64,000 nucleotides of DNA from Phoronis australis. Lineage: Eukaryota; Animalia; Phoronida. Shown one piece after another: positions 1 through 64,000 of this stretch. Position numbers and translations under genes: made by a program. The notes below the pieces were generated by a model, which worked only from the letters and a program-made list of their open reading frames with translations, ran no database searches and was not told the origin of the DNA. Every line of letters starts with the position of its first letter. Within the stretch, counting starts at the first letter, position 1. Location: NCBI GenBank assembly GCA_002633005.1, contig NMRA01000159.1:124001-188000 (forward strand). Reading direction: 5' to 3'.

Positions 1-91
1 CTCTCATCAAGGAGTATCCAGTGTGAAAATACACCCCTCGCTAGCTGTTTTAGTTACAAATTGCCGTGTAGGCGGTACCGTCTGTATATAC

Positions 92-152
92 TTATTGGAT
101 CAATGCTTATTGGACCAATGCTTATTGGACCATTGCTTATTGGACCAATGCT
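92..152. repeat. 15-bp tandem repeat (TTATTGGACCAATGC) x4
   Basis: Visible directly in the sequence. Confidence 0.85.
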
Positions 153-1084
153 TCCAGATAATTGGGGACAAAAATACGCCAGATCCAGAGGACGTGGATG
201 TTTTGTGCGCATTTTCCTCGGGATCTCAAATAAGAACCAGCTAGCTGCGTGCTATTGCATATCGAGTGCATTACAAACTGCACCGGATCGACAACCTTTT
301 CCGCCCATCAGGGTGAAGAAACGAACCACACTGCGACCTTATTACTATCGAAGCCTGTACACTTGTCTGTCTCAAACTGGAGTCTGAATTACTGCAGCTC
401 ACTCATGCGTGATGAAAGCACTTACCTATCGTATGAGAGCCCCCACCATCCTAGATCTGCCCACCCTTGTAGTAGCTACTATCACAACCATTATGACTTG
501 TATGGACCCGACACTTTCAATTCAATCACCCATTTTAAGAGTTATGTAGGACCGTATCGATAAGCCGGTGTATATAGCCAAGTGTCGCATATTTTTTGTT
601 ACTATGTCTAAGCCGTACGTTTATTTCATTATTGGATTTTCGGGTGAAGTAAATCAGGCCCGTAGTCAGCATTGCGCAGGGGGTGGTTCGAATTTCTGGA
701 ACGGTGGACCTTTGCGGATATTTTGCAAAGGTCGACACTGTAGAGTTTTCGGTAAGGCCCTTGACGCAGCTTCACTAGGGGGAAGGAAATCTATATACAC
801 AACGACGACTCTCAGCTTTATGTTCCCAACTGATCAGAAGGAATTCGTAATACAGAAATGAGGATGCCCTGGCGGTTGCTCACAAAGAGCGGGACCCAAA
901 TTCAGATGTAATGTGGTCCAGAAAAAGAATGTCACCGTATTACCCCCTGCCACACTTTCAAACCGGGCGTGCTTGAATGAGTTATATCTCATTACATAGT
1001 CGGTCTGAAATATTTAATCGAAGCATGATCGACTTGAATATTTTGATCTGGTTGTATTTTGCGTGTTACTTAACTTGTTCACAT

Positions 1085-1890
1085 CGCCAGTATTTCAAAA
1101 GTTCACTACTTTGAAGGTTCACTGTTCCGAAGGTTCACTACTCCGAAAATATCTAAAATTTCGGACTTGGGTGTATCAGACATCCCCTTTTACCTGCAGA
1201 AATTAGATGCACTAAGTGGTGTCCCTATGCCCGCATGTCTTTCGAATACGGAAAATGAGTACGTACTTGAATTTTTAAAAGATTAAGAAGTATGAATATT
1301 GATGAATTATCAACCACGATACATTCATCAAATCCATGTAAGGTCTCATCATTTCACAGCGTGACTGAGCTAGTTTAGGGCTGATGCCCCTCAAAACTCA
1401 GAGCCACGCGCATGGTCAGGTCGAAACTAAATGTAGTTACAGTGAGCTACCCTGTCCTTGCCAGTCTTCACAAAGTCGGAGAGTCCCATTCAGTCGTCTT
1501 GAATTTAAAACCACCGCTATTGGTCGCTGAAGTCCTGACCCGATGTTGTCCTTGCTTGAGACTGAATGAGTCGTTAGTTAGATTGAAGATTCACGATTGC
1601 CAATGATTGGAACTGAGCTCGTTTGTAAACAATGTAATCAATGTTTTAAGAACTATTCAACTTTTTTACACCCTTTAAATAGTTACTAAATGGGCACAAA
1701 TACAATACTTTTCTCATGTCAGTTCCGACTCGTTAGCAGACAAGGTAGAGAAATCATGAACTGTCGGAGTTTTGGTTTCGGAATTGTGGACATTCGAAGT
1801 AGAGTGAACTTTCGAAGGTAACGAACCTTCGCAGTAACTTCCGGCGGAATAGTGGACTTTCGGAGTGATGAACATTCGGAATAGTGACAT
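1085..1890. mobile_element. MITE-like element with opposed arrays of ~16-bp subterminal repeats
   Basis: GGTTCACTA(C/G)TCCGAA repeats at 1100-1147; reverse-oriented TTCGGAATAGTG(A/G)AC repeats at ~1780-1890. Confidence 0.5.
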
Positions 1891-2613
1891 GTAACCTTGG
1901 AAATCTTTTCCATTAAGTTTTTTGCTCGTATTTAATTATCATAGGCGTGTACTGAATTTAAAAGAATGGAAACGCACACACGTGTATACGCATGCATGTC
2001 ATCCACCAATCCACAACCAAAGCGGCCAGAAATTTGAAAATGTCTGCACTTTACCGTACTCTGCCACTATCAAAATACCAGATAAACTTACTTTTTGCTA
2101 TTTTGTTTCTTGGTCGATTTTAAGACGTTCACACGGAACTACCTTTTGGGAGCTCTCATTGCTGCTATATACGGTAGCCTATCAAGGTATAGACATTAAC
2201 TTCTAGACTCCCGTGTTACCCTACATGTATGTTGTAGCCACCACACGCGTGCAATGCCGATGAATAACATAAAGCCTCCTCTAATCGTCAGCACGATCCT
2301 ATCATCAAACACCATTCGGGCGAAGTTGACCGGGTACGGCCCGATATGAACTAAATTCAAAATTGTTAGTGACTTAGTTTATGGTTGTAGTTAGTAGTAC
2401 CAGTAACTGCAAGAATTTTGTTGTTGTTGTCTATCTATGTCCCATGTTTAACGGATAGGTCGGGGCTGGACCTTTTCCGTCCCGAACCCCTCTGGCTATG
2501 GTCCTGATTTTTNAACCCCCACCCCCTGGCTATACGGGGGGTAAATGCATTTGAAACCTGAAACTGCAAGACCGTCTCTCACGGTTTTGGGCTGCATCAG
2601 TATCTGGTGTAGC

Positions 2614-2955
2614 CTACCATAGAATCCGCGTACGCACAAGCATCCGAATCATGCGCACGCACCACCTACGAACCAGCATACGAACCCAAGAATCATGCAT
2701 ACGAACCCAAAAATAACGCCACATACGAACACAAATCACACTCACGAGCATCCGAATCATACGCACGAGCATCCGAATCATACGTACGAAAATCCGAATC
2801 ATACGCACGAGCATCCCAATCATACGCACGAGTATCCGAATCATACGCACGAGTATCGGAATCATACGAACGAACCACCAAACGATAAAGTGTTCGTGCC
2901 TGTAATTCGATGTTCGTGAGGTACGATTTTGTGTTCTTATATATGACGCAATCAT
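2614..2955. repeat. 21-bp minisatellite (ATCCGAATCATACGCACGAGC) within a truncated MITE end
   Basis: Several tandem 21-bp units at 2750-2870; the same motif family occurs in 12199-12806. Confidence 0.85.
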
Positions 2956-4191
2956 GGACTTGTTTCCACCCTTTGATGAACACTGGTTCCCACCAAAAGC
3001 GAACACATGGTTTTACCACGTGGCTCTTTGGGGCATTTGCAGTCCAGATCACAAAAATACGGAGATCGAACATGAAAAAGGGCCTGTCGCGTATGAAAAC
3101 ATGTGGTAGTAGACTTCACGACCATCTCAGTGAACATACATTTTTATATGGACCAAGCACGAAGCGGAAGAAATTCATCTTCTTAACGTTATTTACTGAT
3201 ATTTTTCATGTCGTGTTACTTTCTATTGGAAAACATTGAACATATGTGAGTGATACATTGTGTAAAGCGAATGGGACTTAAACACGGATATGTAGCCTCG
3301 TGTAAAGTGAAGATGCTTTCTGGTTCCCAACACAAGACCGCCGGTTAACTCTAGGAAGATTTTGAAACGTTGGCGTAGTTTTCGCAATTACCACCACGTG
3401 TGGTATTAAATAGTTTGTCGGAACATTTACGATAAAAACTCATAATCACCAAACATAAGATTTGGCCTACTGGTACAGCGTGACACAGTTCCAAAGATAC
3501 CTGTTTCAATCGACAAGACATCTGTTTTTCATAAATTACAATGACGTGTTTTGACCTGACCATGGCATTACATGTGGGTCTGGTTAATTGCCTTCAATTT
3601 CACAAACAGTCGTTGAATCCGATCGTTGCATCTGACGTGACCATATACAAACTTTTTGAATAGCGTACTTTTTTAAATAACCAGAGAGGTTAATCACGTT
3701 GGAATAACATTGCAAGCGACAGTAACAGGAAACAATTTATGTTACGCTTTGTATGAGTTGGAAATATTTTAAGTTTTGAATAGTCTATGAGAACTGTTTT
3801 CAGCGTCTTGTTTTTAATTCAAACACTTGAATTATCAAACACAACTTTTACTCCATTGTACAGGAAGGCATTTTGATGTTGTTTAATAACACGTGCTTTC
3901 CAATAACACATCAAAAAAGTTCTTGATGTCGTTCTTGTATAATCGATTTGACGTCACTGGAGCCAAAAATCCACTCTTAATTAGATTGATGGTTTAACGT
4001 GTAGTTCAGAACGGAAGGTGTGACTTTGACTGCCTGTACGAGGTGACGTGGGATATGGACTGATTAAGAGGGAAACAAAAACTAATTAAATAATCAACTT
4101 TTGATCTACTGTAACGAAATTGGTCTAAAATCATTCCTCCGTGAAACTGCATGTGATTTCAGAGGTTGCGATAACTCATTGCTGCTCGTTT

Positions 4192-4424
4192 CACCACCAC
4201 CACCACCACCACAATCACCATCATCATCATCACCATCATCATCAACGTCATCATCATCACCATCATCATCACCATCATCATCACCATCATCATCACCATC
4301 ATCATCATCAACGTCATCATCATCACCGTCATCATCACCATCATCATCACCATCATCATCATCATCATCTCCATCATCATTACCATCACCGTCACGATCA
4401 TCATCACCATCATCATCATCAACG

Positions 4425-4455
<31 letters not shown>

Positions 4456-4510
4456 CACCATCATCATCACCATCACCATCATCATCATCATCATCATCAT
4501 CATCACTGTT

Positions 4511-4548
<38 letters not shown>

Positions 4549-4591
4549 TATCATAGCCATCGTCATCACCATCACCATCATCATCATCATC

Positions 4592-4623
<32 letters not shown>

Positions 4624-4659
4624 CACCATCATCACTACCATCATCATCACCATCATCAT
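4192..4659. repeat. (CAT/CAC)n trinucleotide microsatellite
   Basis: ~470 bp of CAT/CAC/CGT triplets; this generates the spurious poly-H/S/D/M ORFs. Confidence 0.95.
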
Positions 4660-7600
4660 TCAGAAGAGAAGTTTTAAAAACCAATGTAATAATACCCTCA
4701 AAAATAAAGATGAACAATTAATCAATGGCCAGGCCACAGTCAGGACAGAAATCGCCGATTACTATTCCACCATGTACTCGGAATGTCAAGCAGACTTTGC
4801 ATGTATGTAAAGCGTATGACAAGATCAAATGGAGTTTCATTTGTCGAGCACTAAAAACCTGAAATTTGGACCCGTTTTCACAATGGGAGTGAAGATAATT
4901 TATTGCAAAACATCAGCCTGTGTTGTCAATAATTGCTTCGCTCCAAATTATTTTCCCATTGAAAAATGTATAAGGCAAGGTTATTCCTTGTCAGAACCTT
5001 TGTTTTGCTTGGGAGTTGAAGTTATAGAAAATCACGAAATTGAAAATTAAGTAAGGCACTAGTGTTGAGAAAACTGAAATACTGCAACATTCCGATGACA
5101 CCACTTCACTTGGGTTGTTTTACGGTCTACAGTTAAACCTAAAAAATGTGAAGGGTTGTATCTAGATAGCGAGGAAGGATGTCCTAATCTGTTGTATGGA
5201 TTTAAGTGGACTGGCAAACCAGTCATAAGTCTGGGAATATTCTTCAGCCACAACGAACAAGAAAATTTCTCTTTAATTTTTAAACTTAAAAATTTTAATT
5301 CAAAAATCAAGAATCTTAAAATGACACTTGATATATGGAACAGTCGCAGTGTTACCATATAGGAGCAGAATAAATGTACTTAAAACCTTTGCGCCATCCG
5401 AAATTATATAGTTTGTCATGAGTAACTTGGTTGTAAATAGCCCAAGTAGGGTAAAAGCTAATATTATAAGAAATTTGTTTGGCATTTGTTTGTGAATAAC
5501 CATGGAAATGGTGGATTGGCAATATTACGGACATTAAAGGAGAATGCTACTCAAAAAACCACCCATTTTGTATCAATTTAGGTCGAGTAGTTCTACTCGA
5601 TAACGATACGTTCGGTTGCGTTACCTGACACCTGACGGCAGACGGAGGTGTTGAAATTATCCAATGACGTAATTGGTTTCACAATCAGTCTGTTTAGCAG
5701 TTCACAACACGGGTTACTGGTGACAGGTTATCGCTTGAATTCATCGTTTAACACCAATAAATAATCAAACTTCGATGTAAAACCCTTACAAATACACCGA
5801 GTTCTTATAAAAACGTGTTGTTTTATTTCGCTGCTACGAATTTACTGGTATTTGGACACACCGTAGCCTACGGAGATAAATTCGAAGTATTCTCCCGTGA
5901 AATACAAACAGGAGAACCTAGAACTGTGTTGTTTAGCCAAAGAAATAATGGGAATTAGCCACGAAACTGAAAATCTACTTACTTGTCGGGGGCCGCGAAG
6001 TCGGGTTCCCCTTCCACAGAGGGCCGTCAGGGCAAAGGTTGTACAGTAACAATGATTTGAATAATGTATTTGTATTTCTGAATAAAGATTCCCCTAACAT
6101 GTGACCATAGATATAAAATCGAGTAATTGTTTCACAACATCTTTCTGTCAGTAGCAAACACTGTAGCATGCGCTCACACGGCCTCGGTGCCCGGTCAATT
6201 ACCTTTATTGCCGGCACCAAAAGCCGGTAAAGTAGTGGTTTATTCATTACTGGCTTCTAAGCATTTGCACTCACGAATACTGCAAATGAAGGCATTACAA
6301 ATTGTATCTAATGAGACAGACTTTGTTTCAGTTTTATACAAGCATTGGTTAGGATGAGAATAATTTATTTTGAAACAGAACGCAGAATAATAAAAGTCTA
6401 CATGGCAACTTGCCCGGCGCCAATTCCGACATAGTTAGTCAAGAGCCCATCCGACGAAGACTTCACGGATCTTATCGTTAGGTTTCACAGGCCATCAATT
6501 CGAACCGGAATACACTGATCAAGAAATACTAGAGAGGCGCCGTGAACATGCACAGGCAACGGAGCGTATGGATAGTTCTTTGGTAAGCCGGAATTCGCCA
6601 GAGACATCACTGTCGACGAAATGCCGGCCACAGACACGGAGATGTTTCACGGCCTCATACTTGCTATTAACAGCGTACCTTTCATTTTTCACTACCGCGA
6701 GCCACTTCCTAAGCATTTTTGGCTCTCGAGGAAGTCGAAAAACGATATACACGCTTTCTTCGCAGCTTCATAGTTCAGACAAGAGGGAACGATGCACCGC
6801 GATATAGTGGCATTCATTCTGCAGACGAACCAATGACGTCGCTGCGTCGTTTCTCACCTTCCTCACAGGTTAACGCGACACCTCTAGGGAAGGTGAGGTC
6901 CTCCGTATAAGAGGCGATGTGTATATAGACCGATTAAGACGGTAAAAAAGACTAATTAAATCGGGTGGCATTCTCCTTTACTGATATTTATTAGTGAGAT
7001 AAGTTAAGCATTTACAGGATGGGAACAACACAAAATGAGAAGCCTTTCTCAATTACATTTGCAAAAAGTTGGGGTATTTTTCATCTTCAAATGAAACTAA
7101 TTATAAATTATTAATCTTTAGAAAATCACAAAACCTTCTACCATGATATCCAAATGCATCAATTGTAAACCAGGCGATTTGGAACAACGAGGACATATTA
7201 ATTAATTGAAGAATTGTATTTTTTAGTTGTTTCTATGAGGCAGGAATTATTTTTGTAAAAGACCTTTTGGATTTTGAAAGTAAACCTGTGTCTTGGGAAG
7301 ACCTGAAGGAACAATACAAGTTACCAAATTGGACATGTTATTTTGCCTTGAGACGAGCGATGAAATTGCAGGCTCAAAATGTAGTTACTTCCAAATCAAA
7401 TTGTATGAAATCTTTCAAATAAAATCAGTTTGATACTCAGTATACGAAATAGTGTTATGCATCGTAAAATTGCCTCACCTCCTGACGTAAAATACAATTT
7501 GATTGATTGTTAGACTTCCAGACAGCAAATCAAGTAAATCTATGTTCTTCCATATAAACTATTATTACTCCCTTATGTGAGAACATTTAAATATTATTGT

Positions 7601-8169
7601 AATTGTAGAAAGGTTTTTACCAAATTTATATAAATAAATGAAAACAGTGAAGACACTTGTACATCTTGTGAACCTGTTGAAACCTTTAACCACATGTTTA
7701 TTGAAGGTACAACAGTTATATCCTAGTGGCATGACGTTCAAAGGTTAATAACCAACATAGATACACAACATAATTTAAACTCATGCGCGAATGTGATATT
7801 GACAGCTTGTTTTTAGGTCATTTTTAGGAGGTCAGTAGTATAATAGTATGATAATGTTTTATTTATCAGTATGATGAAGATCAAGGTACTCCCACCTACA
7901 TAGCATTTAAATATTACTTTTGTTACTATATTGCAATAAGAAATAGTCTCCTTTGGAGAAATGTGAAACCCCGTAATTTAATTTTGACTCGTGGAAAAGC
8001 CCTAAACAATTATTTGAAGCAGTAGCAACGAGTCAAATCGTGTTTACCTACTATTTTGAAGAATGGATGTGTGCGTGCGTGTGTGTGTGTGTGCACGTGT
8101 GTACATGTGTGTGCACTTCTGTTGTTTCACTGATGTAATTGTTTATTTTCAAGAGTACATGTTAAAAAA
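4660..8169 (+). mobile_element. 5'-truncated, degenerate L1/Tx1-clade LINE (ORF2 remnant), interrupted by a Kolobok-like insertion
   Basis: Frameshifted ORF2 motifs: LKNKDEQLINGQATVRTEIAD (~4697), KAYDKIKW...FGP...IRQGYSLSEPLF (4810-5010), QHSDDT as a degenerate YADD (~5085), and C-terminal CTSCEPVETFNHMF (~7657). It ends with a GT-rich 3' UTR and a short A tract (~8163-8169). Confidence 0.75.
5538..6977 (-). mobile_element. Kolobok-like DNA transposon (non-autonomous) with THAP zinc-finger remnant, copy 1
   Basis: TTAA|AGGAGAATGCTAC...GTGGCATTCTCCT|TTAC, i.e. AG...CT termini with a TTAA target (right side degenerate). The minus strand encodes RCIVPSC...FRLPREPKMLRKWL...LRVCGRHFVDSD, a THAP C2CH motif with a frameshift. 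A homologous copy is at 62220-63899. Confidence 0.8.
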
Positions 8170-8290
8170 TTATCATTAATAACCACCCTCATCATCATGA
8201 TCACTAACATCATCGCCATCATCTTGATCATCATCATTACCGTCATCATCACCATCATTATCACCATCATCTTGATCATCATCATTACCG

Positions 8291-8335
<45 letters not shown>

Positions 8336-8550
8336 CCATCTTCTTCATTATCATAATCATCTTGATCATCACCATCACCATCATCATCATCTTCATCACC
8401 ATCATCGTCACCATTATCATCATCACCACCGTCATCATCATCATGATCACAGTCACCACCATCATCATCATCTTGTTTACCATCATCATCAGTCACCATC
8501 ATCATCGCCATCATCTCCATCATCTTCACTATCATCATCATCATCATCAC
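8170..8550. repeat. Degenerate (CAT)n microsatellite
   Basis: CAT-rich triplets with CTT/CAC/GAT variants. Confidence 0.95.
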
Positions 8551-11500
8551 CAAAAAGTTCCCATGAATGTTTTACCGTGGTGGGGAGGAGGGAGTTTTCT
8601 AAAATCCTTGGTAATGTTCGCTTGCGAATAAAAACGGCACCGAATCCATCATCAACTTCGATTTGACTCTCTCCTTTTTCACAAAAGTTTTAAATTCAGC
8701 TGACGCAGTGCTTCAGATTTGTGGCGTCACGTGGAAAAAATTGTTATTTTAGCCACGAAACAAATTGGGAAAGCGTCGACATCTGGCAATATTCTCTGAC
8801 AATGGGTGTTATTTCATAATTTAAATACAAACAGATTCGCGCATCACGCCTAAGTGATCAAGAAAAAACAGTTGACAGCAGCGGGTTGACATATAAAAAG
8901 GTTAAATAACGTCTGTGAATATTTCTCACGCTTTCTCAAACTGAGCTACATGTGTCTAGTCCGTGCAACAAGCGTCAAGGTAAGGTCTGAAATAAGTTTT
9001 AGTCACCCAACTACCCTTTATGGCGTAGTTATTAATACGAAAACGAAAAAATTATTGAAAAACTGAGGTCTTCTATTGAACTATTCGTATCCATAGGTAA
9101 TTACAGGAATGTCGATTTAAATATTTATTGAAAACGTTTGAGACATTCGTAATCTAATTCAGTAACCAAAGATTAAGACATCAAAGTTGGAGTTTCGAGC
9201 AACAGGTGCTAGAAAGTGTCTTGTACGGTCTACGAATAGTTAAAGAGAAGATTCGCTTTTGACAACACTAAACAATCAGTGCAGCCGGCAAGCGTACGTA
9301 ATGCGGGGCGTCATTTACTCGTTTTATGGTCGACCAATTCACGTACGACAGAAATGAATGGAGCTCCGATCGGAAAAGAAGGCGCACGTAGTCGGTAAAA
9401 GGTCATACTACACTATGAGCATACATAGGATAAGGTTGCGCAATAGGAAAAAGGAAAAGACACTCGAAAAATACAAAATACAAAAAGTGTGATGCGCATG
9501 CACTGGGAATATGTGCGATCAAAAGTACCAGGCTATAGGTAATGTATGTTAGTACGGCACAAAATGGCTGCGGCTGTTCATGTTGGCGACAAATTGCAAG
9601 AGTCATTCGCGAGAACTCGGGGCAAACTCTCGCGGGTTCTCAATATCTCGCGTGACTGAGTCGCAGGATTTCCGTCTCGTATCGCTGCACTTTGTATCAT
9701 TTTTCAAACCGGTTACTTTTATAATTGAACAGTTATAGGTCTAAGTTTTTAGCTCGTCTCAAACCCTTCCCAACTTATTTATTCTGCTTATCGGAAAGAA
9801 TGAGAAACACAAGGCGACTTTATGAAACGTTGTTGGCGTGTAGAAAGGATGCCGTGATAAAAAGATGTAGCCGAACAGTCGTGATACAAGAGCTAGTAAG
9901 AGTCGCGATAAGTTCTGAATGTGTCACGCAGATGTCACACGGCACTCGCGTAACATGTGCACGGGCAAAATCCAGCTTGCAAAGTAGGCCGGGGTTCTTG
10001 GATCGTATTTTCGCGGTTATTGCTTCAATTCCCTTTCATTTGTGTGTTTCACTCATTAGCACCCCTTTCAAATACAATTTTATTGCCGATCAGATAGTGT
10101 TCAAAAACGATTTATCTTTGTTCTCATCACTTAGTTTAAGTACAGATTACTGGACCGCAACAAAAGTACTTTTACATAACCAGCATTTTTGACGACCAAA
10201 AGATGTCGTACCAATGAAACAACCATTTCCATTGTTAGAGGATACTTTCCCAGGTTCGTCTTAATGTTAGGGCGTAGTTGGCCTTTGATGATGAGTAATT
10301 TCCAAGGCTTACTGGGAGTTAGCTGCACCTAGTGTGGACAGCTGTCCTCTGGATTGCGTTCCGTATATTCAAGCCATAATAGCGAGAAAATTTCGCTTAT
10401 GCAACTAAAACAGCAAATTCTATCCCAATATTCGTGAATTCTCTCCCATAATTAGAAAGCATATGCGATAATTCTGATTCCAACTTCATCGACCAGTGGT
10501 CGCCATATTGCTAGGTCTACTACACTAGTCAGTAACACTCGCCTTCCGCATGCGTGCTTTTACGTGATCTTGCGTGATCTCGTTTTTTGTGACAAATGTG
10601 GTACACGGAACGCTCCTCAGTTGATTCTTTGCCAACGTGGTAGGTTTTAGTGTGCAATCGCGAGGTCACGGGTTCCCATAAGCTTGTAATCTCAATTCAA
10701 AAACTCCGTCGGAAAAATTTTCCCATTTAGGCCGGAAGATCTTGAGGAATCTGATCCCCAGGACTGGAGTTTGGTCACCATGTATAGGCTTAGAGCATTT
10801 TCGACGTAGGTGAAAAGTTTTGAGATCTATGGATTTGTACCGCTGGATTGGCGCCTGCTGGTCCGAGGCTGGCGTAGACTGAGGATCGAAGAAGGAATTT
10901 AGACGCGCGCCCATAATGTCTAGATCCACTCCTTATAGATTGTATTCTTGATCAGCACAAAAGAATCCGGTGTAGCGGCAATAAGGCCAAGCCAACACCA
11001 CACCTCTCGAACAGGACTAAATATAAGAAGTGGAGCCAATGTTCTAGTTGAAACTATGAACACCTTAACATGTGTAATTTGGATCGTGAACTAGCTTTAT
11101 TAAAAGGCAAACAAAAAGGACTGCACTTCAAAATATGAACAAACGACTTTCTAACAAGATGGCGTTATATTAACTTTAATGTAACTACCTAAAAACTTAG
11201 GAATCTTGAATCATGTCGAATGTAATTTGAAGCAAGCTCTCCAGTGCTTTGAGGCTTAAAATGAGTTCTTAAATAAAAACGAAATCTTTTCAAGAGATAA
11301 AAATGTTTACACTTTTTACCTGTTCGTTCAAAATACCTGCCTTGTTTTATTAGGAAATGTTCACTTTCACTTTGAAAATAATCAACAGCCTACTTGACCT
11401 TTAACCGCGGCTTGGGATGCAGGTAGCGACACTCGGTGGTTAGCGCGATTATTCATAAAGCTGTGAAACATATCACGAATCCTCATTGTTGGGTGATGAC

Positions 11501-12198
11501 CGAAACGAAACAGAAGGAGTTCATAATAGTAAATCCGATAATGTTTTTCCAGTGAACCCTACCAGCTGAAGGCGATGACAGTTATCAAGCTTTCGACGGT
11601 GCTAGTGCTATGTTTAGGCTCAGCCAGCGTAAGTATGAACGTTGCTGCTGGTCGAATGAAATTTTTAAAACGGTTATAAACCTAAGTTCCGTAAAGATGC
11701 AAATTTTGATTTAGATAAAATTTTGGATATGAAATTGGTCTCAGCTTGATCTTTACTGTGATGCGAAGTAATTTCTGGGCACAAAATCACATGTCGTGAC
11801 AAGTCAACTTACTTTAAGCAATAACGAACTGTCATGTTTTCGAAGCTCTGATGTCACCAATGGTTTGACTAAGGAATTTTTGAGACTAATTTCATAAGGG
11901 TAATTTATCTCTAAGTCAAAAGTTATTTTTTGGTACAGGGCAGGCTCATTTCCGAAAAACACTTGTAGTAGTAACTGATGTACGCGAAAAAATCGCGTGC
12001 GACACGTGATAGCTCGCGAATATTTTGGCTCGTGCTTTCACGCACGCACTCATTAATTACACTCACTTTATTACATATATTTTACTTGGAAAGTGTACAC
12101 TTTGATAGACCTGCTGCAAATTTAGGAATTCTTCATTGACGTTAACAGATATTCGTACACTTTAGCCATTTTCATAACATTCATCGTAAAGGCGTTTT

Positions 12199-12806
12199 CA
12201 GGGGGTACTATAGAATCATACACACCAACATTGCATCTTACACAAGAACCACCTACGAACACATGAATCATGATTATGAAACCAAAAATCACGCATACGA
12301 ACAAAATCATACGCACGAACCACACTGAAAATTATACATACGAGCATCGAATCACACACACACGAATGGATGTTCGTGCGTATGCCTTTGTGTTCGTATG
12401 TATGATTTTTGTGGTTCGTGCTCATGATTTCTGTTCGTATTCTTGTTGTCTTCGTTTGTATTACATGGGCGCACCCGGGGGAGGGGGGGGGGGGTTCGAA
12501 GGAGCCCCCAATTTGACGAATTGGGCAAAAAAGTCCAAGTAAACAACACAAAAGTCCACAAAAAATACAGGAAATCAGCGCAGATGCACAATTTGTAGAC
12601 CGAACCTAGTGGTCCCGTTTTTTTTAGTCCTCGTCGATTTTGTTCAGTGAAAGGTCCCATAACGAAAAAATCGAGCCCCTTATACTTTAGGCTGGGTGCG
12701 CGCATGCATTACAGGATTCATGGGTTCGTATGCTTCATTTAACAGGTTCGGAGGTGGTTCGTGCGGAAGATGCGATGCTCGTGCGTATGATTCCATGGTG
12801 CCCCTG
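12199..12806. mobile_element. MITE with CAGGGGTAC(C/T)AT(A/G)GAATCATA terminal inverted repeats, subterminal tandem repeats and 5-bp TSD
   Basis: GTTTT|CAGGGGGTACTATAGAATCATA...TATGATTCCATGGTGCCCCTG|GTTTT. Related fragments are at 2614-2955 and ~16600-16746. Confidence 0.7.
12464..12706. mobile_element. G-tract MITE (CATGCGCGCACCCAG termini), nested in the 12199-12806 MITE
   Basis: CATGGGCGCACCC...GGGTGCGCGCATG, flanked by TATTA/CATTA. Sibling copies are at 17857-18115 and 21392-21631. Confidence 0.72.
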
Positions 12807-14164
12807 GTTTTTAACGGCAGTATATTTACAGTACTCTTGTGGCGTAAAGCGAACATTGATTTACTCAGTAATACTCGTGTTAATTGTAAATCATAAGATC
12901 ATCCACCACGGCGTCTGAATGAAAAGTGTAAAACAGGAGCGTAACTAGATATTTTGGACCGGAGTAACTATATTCCATGTCAATTATACTTTGCTATAAG
13001 TTGCTCGATCTTCCACACCACGTCATAAATTTCGTTGTCTTCCTGGACTTGCGACCGATTTGATCGATCGTAAGTCTGACATACACGATGGCGACAAAAC
13101 ATTTAGGATCTTTACTGAAACTTCAGATTAAGGAAAAAATCATAACTTTTAGTTGTAGTAAAACAATGAGGGGCAAGTTAAAAAGGTCGCTATATTACGA
13201 CTTTTATTGAAACTGGTCTCTGACTAAATTTAACACGCTCGTGACGTAAATATGTGTGCCAATAAAAGAGCATCGTCTGTCATTCTTCAGAGGGTGAGGT
13301 TGATTGTATGTTGTCATTTGCGTATTCATAGTAAACAGGTGAGAACTAAGGATTGCCCGTGCCTTCTATAACGGAGGTCTGTAACGTTCAGGGAAATTAG
13401 GGCCACATTTTGCACAGGAATAGGAAAGAGGGCAAAAATCACAAGTTTGAAGTGTTCAGCAATTCACAATTGAATGAACAATTTTAAAGGCAAATACCCT
13501 TCCTATGATGGTTTAAAATTTTCCTGATCTCAGTAACCTGCCATCGCTTGCAGTAGATAGGAAATACTCCAGTCTTGAAATTATTAACCTATCCCCCAAA
13601 AATGAGGGCGTGAACGGAGAAAATGTCTATTTTAGCGTGAAAACCTCAAGTTAAAAAAATTGACATTTTTTAGTATCACCGCGCAATTATTATTGATTAC
13701 TGTATCACAACATCTCTTAATGCCCTTTTTATAGCCTGTCTATCCTAAGATTCTTCTGTCAAAAAACGTCATATATCATAATTTGACTTTTGATGCTGAA
13801 AACGTAATTTTCTTGAAGCATTGGGCTTATCATGGGTAACCTAGGTAACGAGTGGAGATACCGCTGAATCGGAACTATTTTGCAGTCACCATCAGAGTCA
13901 TTCTGAATGATCCCAGGCAACAATTGATATGACGTGACGCGACTTACTGACGTGAATTTCACTGGAAACTGTTCCCGGGTCAAAAGCTATTTACTAGTGG
14001 TCGTGGACGGCACAATAATCACGAGGGAGTTTTGGATGCTACCCGCGGACCGTTAGGTTGCCGAACCCTCAGTGATATGGCAAATGAACGACAGGGTGTT
14101 CCGAAAGCACTACTTCCATACTCGTGTCGTATTTAAGACCCGAGGCGAAAGCTGTGAGTCTGAG

Positions 14165-14230
14165 GTGTCGTGTTGCTGTGTGCCGCGCTGCACGAACTCT
14201 TCAAAACAAAAGTCGCACATTTTTTTCAGT
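14165..14230 (+). pseudogene. THAP-domain N-terminal remnant (transposon-derived)
   Basis: SCCCVPRCTNSSKQKSHIFF resembles the CxVxxCxN...FF start of THAP domains; the downstream part is not readable. Confidence 0.35.
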
Positions 14231-17200
14231 TATACGTTACAGTCAGCATATTGAAAACTCCCGTTGTTGCTCAACAATGAAAAACGAACCTGCCTTTCTT
14301 CTCTCCGTGTAGACCTTCGATCAAAATTCCATTTTTTGACCCGAAGCTTAATTCAATGTCAGCTTTATGGGAGCCGCCCTCGGAATAGTTGCTTAATAAA
14401 GGCTTTCCAAAGCGGACACTGCCCTCCGATTGTCGCACAAAATCATCGCCACTTATTCCAGTTCTGTCGGACTGCGGTCAACATGTGCTTATTATACTGA
14501 CCCTTTGGTCTCCAACGATTCCCAGGTCGTCACCTTGCCTTTTCTCACAGCGCCCTGAGATGCGCTAATTAGACCCTATAAACCCCTGTTTAACGTTAGC
14601 ATTGATTTAACGGGAAGTATGACACTTACGAGGTGCCGAACAAGGGCAACTGAGTAAACCGTTTTGTCAACTTTCGATTTAGGTCACTTACTGAGTATCA
14701 TTACAAAATCGACCTCATGTTGTTCATAATCTGATTAGAAATGATTTATAAAGAATTGACAGTTTGTTCAGACAAGGGTCATGGCGTTTGCTTGTCACGG
14801 CGAGTAAATTCGCCGTTACACTTCATTTTCAGAGGAATTTGTGTAGTTTCATTTGCAAACATTTTCAATTAAAGCAAAACACGCTGAGTTGGTTTGAACC
14901 GCAAATACGCCTATGATATTTTGCGCTAGGGTGAACAAACAAAATCTTATTTTGCGCTTATTCTGTCCATATAAAACCTGTTTACAGAATTCAAATTTCC
15001 ATTATGTATTGTTTATAATCGCTGACGGATGTTACGATTAATCTGCGATATTTCTGCTGGTAACACTATTAGGCACGTGCTCACGATTTGTGTTTTTAGG
15101 CTGTACATAGCATTGATTTGATAATCTAAAGTTAATTATTTATGTGGTCTAACTTTTCCTGAACCACATTACAATACGCTTTTAGCTCATGTGGTCGCTC
15201 AGGGAGATTTGACTTCATGCACAGAAGATATATCCATTGCTGAAAAATTCTGAGCCTAAGTCTACATTGGGATGTCTTTATGGAAATTGTATGTCTGTAC
15301 CACAGACCTTAGTAGAGTATTACCTGCGATTGAATGGGCGCGAACAAATGTTGAACAGCATGTCAGACCTCCGTCATGATTTTTCTTAAAGGGATAATAA
15401 ACTCGCGCTCTCTGTAAAAAACTGAATGATTTAGACAACTTAAAAATCGGTTTCTCTCAGATTAGAAACGATTTCTAGACTTAAGAAGAACTGATAGGTC
15501 GTTCTTTGCTTCAGACAAACCCCCTTTAGGGTGCTCGTCACGGCGGAAGAGTTTCAGCCGCCAAGGTAGTAGACCGTCAGGATTTCCTTTGGGGTTTAAG
15601 AACACCAACCACTCTAAATCGACCATAAATTGTTGACGAAATGGCCGGCAACTCAAGCCAGCGGCAATACGTACATGGGTCATTTTCAAATTCGCATTCT
15701 TGGGGTTGGCCAGCCACATTACACTTTGAAGCGCTTTCGTGATCGAATAGCCCGTGAAGTTCGATGTTATTGGTGGTAACGGAATAACATCCTATCACGG
15801 CAAAATATATTATGAGACAAAAAAGGCCTAGTGAAATTTTCGTTTCTTAGCCAGTTGAAGGTGGTGAAGTTTAATTATTATTCTTATATCCATAAACGCC
15901 ACTTGAGTAAATAGGTTTTTAACTTGCTACTAAAAAGCCTACCAGCATATTGTTTCATTACCTACTTAATGAGATTTGTGAAGGGCAGATGGTGAATGTA
16001 CATGTACGTCTTTCTGGAAGATCGTGCATTATCCCGCGTGTCACATTCATCATGTGTCTTCGTGCCCACGCGATACGGGTCAACTACAAACTATACATTA
16101 CAATGGTTGATTTGGTGAGGACGACACTTCAACTGATTTATAAATGCACCTATGCGTAAAATATCGTTTATTCGGTGAACAAAAAGCGGGGTTTTTACCA
16201 ATACAACAACAGCTGGGTGTGTAAACAACAATATCAGATGGTAGTGATACCAGGGAGGGCGAGGATGGGCGAAACAAATATGAGAACGGGAAAATAACAG
16301 AATGTATCTGTTGATCATTGTGAACAAAATATGAAGAATGTGTTCCCTACATGTAGCTGCATACCTAGCCACTATAGTGAGATTAGAAGTCAGATGATAT
16401 CGTATTTATGTATTCGCATATAATCATTGTATATAGACTTCTTTGTGTTCTTTTTACCCAGATCTAATGCCTCTTGGCGCTTTCTGGGTGATGTATATTC
16501 ATTGTATTCTGAAGATTTCGTAGTAAACATTAAAAAAAAAATGATATCGTAGAGGTTATTTTCGCCAACGTCCTCCTTTAAAGTCTATCTGTTACTGCTC
16601 CTCGAACACAAATAATACGCACGATAAAGTGTTCTTGCGTGTGATTCTATGCTCGTGTGAATGATTTTGCGTTCGTATGTATGATTTTTGTAGTTCGATT
16701 GTGCACAAGATGTGATGCTCGTGCGTATGATTCTTTGGTACTCCTGTACTCTACCTAGTTCTTCACCACGCTAGTGCGCACGCGCTGCACATGGTGAGCT
16801 CGAAACCGTGGACTCGTATACAAACGAATTTACGGTTTCGTCCACCATCTTGAACAATTAATTGGTAAACAATCCAATTCAGGTGAGTTTCTCATGTAAA
16901 TATGCGGGAGTTAAACACCTGCTAAAACCAATATTTTGTGAAAGATATCGACCAGATCAATGTTGCAATTGTGCCATGCCTCAATAAATTCAAGGTTGTC
17001 ACGCACTCAGTTTTCTTTGTGACAACCACGTACGTTCAGTTCATTTTGGAGGACACTTAAAATTACTGGTGTTGTCAAGTCCGGTAATAGCAATCAGTCA
17101 CGTTTGAGCGATGTCCAGTATAGGGACCAATACGAAAAAGGTTTTCAAATTATTGCAAACTTTATTGCCTTAACTAATACGATTTACAGAGGCAAATTAC

Positions 17201-17856
17201 TTCTGTCACCGATTACCCAGTCATTGAAACAGAGATATGAGGGACAAAAGCCATTTTTGGGAATAATCTTATGTCTCTGTACCCAAACAGCGCAACATTT
17301 TCATGAACGGCGCAGCATTGAAAAAAGAGGGGTTCTATAGCCCCCTCCAGCCCCCCTGTGGTGCACTGCCCATATATATATTACCAAGCGCTTGTTTTCC
17401 ATGTACTCGCTCATTTACGAGATATATGCATTTAACAATCGAATCCCATCATGGCTCTATGATAGAGCTCAAGGTCACCGGCTTGTTTACTATACATGTA
17501 TCTGCTTCTTTACCACAGTAATACGTGTGCTACAAGCATCTCTAACTCTAAACCGTGGACTCACGAGTCCAGGCTGGAATGCTCACAGACCATTTTCTCT
17601 ATACCCAAACGGTCAATCCTCCATGAGGGCAACTGCACTAAACGATGGAGCGTGAACGAGTATTTTGAATATTTTCTAATATTGTACCTCGGAAATTGAC
17701 CAAGATAGATGTGGAAAAAGAAAAAATTCAAGACAAAAGGATTCGGAATAATCTACCAATGTAGAATGACCACTTGTTTCATTGAAATGAATAAATACTC
17801 AGTGGCAATCGTCAAAACTTTTGACAACGAGTAGTTGTCGCTTCCATAATATACCA

Positions 17857-18115
17857 CATGCGCGCACCCAATGGGGGGCGAAGTGGGCAAAAAGAATTGC
17901 CCCAGAGAAACAAAAAGTGCGAAAAAATAGAAAACGAGACAAATGTCCTCTAAACAGCAGGAGCTACCAAATTTCGGCGAATGTACAATTCATAGCTCTG
18001 AACGTACCCCGTTTTTTTAGTAAACGGTCCATTTTTTTAGTAGAAGGTCCTTTTTAATATAAGGTACACATTCGCAAAAATTCGAGTTCCCATTTTTAGG
18101 CTGGGTGCGGACATG
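17857..18115. mobile_element. G-tract MITE, same family as 12464-12706
   Basis: CATGCGCGCACCCAATGGGGGG...AGGCTGGGTGCGGACATG; the TSD is degenerate (TACCA/CATCA). Confidence 0.65.
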
Positions 18116-20689
18116 CATCAAAATGGGGTTTAGCATCCCTTTAAATACGGCCTGGTCACAGGTAATCTGCTTGAGGTAGCTTTAGTCACTAGGTTATAAT
18201 ATGTGTGATAAATACGATGAAAGCGGATTGACAGTCGTTCGTTTAATTAAACACGCTCAGTCGGTTATAAGTTAAAATTCAATGTTCGCTGTTTAGATGA
18301 ACGAGGTGTATTTTATAGAACATTATGTAATTCGTCTACAAAAATCTTTATACGTCTTTCGATTTTATAATTACCTGCTTGCTTACTTGACTGCCAATAT
18401 ATCAAATTGATTCCGATAAATATTCCAGTAGACGAATGAAAACAGTGTCAAATAATCTTTTACTACAGATATGTGGGACGCTACCTATACCGGAAACGCA
18501 CGATGTCGGGAAGCGGGAGACGCCGGTAAGTTCAAAGTCGTGAGGAAATATTTAAAAACATTAAGTTGTGAAAAGTAATGAATGTTGATAGAAAAGACTG
18601 GATGTTATATGAAGTATAAGCCTTTAATGCACTGTATTCGATTGGTATTTAGCCTGGGAGCCAGACTGTGTCTAAAGATTAGGTATGGTTCACCTCACAG
18701 CGTGGGAACTATTGGCGGCAACAGGAGATTGGTCTCGACACAGCTTTTCGTTTTACACTTTCGAAAATTTGATTTATTTTCTTTTGTAACAAACTTTCTA
18801 TCGAAAATTTTAAAAAATGCGTTTCTACCTCATTCCAATGTAAAGTTAAGGAAATTTCTTATTAGAAATGCTATTTTTGCCTTTCCCCTGTTACTATGGA
18901 AACGCACGTCTCTAGCACAAAAGTTCGGCAGCCACTGTTTTTGTGGCATCAGACGGTTTCTGATGAACTACGTTTGGTACTCGTCAACAACTGCCACCCT
19001 GAAGGACTAACCAACCCGAATACTAAAGCACGTCTATGCATCTGGCTCACTCTTCTGCATCGTACGCACACAAATCAAAACTTTATTATTCAATGAAGCC
19101 TTCATTTACCTCACTTACTGCTTTATTACAAATCGTGAATCGTAATTTGACCTTTTTTAACTACATGTACTCTTTTTAGATATTCTCAAAGTCTGTGTAT
19201 TTAGCAAAGCATTATAGATACTGTATAATAGTGACGTAGAATGTGAAAAACAGACTAAATGACATTATTCATAGTAATTCTGTACCACTGAAACAGGCGT
19301 CAAACTATTCACGAAGTATTTGTACGATTTGTTCTTCAAGGTTTTGATTTTCTAGTGATGCCAAAGCATTTTTACTTCAGTTTCAAATTTCATGAAAACG
19401 ATCTGTCATCTGCTCGTCACTTTGTCAATTTTACTCCCACAAGGCAAAGCACGTTTCCTTATGTGGTATGGCAAGACACAGACGTAACACATTTCCCTTA
19501 TATGGAAAATGCAACCTTTGACTTCGGAACAATGGCAATTATATACTTAAAAAATTAGGTAATTCTTTAAGCGCATGCGCGCATATACAATATCAGGGAC
19601 GGAGAATTTGAAAACTATTCGGGTGAAAGAGTTTATATTTCGTCTTTGTTTCAAAAATAGTGAATCTGGCGATTTTTTTCTGGAAATTCTTGCAATATTC
19701 AAAGTGAATAATTCTCGCGTTAGCATCCCCAGGAGGTAGATTCCCCACCACCAGTTGAAACTGTATTTTTACGAGTTTTCGCCCTCCGTGCCTCCTTAAC
19801 GCATTAAAAGTGCACATTTTATGAAAGTAAGAAGCCTTTAAAAGCGATTTTTGACTTGACACTGAATTGCCATTAATTACATTATGTGACCATGGTTTTT
19901 TAATAAAATTCAGAAAAAAGAAGGTACGTTGATAGCAAAACAGATGGTATAGACATCTCGACTGAACTCCATTTGTTATTAATGTTCAAGATGAAGTCTC
20001 AAGCCGTTGCCACAGATTTCCTAATTTTTCATTTATTTTTTGTTGTATGCAATTATAATTTGTTCATGAAAATCATAAAAGTCACCCCTCATGCAAAAGT
20101 GGACCATCCCGAACAGGATATCTAAAGGCGTCTTAGAGAGCAACACATAAACCTTAGTAGCCTGTGAATACGATCAACCATTTGGTCTTTTAGACAGGAT
20201 CCTACACAACCTGCACAATTTTCGAATGTTTCTTTTCAAATGTATTCATGTTTCAATGATTCATTATTATTTTCAGTATTTGAATTCAAAGATTTAAAAT
20301 AAGCTTTATTATTTCAAATTCGTATACTTTCTTTAACTGTATTCTCTTGCTGTATACTGTTGTTTTGTATAGTGTGGCGGATAATTTTAATTGAGTGTCA
20401 CTGTAAATTTTTAAGTATATCAATAAGATAACGATGACAATACCAAAACGAATACTAATAACGATATATAATTTTAAATTAGTCACATTACTCCTTCTGA
20501 TTTCTTTAATACATGTACAAGTACATGTCCCTACGTTTCGTGATATAACCAACCTGCGATATTGATAATCATCCTGGACTTGTGCAGACAAAATCGAGGC
20601 ACATAATTTGATAAACCCGCGTGTTCAGCAGTTTCGCCATGGAGATATTCGCGTACACGTGCCAGTTCCCACGTGATTTGGAAAGCAAG

Positions 20690-23600
20690 ATGGCCACCAG
20701 TGGTTTAACATGGACCGTTATTGCAGTACTGATACAAGTCTTATCTCTCGCCGTTTGTGACGGGGATGTACATGTAGAACTTAGCCTGCTGGATTTTCAA
20801 GTGGATTTCATGGAGCAGAAACTGCTTAAAGAATGCGGGCATCATCTCGCCTCATTGCCGTTGGCTGAGATCAGAGAGTTTAAAGGTGTCCGCAAGATAA
20901 TGCGCAACTTGCCTCTCGATAACGATTTGGTATCTGAAGATATGCAGGTAAGATTGTGATTGTACGCAATTTTAGACCTCATCTTTATGCATACTTGAAA
21001 AATAACTGAAAATCCAAATACACGAATTTGTGGCTAGGCTTTCATTGTAAAGGTAACATTGCAATTGTAGGGTATTGGAAAACTCAATCATATTGTTTGT
21101 GTGTTTTTTAATGGACGCTGCTACCCGCTCTACTTAGAACACGGAACTCGCGAAAAGCTCTAACATGCATTAAATTTATTTGCCATAAAAGCAATTGGTT
21201 TCTGCATCCATATGAACTCTGAGCATAATTGTCACGAGAGATCCAGTTTGGAACGGTTGACCAACACAGCTCAAGTTGAAGGCACGTTTTTATTTACCTT
21301 TGTCACGAAACACCTGTTTGGGAGTGGAAAGGTTTGAGACATACTTTTATGTGGTTTAGTGTCCAAGATTTAATTTCCGAGCTTGAAATGTCATGCGCTC
21401 ACCCAGGGGGGGGGGGGGGGGGGGATACGGGGGCTCAAATGAGCCCCCAGCGAAGGGGGTAAAAAGAACCGCCTCAGAGAAAACGAGACAAAAGTCTACT
21501 AAAAAGACACAGACGCACAGTTCACAGACCTGAAGGGTACTCAATTTTTTAGTCCTCCCGCTTTTTGTTAGCAAAAGGTACACTTTGTCAGAGATTCGTG
21601 CACCCCATATTAAAGGCTGGGTGCGCGCATGAATGTTTTGACATCTTCTATTTTATTTGATTGCCGTCTTAAGCTAAGTGCCCATTACTCTGTGCTCAAG
21701 TACTTTCGTCAGGATTGTCTAAAAGATGTTTCTGACAAGCTTTGGCGATCCATGCCTCTTAAAAAGGTTTGCCGCTGTGTTATTCTGTTATCAGTAGTCG
21801 TACAAAGGCCAATTCAGTAGTACATCTTTGCATGACGTAAGACTATAGTTTAGGAACCTAATTTCATACGTAAAACTTCTGTAGCTGCAGATAGGACACG
21901 AAGCCTAAAATAAGTTTGAATTTACCCCAGTACCTTCAATTTGTGGTGCTAAACCTCAGCACTTGCAAATTTTGTAGAAGAATCTAGGAAAAGTCACGTT
22001 AGATCTGTTGAAGCGGAAATACCTCAACTGCCAGCAAAAGTCTACCGTTGCGACCACATCCACCATCGCCACTACACCTACGGCTACAACTACGAATACG
22101 CCCCCAACTACGACCACGCCTCCAACTACGGCCACGCCACCAACTACGGCCACGCCTCCAACTACGAACACACCTACAACAAAAAATGCCACGCCTAGCA
22201 CCACACCAGTTACGTCTTCAAGCTCGACAACTGCGCCTTTTGAACCATTTAAAGGGAGAAAAGTATATTCAAATAGTACGTACGTTACGTCGTCCTGGCA
22301 ATAGCACCCGTACAAGGTATTCGAACAGCACGTGCACCTGCCAACCAACTCATAAACTTTAATTGTTTCTTCACGCCTCACGGACCCAAAAAACTCACAC
22401 CCCAAAACTCGTGCCCTGACTCACAAATGCAGATTATTGAATCCACGTCCCTATTCCATGGTTATGAGTTTTTGAGTCCGGATACGACGTATTTTGAGTG
22501 CCGGTACCGTTTTGCGATAGGTGAGGCGTGTACGGCGTGTCGGTAAGCCGTTTTTTGTGAGTAATTGAGCTTAATTTATCAGCTCACCCCGTCATTATTA
22601 CATTTAAAGTTGAAGAAATATGTTTATAAAAACAGAAGAGATTAGGCAGCAATAAGAACTTATCAAATAAAAGAAACAAATAGGCATGCTCATTCGCCTC
22701 TTCTGTCTCGAAGGCTACACCAAGTGACCTACGCCAGCATTCGCTTTTTGTTTCTCCCTGGAACTTGATTTTTGGAAAAGTAGGCGAGGTTTTCGTTAAG
22801 TTCCTTGTCAACACTGGACATGTTTTCTCACCATATAGGGCTTATATTTTTCCACTGCAAAATAGCTCTGGATCTCGTCATCTGCAAATACGAGCGAGAT
22901 AAATGTTTTATCATGATGGAAATACTAGGTCATTAGCGCTATACGTTTTATGAGCGCAACGTTTATTTAAATCATTTTGTTTTTACACGGAACTGAAACG
23001 TATTTCACCTAAACTTCCTTCTGTGATTTGTATATCACATTGACGGTGGCGTGCCATGTCATTTGTTTTAAGCCACTTCTCTGTAGGTCACCTATCGTCA
23101 AAACCTGCAGTGGGCATTTTTAAGATTGCATCCTTTCCCCTCTAAACAGTTCAAAACTTCATAACTGTTGCCATTGCAGACGACAAGTACAAAGACACTG
23201 CTTTCGAAGTCTTGAGAATGGTCAACTACACTTACAAAACTGACATTGAGAGAACTTATTTGATGCTCGAAATTCGCTTGCCAGTTAATGGCCTGTCATT
23301 TACCGACACCTGGTGTCAAGATTATACAAATCTGTGCAGCCACTTTGGTCGTCTGCCCGTTGGTTGCCCAGAATCAGCCTTCGGTGATAAAGGCATAGAA
23401 AAGTAAGTTAACGAGTACAAACTTCTCTTTATACGGTAAATGTTATAATATAGGACTTCAGCGGGCAGTTGGCTGAAATGATGAAAAGTGTGTTTGCGCC
23501 TGTGGTTTATGCAGCGAAGCTTGCTTTTTCCGTGGAACCGTAATTTGTAAAAACAGTGCAGTAGTGGCGTTTTCATATGCAAATAATCACAACATTTTCC

Positions 23601-24695
23601 GGAAAAAGTTTGCTAGGAAAATGTTTTGCATTGGGACATATTTGCTGGCATTCTGAGTTCTACCAAATTTAGGAAGATGAATGCGGGAAAAATTTATTCA
23701 TGACTTCACAATTTATGTTACAAAATTAAAATTCCAAGCCATACTGCTCTTGACCAATGGCAGTGTTGTAACCTTTTTATCGACCGGCAATTTGTTCAAT
23801 TAGCAAACAGGGTAGAGTTCAGTAACGCTAAGACCTCACTAGAAAAACAAGACTTCGGGAGATTACGCGAGATATCGCCGTGTATTTTCAATGAGAGCAC
23901 GTGATTTTGGCCATATTTTTCTCCCCGCCAGACAGCTACTGAACTCTACCCCGATCTTATCATTGTCACAGATGTCTGACATGGGCCTTTAAAAGGACTA
24001 CCAGTAGAAACTACAGAACTTGCTGGAATTCCCGATCGCATAGGGACACACCATACATATTACAGGAATTAACTTCAGAGAAAAGATTCTAACAAATTTC
24101 TTGGCATTCTGGAATACTTGGGAACACTGATAACCTAATAATGTATCCATATCATTCATTTGGTTTTACTGTTTAAACGTGAAATTAAAAAAGCCCATTA
24201 AACCTACATGTATTTACTTACCATGAGGCATCGGTTTCAACAATCTGTTGGCATTGAGAACAATTTCACACGTGAATCATGTTCTCCGTGGCAACGGAAA
24301 CAAAGTCCTATCATGGTGCAAAATGTTTTCGAGACCAATTTTGTTTAGGCCTAATTTTGAGTTAGGTGTTTGGACATGCAGTTTTCACATGAAGTCGTCT
24401 ATGTTTTATGCCTGTATGATTCTTTGTTTTCAGATGTCATTTGAAATACAAGGCAGATAGGTCGGTCAACATAGGATGTCCGACACAGGCGATCTTAGCT
24501 GCTATGGCAGAGAATGTATTTCCTCGAGTGAAATATGACGTGAATATGGACGATTTAAACTCCATCTCGTTCTTCAACTGTGACTCATGCAGCAAACAAG
24601 CATCCGCTTCAAGCAACTCACTCAAAAGTCTTGACACCACGTTGAACCACCCCTGGCTCGATATTAAACGTGTTGGATACTTAGCTTGTCATTAG
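20690..24695 (+). CDS. Gene A: secreted protein (~346 aa) with signal peptide, Thr/Pro-rich mucin-like linker and Cys-rich C-terminal domain; family not recognised
   Basis: join(20690..20947,21978..22275,23180..23402,24434..24695). All introns are GT..AG (CAG|gtaaga, tttgtag|, A|gtacgt, ttgcag|, AA|gtaagt, tttcag|) with compatible phases 0/1/2 and an open frame to TAG. The N-terminus MATSGLTWTVIAVLIQVLSLAVCDG is signal-peptide-like, exon 2 encodes TTPPTT repeats, and exons 3-4 contain 8 Cys. Confidence 0.85.
21392..21631. mobile_element. G-tract MITE in intron 1 of gene A, with a perfect 5-bp TSD
   Basis: AATGT|CATGCGCTCACCCAG(G)n...CTGGGTGCGCGCATG|AATGT. Confidence 0.78.
23810..23951. mobile_element. 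Short MITE-like element in intron 3 of gene A
   Basis: 15-bp perfect inverted repeat GGGTAGAGTTCAGTA / TACTGAACTCTACCC. Confidence 0.5.
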
Positions 24696-24944
24696 TTGAT
24701 GTCGTCATGTCGTACATTTTCTGCATTCGAGTCTGCTCGGACACGCCAACTAAACGGCTTTCTTTTTTCAGATTGTGAAATAAAAGCTATTGAAAGAGAT
24801 TATTTGTGTGCTTTGATTCATTCTGCGTCACTGAGTCATCACTGAAAGCCATGAAAGCTCATAATATAGTTTCAGCTGAAAAAACAAGACAGCTCGCGTT
24901 ATAATTTTCCCGTACGGGACACGGAAATATGTGCCATGTGCAGC

Positions 24945-25086
24945 CCAAACTGTCACAACGTCCCAAATTGTCACAACTTCAAAACTGTGACAATTTGGGT
25001 CAGCACTGCAGGCCCAAATTGTCACATTTTTTGTGCCAGTACCATAGCACCTGCCCAAATTGTCACAACGGCTCAAATTGTCACAA
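24945..25086. repeat. CCCAAATTGTCACA repeat cluster (transposon subterminal type); second copy at ~28718-28780
   Basis: Direct and inverted copies of the CCCAAATTGTCACA motif; the two loci are inverted relative to each other. Confidence 0.6.
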
Positions 25087-26224
25087 TAACGTAAGATGTG
25101 CTAGGGGAATATTTTAGCTGCAAAGGTTGACTGTTCCGCCAAAAAGGGCGCGCTTTCCTAATTACAAAATGAAAATACTCTTATGTTTAAAACGGATACC
25201 TGCTGTTGCAGCGGTTGTGGTTCATGCGAACGATCACCAGATTCTAGCGTGTGCAATTGAAGCCGAGTTGAAGAGCGTTTTCGGATTCCAATACCGGGGT
25301 TGGAGACTCATTCTTAACACGGGGGCGTGCCTTTCCCACACAAAGCAAAAGCTCTATCTTTCCCCACGGAATTGGATGTCCAACCACAGACAGGCACTCC
25401 CACCACGGACAATTTGCAGCCCAAGTGACCGAACTTTGACACCCAGTTTCCGCAGGGCAACGTCCTGTGACACTACCTTATTCGTCCGTGGTACGAGAAC
25501 CTGTGAGTCTGTGGTTGGGGTTCTGGTTCCGTGGTAAGAATATTTTGTGCTTGGAAAGACTTTTTGCAATGTGTTGTAAGATCGCACGTCCGTTGTCAGA
25601 CTGTTTTGCATTTTTGCATTGGTATGTGTTGTCGTAGTCTACCTGGTTTTTCAAACATAGTGTATACATACTCATATCAATATAAAATGACATTTTCGTT
25701 CAAGCAGCCCAGAATTCTGAGGTTTATAAAACGAAATACTATCTTTAAACAGAGATGCCCATACTTCACAAGATCCATGGTGACATGTAACAGTAGGACA
25801 CACTGCTGCAAGCATGCACGATATCGTCAGTGATTGATTGATATACAATTTTGATTTTATACCGAATGTTATGAGCGCAGAAACGAACTTGAGGAAGAAG
25901 AGAAATTCCAGGGTTCTACCTTTCCCGATATTAATTGAAGTGCCGATGAGAACAGTACGCCTTTTCATGTTCTCGTTTTTGATTCTGATCGCCTCCACTT
26001 ATCGCCAACGACTGAACATAGAGTACCCCAAGAACACACGCGTTACGCGCTACAATTCTCAAAATGAAACCCTATCACGAATTTATGTGCTTCAATTTTG
26101 GGTCATGTCACCGAGGAAAGATTAATGAGCGACAAACAAAATCGCGCATTTATATTACCATACATAAAAAAGTATCATTATGGGTTTAATAACCCGTTAG
26201 TTGTTACAAGTTTATATATTCGCG

Positions 26225-27645
26225 CAGTGTTGTAGTTCTAAAATTGGAGGTAAGTAGGCGCCCAAAGCCAACCTTATCACCTGGAGCAATGAATTTGAAA
26301 AGTGCATTAATTCGCAAAACCTGACTCACAAACATGTAGGCCTGTATCTTGACTCACATGTGGGTATTTACTTCGAGTCTGTAGTGGCGAATCTAGGACG
26401 TCGCAGAAAGGGGTCCAACCACACATATAGGAAGGCAAAGGTCTGCGTGCATTCCAAGCAGTCTCTGAAGGGGGAGAGGGCAAACACAATTATTAAGGAG
26501 AGTAGGTGCGTAACACCCAGAAAAGATATGCTGGCGTTCTTTTTTAGGTCGCCCGTGGGGTGTGTCCTCGGGGCCCTTCGGTGTGACATCATAAATGTTA
26601 CTTTATTCTGAAATATTAATCTAAATTTCATCACTCGGCGAACATATGTTACTCCGTACGCTTCAAATACTAATTACACAAACACTGATGTTTTCAACAG
26701 CTGAAAACCACGTGCAATGTACACACGTGCGTGCACTCATATACAAAGCACAAACTTGAAGGAGGGTTTTCTTATAAGCAGCTGTTTTTATTCATCTTGA
26801 AAGTCAGTAAAACACCAGGTGCTACTGACCAGTCCAAAGATAGAGTGCTTTATGTAATAGTCACAGAATCCTCCACAATTTTTTTTGTCTACAGTCTTGT
26901 TCTTTTCCAAGTTTTACGATTATAGGAACTGAGAACTATCAACAGTTCCGTGTTGTCGAACCATCCACGTTTCGACAAAAGGTTGTGGGTCGAATATGGA
27001 AAGCGGGAGACAACTGACCTTACCATACAACGAGCTGGAGGTAGTTTCTAACAGCAAGGAAGAGGGTTCGTCTGTTGCTATCCGATTCCTTTTGCTGAAT
27101 CCTCGTTCACATTCATCTGTACTGCAAGGAAGATTCTTAATGCAGAGGTCCACTTGTAGCAGAGCACTTGGTAGGTTGTCTACTCCAACCGTCTCCTCCA
27201 TTCTACGAACTGACGCATTCCTCTGATTGCCGTTGTGGCAACCAACCCAACCCGATCGCATACACGCCTGACTTCGTGCTCGCCATGTTTCATCTCGGAT
27301 CCCATCGGTCACGTTTTGGGGTACAAGATGGCCAGAATAGAGCAAAATGTCTGCTCATCATTGTCAAGCCAAAGCCACTCAAACTTTTTGAATAAATTGA
27401 CCAGGACGTATGGTCACGCGCGCCGGAATATTCGGTAACAGTGCTGCCGTCAGCGTAGCAATGCATTGATACCGTAAGCTATTGTATCAAACTACGTCCC
27501 ACTTTACGTCACTTACCGTGCGTAGGCGCTACGGTTAAGATGTAAAAAGATGGTTGGGTGCGCCTACGCCACTTACGGTGCGTAGGCGCAACGCCAAAAG
27601 GTGGTTGGCTGCGCCTACGTGGGCCTACGCCCCACTACAGCATTG
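26225..27645 (-). mobile_element. hAT DNA transposon derivative with C-terminal dimerisation-domain remnant
   Basis: Termini CAGTGTTGTAGT...ACTACAGCATTG with an 8-bp TSD TATTCGCG/TATACGCG (7/8). The minus-strand ORF 26920-27345 contains LPCSTDECERGFS...FDPQPFVETW, typical of the hAT dimerisation domain. Confidence 0.85.
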
Positions 27646-29622
27646 TATACGCGTCTTTGTATTTATGCATGAATAGAGCTTACTGTAAATCAAACTAGTT
27701 CTATTAAACTCCATTTTCTAACCCGGTGATCATGCATTTGGATGACCTTATGTTCGAATGGGACGCCGCTGCTTCGGGTATAAGACCAGTCTTATTTTTA
27801 TGTTTTTTGCCATTCATTCATGACGAAATTACATGTTGAAGTTTAGGGTAAGACTTACAAGCCTTCAAGGTATTTTCTGAGTCATACCGCCGCTAGAATT
27901 TGACATAAACTATGGGTTTTTTGTTGCTTTCCTAAGTGCAATTTCCTCACCTGTGCCCTTGACGGTTTCTGGGACATCGTAATACATGACCGACATCCAC
28001 AGGCCAAAATTGGACCTTTGCTTCTTTTTCGGAAACGCAATTCGACAGTGCGCGACCTTTAGGCAACCCGTTTGAAAGGATGTCTTGCTCGCCGACTGAT
28101 CTGATTACTGAACACACTGAAGGATGTCACAAAACTTTCGTGGATTTCAGAAATTATTCAAATGTTTGAGTTGGTACAGTTATCACCAGGGTGTACGATG
28201 CTACAGCCACATGAGAACGCTGGCAATGCATTACTTCAGGATACCCAGGCTTCCCTGCCAGCACACAGATCGGGCCTGCCTGTGAACAAATTCTTCTCTC
28301 AATGACGCCATTTCTTTATTACGGACGCACATTCCCTGCTACCGCCCATATTTCTTCACTCACACACACACACACACTAACCCTGCTCCCGCTCATTATT
28401 CCTTGCGAGGCGAAAAGAGGCGGAACTGTGGAATATGCGTTCGTAAGACAGGACTAGCGTAAGCGAGAGAAGAATATTGTTCGGAGGTAAGGAAGTCTGG
28501 GTACCCTGTACCTTGAAATCACGTGCAGCGGAAGTGTGTAGCCTATTAAATTTTGTAAGATTTTTCTACTCAAATGTGCCGCACATACGTTCATGTGCCT
28601 AAGCTCCACAATTAGACAGAGCTCCACAATTAGGTGCATGCGCTCAACTGCGAGGTTTTACGGTAAAGCAAAAGAAACTGACAAACGCAAGAATTGCTGC
28701 GGTAATTTGAGAACAGTGTGACAATTTGCCCCTGCAGAGCCGACCCAAATTGTCACAATTTTGAAGTTGCGACAATTTGTTGAGGGACGAAAATGAACGT
28801 GACGTAGAGTCCTCTCGCCAAAACAAGAGTGGCTGAAATTGTGGTTGGGATTAAAATCCAGAGTTCCGAGTCTTCGAGAGTCTTGTCCCGTAACAACGTG
28901 TCGTTCACAAACTAGTGTCATTTTTCTGGCGAGTGTGATTACCTGGTGAAAAACGAAACATGCCAGGACGTGATGGAAAGTCGTTATGTTGCAACAGGCA
29001 TAAATGCCGTTCCTCTCCACTGTCAATACACAGACATGAGAGTTAAGGCGCGCAGCGTTGCTCCTTCATACGCTGTTAGGTACCTGGGACACATAGTAAC
29101 AGGCCACTGACTTAGTTGTCTATAATCTATTCACCTACGATTTGTGTGTGGTCAGTTGCTCGTTACAAAGTCTCATCTCATACGCCAAAGTTTTCACCAC
29201 TTTAGGTATTCACTTTGAGAATAGAGGAAAGTAGTAAGTCATCTGGTTTGAATTTCTTAGCTTTTTTTCATAATCTTAAGTTCCTTGCAATTTCGCGTTA
29301 TTCTATCATTTTGTTTCTTATTCTACATGAATCGCTTTTCACGCCCTGTTCAACGAGGCAGATAGTCTCCGGAACACCTCGGTTATTTTCGTTCACTCAA
29401 ACTTTCTTTTGGAGGTGAACCTTATCTGTAGATGTGCGAACCACAGTCATACGTCCAAGTATTATCCAGTTTGAAAGTCCCATGACGAGCGCAGATAACT
29501 TTCACCTCCGAGAGGAAACTTAGGCTACAGAAATACCCGGGGTGTTCCAATTGGCCAGACAAGAGAGTGCAGTTGTTCTTGAATAAGCTGTGTGGACATC
29601 ACTTCAGACACCGTCGTTGCAG

Positions 29623-32600
29623 GCACACCCAGTGACGATGATGCGAATGCGAAAGCAAGACCCCGCCGTTCAGGCTCTGGGTGTCTACAGAGATGTTCCC
29701 ATTTATGCAGATGTCAAGAAGGGCCCCGAGGACAACTATCTGCGCATAGGCGGCTTGCCAACCGTAGACTACAATCCTGTACCAGGCTCCTTCTTGTATG
29801 ATCCCGACAACCAAACTCAGCAATTTGATTCCGTGCATTGTTTTGCAGTTGTCAGAAATGTAAGTATTCAAACTCGCGCCTCGCAAATTAGGTGTATAAT
29901 GAGATCGGACCTCATTATACAGCTAATTTGCGTCCCGCCTTCTCTTTGAGTGACACCCGAGGCAGTCTGGTGGGTGGAGGGGCCAATGCCAATTGATTGA
30001 TTTCACGAATGATTCTGTATCTATTACTGATTCCTCGATGGTTGCTTGCGTGTCCGCTAGGGGAAAGGTAGGCAGCAGTACACATTTTATCACTGCTTGA
30101 TATAACCTTGGAAGTATTGGTAAGCTTTACAACACAGAAAGAAAGTGGCCGACTGTGAACGATATTTAGCCTTCTCAATTACATCTTTGCGAACCAAGTT
30201 TTCTCTCTACAGTATCAATAACACCAGAAAGACCGAGTACAGTTATCTGCAACCTGGGCAGTTTATGAGCTTGACATCGGATCGGTAGCCGAAAAGGACA
30301 CTCTAGCAGCAACGTAAACAAAAATCAGCTACAGTTGAAAAATGGACACCGAAAAGGCACAACCACAACTTTCTGATCACATTTCTTGAACGCATCCCAA
30401 TTAATCACCGATTGGTCTGTACAACAGACCCACCACAAACTATATCTACATTTACACTTCCCCCATCAGTCAAGCCGGTTGGGTATAAAGCGTTACTTGT
30501 TGATAATTCGACCAGCCAATCAGAAACGCTGGTGTAAAAATTTTTCCCTAGGGAAATTAAATGATACTTGCGTGTCCCCTTCCCCCTAGCGGACGCGCAG
30601 GGAACCAGCGAGTTACTGATTCTACCGAAAAAACTTGCTTTAAGCCAATATGTATCAATTTCTATTCACAACAGCTGCCGTTTGCACTTCTTCTTTTAAA
30701 GCAGCCCGATGACTTTAACGTTCTTCCTCGGTGAGTGATTTCATGAACTCTTATCTGTGGAAGTGTTTTGGCAATTTCTGGATCATGGTTCTATGCACAA
30801 CAGTACATAACAGTGGTTGTACATACCAGATGGGTACAGGGTACCACAAAACAACATTAAACAACGGGTACCATATGAGTGCGACAGAACGAATCGTTGC
30901 TAGTAAATGACAGATGGGTACACGATACCAGATGGGTATTGACCGATTACCTACCAGTGGAGGAGTCTGCCGCCTACTTGCCTTAAGCGTAGTTTGGAGA
31001 CTCCTGAAAGTGGCGATAACTGAGTACGATCCCTTATGAAAGAAATTTGATAGTAACGAACACACTTTAACCTATCGATTATTCATGGTTTCAGATTGTG
31101 ACGATGTTTCAACAAGCGTTGAATAATCTGCCGTCGAAGTACAAAACCGAAACCTTCCAATGGCAATGGGGCAGTGAAGACCCCCTAACTATTATACCAA
31201 GGTTCAGAGAGGAGAGCGAGAACCCCTTCACACTGAATGCGGTTTACCTACGCGCCACCAAGAGACTTGTTTTTGATGTTTGGGCGCCGCCAAACGGGGC
31301 TAAGAAAGTTTACCTGAGCCAGTCTTACGATATCGTCGCACACGAGGCTGCACACGCAATATTGGACGGTCTCAAGCCGAATTACTTGTTTTGGGCATTT
31401 TTAGGTCATATTGAAACTGGTACGTATATTCATTTTCAGTTGATTGACATCTGAACAATTTGTGTCTGCACATGCTGGTTCCCTGCGTGCCGCAAGGCGG
31501 TAGCCAGCACGCAGGTATCACTTAATTTTCCTCTGGAATTTTTTTTACACCGGCGTTTCTGATTGGCTGGTCAAATTCTCAACATGCAGCGCTTTACGCA
31601 AACAAACTGGCATGACTGATGGAGCAAATGTAAATGTGTATTCATGCAGTATGAATAACACATTGGTTAAATCGGCCATGTATTTAATGTACATATGCGC
31701 TTCAAGCAAGCGCCTATTAAACATTACTGCAGAAACGAAATAGTTGCTGCTACACCACTTGCATGACAAGGCTAAAAATTGTTCATAGTCCGCAATGTTT
31801 CTTGTTTTCATGCAAACGAATGACCAACCAATGCCAAAGCGCGTGCTACTGCGTGATACCTGCGTGCTAGTAGGCACCTAGGGAACCAGTGAAATTCACT
31901 TCAATACGTCGTCGGTCTCCTGTGTGACTAAACTTTCTAAAAACCTTGAAAATTTGCACAAATTTAACGCTCTTTTTCCATAAAATTAGCAATTAAAACT
32001 CACGTTGTGCACGTATGCGAGATAATCTCAGAGTCTTCACGTTATTACCACATGTAAACCAATGAGCTATACCAGAAGATAGCTAATTGGTATAACGATC
32101 CTGAAGGCGAAAATGCAGGTCAACACTGTGACGTAGTAAGCAACTAATGCTTACCTCAGACGTTCGCATCTATGACGTGTAGCAGACGTTCTCTGTTATC
32201 CACCGTCGGTACCCGAGTAACACATGGACACTGGTTCTAATTGAAGCCGGTAGAAAAGTGTAGACTGAGGCGGCGTGGTGAAACGTTTTTTCGAAACACG
32301 AATTGGCGTCTTTATGAAACCGCTCTGAGGTGGTGGCCTGTTACAGCTATTAATTATTAAAATCTCTTGGTCTATTTACACCAACCTCTTGTCTATTTAC
32401 CCTGTCACGACGTTTCGGTCGGTCTATTCTCTGGCCATCGTCAGGTGTTCCCGCGTTCTTAGAAGAACGAGCACGGATATGTGGTACACTCTGCCTCGGA
32501 AAAAATCACACCGTTAGTGTCCCACATATCCGTGCTCGTTCTTCTAAGAACGCGGGAACACCTGACGATGGCCTGAGAATAGACCGACCGAAACGTCGTG

Positions 32601-35600
32601 ACAGTGTAAATAGACAAGAGGTCGGAGAAAACAGACCAAGAGATTTAAATAATAGTTGTAACGAGTAGAAACACGAAATGGCGCATGACACAAATCAAGA
32701 GTTACGGATAAAATGCATTCCATCACTGACAAAAGAACATCATAGATCTAAGCAAGTTACACATTCAAATAGTCTACATTTCGAACACGACTCGAAAGCG
32801 TTTGTGACTAGAGACCACTGCTTGGTTAAACTCGGTCTGACATCCCCAAATCACAAGTACTGAATACATGCAGTTATGAGCACATGATGATTTGTTCATG
32901 TACAAGTGGTCACAATAACTACACTGATGAGTATGCATGTATCTCAGAGTCATTGTTTATTGCCTATGTTAGATTAAATTGGTTTCCAGAAACAATTGCT
33001 TTCTGACTTAAGTAAAATAGACCATGACGGCAGCCTGTTTCGTGAAAGCAACTGAATTTAGACGTAAGACGGAAATTTGGTCTCACGCTTCACAAATTTA
33101 AATAATCCTCAAATTTCACTTTAAGGAAGTGAATATATATTAATAACTTACAGTCACTGTTATAATTTGTATAGTATCTAGGTTGTGAGGTGCTAATATC
33201 TACACGACTAAATCTGTTTTTAGTAATTTTCAATGAAAGCGTAAAACCAAATTCCTGTATAAGTCTTAGGTCACTACGTGAAATAGAGTCCTGGTCTGTC
33301 TATTTAACATGAGATACACCCCTATCTTATTAGTTGGTCCTTTCTTATGGGTGGTACAGATTTAATTAGTAAATTGCCAATAGGCTGAGACCAGTGCTGC
33401 AGTGGTAAAATTAGAGGTAAGTAGGCGCCCAAAGCCCATCGTATCGCCTTCAGCGATGAATTTCAAAAGTGCATTGAACTCGCAAAACCTGACTCACAAA
33501 CATGGTGGCCTACTTTTAGACTCACGAGGGGGTATTTGAATAGTCTGCAGTGGCGGATCTTGGATGTCGGAGAAAGAGGGTCCAACCTCACATATTCGAA
33601 GGAAAAGGTCCGCGTGCATCCCAAGCGGTTTCTGAAGGGGGCACATTACTGTATAAAGGAAAATAGGAGTGTAACTCCCAGAAACGATATGCTGGTGGCG
33701 ATTTTAGTCACCTGTGGGGTGTGTCCTCTGGGCCCTTCGCCACCCCCTCCCCTTATCCACCCCATGGTGTGACACCATAACTGTTTTTTGTCTTAAAGTA
33801 TTAATAAAAATTCCATCACTCGGTGAGCATACCTGGTGGTCGCTCGCGCTGAAATATTCGGCAACAATGCTGCCGTCACCATGCCGTAGCCAGTGCCGTT
33901 AGCTATCGTATAGGGACTACGCCCTACTATACCGTCACTTTCGGCGCATAGACGCCACGTTAAAATGTAAAAAGGTGGGTGGCTGCAACTACGTGCGCTT
34001 ACGTCCCACTATGCCGTAACTTACGGTGGGTAGGCGGTACATTAAAAAGCAAAAAGGTGGTTGGCTGCACCTGCAGTACGTGCGACTACGCCCCACTACA
34101 GCACTGGCTGAGACGTACAATGAACCATTCCTTTAAGAGGAGCGGGAAGCCTTCACGTGCCTAAAGGACTAATATGACATACTGGGAAATCCTTATTAGT
34201 AGTCAACTGAGGCTGACTCGTTAGTCTATCACTGTGAAAAACACACTAACTCAATGGGGCGGTCCCAGATTACGCACCGACACCTGAGTATCACTGTATT
34301 AAAAGTACAATGCTGCAACATCCGTCAAGCATTTGTTTGGCCTCGTTTTTGCGTCACTGGACTTTCTCATATTTGTTGGTGCATTGTTTTTTCTATTTTT
34401 ATTCTATACTGAATTAACTGCACTCGACCTTCCGAACCAGGAAAGTTTTACTGCTGTGCTTTGGACTGCAATGGCAGAAATTTGGATAAACTTGAGAAGG
34501 ATCCGTTGATGCTATATTTCCGACATGATTCACAGAATCAGCCGGACATTTCTAAAACAAAGCCATTGTAACCAACTCACTAGGACAAAGGAAATCTATA
34601 GGTGACCGCCCTGTTCATATCCTGCAAATACAGCAATAACAACACTGGACAGGTCCTTGAACTAAACAAGTTTTTATTTATTTTTAATTTCCTTAGCTGC
34701 TCTGCACGAGTCTTTCGCCGATTTGTCCGTTCTTCTCTCCCTGCTTTGGCAATTCGACGTTGTTGAGACCATCATGGCGGAGTCACGAGGTGGAGAAACA
34801 CTACGCCAGGGGTTCTGGAGTATTTTAGGGGAGCACTTTGGCAAAGAAGTTTTTAACCGCGATCCTGCAACCCAAGGAATAAGGAATCTCAACAATTCAT
34901 TAACTGTGAGTTCTTAAAGCCCGACACAACACCCCATTTGTTGTTATGTGAAAGTGGATTTGCTGACCGGTGATCACAGCAAAAGTTATTCTGTATCAGC
35001 TTGATTTTGACGTCACATACGATGACGTATGGGACCTAAATAGGTCAAAACCGTTGACCTTTGTAAGCAGTCACGTGCTTTAGATTTTGTAAAAAACATA
35101 GAAGTATGATTTAGATCGTGCTCAGTTTTTTAATTGCGCATTGTTATTCTGTATTGTTTGCTCTATATTCGTTCACCTTGATAAGTTCGGACAAAAGATC
35201 GGAAATCAGTATTAGTTGCCATAGCAATGTTTCCCCTTTTTGATTCAATTATATGGTATGCCATTGGAAAATTCGTTTATTTGTCTTTCGAACAATACCA
35301 CTTGACATTACAAATTCGTTTCAGATAAAAATTACACATCAGAACCTGATGTGAAAACACACGTTGATTTTTGGTGTAGTTTACTCCTCACAGTGGCAGA
35401 TGTTGGCACAGTGCTCGTGTACCAGCATGCCAAAGTTCTGAAATTAAGGAGGCTTTTAGTGAAAATAAAAGATATATCTATGTTATGTTTACCAAGTATC
35501 AGGATGGTGCTAATCATGTATATTGCTGCTTTCATTTACAAGGATTAAATTTCTTTGGTAACTTTTAAATGGACTAATGCATAGAACTATGTATTATGTA

Positions 35601-36338
35601 AATGCTAGGTGATCACAGAATCTTGTTTTGTTCACGAAAGCAATGACCAGATATTCAGAATCACATTATTGTTTTTTCTTCTAAAAATCACGACTTTTTA
35701 CTGATGTCACCATTTTTCCAGAAACACGAAACTTGGCGGCGCCACAATAATAGTGAATATGTTTTGGTCTAATAGTAAGATTTAAATTCTCTAAAATTTG
35801 AATAAATCTTTTATCAAGAAAGAAGTATTGTTGAGAGACTCGAAACACTGTTTGCAATGCAATACAATACAATACAATACGATACGATACGATACAATAT
35901 AGTACAATGCAATACAATACAATGCAATAATTATCATCTTTCGTATTTTAGGTTGAGGACATTCCTCAAGGGGCGTTCGACGGTTTTGGTGTGGTGTTTA
36001 CGTCCGCCGTATTCGACTCAATAGTGGACACTTTTGAGTTGGAGCAAAACGTAAACGTTGAAAATCATTCGGCCACTCTCTATAATATCGGTCAAGATTT
36101 TTTGGACGTTATACTGAGAAGCTTTATTTCCATGAAAGTAAGTGTGACTGAAGCACCTTCTCTAGAGAAAATGGCCTTAAAAGTTATTCGTCACACGAAG
36201 AACAAGCAAAGAAAAAACATTTTAAGGAACAACTTCGAAAAACGGCTTATCACAACGCCTAAGCGTAGAAGTGGCAAGAAGAAGAAAAAGATGCCTCCGT
36301 CTTTTTGCCGAACAATGAGGCAGAAAGAACAAACTTAG
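29623..36338 (+). CDS. Gene B: gluzincin zinc metallopeptidase, bacterial M4/M36-like (~380 aa; 5' end uncertain)
   Basis: join(29623 [or ATG 29638]..29859,31095..31419,34697..34905,35952..36338). GT-AG introns with phases 0/1/0 give a continuous frame: MRMRKQDP...FDSVHCFAVVRN|IVTMFQQAL...FQWQWG...SQSYDIVAHEAAHAILDGLKP...ET|AALHESFADL...GIRNLNNSLT|VEDIPQG...KKKKKMPPSFCRTM. HExxH is at 31341-31355 and the third-ligand Glu lies in exon 3. Confidence 0.88.
31474..31890. mobile_element. MITE-like element in intron 2 of gene B
   Basis: Inverted ends CTGGTTCCCT..GCACGCAGGTATCAC / GTGATACCTGCGTGC..AGGGAACCAG. A similar end (CAGGGAACCAG) occurs at ~30600. Confidence 0.55.
32341..32661. mobile_element. 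Inverted-repeat Penelope-like (pLTR) fragment containing two minimal hammerhead ribozyme motifs
   Basis: Arms 32341-32490 and 32516-32661 are near-perfect reverse complements around a 25-nt loop. Each arm carries cac-CTGACGA-tggcc..gacc-GAAAC-GTC-gtg. Confidence 0.75.
32558..32600 (+). ncRNA. Minimal type I hammerhead ribozyme motif (Penelope-type); antisense twin at ~32406-32447
   Basis: CAC CTGACGA TGGCCTGAGAATAGACCGACC GAAA C GTC GTG: conserved CUGANGA and GAAA boxes, GUC cleavage triplet, stem I CAC/GTG, and palindromic ACGU replacing stem III. Confidence 0.65.
33392..34106. mobile_element. Internally deleted copy of the same hAT element, in intron 2 of gene B
   Basis: Termini CAGTGCTGCAGTGG...CCACTACAGCACTG with a perfect 8-bp TSD GCTGAGAC (33384-91 / 34107-14). 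Both ends are homologous to 26225-27645. Confidence 0.88.
35856..35927. repeat. (AATAC/GATAC)n pentanucleotide microsatellite just before the last exon of gene B
   Basis: Visible directly in the sequence. Confidence 0.9.
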
Positions 36339-39300
36339 TTTGGAACCACGCAGTCCGTAATGGTGACATCTAATAGCTCTACTGACGAGTGGAAGAGGCA
36401 CAACCCGTCTGCTATTTTGTTACGTCATTAGTGGTTCTTTACTGGGCTGCGTTCTGAAACGCAAAAGTGAGACACTCGCGCGACACCCGCGGTCAGAAGT
36501 CTAGGCTTGTCGAACGAAAGTAGCGTGTTTATTTACAACATTCACTCGTAATTTAACTATCCAGCCTCGGTCACCGATTAATGATCTCGGTGGCCACCAT
36601 TTTGCATTAAAAGTTGGCAAATAGCAGGTCAAATTTTTTTACACATGTGTAATACAAGTAATATACTGCTACATTTGTTTCGTTACATTTTACACAGTCA
36701 CTAATCATTAGGACAAAGGTCATGTCGTCCTTTTTATGTGCCCGCGCCAAATTCCCCAAACATGTTCCCGTCCTGTCAGCGTCGACTAATATATTGACGT
36801 CATCTTTGGTAAACAATAATCATATCTCCACAGCCTCCGGACTCGCGTTACTTGAGGTCGCTGACTGGCGCTTTATGTATCAAACAAACCATGGGCAACT
36901 TAACTGGCATCGTATCAGATCTTAGTTGATATTCACAAACGTGGAGACTACCTAGATAAGAAAATAAATGATACCACTTTCACACACACGCATCTTGCCT
37001 TTCGCCACTACTATAGCTGTCATTCTCGTGCGAGTCCGCGGGCATTTACAGGTATAAGGGCAACGCAGTCTACATTTTCACTCATTGCCAAATGATTAGG
37101 GCTGACATACGTGGTACTTTACAGCTACTAGATGAGTTCAAGAACCCGCAAAATTGCATAACAAATGTGCGTGAATTTGCATATATTCTCTAATTTGAGA
37201 CTTACGATCGCTGGGGAAATACACAAGAGTTCCTTCCTAACTCGATCGCCCGACCTACAGGTCGAGCGCCTGACTTTTAAAGGACACCTGACTCTTATTT
37301 TGAGTGCCCGACCTATAACTCGAGCGCCTGATTTATAAGTTGAGTTGCTGTGCTTGACCTTGGTATTCTGCTTAAACACGTGAGGAAACTTGACAAGTTC
37401 ACTCATATAATTACGTTCACGTTGAAACAATATGCACTGCACTAAATCAAATTACATGTTAATAAAATAACGTAAATTTTAACGAATCCTTCTTCAAATA
37501 TTGTCGATCTTAGTCACCACACAGTAATTGATTTAATCATGCACATATTCCTCCGATTCTTTGACACAAGTTACGATAAAGGAGTAAGTGGGTGATCATG
37601 AGGCCTGTAATTACAATAATTCTTTACTCTGAACAAAAAAATTCCCCAGATTGCCCAAATGAATATTCAATTCCAAGTTCACGCATACGCGATCTTGGGA
37701 TTAAGTAGGACGGTTCAAGTTCACGCACAGCTGAGTTACATTATAAAGTATGTGAAAGAGCTCACATCAATACAGCAATCTGGGCGCTAGAGTTCTTGAA
37801 AATTTGAATCCCATGCTCGGGAGGTCTACTACATTATGCAATAAATATCAGGACGTGGACTAATTCAGTTTACACTGACGTCAGTAGGTCCCTGCGGACG
37901 GCTGGAAACGACTGACAATTGAAAAGTCTAATTCCAAGTTAAAGTATGCGACTTTGACTTGACTGGGACGTTAAAAAGTATTTAATATCTAATATGTTCA
38001 ACCCGAAATATTTAACAAAAGGACTGTCGCACAACCACTGTCGACTGTTCTAGACGACTGTTCAATGGTGAAATGACTCCTCCGACCCGGGCATGCTTTT
38101 GGAAAACTGGAGCAAATAGTCAAAAGAAAGCGGAAACATAAAAATATTGATTCACTTAAACAGATAACGTTTTTCCCGATTGCACACGTCAAGTACCAAC
38201 AAAAACAACACTACTCATACATAACTATCATGATCACATGACCAATCGCGACTCACAGTCTCACTGGTTTGAAAGGTGTTGCAGAAATCTTATACATGGT
38301 GACCCAAAAATGTTTACAATTCTTAAATGAGCAACAAGATACAGTTTTACTAGAAAGTAACGGTGTTTTTCTTATTCCTGGGACCCTAAGGTTAATTTTG
38401 AAGTGCGTGGAATTGTGAAAAAGTTCTACAGAGGACTCTGGAAAGCACAGAAGGCGGCCAGGGCGGGTATCAAGTTTTCAACGAAGAATTGAATCAAAGT
38501 GCATAGATGAGAAGCGAGCTGTCATTTCACGTACGCAGGGAATGATCAGCTCAGAAAGTTGTAGATGATCACAAAACTGAGCGGCGTTTAACCTGCCACA
38601 GACATATTCGAACATACGGTAACAATGTATGCGCGCCCTCTGAAATCCGATTGGAAAACATTATGAATTATAGTCATCCAGCACGACGCTATTCTGGAGC
38701 AGAATATGACATTACCTGGCAAGTGAGCTATTCTTGTGCCAGGGGAAAATGTTCAAGATTGTCTTTTGGACAGCAGACGATTAATTCGGGAAGGAGCAGC
38801 AGCATCTGCAACCGGAAGTCTAGGTGTTGACAGTGACATTTGCAGCGCCTTCATCACTGCAAGGGGGCGCTGCGAAGAAAAGTAGTTCTATTTTATCTAC
38901 GAACAGGACTAACAGAAATCGTGTTTCAAAAACAGATGACTGAAATTTACCTTGATATAGTACTTGTACTTTCTCACTGGAAAAACAAGGGGCTGGAGAA
39001 TGACAAACAACTGATGACGTTTATTACGGAAGAATATTGATATGACCAAAACGCACCTGTTTTTTGAGTCGCTGGTGCAGTGTTTTTTAGTTGCTTTCTT
39101 TCTCAAAAAGGCAACTCCACCTAAGACGAGTAAAAATGATGCGGGATTTTGTTTACTCATCGCTTAACAAATTGTTATATTTCAAACCTTACTCGCCTTT
39201 GAACGTGCCTTTGTGCAGCTGTCCAAAAACACCAAACCTTGACTGGAATTTATGCATGCGGGCGTTTTTGTTCAAGGGAGTGGCCAAGACCAACTTTGAG

Positions 39301-41689
39301 TTGTTTGGGTGCAATACTCAGGAAATTTATTGGACGGTTAAAGTTCTTGACGACCACTTTTTTGTACTACTCATAATATGTTCCTAAAAAGCTTCCATAA
39401 TATATATTGAATTCGTTGAAACTGAGCTACGTACAATGTTAAAAAGCAACTAACCTATTTATAGAAGTGCAACCGAACTACAAATCTGTATTGTGATTCC
39501 AGTTGTCAGTTTATTAACAGTATTTAAATGCGTGACCCAGACCAGCTTGTCGAAGGTGTACACACAGGCGCTCGCTTAAGTTAACTAGACACAGGTTTAG
39601 TACACAGTCGAGGAGACTGTGTTGGTAGCACTACAACAACACAATGCAACGTACTGTGGCAGTAATCTGACTAAAGCACGATTTCTTTTGATTTAATTCA
39701 ATAAACAAATGACATACGATTCCTGGTTTGAAATAACAGAGGGGTGGCGTGAAAATAAACTCCTTCAGGAATGTACAATGTCATTCATTATGACCATTTT
39801 CAGAAAATTGGGGTGAAATCATGTCCTGATAAGTGTCACCCACGCACGTATTTAAAGGACACCTAACTAATCGGGACAACAAAATCGTGTTTTCAGCTCA
39901 GTTCATCCCTTTGAACATCAGCGCATAGTTAATTCATCCCAATTATTTATTAATTCTAACATATAAAAATTGTCAAGCCGTGAAGAACAACGCTAATTTA
40001 TGTCAGTTGTTCCGCTAAATACAGTGGCAGATGCGTTACAAATCCGTTAGGTATATGAAAACCTTCGGGTACCTCAGTAAATATATCGTCAAACAATTTT
40101 AGACTATTCTGTATCAAAATTTGTTGAATACACGACATTTGTCGTTATTAACAATCTTTATTCCGTTCCGTAGTATCCTCGGAACAAAGTTCGACACTCA
40201 ACATAACATTGTCTCAACCCACGAAAGTGTGATTTACATTCGAAATAAGCACCGAACGCTATAAGTACACCACCAAGCTTTATATGTTACCTAAGATGAA
40301 AAAGTAAGATGAGATGTTCTCCAAAAAGGTCATTGTCGTAACATTGACATTGGTATATGAAATAAAGGAATAAACATGATTTATACCACAATATCAGCCT
40401 CGAATGGCCAATACAACCGTGTAATAACCCATTTAGTTATCTCACTAGTGAGACAACATTTTGGCGGGAATCGAGGCCGGTTTCAAACCCAGTCCGGATC
40501 CTCTTCATACGTGTAGACCAAAGCTAAGAACATTTCAAAAGTGTGGATTTACTTTGCTGTTCAGTTTTTGATATGACCTAAATGTGATTTTAAACACACT
40601 GAGTAACCCTTAAATTTGATTGAATAAGATATGTGTCCCTTATTAATGAAGAACATAACACGTGATAGTTTTCGTGTGAATCTCCAGACAATTTTGTACG
40701 CCAGCAGTCATCAGTCCCCGGTCTCTTGTCTCAAGTGTGGAATGATGAACTGTATGTATGTGTAAATTTCTTAAATCGTTTGCGCATTTGTGTCTTAGTT
40801 AAATCACAAATATTGTGTTTTTCCATCACTTTTCATCACGAGCTCCTCTTATTTTTCAATATTGTATTTGAAAACGATGACTTTATTTGAATGGAAATAA
40901 ATAGGGACGTTCCATGAAAAGACCCCTATATTTATTTTCAATAATGTTGGGAATTTAACCAGGTGTTTAGCGTTGGTGTGTATCAAAGTTAAAAGTTGAT
41001 TTAGTAATGAAGGCAGAAAATCACAGAAAGTTCAGTCAATGTCTGCACACAAACGCAGTGAAAAATTAAGGAACATAGTTGAGTTCATATGTGGGCCTGT
41101 TTCATGCAACCGGCCAAGGTCAACTATTTCCCCACACCAACCATTCCCCTCCAGAGATGGCGCTGTCAAACAGGCCTCTGGCTAGTGACTACCTGCTCGG
41201 ACTTTAATACAGAAATAAACATTCAAAAACGGTCATTACAAGTTGGTTTCGTCTCACTCCCTTTGCTGGCATTGGCGCGGTTTCAAAAGTTTAAGTCTTC
41301 TGACAAAGGTCCAACGACCGTCATGAGGGAACAGTTCAAAGAACATACCCCGCTCTTTATGAAGACGCGATCCTAAGTTAAGAACGTGAGACGGAGAGAT
41401 CGCGTGATCATGTGAAACTGTCCTGGAGCTCGGCCCCACCTATTCATCTGCATATAAGGAAGTTTAACATTTCAACATTTCTAATTTTTTAACAATAATG
41501 TTTATGATGACGATGACGGTGTCGTATTAGGAAACAGCGATAGAAACAGTAAAAGTAAAATAAGATGCAATAATGACACAAACGAGTCATAACATTAAGA
41601 ATAGCAACAGTGATAAAATTGTTATCAAACAGTACTAAAACTAGGGTATTAGTAACTGCGACAGTACTGCATATGATGATAACAATAGT

Positions 41690-42960
41690 AGACAAAAGGT
41701 TCTCTGTAAAGCATTAAAATCCACCGCTTGCCAATTTAAGCTAGTCTGCCTCTAATGAGGGGTAAAATACAACCTGATATTGCAAAAGTTAAAAGAAAAT
41801 CGTAGCACAGATATAACAAGTGGCTGGCAAAACCAGTTTGGAGATACGTCATGACTCTAACTGCGTGACGCTGTTGTTGTGTGGTTGAAAATTTTCAATC
41901 AAAAACGTCTTATACTTAATAGGTTGTCGTAGTCGTTACGACCCACTTCCTCTTAATAATAAAATGTGTGTGAATAAATACGAAGTCAAATTTTAACCGA
42001 ATCAGTGAGCGTTGTCCTGATGCTCCTTATAATATTACTGGCTGTGCACCCTTATGTATGTGTAAAGTTGCGCTTGTATATAAAGTGTGTATCCGCGAGA
42101 AGCTTACTCTTAACCAGTATCTGTCTTCTGAACACCGGCTGCTCTTTCACAATGGGGAATATCTTCTCAGGGGTAAGAATTCTTATGCTGTTGTATATGT
42201 TACAATATACCTATTTACGATTTGGCATTCTTTGTGGATTGTAAAGAAGGTATCTGCTTGTTTATTAATGTTTATTACGAAAAATACAATGTACAGTAAT
42301 ACAAGTTAAGCCCTGAATGCATTAGAAAGCATGATATCTGATTGTGATTAATGGACTTCCTCCAGCTGCTATTAGAGAGTCGTTTTCCACTTTCATCATG
42401 TAATGGAGCACAATTCGTATCCATGTTGACGGTCACACATATTTATGTAAATGATTTCCTATGAATAATTAGTTTTAAAATGATAGTCAAGACTATTCTG
42501 CCTTTCTGTGTGAACCCATTGCAATGCTATCCTTTGCCGGTTCCCGAGTCGAAATGAAGCAGACGGTTTCGAATGTGGCACTGTTTAAGGACATTACATT
42601 GCAAAACACGAAAGTTGTTCCTAAACGGTTGACAGTGAATTTGTCATTTTGACTAAAGCTTACTCCGAAGCACAGCCCCTGTTCATTTTCGGGATTCAAT
42701 GGCCATGGCAACATCTGCTCTTTTAATTTTGAATATTCGTTCTTGAGCCACTTCTACGTGTTCATAAATGTATGCGGGTATTCTTATGATTTAACCTGGT
42801 TCTGTCGCACCTTTATAAGGGTTAGTTACACTGATTTTTGGATTTTTGATTATTATGATTTTTTTGTATCGTCTCAACCTTTGATTCTTCATTTTGGTAA
42901 TAAAATGAAAAGTAGAAAGTCTTAATTATGACCCCATCTGTGAAAGTTCTCTGTCCTGTA
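41690..42960 (-). mobile_element. Highly degenerate Penelope-like retroelement (RT + GIY-YIG) remnant
   Basis: Minus-strand fragments in the expected order: LLPK (FYLLPKIHK-like), IPAYI (LPSYIKDT-like), IC.T.NMDTNCAP (QxxGxAMGTxxAP-like), KIFP...FRRQILVKSKL, and KRWILML. Many stops and frameshifts. Confidence 0.5.
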
Positions 42961-43883
42961 ACACTGCCCAGCACACTCGAATGGATAACGACGCCGATAA
43001 ATTTTAAACACACTGGCCAATATCAGGACACTAAACAAGGAACTTTCAGTTGTCAGAATGAACAACAGGCCAGTTATCCAAATTAATTTGGTTCGAGGGT
43101 ACCCTGGACATTTGAGGAAAGCTCAACGTTTAGCTCAGTGTACACAAGCAGGTAAGTTAGTCACACATAGTTTACAGTAGAACCTTCCTTCTGGTTTGTT
43201 TTTACTATGTACAGTAAAACTGATGGTAACAGATGGCGACAAGTTCAGAACAATCCTATTACAGTTGTGCCCCCTAGTGGCAATTTTAGTTTTCACGTTT
43301 GCCTTTGTATCTTTAGAATGCATTGATGGATTTTCATGAAATTTGGTAGAGGAGAAAACTTTGTCTTCCTATTTTCGAACGGGTTCAACGTATTCCGCGC
43401 CTCTTAGGGGCAATTTTTTAATTTGAGTTCGTTTTTAGCATACGCCTCTTTATCCGTCAATTGAATTTTTAATGAAAAATTTAAAAATCAACAACCACGG
43501 TTTCTACTTCCTTAATACTAAATTAAAGAACAATAAACCTGTTTTTATTTAAAATTGTGAAATATTGTACAATTAACAACCCTGCTCATACATATAGGTA
43601 AAGACATTATCACGTCACACAGTGCCACCTTGTGTTACTGGCTGCTTCCCATGGTTTGAGGTGGATGCAATTTGTCCACAATCGTCACGGACTGTTGCTC
43701 AAAGCGTTATTGGCGTTCGGAAACCAGAAAACAGCAATTTACTAACCCAGTCAAGTCCTGTGGTAACGATTAGGTCTGCTGGCAGCGGTAGATTAAAGTG
43801 TCTAGTATCCATTTCAAATGTCTGCAGTGTAGACCGAATAGCATCTACACGATTTGCATAGCGTGATTAATGTGATTTTGTAG

Positions 43884-46800
43884 GGGGACCTTCCACTGCC
43901 CACGACGCTGATGAGGCTACGGAAACAAGATCCGTCAGTTGACGCCGTCAACAGCTTCAGTCCGGTTGTCGTATATTCGGAAGTGACGGAAGGACCCGAA
44001 GATAGCTCCGTCAAAATAGCCGGACTTGACCCAATCGGCTATAAACCAGAACCTTTAACTTTTTTCTACAACCCAATGACTGAGACGGAACAGTTTGACG
44101 CGGTACACTGCTTTGCAGTGGTAAGAAATGTACGTATAGTATGGGAAGTATAGACGGAAATTATAGAATGCAAAATAAGCAAACTAAGCACTTCCATTTA
44201 ATGTTACATTATTGATGCATTTTAAGTGGACTTGGCATCTAGGTGAAATGGACCATCCTCTTCCCTGTAGTTTTGACAGCTATATAACTGAGCTCACCTG
44301 TATCCTAAGCTTGCTTAGATTAGAAGTGTTTTGTGCAATTGATGAGAACTGATAAGTTCGTTTACTTATTGTGTGAAGTCCTGCTCAGCTTATGAAAGGA
44401 TGAGCCGAGTCAAGCCGAGTCAAGCCGAGTCAAGCCGAGTTAAGCCGAAGTGACCCTGGCAGAGAATAAGTACAGCGTCCGCGGAAATTAATTCCAATCT
44501 GAATAACTAACAATTTGATGCCAATTTTATACAAAACATGAAGCATGTGAATCAAATGTAAGTGTTTTGACAGAAGACAGTTTTATTGCACCATTAACAA
44601 CGTCGGGCTGTGGAAACAATTACACGGTTGCGCCCCTAAATTTCAGCTAATGTACAACCCTCTAAACTAGTACAGGTAAATGCAACGGAGGACTTTTTTC
44701 AGTGTGACGGCTAGATTCTTTTAATACCTGCGCAAAGTTTCAATGTGTAAAACCGGAAGTGTGTTCATGGCTTATGGAAAGAAAATTAGCGAATTTATTC
44801 CCATAGGGCTTCCGTCCAGTCGTTTCGGCAGCACTCATTTTATTACACACTATTAAAGTATTCGACATTCACGGGAGGGTGGTCTCGTATGGTCTCGCCA
44901 AACTGGCGAGAAATTGTTACTCGCTTTGCCAAAAAAATCTTCCATAACTGTTCTAAATCATCACCATTTCCACTGTGTAGGTAAAAACAATGTTCGACCA
45001 GGCGCTAAATCAGATGGGCCAAACCTTTGAATGGCAGTGGGGGTCCTCGCCCCCTCTGACGGTGGTGCCGAGATTCAGAGAAGAAAGCCAAAATCCTTTC
45101 GCCATTAACGCCCGATATGATCGACGAAACAAGAGGCTTATATTTGACGTCTGGGCACCCTCCCCCGAAGAAAAAGTTTACCTCAGCCAGTCGTACGACA
45201 TCGTGGCTCACGAGGTCGGGCACGCCATCTTGGACGGTTTAGTGCCCGAGTACTTGGACTCAGCGCGGATGGGTGACTTTGAGACTGGTAGGTGTTCATA
45301 GGAAATTGGTACTTCGGTTTTTCGTTCAGGCTTTTTTACAAGATTTCATAGATCCCGGGGTTGTCAAACTGGCACAAATATTGGAGTACAAACTCGAAAC
45401 TTTTAGCCTTAGGATCATCAACTTTAAACTAGGATTATATAATTATTTACGTCCTAAGACATCATGTACTCGAGCAAAATAGAACATCTTCCGTTCACAC
45501 AAAAGAAGAATGCCAAAAATAATTTGGAGTAAGAATATTACTACCGGGCCCTTGTCTTACCCAATGACGTTACTGCTACCAACATTTAGTAAGAGTTGAA
45601 AGATGACGTGGGATCTTCGGAGCAGTCAGTTGCTAGAAAGGTTGTGTGACTTTTTAAAGCCACTTCACTTACGCGTCAATGCTCCGTATGCTCTGGTAGC
45701 TGTCACGTGAGATCGATTTTGCAAGGTTAGGCGGCGTGTAGTTCAAGTCGTTTTGGATAGGTAAGCGGGAGGACCTGCAGTTTTAGGAAATGTTCACCTA
45801 TCCATCGATTGATTAGTGTGACGCCATTTTGACATTTTAGATCTATTCAAAGAAAAATAAAAATGACAAAATTAAAAACAATAATAATAATTAGGCCACA
45901 TTTACACAGCGCTGTACATTACTAAGCACTTCGAAAGTTATGACCTGGCCACGGACTTGGTATGTAATCGTAATCCTTCTGAGCCCCCAGGAACATACAA
46001 TTTTCCAGTGATATATATTTATTCAAGAATACACAGAGAATACAAGGAAAATAATGACAAACCTAGAAATCACATACAATTGGTACGTGCAGCCGTTGTC
46101 GTAGCAAACCGATTAATCCAAATCTACAATTTTGTAAAAAAATAAAGTGCTTAATTGCCCCCGTGGTTATCTGAATCGGAAAAAAGACCTGCAAAATTTT
46201 TGAAATTGTGATGCGACTTTGCATTACTATTCCTATTTGTGGTCAAAATCACGTCATATTAGTGGCAGATACGTCATCACTATACAATGGTCATTGAACT
46301 CGAAGATACTGCTAAAGCCATTTTACCTTCAAAGAGACGACCATGACCTTTGAGCGTAGTAACGTAACTGTAATACGTGCGCGTTACAATTTGACACAAT
46401 TTCTTGAAAAAGTATTTATTAATTTTCTATCCGCAGGTGGCCTACACGAGTCTTTTGGTGATTTGACCGTCATATTCTCGCTTATGTGGCAGTTTGACGT
46501 GGTCGAGTCAATTATGACGGAGTCTCGAGGGGGTGTCACGTTGATTCAAGGATTTTGGAACATCATGGGTGAACACTTTGCCGAGAAGGTATTCGGCAGA
46601 GACCCGGAGACGCAAGGCATCAGAAACCTAAACAGCAGTTTGTCAGTGAGTTGAAAATCGGGACTTTTTCGTACTTTCAAACCAACGAACTCGCCCTCAT
46701 CCCTTTCCTGTTTAATTCTAAGTAAAGTGGTCTTAGGACGCTTAACTAAAAAGTGAAAGATATCGCACGCCTTTAACAGGCAGTTTCTGGCAATTCGGAA

Positions 46801-47818
46801 AAGAGGAATAAGCAAACGTCTTGCTTCCTCCACCAATATCTCCTCTACACACTTCACGGTTGACCTCACGCACGATACCGTCAGTATGGTCGTGATAGGC
46901 AACAATTTTAACGACTTTTTTGGTTAAATTACGATTTTCTAGTTAAACCCAAAAAGTTGCTTCCTCTCTTTACCCCAACCCACGGTGACACGTGCGCTCA
47001 GCGACTAAAAACGCCAACCCACATCAATTTTGTTCAAGGTCTCGTGTTTCATTTTGAAAGCTGCACAAAGGCACGTGAGGACGAGAGAGCAATTATTCGA
47101 ATCCCCATAATTCATAAAGCAATGAGTAAAAACATAATTTTTGCTCGTCTCAGGTGCAAAAGTGACCAACTAAATAAATAAAGTTTTGACTTCTATATAA
47201 AAAGTTACACATATTTTTTCTTTTATGACAGTTTTATTTTGATGCACGTCGTGTTTTCTATGAAACAAGAAACCAAATTAGGGGTGCCACCGACTTCGAT
47301 TTTGAGCTATTTTTGTTTTAACACTCATGACAAGAATGCAAAACTTGGGATCACAGTTTCTCCGCTGCGTGACGTAATACTATGTTTTTGTTGGTATTGT
47401 TTTCTTACGTATAAAGTGGCCTAATTACACTGAATAAATCACTACTATATGTATAGGGATAGTGAAAAAAATTAAGTTGATTTGAACAATCTAAGACAGT
47501 ATCTTATTTGATTAAAAATTGCCGCTTAAATTGTCACACCTTACACATCAGCGACCACAAAGACACGTACACTCGAACATGTTGAAGCTATGGCATCTTC
47601 TACTTCTGGAACGCTTCGGTGACCATTCACAGGCGCGGATAAAACTACACTGGGTGTAGTCCGCGACAGAGAGCACTCCTAGTATATGGCCGCGAAGCAG
47701 AGACGGGAATGCCGACAGCATGGCACCCTTCTTCATTATATTTTTAGCAGGCAAGCTTACAATTTCTGCATACATGGTTATCCGACGGTAAGAAATGTTT
47801 GCAACACACGCACACACA

Positions 47819-47869
<51 letters not shown>

Positions 47870-48623
47870 GACAGTTTTGCACTGTTTTAACGGTGGCGTG
47901 AACGAGCAACACTGCATTATTGACACGAACGAACCACCTGTGACGGATTTGTCACCTCGAGCTCATGGCTCTTGTATCCCTTTAAGCAAACAACTTCCAA
48001 GCTTACTGAATAAGACCCAAAATAACCTTCTTACAAGCTGACGTACACAATGACGCCTCCGATGCCAAAGACGGTCCGAAGTGCACGTAAACAAAGATTA
48101 CTGGACATGATTCGGGCTACGAACAGTATTTCAGGAGTGACACATGCATAACTAATTAATTTAAGATTATCTAAGATGACCTGGAAATCGCAAGTTAACT
48201 AAAATGACAGTAAAAACAGTTGCTTTCTCCTAAAATGCAATTCAATGTTTGTTTTAGGTTGAGCAAATACCAACGGGCGCTGTTGATGGCCTCGGATTTG
48301 TGTTCACGTCATCAATCTTTGCTGCCCTCGTTGACGTGTTCTTGATGCGGAAAAATGTGAAGTATGAAAATCCCGCCTTCACTCTTTATCAACTGGCAAA
48401 AGAGTTTCTTGGACTGACTCTCATCAGTTTTACATGTGCACCTCGTCCTCGATGCACACTGGAACAAATGGCAAGGCAGTTCATGAATAACACTGGCGAC
48501 GAGCAAGTGAAAACAGCACTCTACAACCATTTCGTGAAGAGAGACATACTATCGGAAACACGTCACTCCATGGGGAAGAAGAAGATGCCCCCAAGCTTCT
48601 GCAAAAGTTTTGCAGATGACTGA
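43884..48623 (+). CDS. Gene C: tandem paralog of gene B, gluzincin zinc metallopeptidase (~370 aa; 5' end uncertain)
   Basis: join(43884 [or ATG 43911]..44129,44981..45287,46437..46645,48258..48623). Intron positions and phases match gene B: MRLRKQDPSV...FDAVHCFAVVRN|VKTMFDQAL...FEWQWG...SQSYDIVAHEVGHAILDGLVP...ET|GGLHESFGDLTVIF...GIRNLNSSLS|VEQIPTG...GKKKMPPSFCKSF. HExxH is at 45209-45223. Confidence 0.88.
44403..44448. repeat. (AAGCCGAGTC)n 10-bp tandem repeat
   Basis: 4-5 units, in intron 1 of gene C. Confidence 0.9.
47804..47870. repeat. (GCAC)n/(CA)n microsatellite
   Basis: Visible directly, in intron 3 of gene C. Confidence 0.9.
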
Positions 48624-50943
48624 CATTCAGACACAATGAGAACCAGTTTGATGTCCGTTATTCAGTGGAGAAAAAATGTTTATCAAAATGTGGCACGTTA
48701 TATTTGACTATTACTCAGAAAGGAGCAAGATATCGCAATCATTAACAGTTCAATTATTTCTGACGAGTTAAGCGAACGACAACACACATCTGTAAATATA
48801 AATGCGGACATAGTGACAGGGTAAAGCAGAAGTACGCATAGTCGAGTTTGTGTTTTTGATCAGCTCAATCAATAAGTGAGAAAAATGGGTTATTAATATT
48901 GTTTAATGGGAATGCAGAAGCCTGTGCTTTCAAATACAGAATCTGTACGTTCAACAACTGAAAACATGCATTGAGCAACTAATCTGTCGGCGTTTCGTTA
49001 CAGTATTATGACACCGTATCATTGGCATATGCAAAAAGTCATATGTTTACGTAGTGTGATCATTCAACGGCGTCAGCCCATTGGCGCATTTTCGGAAAAT
49101 TTCAAAAAGTACGCCCACGGGCGTATGTTTGGTAACTGTTTGCATGTTTTGAAAAAATGTTGTATGGTTTTAAAATACATATGAGATACGTTTTGACTTC
49201 AAAACGTGTTTATTTCGGAAAGACACGATGTTTTGGGATCAAAACTTCACTCAAATGACTATCATTTAGCGAGATATTGGGTAACGTCCTTGTCAACTAA
49301 CCGTATTACTACTGTTTTTGCTGAATGCAAAATAAGCATAGACCAATAAAATATTTAGTGGTGATATACAATAAAACGTGTTTATTTCAAATACTTTAAA
49401 AAATACGCCCCCTCCCTTCCGAAAGAACATCTGGGCGAATATTCAGTTTCATTTCATTTGTCTGAAAGATCTCTTTTCAAATATCCTCCATGGGCCTATT
49501 TTCGGAAATTCCCGGTGGCAATTTTCGGCGGAAAAAGAGTAGCTTGTGGAGTGGCTTATGAGCCTTGAAGCAAGCCAGGAACGGATTTGTTGCAGGTAAA
49601 TCCCTGCAGCAAACAGAAAATTCACGGTCTTCTGAGAGACGTATATGCTATTTATGACTTAGTTTCTTGCATAGCACTTTCCGGGGTTAGTTGTTACTAA
49701 GACTACATCCCATATCGTTGAGAATGCCAGTGGTGGATTTAGAGGGGGCCAAGAGGGTCATAACCCCCCTAAAATTCTCCAAGATTCCACTTGGCAGTTC
49801 GGGAGTGCACGGACAAACTCCTTGCTAATACTCTGCCGTGCCCCCCCCGACTCAAAATCCCGGATCCACCCCTGAATTTGTACCGTGAATTTAGTGGCTC
49901 GAGTTCGCCAGGCAAGAACTGGGAATCACAGACAAACAACATCAACCCGATGCGATCAAACAACATAAACCTGATGCTCTAAAAATCGCCATGCACAAGG
50001 GGAAACAATTAGAGTGCCATTTGTAGTGCTGTGTACTGTTTATCGTATTATGCTTCCACCCTGTGTCCGCTTTTCTGCCTCCGGTTTATAAATACAAACG
50101 CTCGACACTCATAATGACTTTGTGGCGTAAGATTTGTAGTACTTCTAGCCAGACGGCTATCGTCAAAAAGACCTCAAAATTTCACATTACCCGGGTACAT
50201 CTCACGTCACCTCGTGGTGAAATTGTTTTCGACATGTAGAGCTAACAACCGGACGGACCGCATGCAAAATCTGGGAGTTTACCGACACTCATCTTGCCCG
50301 TTGTAGCTGTTTAAGTGAAACAGGTAATTTTGTGTGGCTTTTGTAAGAATTAAAAGTATGTCGTTGACAAAAAAACATTACGCTCGTTAGCCTCGTTCCA
50401 TCCTCCAGCTGGTAGTCCGCTTCGCACGATATGAATATAGAGTCAAGTTCCTAACTGCAATGACTTCCTTCTTTGGAAAGTTTCGCGAATTCGCTAGCCT
50501 AATAGATGTCGCGTCAGTGCTGCTCATTTACTACGAACGATCACCAGTCGTAACCAGTCACGGTCTATGAGTTAAATTTGCTCCACCCCCCAAAATCGCA
50601 GAAATCTTTGTTTACGATTGCCAAAACATGCATTTTGATCACCTAATTCATTAAACATGTACACTGCACACATTCATCAAAAAAATCTACTCCTGACAAT
50701 TTAACCGACAGAGCGAGTTTCGTACGATAAACTCACTCTTCATTAAAAATGCCTTTCTGATGTCGATTTTAAAAAGAAGCAGCATTGTTCAAACTATTTG
50801 CAAAAATGTTCTAATGCTTTTATCCCATATGCGTTGAATCAATCGAGTGCAATACGGCCATGTGACATTGTTTTCCGTATTCACATCCCGCACTACTTCA
50901 ACAATGCCCTCTGACATGGAAAGTTCTAAAGGTAGGTCTATGT

Positions 50944-51781
50944 CGACTCGACGTCGCTTGCCCTTTCGCTCATCAAACTTTCCCAAAATAGTTTTAGAGT
51001 ATAATTGCAGCAGTATAAATAACACTCAACATGCAATTAAGTCCCAAACGTAAGATCAAATGTTACAAGTTCAATGCACAATTATCGTTGTTTTCATCTT
51101 TGTTATCTCTTCAAATAATATTTTTTTGAATTTAAAACTGTTTCTTTTAGTAGAGAAAACTTGTAACCCAACGCGCAAGTACATACATATACGATGTGAT
51201 CCGCCACGTGAACAATCTGGGTGAAGTATTAAAAAAATTTGCCGAACAATGGAAGAAACTTAGGGAATTCGAAGCGTGTGGGATAAATACAAAACGTACC
51301 TCGATTGGCGTAGATGAAGTACATCGTGTAATATCCCACCCATTCCTAGTATCGACCGAGACAATTAAAGGTTCAGGTGGCGGATCACATCCTATATGTA
51401 TGTACCTGCACACTAGGTTACACGTTTTCCGTGGTGAAAGAAACAGTTTTAAATGAAACGACACATTATTTACTTGAAAAGAGATAACAAAGATGAAAAC
51501 ACAGATAATTGTGCAGTGAACTTGTAACATTACCTGAAAATAGGTAAACAACAGCAATATTTGATATTGTAGTTACCGAGGAATCGGCGCCTGAGTTGCT
51601 GACGATATACATGTAAACTGTATGTAGCAATTGAAAACTGAGACAGACGTTTCATATAATTAAGTTTTGTTCAAGATGTTACGATTGAGACCTGATTGCC
51701 CATTGAGTGTTATTTACACTGCTGCAATAAAACTACTTTTGGGAAAATGTGATGATCAAACCAGCTAACGACGTCGAGTCG
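50944..51781. mobile_element. Foldback-type element with long imperfect inverted arms
   Basis: 51059-51213 is the reverse complement of ~51371-51531, and 50944-51055 of ~51678-51781 (CGACTCGACGTCG / CGACGTCGAGTCG), with an extra segment in the right arm. Confidence 0.65.
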
Positions 51782-54470
51782 AAACTGGCTGCCCGACACC
51801 TTCTCACTTCAAGCTCTATCAGTATCGTTCTCAAGACGAAGACTTGAGAATAGACTCCTACGTCCCAGAGACAAATTAAAGGCGCAGAGCGTGTACTCCA
51901 TTAACAGTTCAACACTTCTCCGTTCTTGCTCATCGATCAACTAAGCTACACGTTGGCAGATTTCAATGTCTGTACGCCATCTTGTTGAGGAGTCTTTCTG
52001 TTGTTCTTTCTCTGGAAATGCTTTACATCAATCCCGTCTTGTAGTGAAAATGATGTCAGAAAAAGACAATTTCCCCCAAGTACGAAATATCGTAGCACTC
52101 AGTTGACACCTCACAGTTGTGAACCTGCTGGGGCCAATTACTGGAACTATTCACCCCTCTACTACATGAGTGGAATTCATTTGGACTGTTTACGATCGAC
52201 ATCAGCGCCTTGTTCCACAGCCCGACAAGTCAGTAGAAGAGATGATCAACAAACGAGACAATGCATAAGGCAATGCACAGTTGTATGCACATAATGGTCA
52301 TACTCAGTCTTTAGTATATATTTGAGTAAGAAATCTTGACTGAACAGTTCTTTCAAGAACGATTCATTGAACAGACGGCAGTTCTTCGTCAAGTAAAGAT
52401 TCAAGTTTCAGTCTCAGTCTAGTCTTCAAGTTTAGAGATTAGACCCTGGACCCTGAACTGTACAAACCTTGTTGTAAAAGAACGGCTGATTGAAGAATCG
52501 GTGAACAAACGACATTTTCTTTTAGGTGACGCTCTGTTTCAAAGCAAGTATGCTGAATTCTAGAAATATATGAGATGAACTTTTGAGTCATTGTTCAGGT
52601 CATCGTGCCAACTAGGACATTGCCTGGTGGGTGTTATGTTGTTCTCTCGAGTCCAACTATTAAACAGGCTTCCCGACACCTCCTCGCTGCAAGCACTACA
52701 AAAGACAATTTAAGAGTGTAGTACGGCTCGCAGCAGGCAAAAATGCCCAGAGTGGTGATAAAACCAACGTCACCGATTTGAACCATACTATGCATTTTAG
52801 TTACCTTTGGTATGATAAACAAAACAGTAAACTCCAATCTCATTTTACCTTGTTTAAGGGGAAGAAATCAGGGAGCCTCTATTTGGGGGTATACCATGCA
52901 ATGAACTCACCGAATATGCCTTATTTGCACTGCACAATAAAAAATATCGGCGCACAAGATCATTATTTGGTTGTAATTTATAAATAAAGCAAGTCTTCGG
53001 CTTCACAAAGATGTTAAACAATACTCATTAACTCTACCGCTAATTAAAAAATTTCAGGCATAAAGTATAGAGGGGTCAGAGGTTAACAAGGCATTGCAAT
53101 TTCGCCACACTTTGAGCACGTATATCTCAGCTGTCACAACACTGATCAACACCAGACTTTTACACAAGACGTTTCTATCTTATTACTGTTGATTAATACA
53201 GTAAAATCTTCTGGCGCTGAGCATTTTATTATAGGAATTGCAAGATTGCGACAACCACCTGAGTAGAAATTACCTTCAATACCGATACCTGTTTGGAACA
53301 TTACAACACCAGTAAAGTGCATAGTTTTGATTCAAAAGTTGATTTATTAATATTTAGTTTAGTGTAATTAAGTCAGGTGCAATTGGTTAAGGTATTTTTC
53401 CTTTTTAATTAAAATTCCGCGTTTTTCGTGAACCCAGTGTCCAACAACAGGTGTCACTTTAGTGGTGGCAAAATGGATGATCCTGACTTGCTGTGTTATT
53501 TGCTATTATGATGGAGTGTGATGAAGTGTGTGGAACCTCAAAACAATGTCCTCTGCACATGTGTGAAACCTTGATGCGGCATAAAGTGAGTACCAAACCA
53601 CCACACCTACATACTGTGCGGCAACTGATTTTGGCGAGAGTCGGACAATTTATAAATGCGAAATGCGTGTTCACCGGACCCGTGTCACGCCTGTGTGACT
53701 GCGTCCAAGGCAAGGGCAAGACACCGGGCTCATCTTGGAATTCTGTGGAAACCAGGTAGACTCTGCAAACACCCATTTCATTAGCGGTAGCTCGCGTGCC
53801 AAGCCTGAAGTGGGGATGCTGGTTGAAATGTCTAAAGTCAACTTACTTCCACAGGAACTCAACAGGTCAATGCACATTGGCGGATTAAGGGGGGGGGCAG
53901 GGGGCCCGGCCCCCCCTCCTTGGCTACCGCAAAAAAATAAAACAGCAAGAGCGTAAGGAAATGTAGTTAAAATTATATGGATGAAACAAGATTTAAATGT
54001 GTGCAGTTTTAGTGTTTGGGGGGGGGGGAGGCTCAGATCCAATTTCAAGTGTCAAATTCGAAACACGGCGCATTCGTAACGACTGGCAGTAGCGCTGCGC
54101 ACTACGACTCCGTTACCGTCGTCTGCTCCACTGAAAATGGAACCTGAGTGACAATGAAAAAACAGAAGCTGCTAGTAAGATGTGAATTTTAATCGAAGCC
54201 TTTGTGAATCACTCAGAAACTCGTAATTTTCTCTTTGTCAAGCCTTAACTTAACACGATTTCCAAAGCAATCCCGTCATTATTGCCAACACGAAAAACGG
54301 ATTTGGTTTTTGGGCATTTGAAGACTATTTTAAATACAACAAATTTGTTAAGAACCGATTGCACAAAATATAAAACGTGTAATAAGCATTACAAAAAGAA
54401 GTAGGTTTCGCGCGCAAACGCTGTGGACCATAAACAAGTAGGTATCTTAGAATGAGATTAGTAGTAAAAA

Positions 54471-54536
54471 TTGTGGTGGTGTAGTGGTAAAGCACGCGCG
54501 CACTAACCGCCAGGTCGTGAGTTCGAGTCTGTGGTA
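54471..54536 (+). other. tRNA-derived SINE head or tRNA pseudogene
   Basis: A-box-like TGGTGTAGTGGTAA and B-box GGTCGTGAGTTCGAGTC at tRNA spacing, but no closed acceptor stem. Confidence 0.55.
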
Positions 54537-57233
54537 CTTACTGTTTTTCTGTTTGACAGGTTCTCCGTGTTTTTTTTGTCTTTTTCTTGGATAATACTTC
54601 AGGAATCAAGGAAAATGCTTGATTTTTAGAGGAAAAAACAGAAAAATCTCCTAGGCGGGAGGGGAGCAAATCCGGACAAAATGTTGGCCCCCCTTGTGAT
54701 ATCCTAGATCCGCCACTGTTGGCAATGGTACTGGTCATGTAATTGCAAAAAACTTCAGTGCTGTGGAAAATTACTAGTCTTTTACATTTCGCCTGTGTTG
54801 CCGAACACCCGACCAAACACAGCCGACTACGATTAGCAGACGACGTACTTGCTGGAAGTAAAACATGCTGATTTTTATCCTCTGACACAGCGCCACCTAT
54901 ACTGAAAAGTAAAGTGGAAGCATGATGAGCGACACACGGAATTCCGTGTATGGGTATCAATGCGCATGCTTGGTCGGAAATTTACCGATCACATCGCCAC
55001 CACTTGCACACGCCTTCTATGCACTGTACTTGTTTAGGCTTAAGGCACTGGATCGGTGTTTCTTTTGTTTACTTCAATCACTGTGCCCGTTTTAATAAAT
55101 TACAACTAATTAAGTCCGAGGTGGTCGCAAAATTGCGAAACAGTAAACTGAAAGGGGTTTCCCAGATTTCAACCAGTGGGAACGACTGAGTGTTATGATG
55201 TCGGTTTCATTACTATAACCAATGAGAAGCCATGTTAAACAACATTCCACAGTGCTACTTTTCGTAGCACCGTGAGAGAGTGTACTACGAGGTGTCGTTA
55301 GTAAATAATGACGTCACGGCTTATGCGTAAGATCACACATATCGTTCATTGAAAATATACGGAGTTAGCGGTCCATGTACTATAGTCTGTGGTCTCAACA
55401 AGAGCCGTTTTCTGAGTTTCCTGAAGTTAAAATTTGCCTTGTGTTTGGAAGTTTTTCCTTATACATGTATTTTGCCACTTTCTTGAGATTATTCTTATTT
55501 TACCTATCAGACTAGCTATCTGGCTTACTTTTTCCTTGGCGGTTAGGATATTAAACCGTGTGCCATAACACATTACAGCGTTCTTTCGTTCAGTAACTTT
55601 TCCAGACGTGAGGGGTGCTGAACGTGGGATAACAGCTGGCTGTTTTGTTAACTGCCCAGCTCTGTCTTTTGTCCCGTATGATAACAAGCAGGCCAATTAT
55701 CTCCCAGGCTTCAAAGGAAACGTATGGTGGTTGCACGCTATTACCGAACGCGATGAACACGGTCAAACCCAGTGCTTCCGTTTGGACAGAATAGATTGTC
55801 TTCACTTCTGTTGTAGTCGGGCAATTTTGGTGATTCAAAAACGAAACATGATCACCATTTGACAAGAAATTCAGAAATTTTATTGATTTAAGCTCAAATA
55901 TGTTATAACTTAACTTTCATTTTTGATAGCACAGCCCAGTCAGGCTAGATACGATCTGATCGGAGATTAGAGCAAATATCGAACAAAAGAGCGCAGCCTC
56001 CCAACCATAAATGTCAGAATGGAGTCGTGTAAGATATTGGCTACGGGAGTAAACTTCCCAACTTGTTGTTTTGCTATAGAATTGAACAAGTTGGGAGCAA
56101 CTGGATGTCGCCGTCTTGACGGCGAAATTAGAATTACATAATAGATCGAAATGTGCTTAGGCATGTCGATATCGAAATCGTTTGCTCCTGCATCGAGTTC
56201 GATTATAATTCGATTAATCGTCCCACCGTTATCAAAAGGCATTAGTTAATTTGAACAAGTCGATCGTTGCATGCGCCCCAGAATATGTTTAGCTAAAAAG
56301 CGTTGAAAGTGAAGTTCCATGGCCTACCGACTGGTGTATGAATTGAGTCAATTTCAAACCAAAGAAGAAATATTCAAGCTCTGATGGCATAATGTCATGA
56401 CCCACCACCAGTTTCCGAACACTTTCTTGCTATTTTCAGAAAATCACTTATTGTTGAATACCTGTCTTTGACTAAAGCGCAATGCTAAGCGGGTCAGGTG
56501 GTAATGGTACATTTGACATTGATTGCACTTGGTCAAAGAGCAATGATGAAAAAGTGACGCCTTGACAATTAACCTACAACGAATTTGATGAATATCAAAC
56601 TCTGGTACCGATTTCACACGGAATCAAATAGGTTTGGTGTCGTTTTAACTCCATATCCTGAAGATTTTGGCGGAAATTAGTGACTTATATTTGCAGTTGT
56701 TCATTGGAAACTTCTTTACCTGTCGAGAAATTCAAACATTTATTGAATGAATCATTGCATAAGCATAATGGTGAATCCTTGCACGCATCGGAGCGGGAGG
56801 CTGGCCGTAGGCAATACAACAAAGGGCAAATAACTCTCTGGAGACGGTTTGATCGAGAGAGCGGCGAAATATCTGGCTGAGTTGACGACACTTTTTTAGG
56901 AACCCCTTCCTGAGTTTGACCGTTCTGCCGTCTTAATTTTTGTCAACGTTAATGGCTATGACGTACAAAATTTGGTTGAGAGAACCAGTCATGCGGCAAA
57001 CTACAGTGACCTCCACACAAAGTGTCCTTACTAACAGGAGTCAACACCATGCAGGCGAAATATGACTTCAAACAACGTAAAACCAAATGATCGCAAAATA
57101 CTTGTATTTATGCTTAAAAACACAGAACTACACTTCAAAATGTAAAAGTTCTGCAAATACTCCACGGCACATAAATTAGAATAATTATTCCCCCAACCGG
57201 TGCTTTAATTGTAGTAGAGTCCCAAGTGAACTC

Positions 57234-60200
57234 TCAGTCCTCTGGTGAGGGGGCGCAACACAAAAGGCGTCGCCACCAGGATAGTCTTTTCTCGTTGTTT
57301 GTTCGTGACGGAGACTTATTCTTACGATTTTTCTTTTGTTTCAGATACCCGTGATCGTCATCAGTATATTCTTTTCTCACGCTAACGCTTTCATTGTTGA
57401 CAGAGGTGAGGTTGCCCATGCTGTCACCAGTAAAGTCATCGACACCTCCCTCGTTGCCATAAGAGGCATCGACAATGTCTCCATTGATAACGTCAGTTAC
57501 AAGTCCGTAGTTGTCGTCTGTGCCACGATATTCCCGCACTTCATTCGTAAAAGAACTTCCAGATTCAGTTTCAATATTTGTATCGTGCCCTGTGTCACCA
57601 TTTCCAAACAGAGTATCATGTCTTGGGACACCTCTACCTTGCGCAGTATCCTGCACAGGATCACCATTTCCATACGCAGTGTCATGTTCAGGGACAACAT
57701 TTCCGTACGGAGTATTTTCGTTGAGATCACCTTGTTCATGTGGAATGCCGTTGTCATGATCGCCCTTGCCATACGGAGTATCTTGCTGGGTCTCACCGTT
57801 TTTATATGAAATGTCGTTGTCGGGGTCACCATTTCTATACTGAGTATCACTGTGAAGACCGCTTTTTAAATACGGAGTATCATGCCATGGACCAATATTT
57901 CCTTTCGAAGTGTTAAGCTCAGGCTCACCATTATCACATGGTGCCTCATGTATAGAATCACGGTTGTCGTGTGAAGCGTCGAACCCATAATCACTTCTTT
58001 CATATGTAATACCAGGTCTGAGATCAACCTCATTACATGAATCGTCACGTTTGTCTTCATCATTTTCACCATGAGCATTGTTTCTGTCATTTACATTGAG
58101 AACAGCTTGTTCGTTTCCTTCGTCGCCACCTGCGCTATTTATCACCTGTCTAACAGTGCTATTTTTAATGTCACGAACGTACATGTCCATTCCATCGGTA
58201 ACATCAGCAAGGCGTCCGTTCGTGCCCTCGGTGGCATCATGTATGCATCTTTCTCCGTTAGCAGTCGCGTCAGCAATGTGCTCAAGTCCTTGAACTGCAA
58301 GTATACCGTCTGTTTCCTCTTTATATTTCGCCTGCATGGCGCCAACCAAGTTGGCAATTTCACTGTTTGCATTGAAGTTGTTCTTCTGATTCAATGCGTT
58401 TTTGCTATCCACTGTAGCAGTAGGAACAATACATGGTTTGAGATTTGTTTCTGAATTGATGATTGCAGCTGCCGTAGTTTTCTGATGCCCTTGTGGTATT
58501 TCTGGGATGTCGTCGAGAATGTCTTCATTATATTCACAGTGAACAGTTATGGTCTGTCCGTTTTCATCTACTTTAGTCAAAGTGATACTTGAATCTTCGT
58601 ATTCTTCACTCAAGTCATCATCTTCAAAATCTCCCAGCATGACGGAAATTATTGCTGTTATAATGTCCAAGAGGTTCTCTGTGAAATCTACTATATGTCG
58701 CTTGATAATATTCACAAACGGTGATATATACGCCATTAGAAACATCATCAAGTCTGCTAATACCCTAATAGGTACTTTTACTGCCATATTCAAATATGAA
58801 TTCTGACATCCTAGACCATCTTCTCCATACAGGGTATCATGTTCTGTGTCACCGTCTTTACACGGAATATCAATTAGTGTATCACCATTTCCACATGAAG
58901 TATCAAGTCTTGGATCACCTCTTCCACGCGAAGTATCCTTTACTGGATCACCATTATTATACACAGTGTCATTCTCAGGGACAACATTTCCATACCGAGT
59001 ATCTTGCTGAGTCTGACTGTTTTTATATGAAATGTCGTTGTCGGGATCACCATTTCTATACTGACTATAATTGTAACTATCTCCTTTTCGATACAGAGTA
59101 TCATGCCATGGACCACTATTTCCTTTCGAAGTATTATGCTCTGATTGACCATTATCACATGGTGCCTTAGGAATAGAAGCACGGTTGTCGTACGAAGTGT
59201 TGGACCCATGATCACTTCTTTCATATATAATACCAGGTCTGAGATCGCCTTCATTATATAGATCGTCACGCTTGTCTTCATCATTTTCATCATGAACATT
59301 GTTTCTGCCATTTACATTGAGAACAGCTTGTTCGTTTCCTTCTTCGCCACCTGCACTATTTATCACCCGTCCAACAGTGCTATTTTTAATGTCACGTACG
59401 TATCTGTCCATTCCATTGGTAACATCAGTAAGGAGTCCGTTCGTGCCCCCGGTGGCATCAAGTATGCATCTTTCTCCGTTAGCAGTCGTGTCACCAATGT
59501 GTTCACCGTATTCATAAACAGTGTCATGGTCAAGGACAACATTGCCATACGGAGTATCTTGCTGGGTCTCACCGTTTTTACATGAAATGTCGTTGTCAGG
59601 ATCACCATTTCTATGCTGACTATCAATGTATCTATCGCCCTTTCGATACGGATTATCATGCCATGAACCACTGTTTCCTTTCGAAGTATTATGGTCAGGG
59701 TCACCACTATCACATGGTGCCTCATGTATAGAAGCACGGTTGTCGTGTGAAGCGTCAGACCCATGATCACTTCTTTCATATATAATACCAGGTCTGGGAT
59801 AACCCTCATTACATGGATCGTCACGCTTGTCTTCATCATTTTCATCATCAGCATTTTTTCTGTCATTTACATTGAAAATAGCTTGTTCGTTTCCTTCGTC
59901 GCCACCTGCGCTATTTATCACCCGTCCAACAGTGCTATTTTTAATGTCGCGTACGTACCTGTCCGTTCCATCGGTAACATCAGTGAGGCGGCCGTTCTTG
60001 CTCTCGGTGGCATCAAGTATGCATCTTTCTCCGTTAGCAGTCGCGTCAGCAATGCGTTCATCGTATTCATAAACAGTGTCATGCTCAAGGACAACATTGC
60101 CATACGGAGTATCTTGCTGGGTCTCACCGTTTTTACATGAAATGTCGTTGTCGGGATCACCATTTCTATGCTGACTATCAATGTAACTATCGCCCTTTCG

Positions 60201-61112
60201 ATACGGAGCATCAAGCCATGAACCACTGTTTCCTTTCGAAGTATTAAAATCAGGGTCACCATTATCACATGGTGCATCATGTATAGAAGCACGGTTGTCG
60301 TGTGAAGCGCCAGACCCATAATCACTTCTTTCAATACCAGGTCTGAGATCACCCTCATTACATGAATCGTCACCCATGTCTTCATCATTTTCACCATGAG
60401 CATTGTTTCTGTCATTTATATTGAGAAAAGCTTGTTCGTTTCCTTCGTCGCCACCTGCGCTATTTATCACCCGTCCAACAGTGCTATTTTTAATGTCACG
60501 CGCGTACCTGTCCATTCCATCGGTAACATCAGTAAGGCGGCCGTTCGTGCCCTCGGTGGCATCAAGTATGCATCTTTCTCTGTTAGCAGTCGAGTCAGCA
60601 ATGTGCTCCAGTCCTTGAACTGCAAGTATACCGTCTGTTTCCTCTTTATATTTTGCCTGAAGTTGCATCGCGCCAACCTCGTTGGCAATTTCACTGTTTT
60701 CATTTAAGTTGTTCTTCTGATTCAAAGTGCTTTTGCTATCCACTGTAGCAGTAGGAAAAATACATGGTTTGAGATTTGTTTCTGAATTGATGATTGCGGC
60801 TGCTGTAGTTTCCTGATGATCCTGTGGTATTTCTGACATGTCGTCGAGAATGTCTTCAATATATTCATAGTGAACCGTTTCTGTCTGCCCCTTTTCATCT
60901 ACTTTAGTCAAAACGATACTTGAATCTTCATATTCCTCGCTCAAGTCATCATCTTCAAAATCTCCCAGCGTGACGGAAATTATTTCTGTTGTAATGTCTA
61001 AGAGATTCTTTGTGATTGATAGTATATGTCGCTTGATAATATTCACAAACGCTGATATATACGCCATTAGAAAGACCATCAAGTCTACTAATACCCTGAT
61101 GGGTACTGCCAT
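57234..61112 (-). CDS. Gene D: intronless ~1292-aa acidic (D/N/G/E-rich) repetitive protein with hydrophobic N-terminal helix and basic/WWRRLLCC C-terminus; family not recognised
   Basis: A 3.9-kb uninterrupted ORF in AT-rich DNA, with the first ATG at 61112 (the ORF track starts at TTG 61118). Internal ~550-bp repeats differ only by indels that are multiples of 3. Confidence 0.8.
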   Translation of the reverse strand: MAVPIRVLVDLMVFLMAYISAFVNIIKRHILSITKNLLDITTEIISVTLGDFEDDDLSEEYEDSSIVLTKVDEKGQTETVHYEYIEDILDDMSEIPQDHQETTAAAIINSETNLKPCIFPTATVDSKSTLNQKNNLNENSEIANEVGAMQLQAKYKEETDGILAVQGLEHIADSTANRERCILDATEGTNGRLTDVTDGMDRYARDIKNSTVGRVINSAGGDEGNEQAFLNINDRNNAHGENDEDMGDDSCNEGDLRPGIERSDYGSGASHDNRASIHDAPCDNGDPDFNTSKGNSGSWLDAPYRKGDSYIDSQHRNGDPDNDISCKNGETQQDTPYGNVVLEHDTVYEYDERIADATANGERCILDATESKNGRLTDVTDGTDRYVRDIKNSTVGRVINSAGGDEGNEQAIFNVNDRKNADDENDEDKRDDPCNEGYPRPGIIYERSDHGSDASHDNRASIHEAPCDSGDPDHNTSKGNSGSWHDNPYRKGDRYIDSQHRNGDPDNDISCKNGETQQDTPYGNVVLDHDTVYEYGEHIGDTTANGERCILDATGGTNGLLTDVTNGMDRYVRDIKNSTVGRVINSAGGEEGNEQAVLNVNGRNNVHDENDEDKRDDLYNEGDLRPGIIYERSDHGSNTSYDNRASIPKAPCDNGQSEHNTSKGNSGPWHDTLYRKGDSYNYSQYRNGDPDNDISYKNSQTQQDTRYGNVVPENDTVYNNGDPVKDTSRGRGDPRLDTSCGNGDTLIDIPCKDGDTEHDTLYGEDGLGCQNSYLNMAVKVPIRVLADLMMFLMAYISPFVNIIKRHIVDFTENLLDIITAIISVMLGDFEDDDLSEEYEDSSITLTKVDENGQTITVHCEYNEDILDDIPEIPQGHQKTTAAAIINSETNLKPCIVPTATVDSKNALNQKNNFNANSEIANLVGAMQAKYKEETDGILAVQGLEHIADATANGERCIHDATEGTNGRLADVTDGMDMYVRDIKNSTVRQVINSAGGDEGNEQAVLNVNDRNNAHGENDEDKRDDSCNEVDLRPGITYERSDYGFDASHDNRDSIHEAPCDNGEPELNTSKGNIGPWHDTPYLKSGLHSDTQYRNGDPDNDISYKNGETQQDTPYGKGDHDNGIPHEQGDLNENTPYGNVVPEHDTAYGNGDPVQDTAQGRGVPRHDTLFGNGDTGHDTNIETESGSSFTNEVREYRGTDDNYGLVTDVINGDIVDASYGNEGGVDDFTGDSMGNLTSVNNESVSVRKEYTDDDHGYLKQKKNRKNKSPSRTNNEKRLSWWRRLLCCAPSPED

Positions 61113-61128
61113 ATTCAAATATGAATAA

Positions 61129-61153
61129 TGACGTCATCAATACGTTGACGTCA
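61129..61153. promoter_or_regulatory. Tandem CRE palindromes (TGACGTCA x2) immediately upstream of gene D
   Basis: Perfect TGACGTCA at 61129-61136 and 61146-61153, 17-41 nt upstream of the ATG at 61112. Confidence 0.4.
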
Positions 61154-62219
61154 CATACGCAATACACACTAATGAACTCGAGAGTGTGAAGCAATTTTGC
61201 GACAACGGCGAAATTTTATACTAGTAGACGTAATGTTCAAAGAATCCACACTTTTAGTTTTAGGCGCTGTGTTTGGAAAATAAAGTGACTGCGCTTTTGA
61301 CTGCATGCAAACAGCAACATATATAAGATAATGATAAATTATGCATTCCGTTTCATGGCGATACAAAACCTTATACATTCTTAGGAAATTCACTCGGTTT
61401 GCCGTCCTTTGCATACCTTTAGGCAATAATTGTGCCAGCCTAAGTTGAATTCTGATCTATATCGTTATGGCAACTTTTAGATAATAACCTTTCGTGAAAT
61501 GCAACATTTCACCCGTTTAGAACACGGAATTGAATAGTTTCATGAATCGAGAGAATATACTAAAATTTCTTAAAAAACAGTACTGCACGTGCTTGTTACT
61601 GGCAACTCACAGTGCTGAAAAAAATCCAGTACCATTTAACATTCCGGCCAACCCGCGATCGAGAACGCCCGGAAGGCGATCGAGAACGAAATCTGGCGCC
61701 AGTAGCGAAGCCAGACAAGGTGTGTAAATTTGATGAATTTTCGTTGCTTTTAGTTTCAACGTGAAAACAGAGACACGAGTTCAAGGCGTAACACATTGAG
61801 GAAGGACAGGTACAGGTTTGGCCATTGTCTGTTCCAATTATTGGAGAAAAGTTAAGTTAACCGATACCATTGCATGAGCGGAAGGTGATTTATACGTCAT
61901 TTTGGCAAACTGCAGTCATTCTTGGCACTATATCAATAAATTTGTCATGAATTTATGAAGAAGTGACGTCTGGAAATATAACGCAACGCTTGTTTTTCGT
62001 ATTCTTGTCAGGATCTCTGAATTTCCAACAGTTTTCTGTTGAAAGAAGCGATCGAGAACGCAATGATAAGCAATCGGGAACGCATTGTGGTGTGTAGAAC
62101 AATTATTAGCTTTTTATTTAGAAAACGTGAAGAAGGTTACAAAATAAGATTGGTGCATTTTGTGTCATTACTGTGTTACTGCCGTATCAAAACTAAACAA
62201 CATAGCATATTACCATTAA

Positions 62220-63899
62220 AGGAGCATGCCACCCAAAATCAACCTAATTTGTATCAATTTAGATCGAGTAGTTCTACTCGATAACGGCACGTACGGTTGC
62301 GTTACCTGACACCTGACGGCAGACGGAGGTGTTGAAATTATCCAGTGACGTAATCGGTTTCACTCGCAGTCTGTTCAGCAGTTCACAACATGGGTTCCTG
62401 GTGTCAGCTTATCGCTTGAAGTCATCGTTTAACACCAATAAATCATCAAACTGCGATGTGAAACCATTAAAAATAAACCGAGTTCTTATAAAAACTTGTT
62501 GTTTTATCTCGCTCTGACGGATTTATTGGTATTTGGACACACCGTAGCCTACAAAGTTCGGCAGGTCCGGCAATAAGGTCCGGCGTAGCAGGAGTTTGGG
62601 GTCTGTTCGGAGATAATTTCGAAGTATTTTCCGTGAGATACAGACAGGAGAACCTAGATCTGTGTTGTTTAGACTTGTGATTTTTTTAGTTTTAAACACA
62701 AAACGCTTGTTATCCTGGCCAGTGGCTCGGAGCCCGATCAAGCCCGTGGAGGCCGCCCGGATTGATTCGTTTGATCCCGGCCAGTGGCTCGGAAACTGAT
62801 CAGACATCACGAAAATAAACCAGCCAAAGTTCAGTGGAAACTAAACTTCCAGTCAAGAAAATGCTACACTAGTGAGCCAAAGTAATGTGCACGTGATTAT
62901 GTTGGTGAATTAGCCACGAAACTGCAAATCTACTTACTGGTCGGGGGCCGCGAATTCACGTTCCGCTTTGGCCACAGCACCGTCAGAGCAGAAGTTGTAC
63001 ATTGACAATCATTATTTGAGTAATGTAAATGTAAATAAAGATTCCCTTAACACCTGCACGTGGGATGGAAATCGAGTTGTTTCACAACAGTTTCTGCCTG
63101 CAAACACTAAATTAGCATGAGCTTACACGGCCTCAGTGTCCCGTCAATTAGTTTTATTGCACTTAAAGCCGGTAAACGCAGTGATTTATCCATTGCTGGC
63201 TTTTCAAATCATTTGCACTCACGAACACTCCAAAGGCATCACAAATTGCATCTAATGAGACAGACTTTGTTTCAATTTTGTATAAGTATTGGTTAGGGTG
63301 AGAATAATTCATTTTGAAACAGAACCGTTCAGTACTAATTAACGCCAACATGGCAACTCGCAATCTCGACTTAGGACGGGATAGTCCCGACTTCGCAGGT
63401 GGATCGTTAAGTTTTACAGGCTATTGATTCGAACAGGAATACAGTGATGAAGAAATATTAGAGAGGCGCCGTGAAAAAGCTCAGACAACGGAAAGTATGG
63501 AGTTATTTGGTAAGCCAGCATTCGTCAGGCACTGTGGACGTCTGCAGGCCCGGGACAGACACGGAGATGTTTCACGGCCTCATACTTGCTATTTACAGCG
63601 TACATTTCATTTTTCACTACCATGAGCCACGTCCTAAGCATTTCGGACTCTCGAGGACGTAAAAAAAACGATATACCCGCTTTTCTCGCAGCTGCTTAGT
63701 TCGGACAAGCGGGAACGATGCACCGCAACATAGTGGCATTCACTCTGCATATGAACCACTGACGTCGCTAGCGCCGTTTCTCACCTTCCTCACAGGTTAA
63801 CGCGACACCTCTTGGCAAGGTCGACCGTATGCGAGGCGATGTGGATATAGACCGATTAAGACGGCAAAAAAGACTAATTAAATCGGGTGGCATTCTCCT
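62220..63899 (-). mobile_element. Kolobok-like DNA transposon (non-autonomous) with THAP remnant, copy 2
   Basis: TTAA(62216-19)|AGGAGCATGCCACCC...GGGTGGCATTCTCCT|TTAA(63900-03). Colinear with 5538-6977 plus ~240 bp of extra internal sequence. The minus strand reads MLRCIVPACPN*AAARKAGISFFLRPRESEMLRTWL...KHLRVC. Confidence 0.82.
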
Positions 63900-64000
63900 T
63901 TAAAGCGCCATGAGCACTACATGTACATCAAGCATACTATTTTAATTATAAATATTTTCACAAATGATTTTATTTTCATTTTAGGAAACAAGTTCACTGA

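Follow-up and report, generated by a model that had tools for sequence, protein, structure and literature searches.

How two bacterial-looking zinc peptidase genes come to lie side by side in an animal genome, and what they may do there, is the question raised by contig NMRA01000159.1 of the phoronid Phoronis australis. Endopeptidases of the thermolysin and fungalysin fold are regarded as microbial. Within the 64,000-nucleotide stretch of this contig analysed here (the window), an initial annotation had described a tandem pair of intron-containing genes, A and B, and ascribed them to an ancient transfer from a bacterium. The reading favoured here, at a probability of about 0.55, is that A and B are expressed, spliced and anciently duplicated M36/M4-like zinc-peptidase genes without a propeptide, whose ancestor likely came from a marine bacterium and whose products are predicted to be slow or narrow-specificity zinc endopeptidases.

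Both genes lie on the forward strand, where every motif quoted for them is found in place (Table 1). GT-AG splicing yields uninterrupted frames of 380 aa for A (counted from Met 29638) and 382 aa for B, and stranded RNA reads cross all seven predicted GT-AG junctions (A, 3/3; B, 4/4). This support comes from all three raw-read RNA runs (X2, X3 and X4) and one assembled contig, the RNA deriving from two studies. Two spliced, motif-bearing genes are thus confirmed with the exons first described, but both start further 5' than had been thought, A with an exon ending at 18525 and B with an untranslated and short coding first exon.

Table 1. Exons and candidate exons of genes A and B in window coordinates, with motif positions and junction-spanning reads (runs X2/X3/X4).
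Feature	Position	Strand	Remarks
Gene A, candidate signal-peptide exon	11575..11628	+	Prediction only; hydrophobic; may belong to another gene
Gene A, upstream coding exon	18469..18525	+	Donor after 18525 supported; unique in-window match to loose 5' end of RNA contig
Gene A, exon with KQDP (29653) and FDSVH (29824)	29623..29859	+	Junction 29859-31095: 9/16/78 reads
Gene A, exon with WQWG (31161), edge-strand NAxY and HEAAH zinc motif (31341)	31095..31419	+	Junction to 34697: 4/11/65 reads
Gene A, exon with third zinc ligand (HESFAD; HESF 34705) and conserved Arg (GIRN 34876)	34697..34905	+	Junction to 35952: 1/7/39 reads
Gene A, last exon with His-to-Asp site and C-terminal helices	35952..36671	+	Stop 36338; poly(A) after 36671
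Gene B, first exon with 5' UTR and 7 codons from ATG 42152 (Met-Gly-x-x-x-Ser)	~42004..42172	+	Junction to 43884: 3/10/21 reads; contig piece 42004-42171
Gene B, exon with KQDP (43923) and FDAVH (44094)	43884..44129	+	Junction to 44981: 4/19/43 reads
Gene B, exon with WQWG (45032) and HEVGH zinc motif (45209)	44981..45287	+	Junction to 46437: 6/10/31 reads
Gene B, exon with third zinc ligand (HESFGD; HESF 46445) and GIRN (46616)	46437..46645	+	Junction to 48258: 4/7/14 reads
Gene B, last exon with His-to-Asp site	48258..49307	+	Stop 48623; 3' UTR to at least ~49307

The 5' end of A admits two models: the upstream exon either spans 57 nt from 18469 in phase 0 or begins earlier, at ~18352, with an ATG at 18436. 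It is in frame with the next exon, and is also backed by an acceptor score and a GC step. Since it ends at 18525, an intron of A encloses a separate gene (20629-24747). The candidate signal-peptide exon is one of ten phase-0 ATG-to-donor candidates upstream of A, and its donor ranks 66th of 3961. The window also contains a THAP-domain remnant, the only host-type marker from Pfam scans of its ORFs (30, then 150); THAP domains are largely animal, and the remnant supports an animal host, although no marker of a particular phylum was found. Multi-kb introns and the poly(A) tail identify the host as a eukaryote.

The proteins A and B are 58% identical. Synonymous sites between them are saturated (pS 0.89) while dN is 0.34, and no alignable intron or flank DNA was found. 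With dN far below dS, the selection proposed for both copies is borne out: A and B are under purifying selection and anciently duplicated. Three introns occupy the same position and phase (0, 1, 0) in both genes, in line with the earlier proposal that at least three were gained before duplication. A tblastn search revealed no third copy within the 64-kb window. The best database matches of A and B are of prokaryotic type, as bacterial contamination or mis-assembly would have it, yet multi-kb GT-AG introns spliced in RNA from two studies, the poly(A) tail and the stranded reads already refute this idea, and the gene flanking the pair is spliced as well. Decaying pseudogenes likewise clash with open frames and the low dN, and both listed coding differences are synonymous; explanations of this kind retain next to no probability.

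Along their whole length, A and B align collinearly with a mainly prokaryotic family of ~380-aa proteins, here called the KQDP family and otherwise characteristic of marine bacteria, at ~35% (31-37%) identity and E-values of ~1e-55 to 1e-73 in a local database. A hypothetical protein of Motiliproteus sp. MSK22-1 (P0007) is one example. The family motifs recur in the same order in A and B, each of which retains 29 of 37 highly conserved columns, and this end-to-end homology upholds their assignment to an uncharacterised M4/M36-like group. Among 3316 candidates, 1483 are homologs. Twelve genome loci belong to Alpha- and Gammaproteobacteria, Bacteroidota and Acidobacteria. A comparison of 11 loci, based solely on where ORFs start, revealed no gene neighbourhood conserved among bacteria. 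Cyanobacterial and Lokiarchaeum members are among the matches listed in the profile search. Viral contigs yielded nothing related to P0132 and, for an exon of B, one weak match of 32 residues that does not amount to a real relative, and look-alike clusters in the ESM Atlas are bacterial or phage, a resource that covers only clusters of at least 50 and is therefore silent on eukaryotes.

The closest matches to A and B are prokaryote-type proteins (35-37% identity), whereas animal members of the family reach ~30-33%. No close orthologue was found among 1.84 billion representatives, the best match to the zinc-motif exon of B having an E-value of 8.5e-12. A profile tuned to rank orthologues first placed none on top; in the control for this profile, B scored 426 bits, and 120 bacterial-core proteins no more than 364. 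From the prokaryotic members, and from one in the annelid Owenia fusiformis, A and B are set apart by introns, three short insertions, putative N-terminal targeting extensions and a His-to-Asp change. Among the papers listed by searches of the open-access literature, none presents the family, or animal members of it, in its title or at the start of its abstract. Passages and two of four supplementary files of a hemichordate genome paper (PMC4729200) make no mention of the family, and a supplementary note of that paper may bear on it.

The structural evidence comes from a model of P0094, a bacterial homologue 36% identical along its full length, and is extended to A and B by homology. The AF2 model (pLDDT 90) has a thermolysin-like two-lobe fold, and its top four structural matches are mature domains of M36 fungalysins (PDB 7qp3, 4k90, 7qfy and 7z6t; Z 25.9-27.0, rmsd ~2.9-3.0 A, ~300 residues aligned), with M4 enzymes at Z 18.6-21. 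The homologue model agrees with the M4/M36-like grouping proposed for these genes; a single-exon AF2 model was of low confidence (pLDDT 51) and uninformative. Like fungalysins, the KQDP family combines this mature-domain fold with HExxH and a downstream Glu, but the model is 14-16% identical to them, and PF02128 matches neither eight A/B exons (E ≤ 1) nor 15 homologues (E ≤ 0.01). The family also lacks a propeptide, beginning where the mature enzyme begins, B has no signal peptide, and the oxyanion His is replaced in A and B.

With M4 enzymes (thermolysin, aureolysin, vibriolysin and protealysin) the likeness extends to the fold and to the order of edge-strand, HExxH, Glu, Arg and His motifs. 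It does not extend to the third zinc ligand, which lies at +26 in A and B and at ~+20 (146 to 166) in thermolysin, according to passages of PMC6222841, nor to the His231 position, which by motif order is Asp in A and B. PF02868 has no match, and sequence searches gave no meaningful match to any PDB chain and nothing above cut-off in NCBIfam. Against PF01447 (M4, cut-off 22.4 bits), single exons of A/B reach 14.8 and 15.7 bits; some homologues pass (P0001 with 26.8 bits, P0309 from Owenia with 28.6) and others do not. No M4-type propeptide (FTP/PepSY, protealysin) was matched by Pfam in A/B exons or homologues. The RNA-verified start of B lies 20 residues before KQDP and is not hydrophobic, and the N-terminus of A is too short for FTP/PepSY under either 5' model.

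Both copies carry the gluzincin signature, HEAAH in A and HEVGH in B, with the downstream Glu ligand at +26 and an Asp at +4 from it. The Glu had been placed 25 residues downstream, a figure that counts the residues in between; its distance from the second His is 26 positions. All three zinc ligands, the motif Glu (the general base), the following Asp, the conserved Arg and the edge-strand Asn are retained. The departure, absent from the initial annotation, is at the family's putative oxyanion position, equated with thermolysin His231 by motif order rather than residue-level superposition: among 88 aligned rows it is His in 75, Tyr in ten, Gln in one and Asp in two, the last being A and B. Further conserved residues of the oxyanion-site helix are also altered in the two copies (S to G, G to S and Y to F). 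Both also retain a Tyr that follows the second His by 10 residues and, by analogy with thermolysin Tyr157, may help to stabilise the oxyanion.

Zinc would accordingly be held by two His and one Glu, with the motif Glu activating water as in thermolysin. Lacking the oxyanion His, the enzymes would stabilise the transition state less well, which points to restricted cleavage of selected substrates and not to digestion in bulk. The same changes could mean that A and B are pseudo-peptidases that bind zinc and hold peptides or partners uncut, as when a bacterial S41 peptidase became vertebrate IRBP, a precedent treated in passages of PMC10120077. The Asp at a His/Tyr position in both copies and the altered helix favour this, as does loss of the motif Glu in two other animal-type members (P0125 and P0352), whereas the ligands, Glu, Asp, Arg and Asn have survived saturated synonymous divergence and the kept Tyr may help with the oxyanion. 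Loss of catalysis is the less likely reading, and slow or narrow cleavage is preferred.

The two proteins would have diverged mainly at their N-termini. A Met-Gly start with a small residue at position 6 is the pattern for myristoylation, and the RNA-verified first exon of B begins Met-Gly-x-x-x-Ser without a signal peptide. The start of B is thus of myristoylation type, lipid attachment is predicted, and the protein would sit on the cytosolic face of a membrane; secreted roles such as digestion or matrix remodelling, which had been suggested, fit B poorly for this reason. No Met-Gly first exon for A was found upstream in the window among phase-0 GT[AG]AG candidates. The predicted N-terminus of A is longer than that of B and has a dibasic site, and A may be secreted.

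Beyond Phoronis, at least two further animal settings contain the family. One is Owenia fusiformis, with CAH1772378.1 (P0309); the other is an animal-type contig that carries an intronless member (L014), with a spliced calbindin-like gene and a UBC-SOCS-box gene as neighbours. Another animal-type member, L016, is an intron-flanked exon whose two visible introns are not at A/B positions and which lacks the A/B intron before the third ligand. A GC-rich, eukaryote-looking transcript (L015) suggests that protists also have the family. Just one of the 120 listed profile matches bears an animal name, most being unnamed. Besides B, 6 of 14 examined L014-clade proteins have a myristoylation-type start (8 of the 14 begin with Met-Gly), whereas none of 120 bacterial-core proteins has one; shared ancestry rather than convergence could be the cause.

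Trees were built on subsets of 56 and 44 rows, hand-picked from 87 non-redundant near-full-length sequences; the smaller drops 14 of the 56 (near-duplicates and long branches) and adds two. The best trees under LG+G4 and a mixture model place three animal groups apart among prokaryotes. In the mixture-model tree, Owenia falls within a prokaryotic clade (SH-aLRT 96), the L014 clade stands apart (99), and A and B lie elsewhere. A single clade of all animal-type sequences costs 17-19 log-likelihood units, but the AU test does not reject it (p-AU 0.194 with LG+G4 and 0.191 with the mixture model). The stem of A and B is very long (1.7 substitutions per site) and shifts between trees, too unstable a placement to point to a donor or to a direction of transfer. 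An arrangement with A and B as sister to Owenia equals the fit of the free tree only through a zero-length branch and is not evidence.

The vertically inherited animal clade that the initial annotation named as contrary to transfer is therefore neither recovered by the best trees nor excluded. With the other animal members counted, the Alien Index of A and B is 18-20 against named bacteria and 35-43 against the best match overall, below the usual cut-off of 45, and the corresponding margins of microbial over animal matches are 8-9 and, with the best unnamed match, 15-19 orders of magnitude. Residence in the host genome, introns and expression, as looked for in a transferred gene, are all found. 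The proposal of an ancient bacterium-to-animal transfer thus gains from the separation of animal groups in the best trees and loses from the other animal members, the modest Alien Index and the p-AU of 0.19.

The serious competitor, if the less probable one, is a single very early entry into animals or eukaryotes, or inheritance from the prokaryotic ancestors of eukaryotes, followed by loss in most lineages, with A/B, Owenia and L014 as divergent survivors of one eukaryotic subfamily. The unrejected monophyly speaks for it, together with the members in an annelid, on contig L014 and in the eukaryote-looking transcript, the Lokiarchaeum member and the Met-Gly starts common to B and many L014-clade proteins. 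It has to contend with the splitting of the animal groups under both models, the greater closeness of A and B to bacterial proteins than to animal members, and the lack of introns in common with L016 or L014. Very many losses would also be needed, an argument that the mostly unnamed matches weaken.

On balance, the ancestor of A and B was likely acquired by gene transfer. The lineage would have taken up an intronless bacterial gene, which would then have evolved rapidly, with the oxyanion His replaced and short insertions and three introns added; tandem duplication would have followed the intron gain, and the other animal members would likely stem from separate acquisitions. A bolder version, in which marine animals domesticated a bacterial M36/M4-like family at least three times and repeatedly retargeted it to membranes by N-terminal lipidation, here with loss of the oxyanion His, duplication into a myristoylated cytosolic B and a secreted, dibasic-processed A, and new active-site chemistry, is speculative and improbable as a whole.

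In A and B, an undescribed branch of the thermolysin/fungalysin fold has animal members that are expressed, under selection and interrupted by introns, and the pair offers a natural experiment on the role of the oxyanion His. Whether repeated transfer or differential loss explains the distribution of the KQDP family is also a tractable question, since intron positions and dense sampling can tell the two apart. The nearest parallel is vertebrate IRBP and its amphioxus homologues, a domesticated bacterial S41 peptidase that passages of PMC10120077 describe as acquired several times independently. In both cases animals carry a peptidase of bacterial type that has acquired introns, been duplicated and changed at its catalytic site; new targeting at the N-terminus is a further parallel, predicted in the case of A and B. 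They differ in that the peptidase clans are unrelated, that the catalytic serine is gone from IRBP while the core catalytic Glu persists in A and B, and that separate origins are settled on trees for IRBP, according to the same passages, but not for A and B. Since animal-domesticated bacterial peptidases are already known from IRBP, A and B represent a new case with a twist rather than a new principle.

The tandem metallopeptidase genes A and B are a real pair, expressed and selected, with good support from junction reads, open frames and substitution counts. Each motif quoted in the initial annotation occurs twice on the forward strand in identical order (six-frame translation). Three introns are common to both genes in position and phase. 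The proteins are 58% identical (212/363 aligned positions), with saturated pS (0.89) and dN of 0.34 (Nei-Gojobori counts), and no alignable DNA was found between the loci except in two exons. The duplication is therefore old, and purifying selection has acted on each copy.

RNA evidence comes from three raw-read runs of one study (X2, X3 and X4; about 18-19% of the reads of each) and a contig set from another. All four junctions of B and all three internal junctions of A are spanned in every raw-read run, on the strand expected for forward transcripts, and single contigs span them too. The A transcript carries poly(A) after 36671, and the two coding differences listed are both synonymous. Together, these spliced, stranded reads, the poly(A) and those synonymous differences rule out contamination or pseudogenes. 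Both genes peak in X4, where the first junction of A has 78 reads versus 9 and 16 in the other runs. Antisense-strand reads over A's third-ligand exon (34692-34991) reach a bin depth of about 35 in X2 and X3 and do not cover it in X4 (0.5), the run with highest A; many molecules start or stop at these limits. They possibly represent an antisense transcript anti-correlated with A.

The N-termini differ. The first exon of B opens its frame with a myristoylation-type motif, Met-Gly-x-x-x-Ser, and lacks a hydrophobic segment. In the A contig, 173 bases 5' of 29622 are unplaced. Thirty of its 5' bases match 18495-18524, the sole match in the window, with a donor directly after; the secreted-type gene at 20629-24747 thus sits within an intron of A. 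The product of that gene begins with a signal-peptide-like segment, continues through a mucin-like linker rich in Thr and Pro, and ends in a Cys-rich domain; it has no convincing Pfam match, and X4 holds zero reads across the gene's junctions. One of two models for the 5' end of A is a contiguous exon with ATG at 18436; the other is a 57-base exon from 18469, joined to something farther upstream. In favour of the latter, base composition steps up at 18469 from 32% to 60% GC, the acceptor there ranks 63/3362, and the exon resembles (partly by eye) the start of B's second exon. A predicted upstream exon would give A a signal peptide ahead of a dibasic site.

Features of the window
Feature	Position	Strand	Remarks
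Gene A coding exons	29623-29859, 31095-31419, 34697-34905, 35952-36338	+	GT-AG joining, open frame
Gene B coding exons	42152-42172, 43884-44129, 44981-45287, 46437-46645, 48258-48623	+	GT-AG joining, open frame
Four-exon gene within intron of A	20629-24747	+	spliced in X2, X3; 346-aa product
Candidate signal-peptide exon for A	11575-11628	+	hydrophobic ATG-to-donor exon, prediction only
1299-codon open frame	57237-61133	-	long acidic internal repeats, then basic Cys-Cys-containing tail; no Pfam match above cut-off
Transposon-like remnant	6439-6804 (THAP domain 6522-6767)	-	THAP E 1.7e-7
Short frame	26923-27354	-	no Pfam match; presumably resembles end of hAT transposase

The zinc-motif exon of B retrieved two 380-aa proteins, one of which found 1483 homologues among 3316 candidates; A and B align end to end with this KQDP family at 33-37% identity. 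Twelve genome loci lie in Alpha- and Gammaproteobacteria, Bacteroidota and Acidobacteria, and members also occur in cyanobacteria and Lokiarchaeum. At the twelve loci the genes are solitary and start just 5' of the KQDP motif. Six members (P0144, P0154, P0136, P0252, P0157, P0317) are fused, with partners including DUF4332/HhH, DyP peroxidase, hemocyanin-type, M28 peptidase plus HAD, sigma-70 and PF01223. A PDB sequence search gave no match to the family. An AF2 model of the bacterial homologue P0094 (pLDDT 90, pTM 0.92) structurally matches M36 and M4 proteases; its best four alignments are M36 mature domains (Z 25.9-27.0), ranked above M4 (18.6-20.9) and far above M1 aminopeptidases (about 11). 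The family thus consists of a mature domain alone, with no propeptide, lying between M36 and M4; it is assigned here to neither. Protealysin-like proteases of M4 are on record from bacteria, fungi and archaea (PMC6778150).

Loss of the oxyanion His strongly lowers the activity of thermolysin-like enzymes, although our literature search found no measurement of the drop. Both A and B retain the two zinc His, the catalytic Glu, the third-ligand Glu, the next Asp, a conserved Arg and the edge-strand Asn. Across 88 rows, a downstream column holds His in 75, Tyr in 10, Gln in one, and Asp in A and B only; in the same helix, three conserved neighbours of this position have changed in both as well. 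By motif order the family His corresponds to His231 of thermolysin, a residue that stabilises the transition state (PMC6222841). Judged from these residues, the zinc sites of A and B would function, with poorer stabilisation of the oxyanion. Separately, the catalytic Glu is missing in P0125, P0352 and P0227, likely pseudo-peptidases by sequence, two of which fall in an animal-type clade with Met-Gly starts.

No close orthologue of A or B was found: a search of 1.84 billion representatives gave 223 matches, the strongest with an E-value of 8.5e-12. An A/B-weighted profile, which in a control gave a paralogue of 58% identity a higher score than any of 120 bacterial-core proteins, also put no orthologue at the top among candidates restricted by word index. 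It matched Owenia fusiformis CAH1772378.1 (62-Mb record; 31% identity to A and B, His retained) and enlarged a clade, many of whose members start Met-Gly-(x)-Cys; a relative of one member lies, intronless, on contig L014. Its neighbours there mark the contig as animal-type: one gene resembles calbindin/secretagogin and is spliced, the other is a UBC-SOCS-box gene. The latter (L014:11142-11792, minus strand) is an intronless ubiquitin-conjugating enzyme with a fused C-terminal SOCS box, an unusual pairing. Contig L016 has a family exon between splice sites at positions differing from the A/B introns, and L015 a GC-rich, eukaryote-looking member.

The proposed bacterium-to-animal transfer is plausible but less clean than first claimed, given these other animal members, the trees and an Alien Index of 18-20 with named bacteria as the reference and 35-43 with the best matches. 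In a tree of 44 rows built under a mixture model (quick search, support from SH-aLRT only), Owenia falls within a prokaryotic clade (96), the L014 clade stands apart (99), and the A+B pair (100; stem 1.71) groups among unnamed sequences (83); other trees shift A+B beside the L014 clade or elsewhere. Ancient inheritance with loss in most lineages would fit a single clade of all animal-type sequences, which AU tests fail to reject (p 0.194; p 0.191), but it is the less probable history, as the family is broad in prokaryotes and patchy in animals, the A/B introns are unshared with L014 or L016, and A and B are more similar to bacterial members. On these grounds separate transfers are favoured (probability roughly 0.6), though the trees do not decide.

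Three things chiefly go beyond the initial annotation: an active-site change unique to A and B, N-termini that differ between them, and the occurrence of the family in further animals. A literature search judged by titles and abstract openings found no paper on the family, and it and its animal members appear undescribed; transfer of bacterial peptidases to animals is already known. The closest precedent is that of domesticated bacterial S41 peptidases, for which repeated transfer is reported (PMC10120077).
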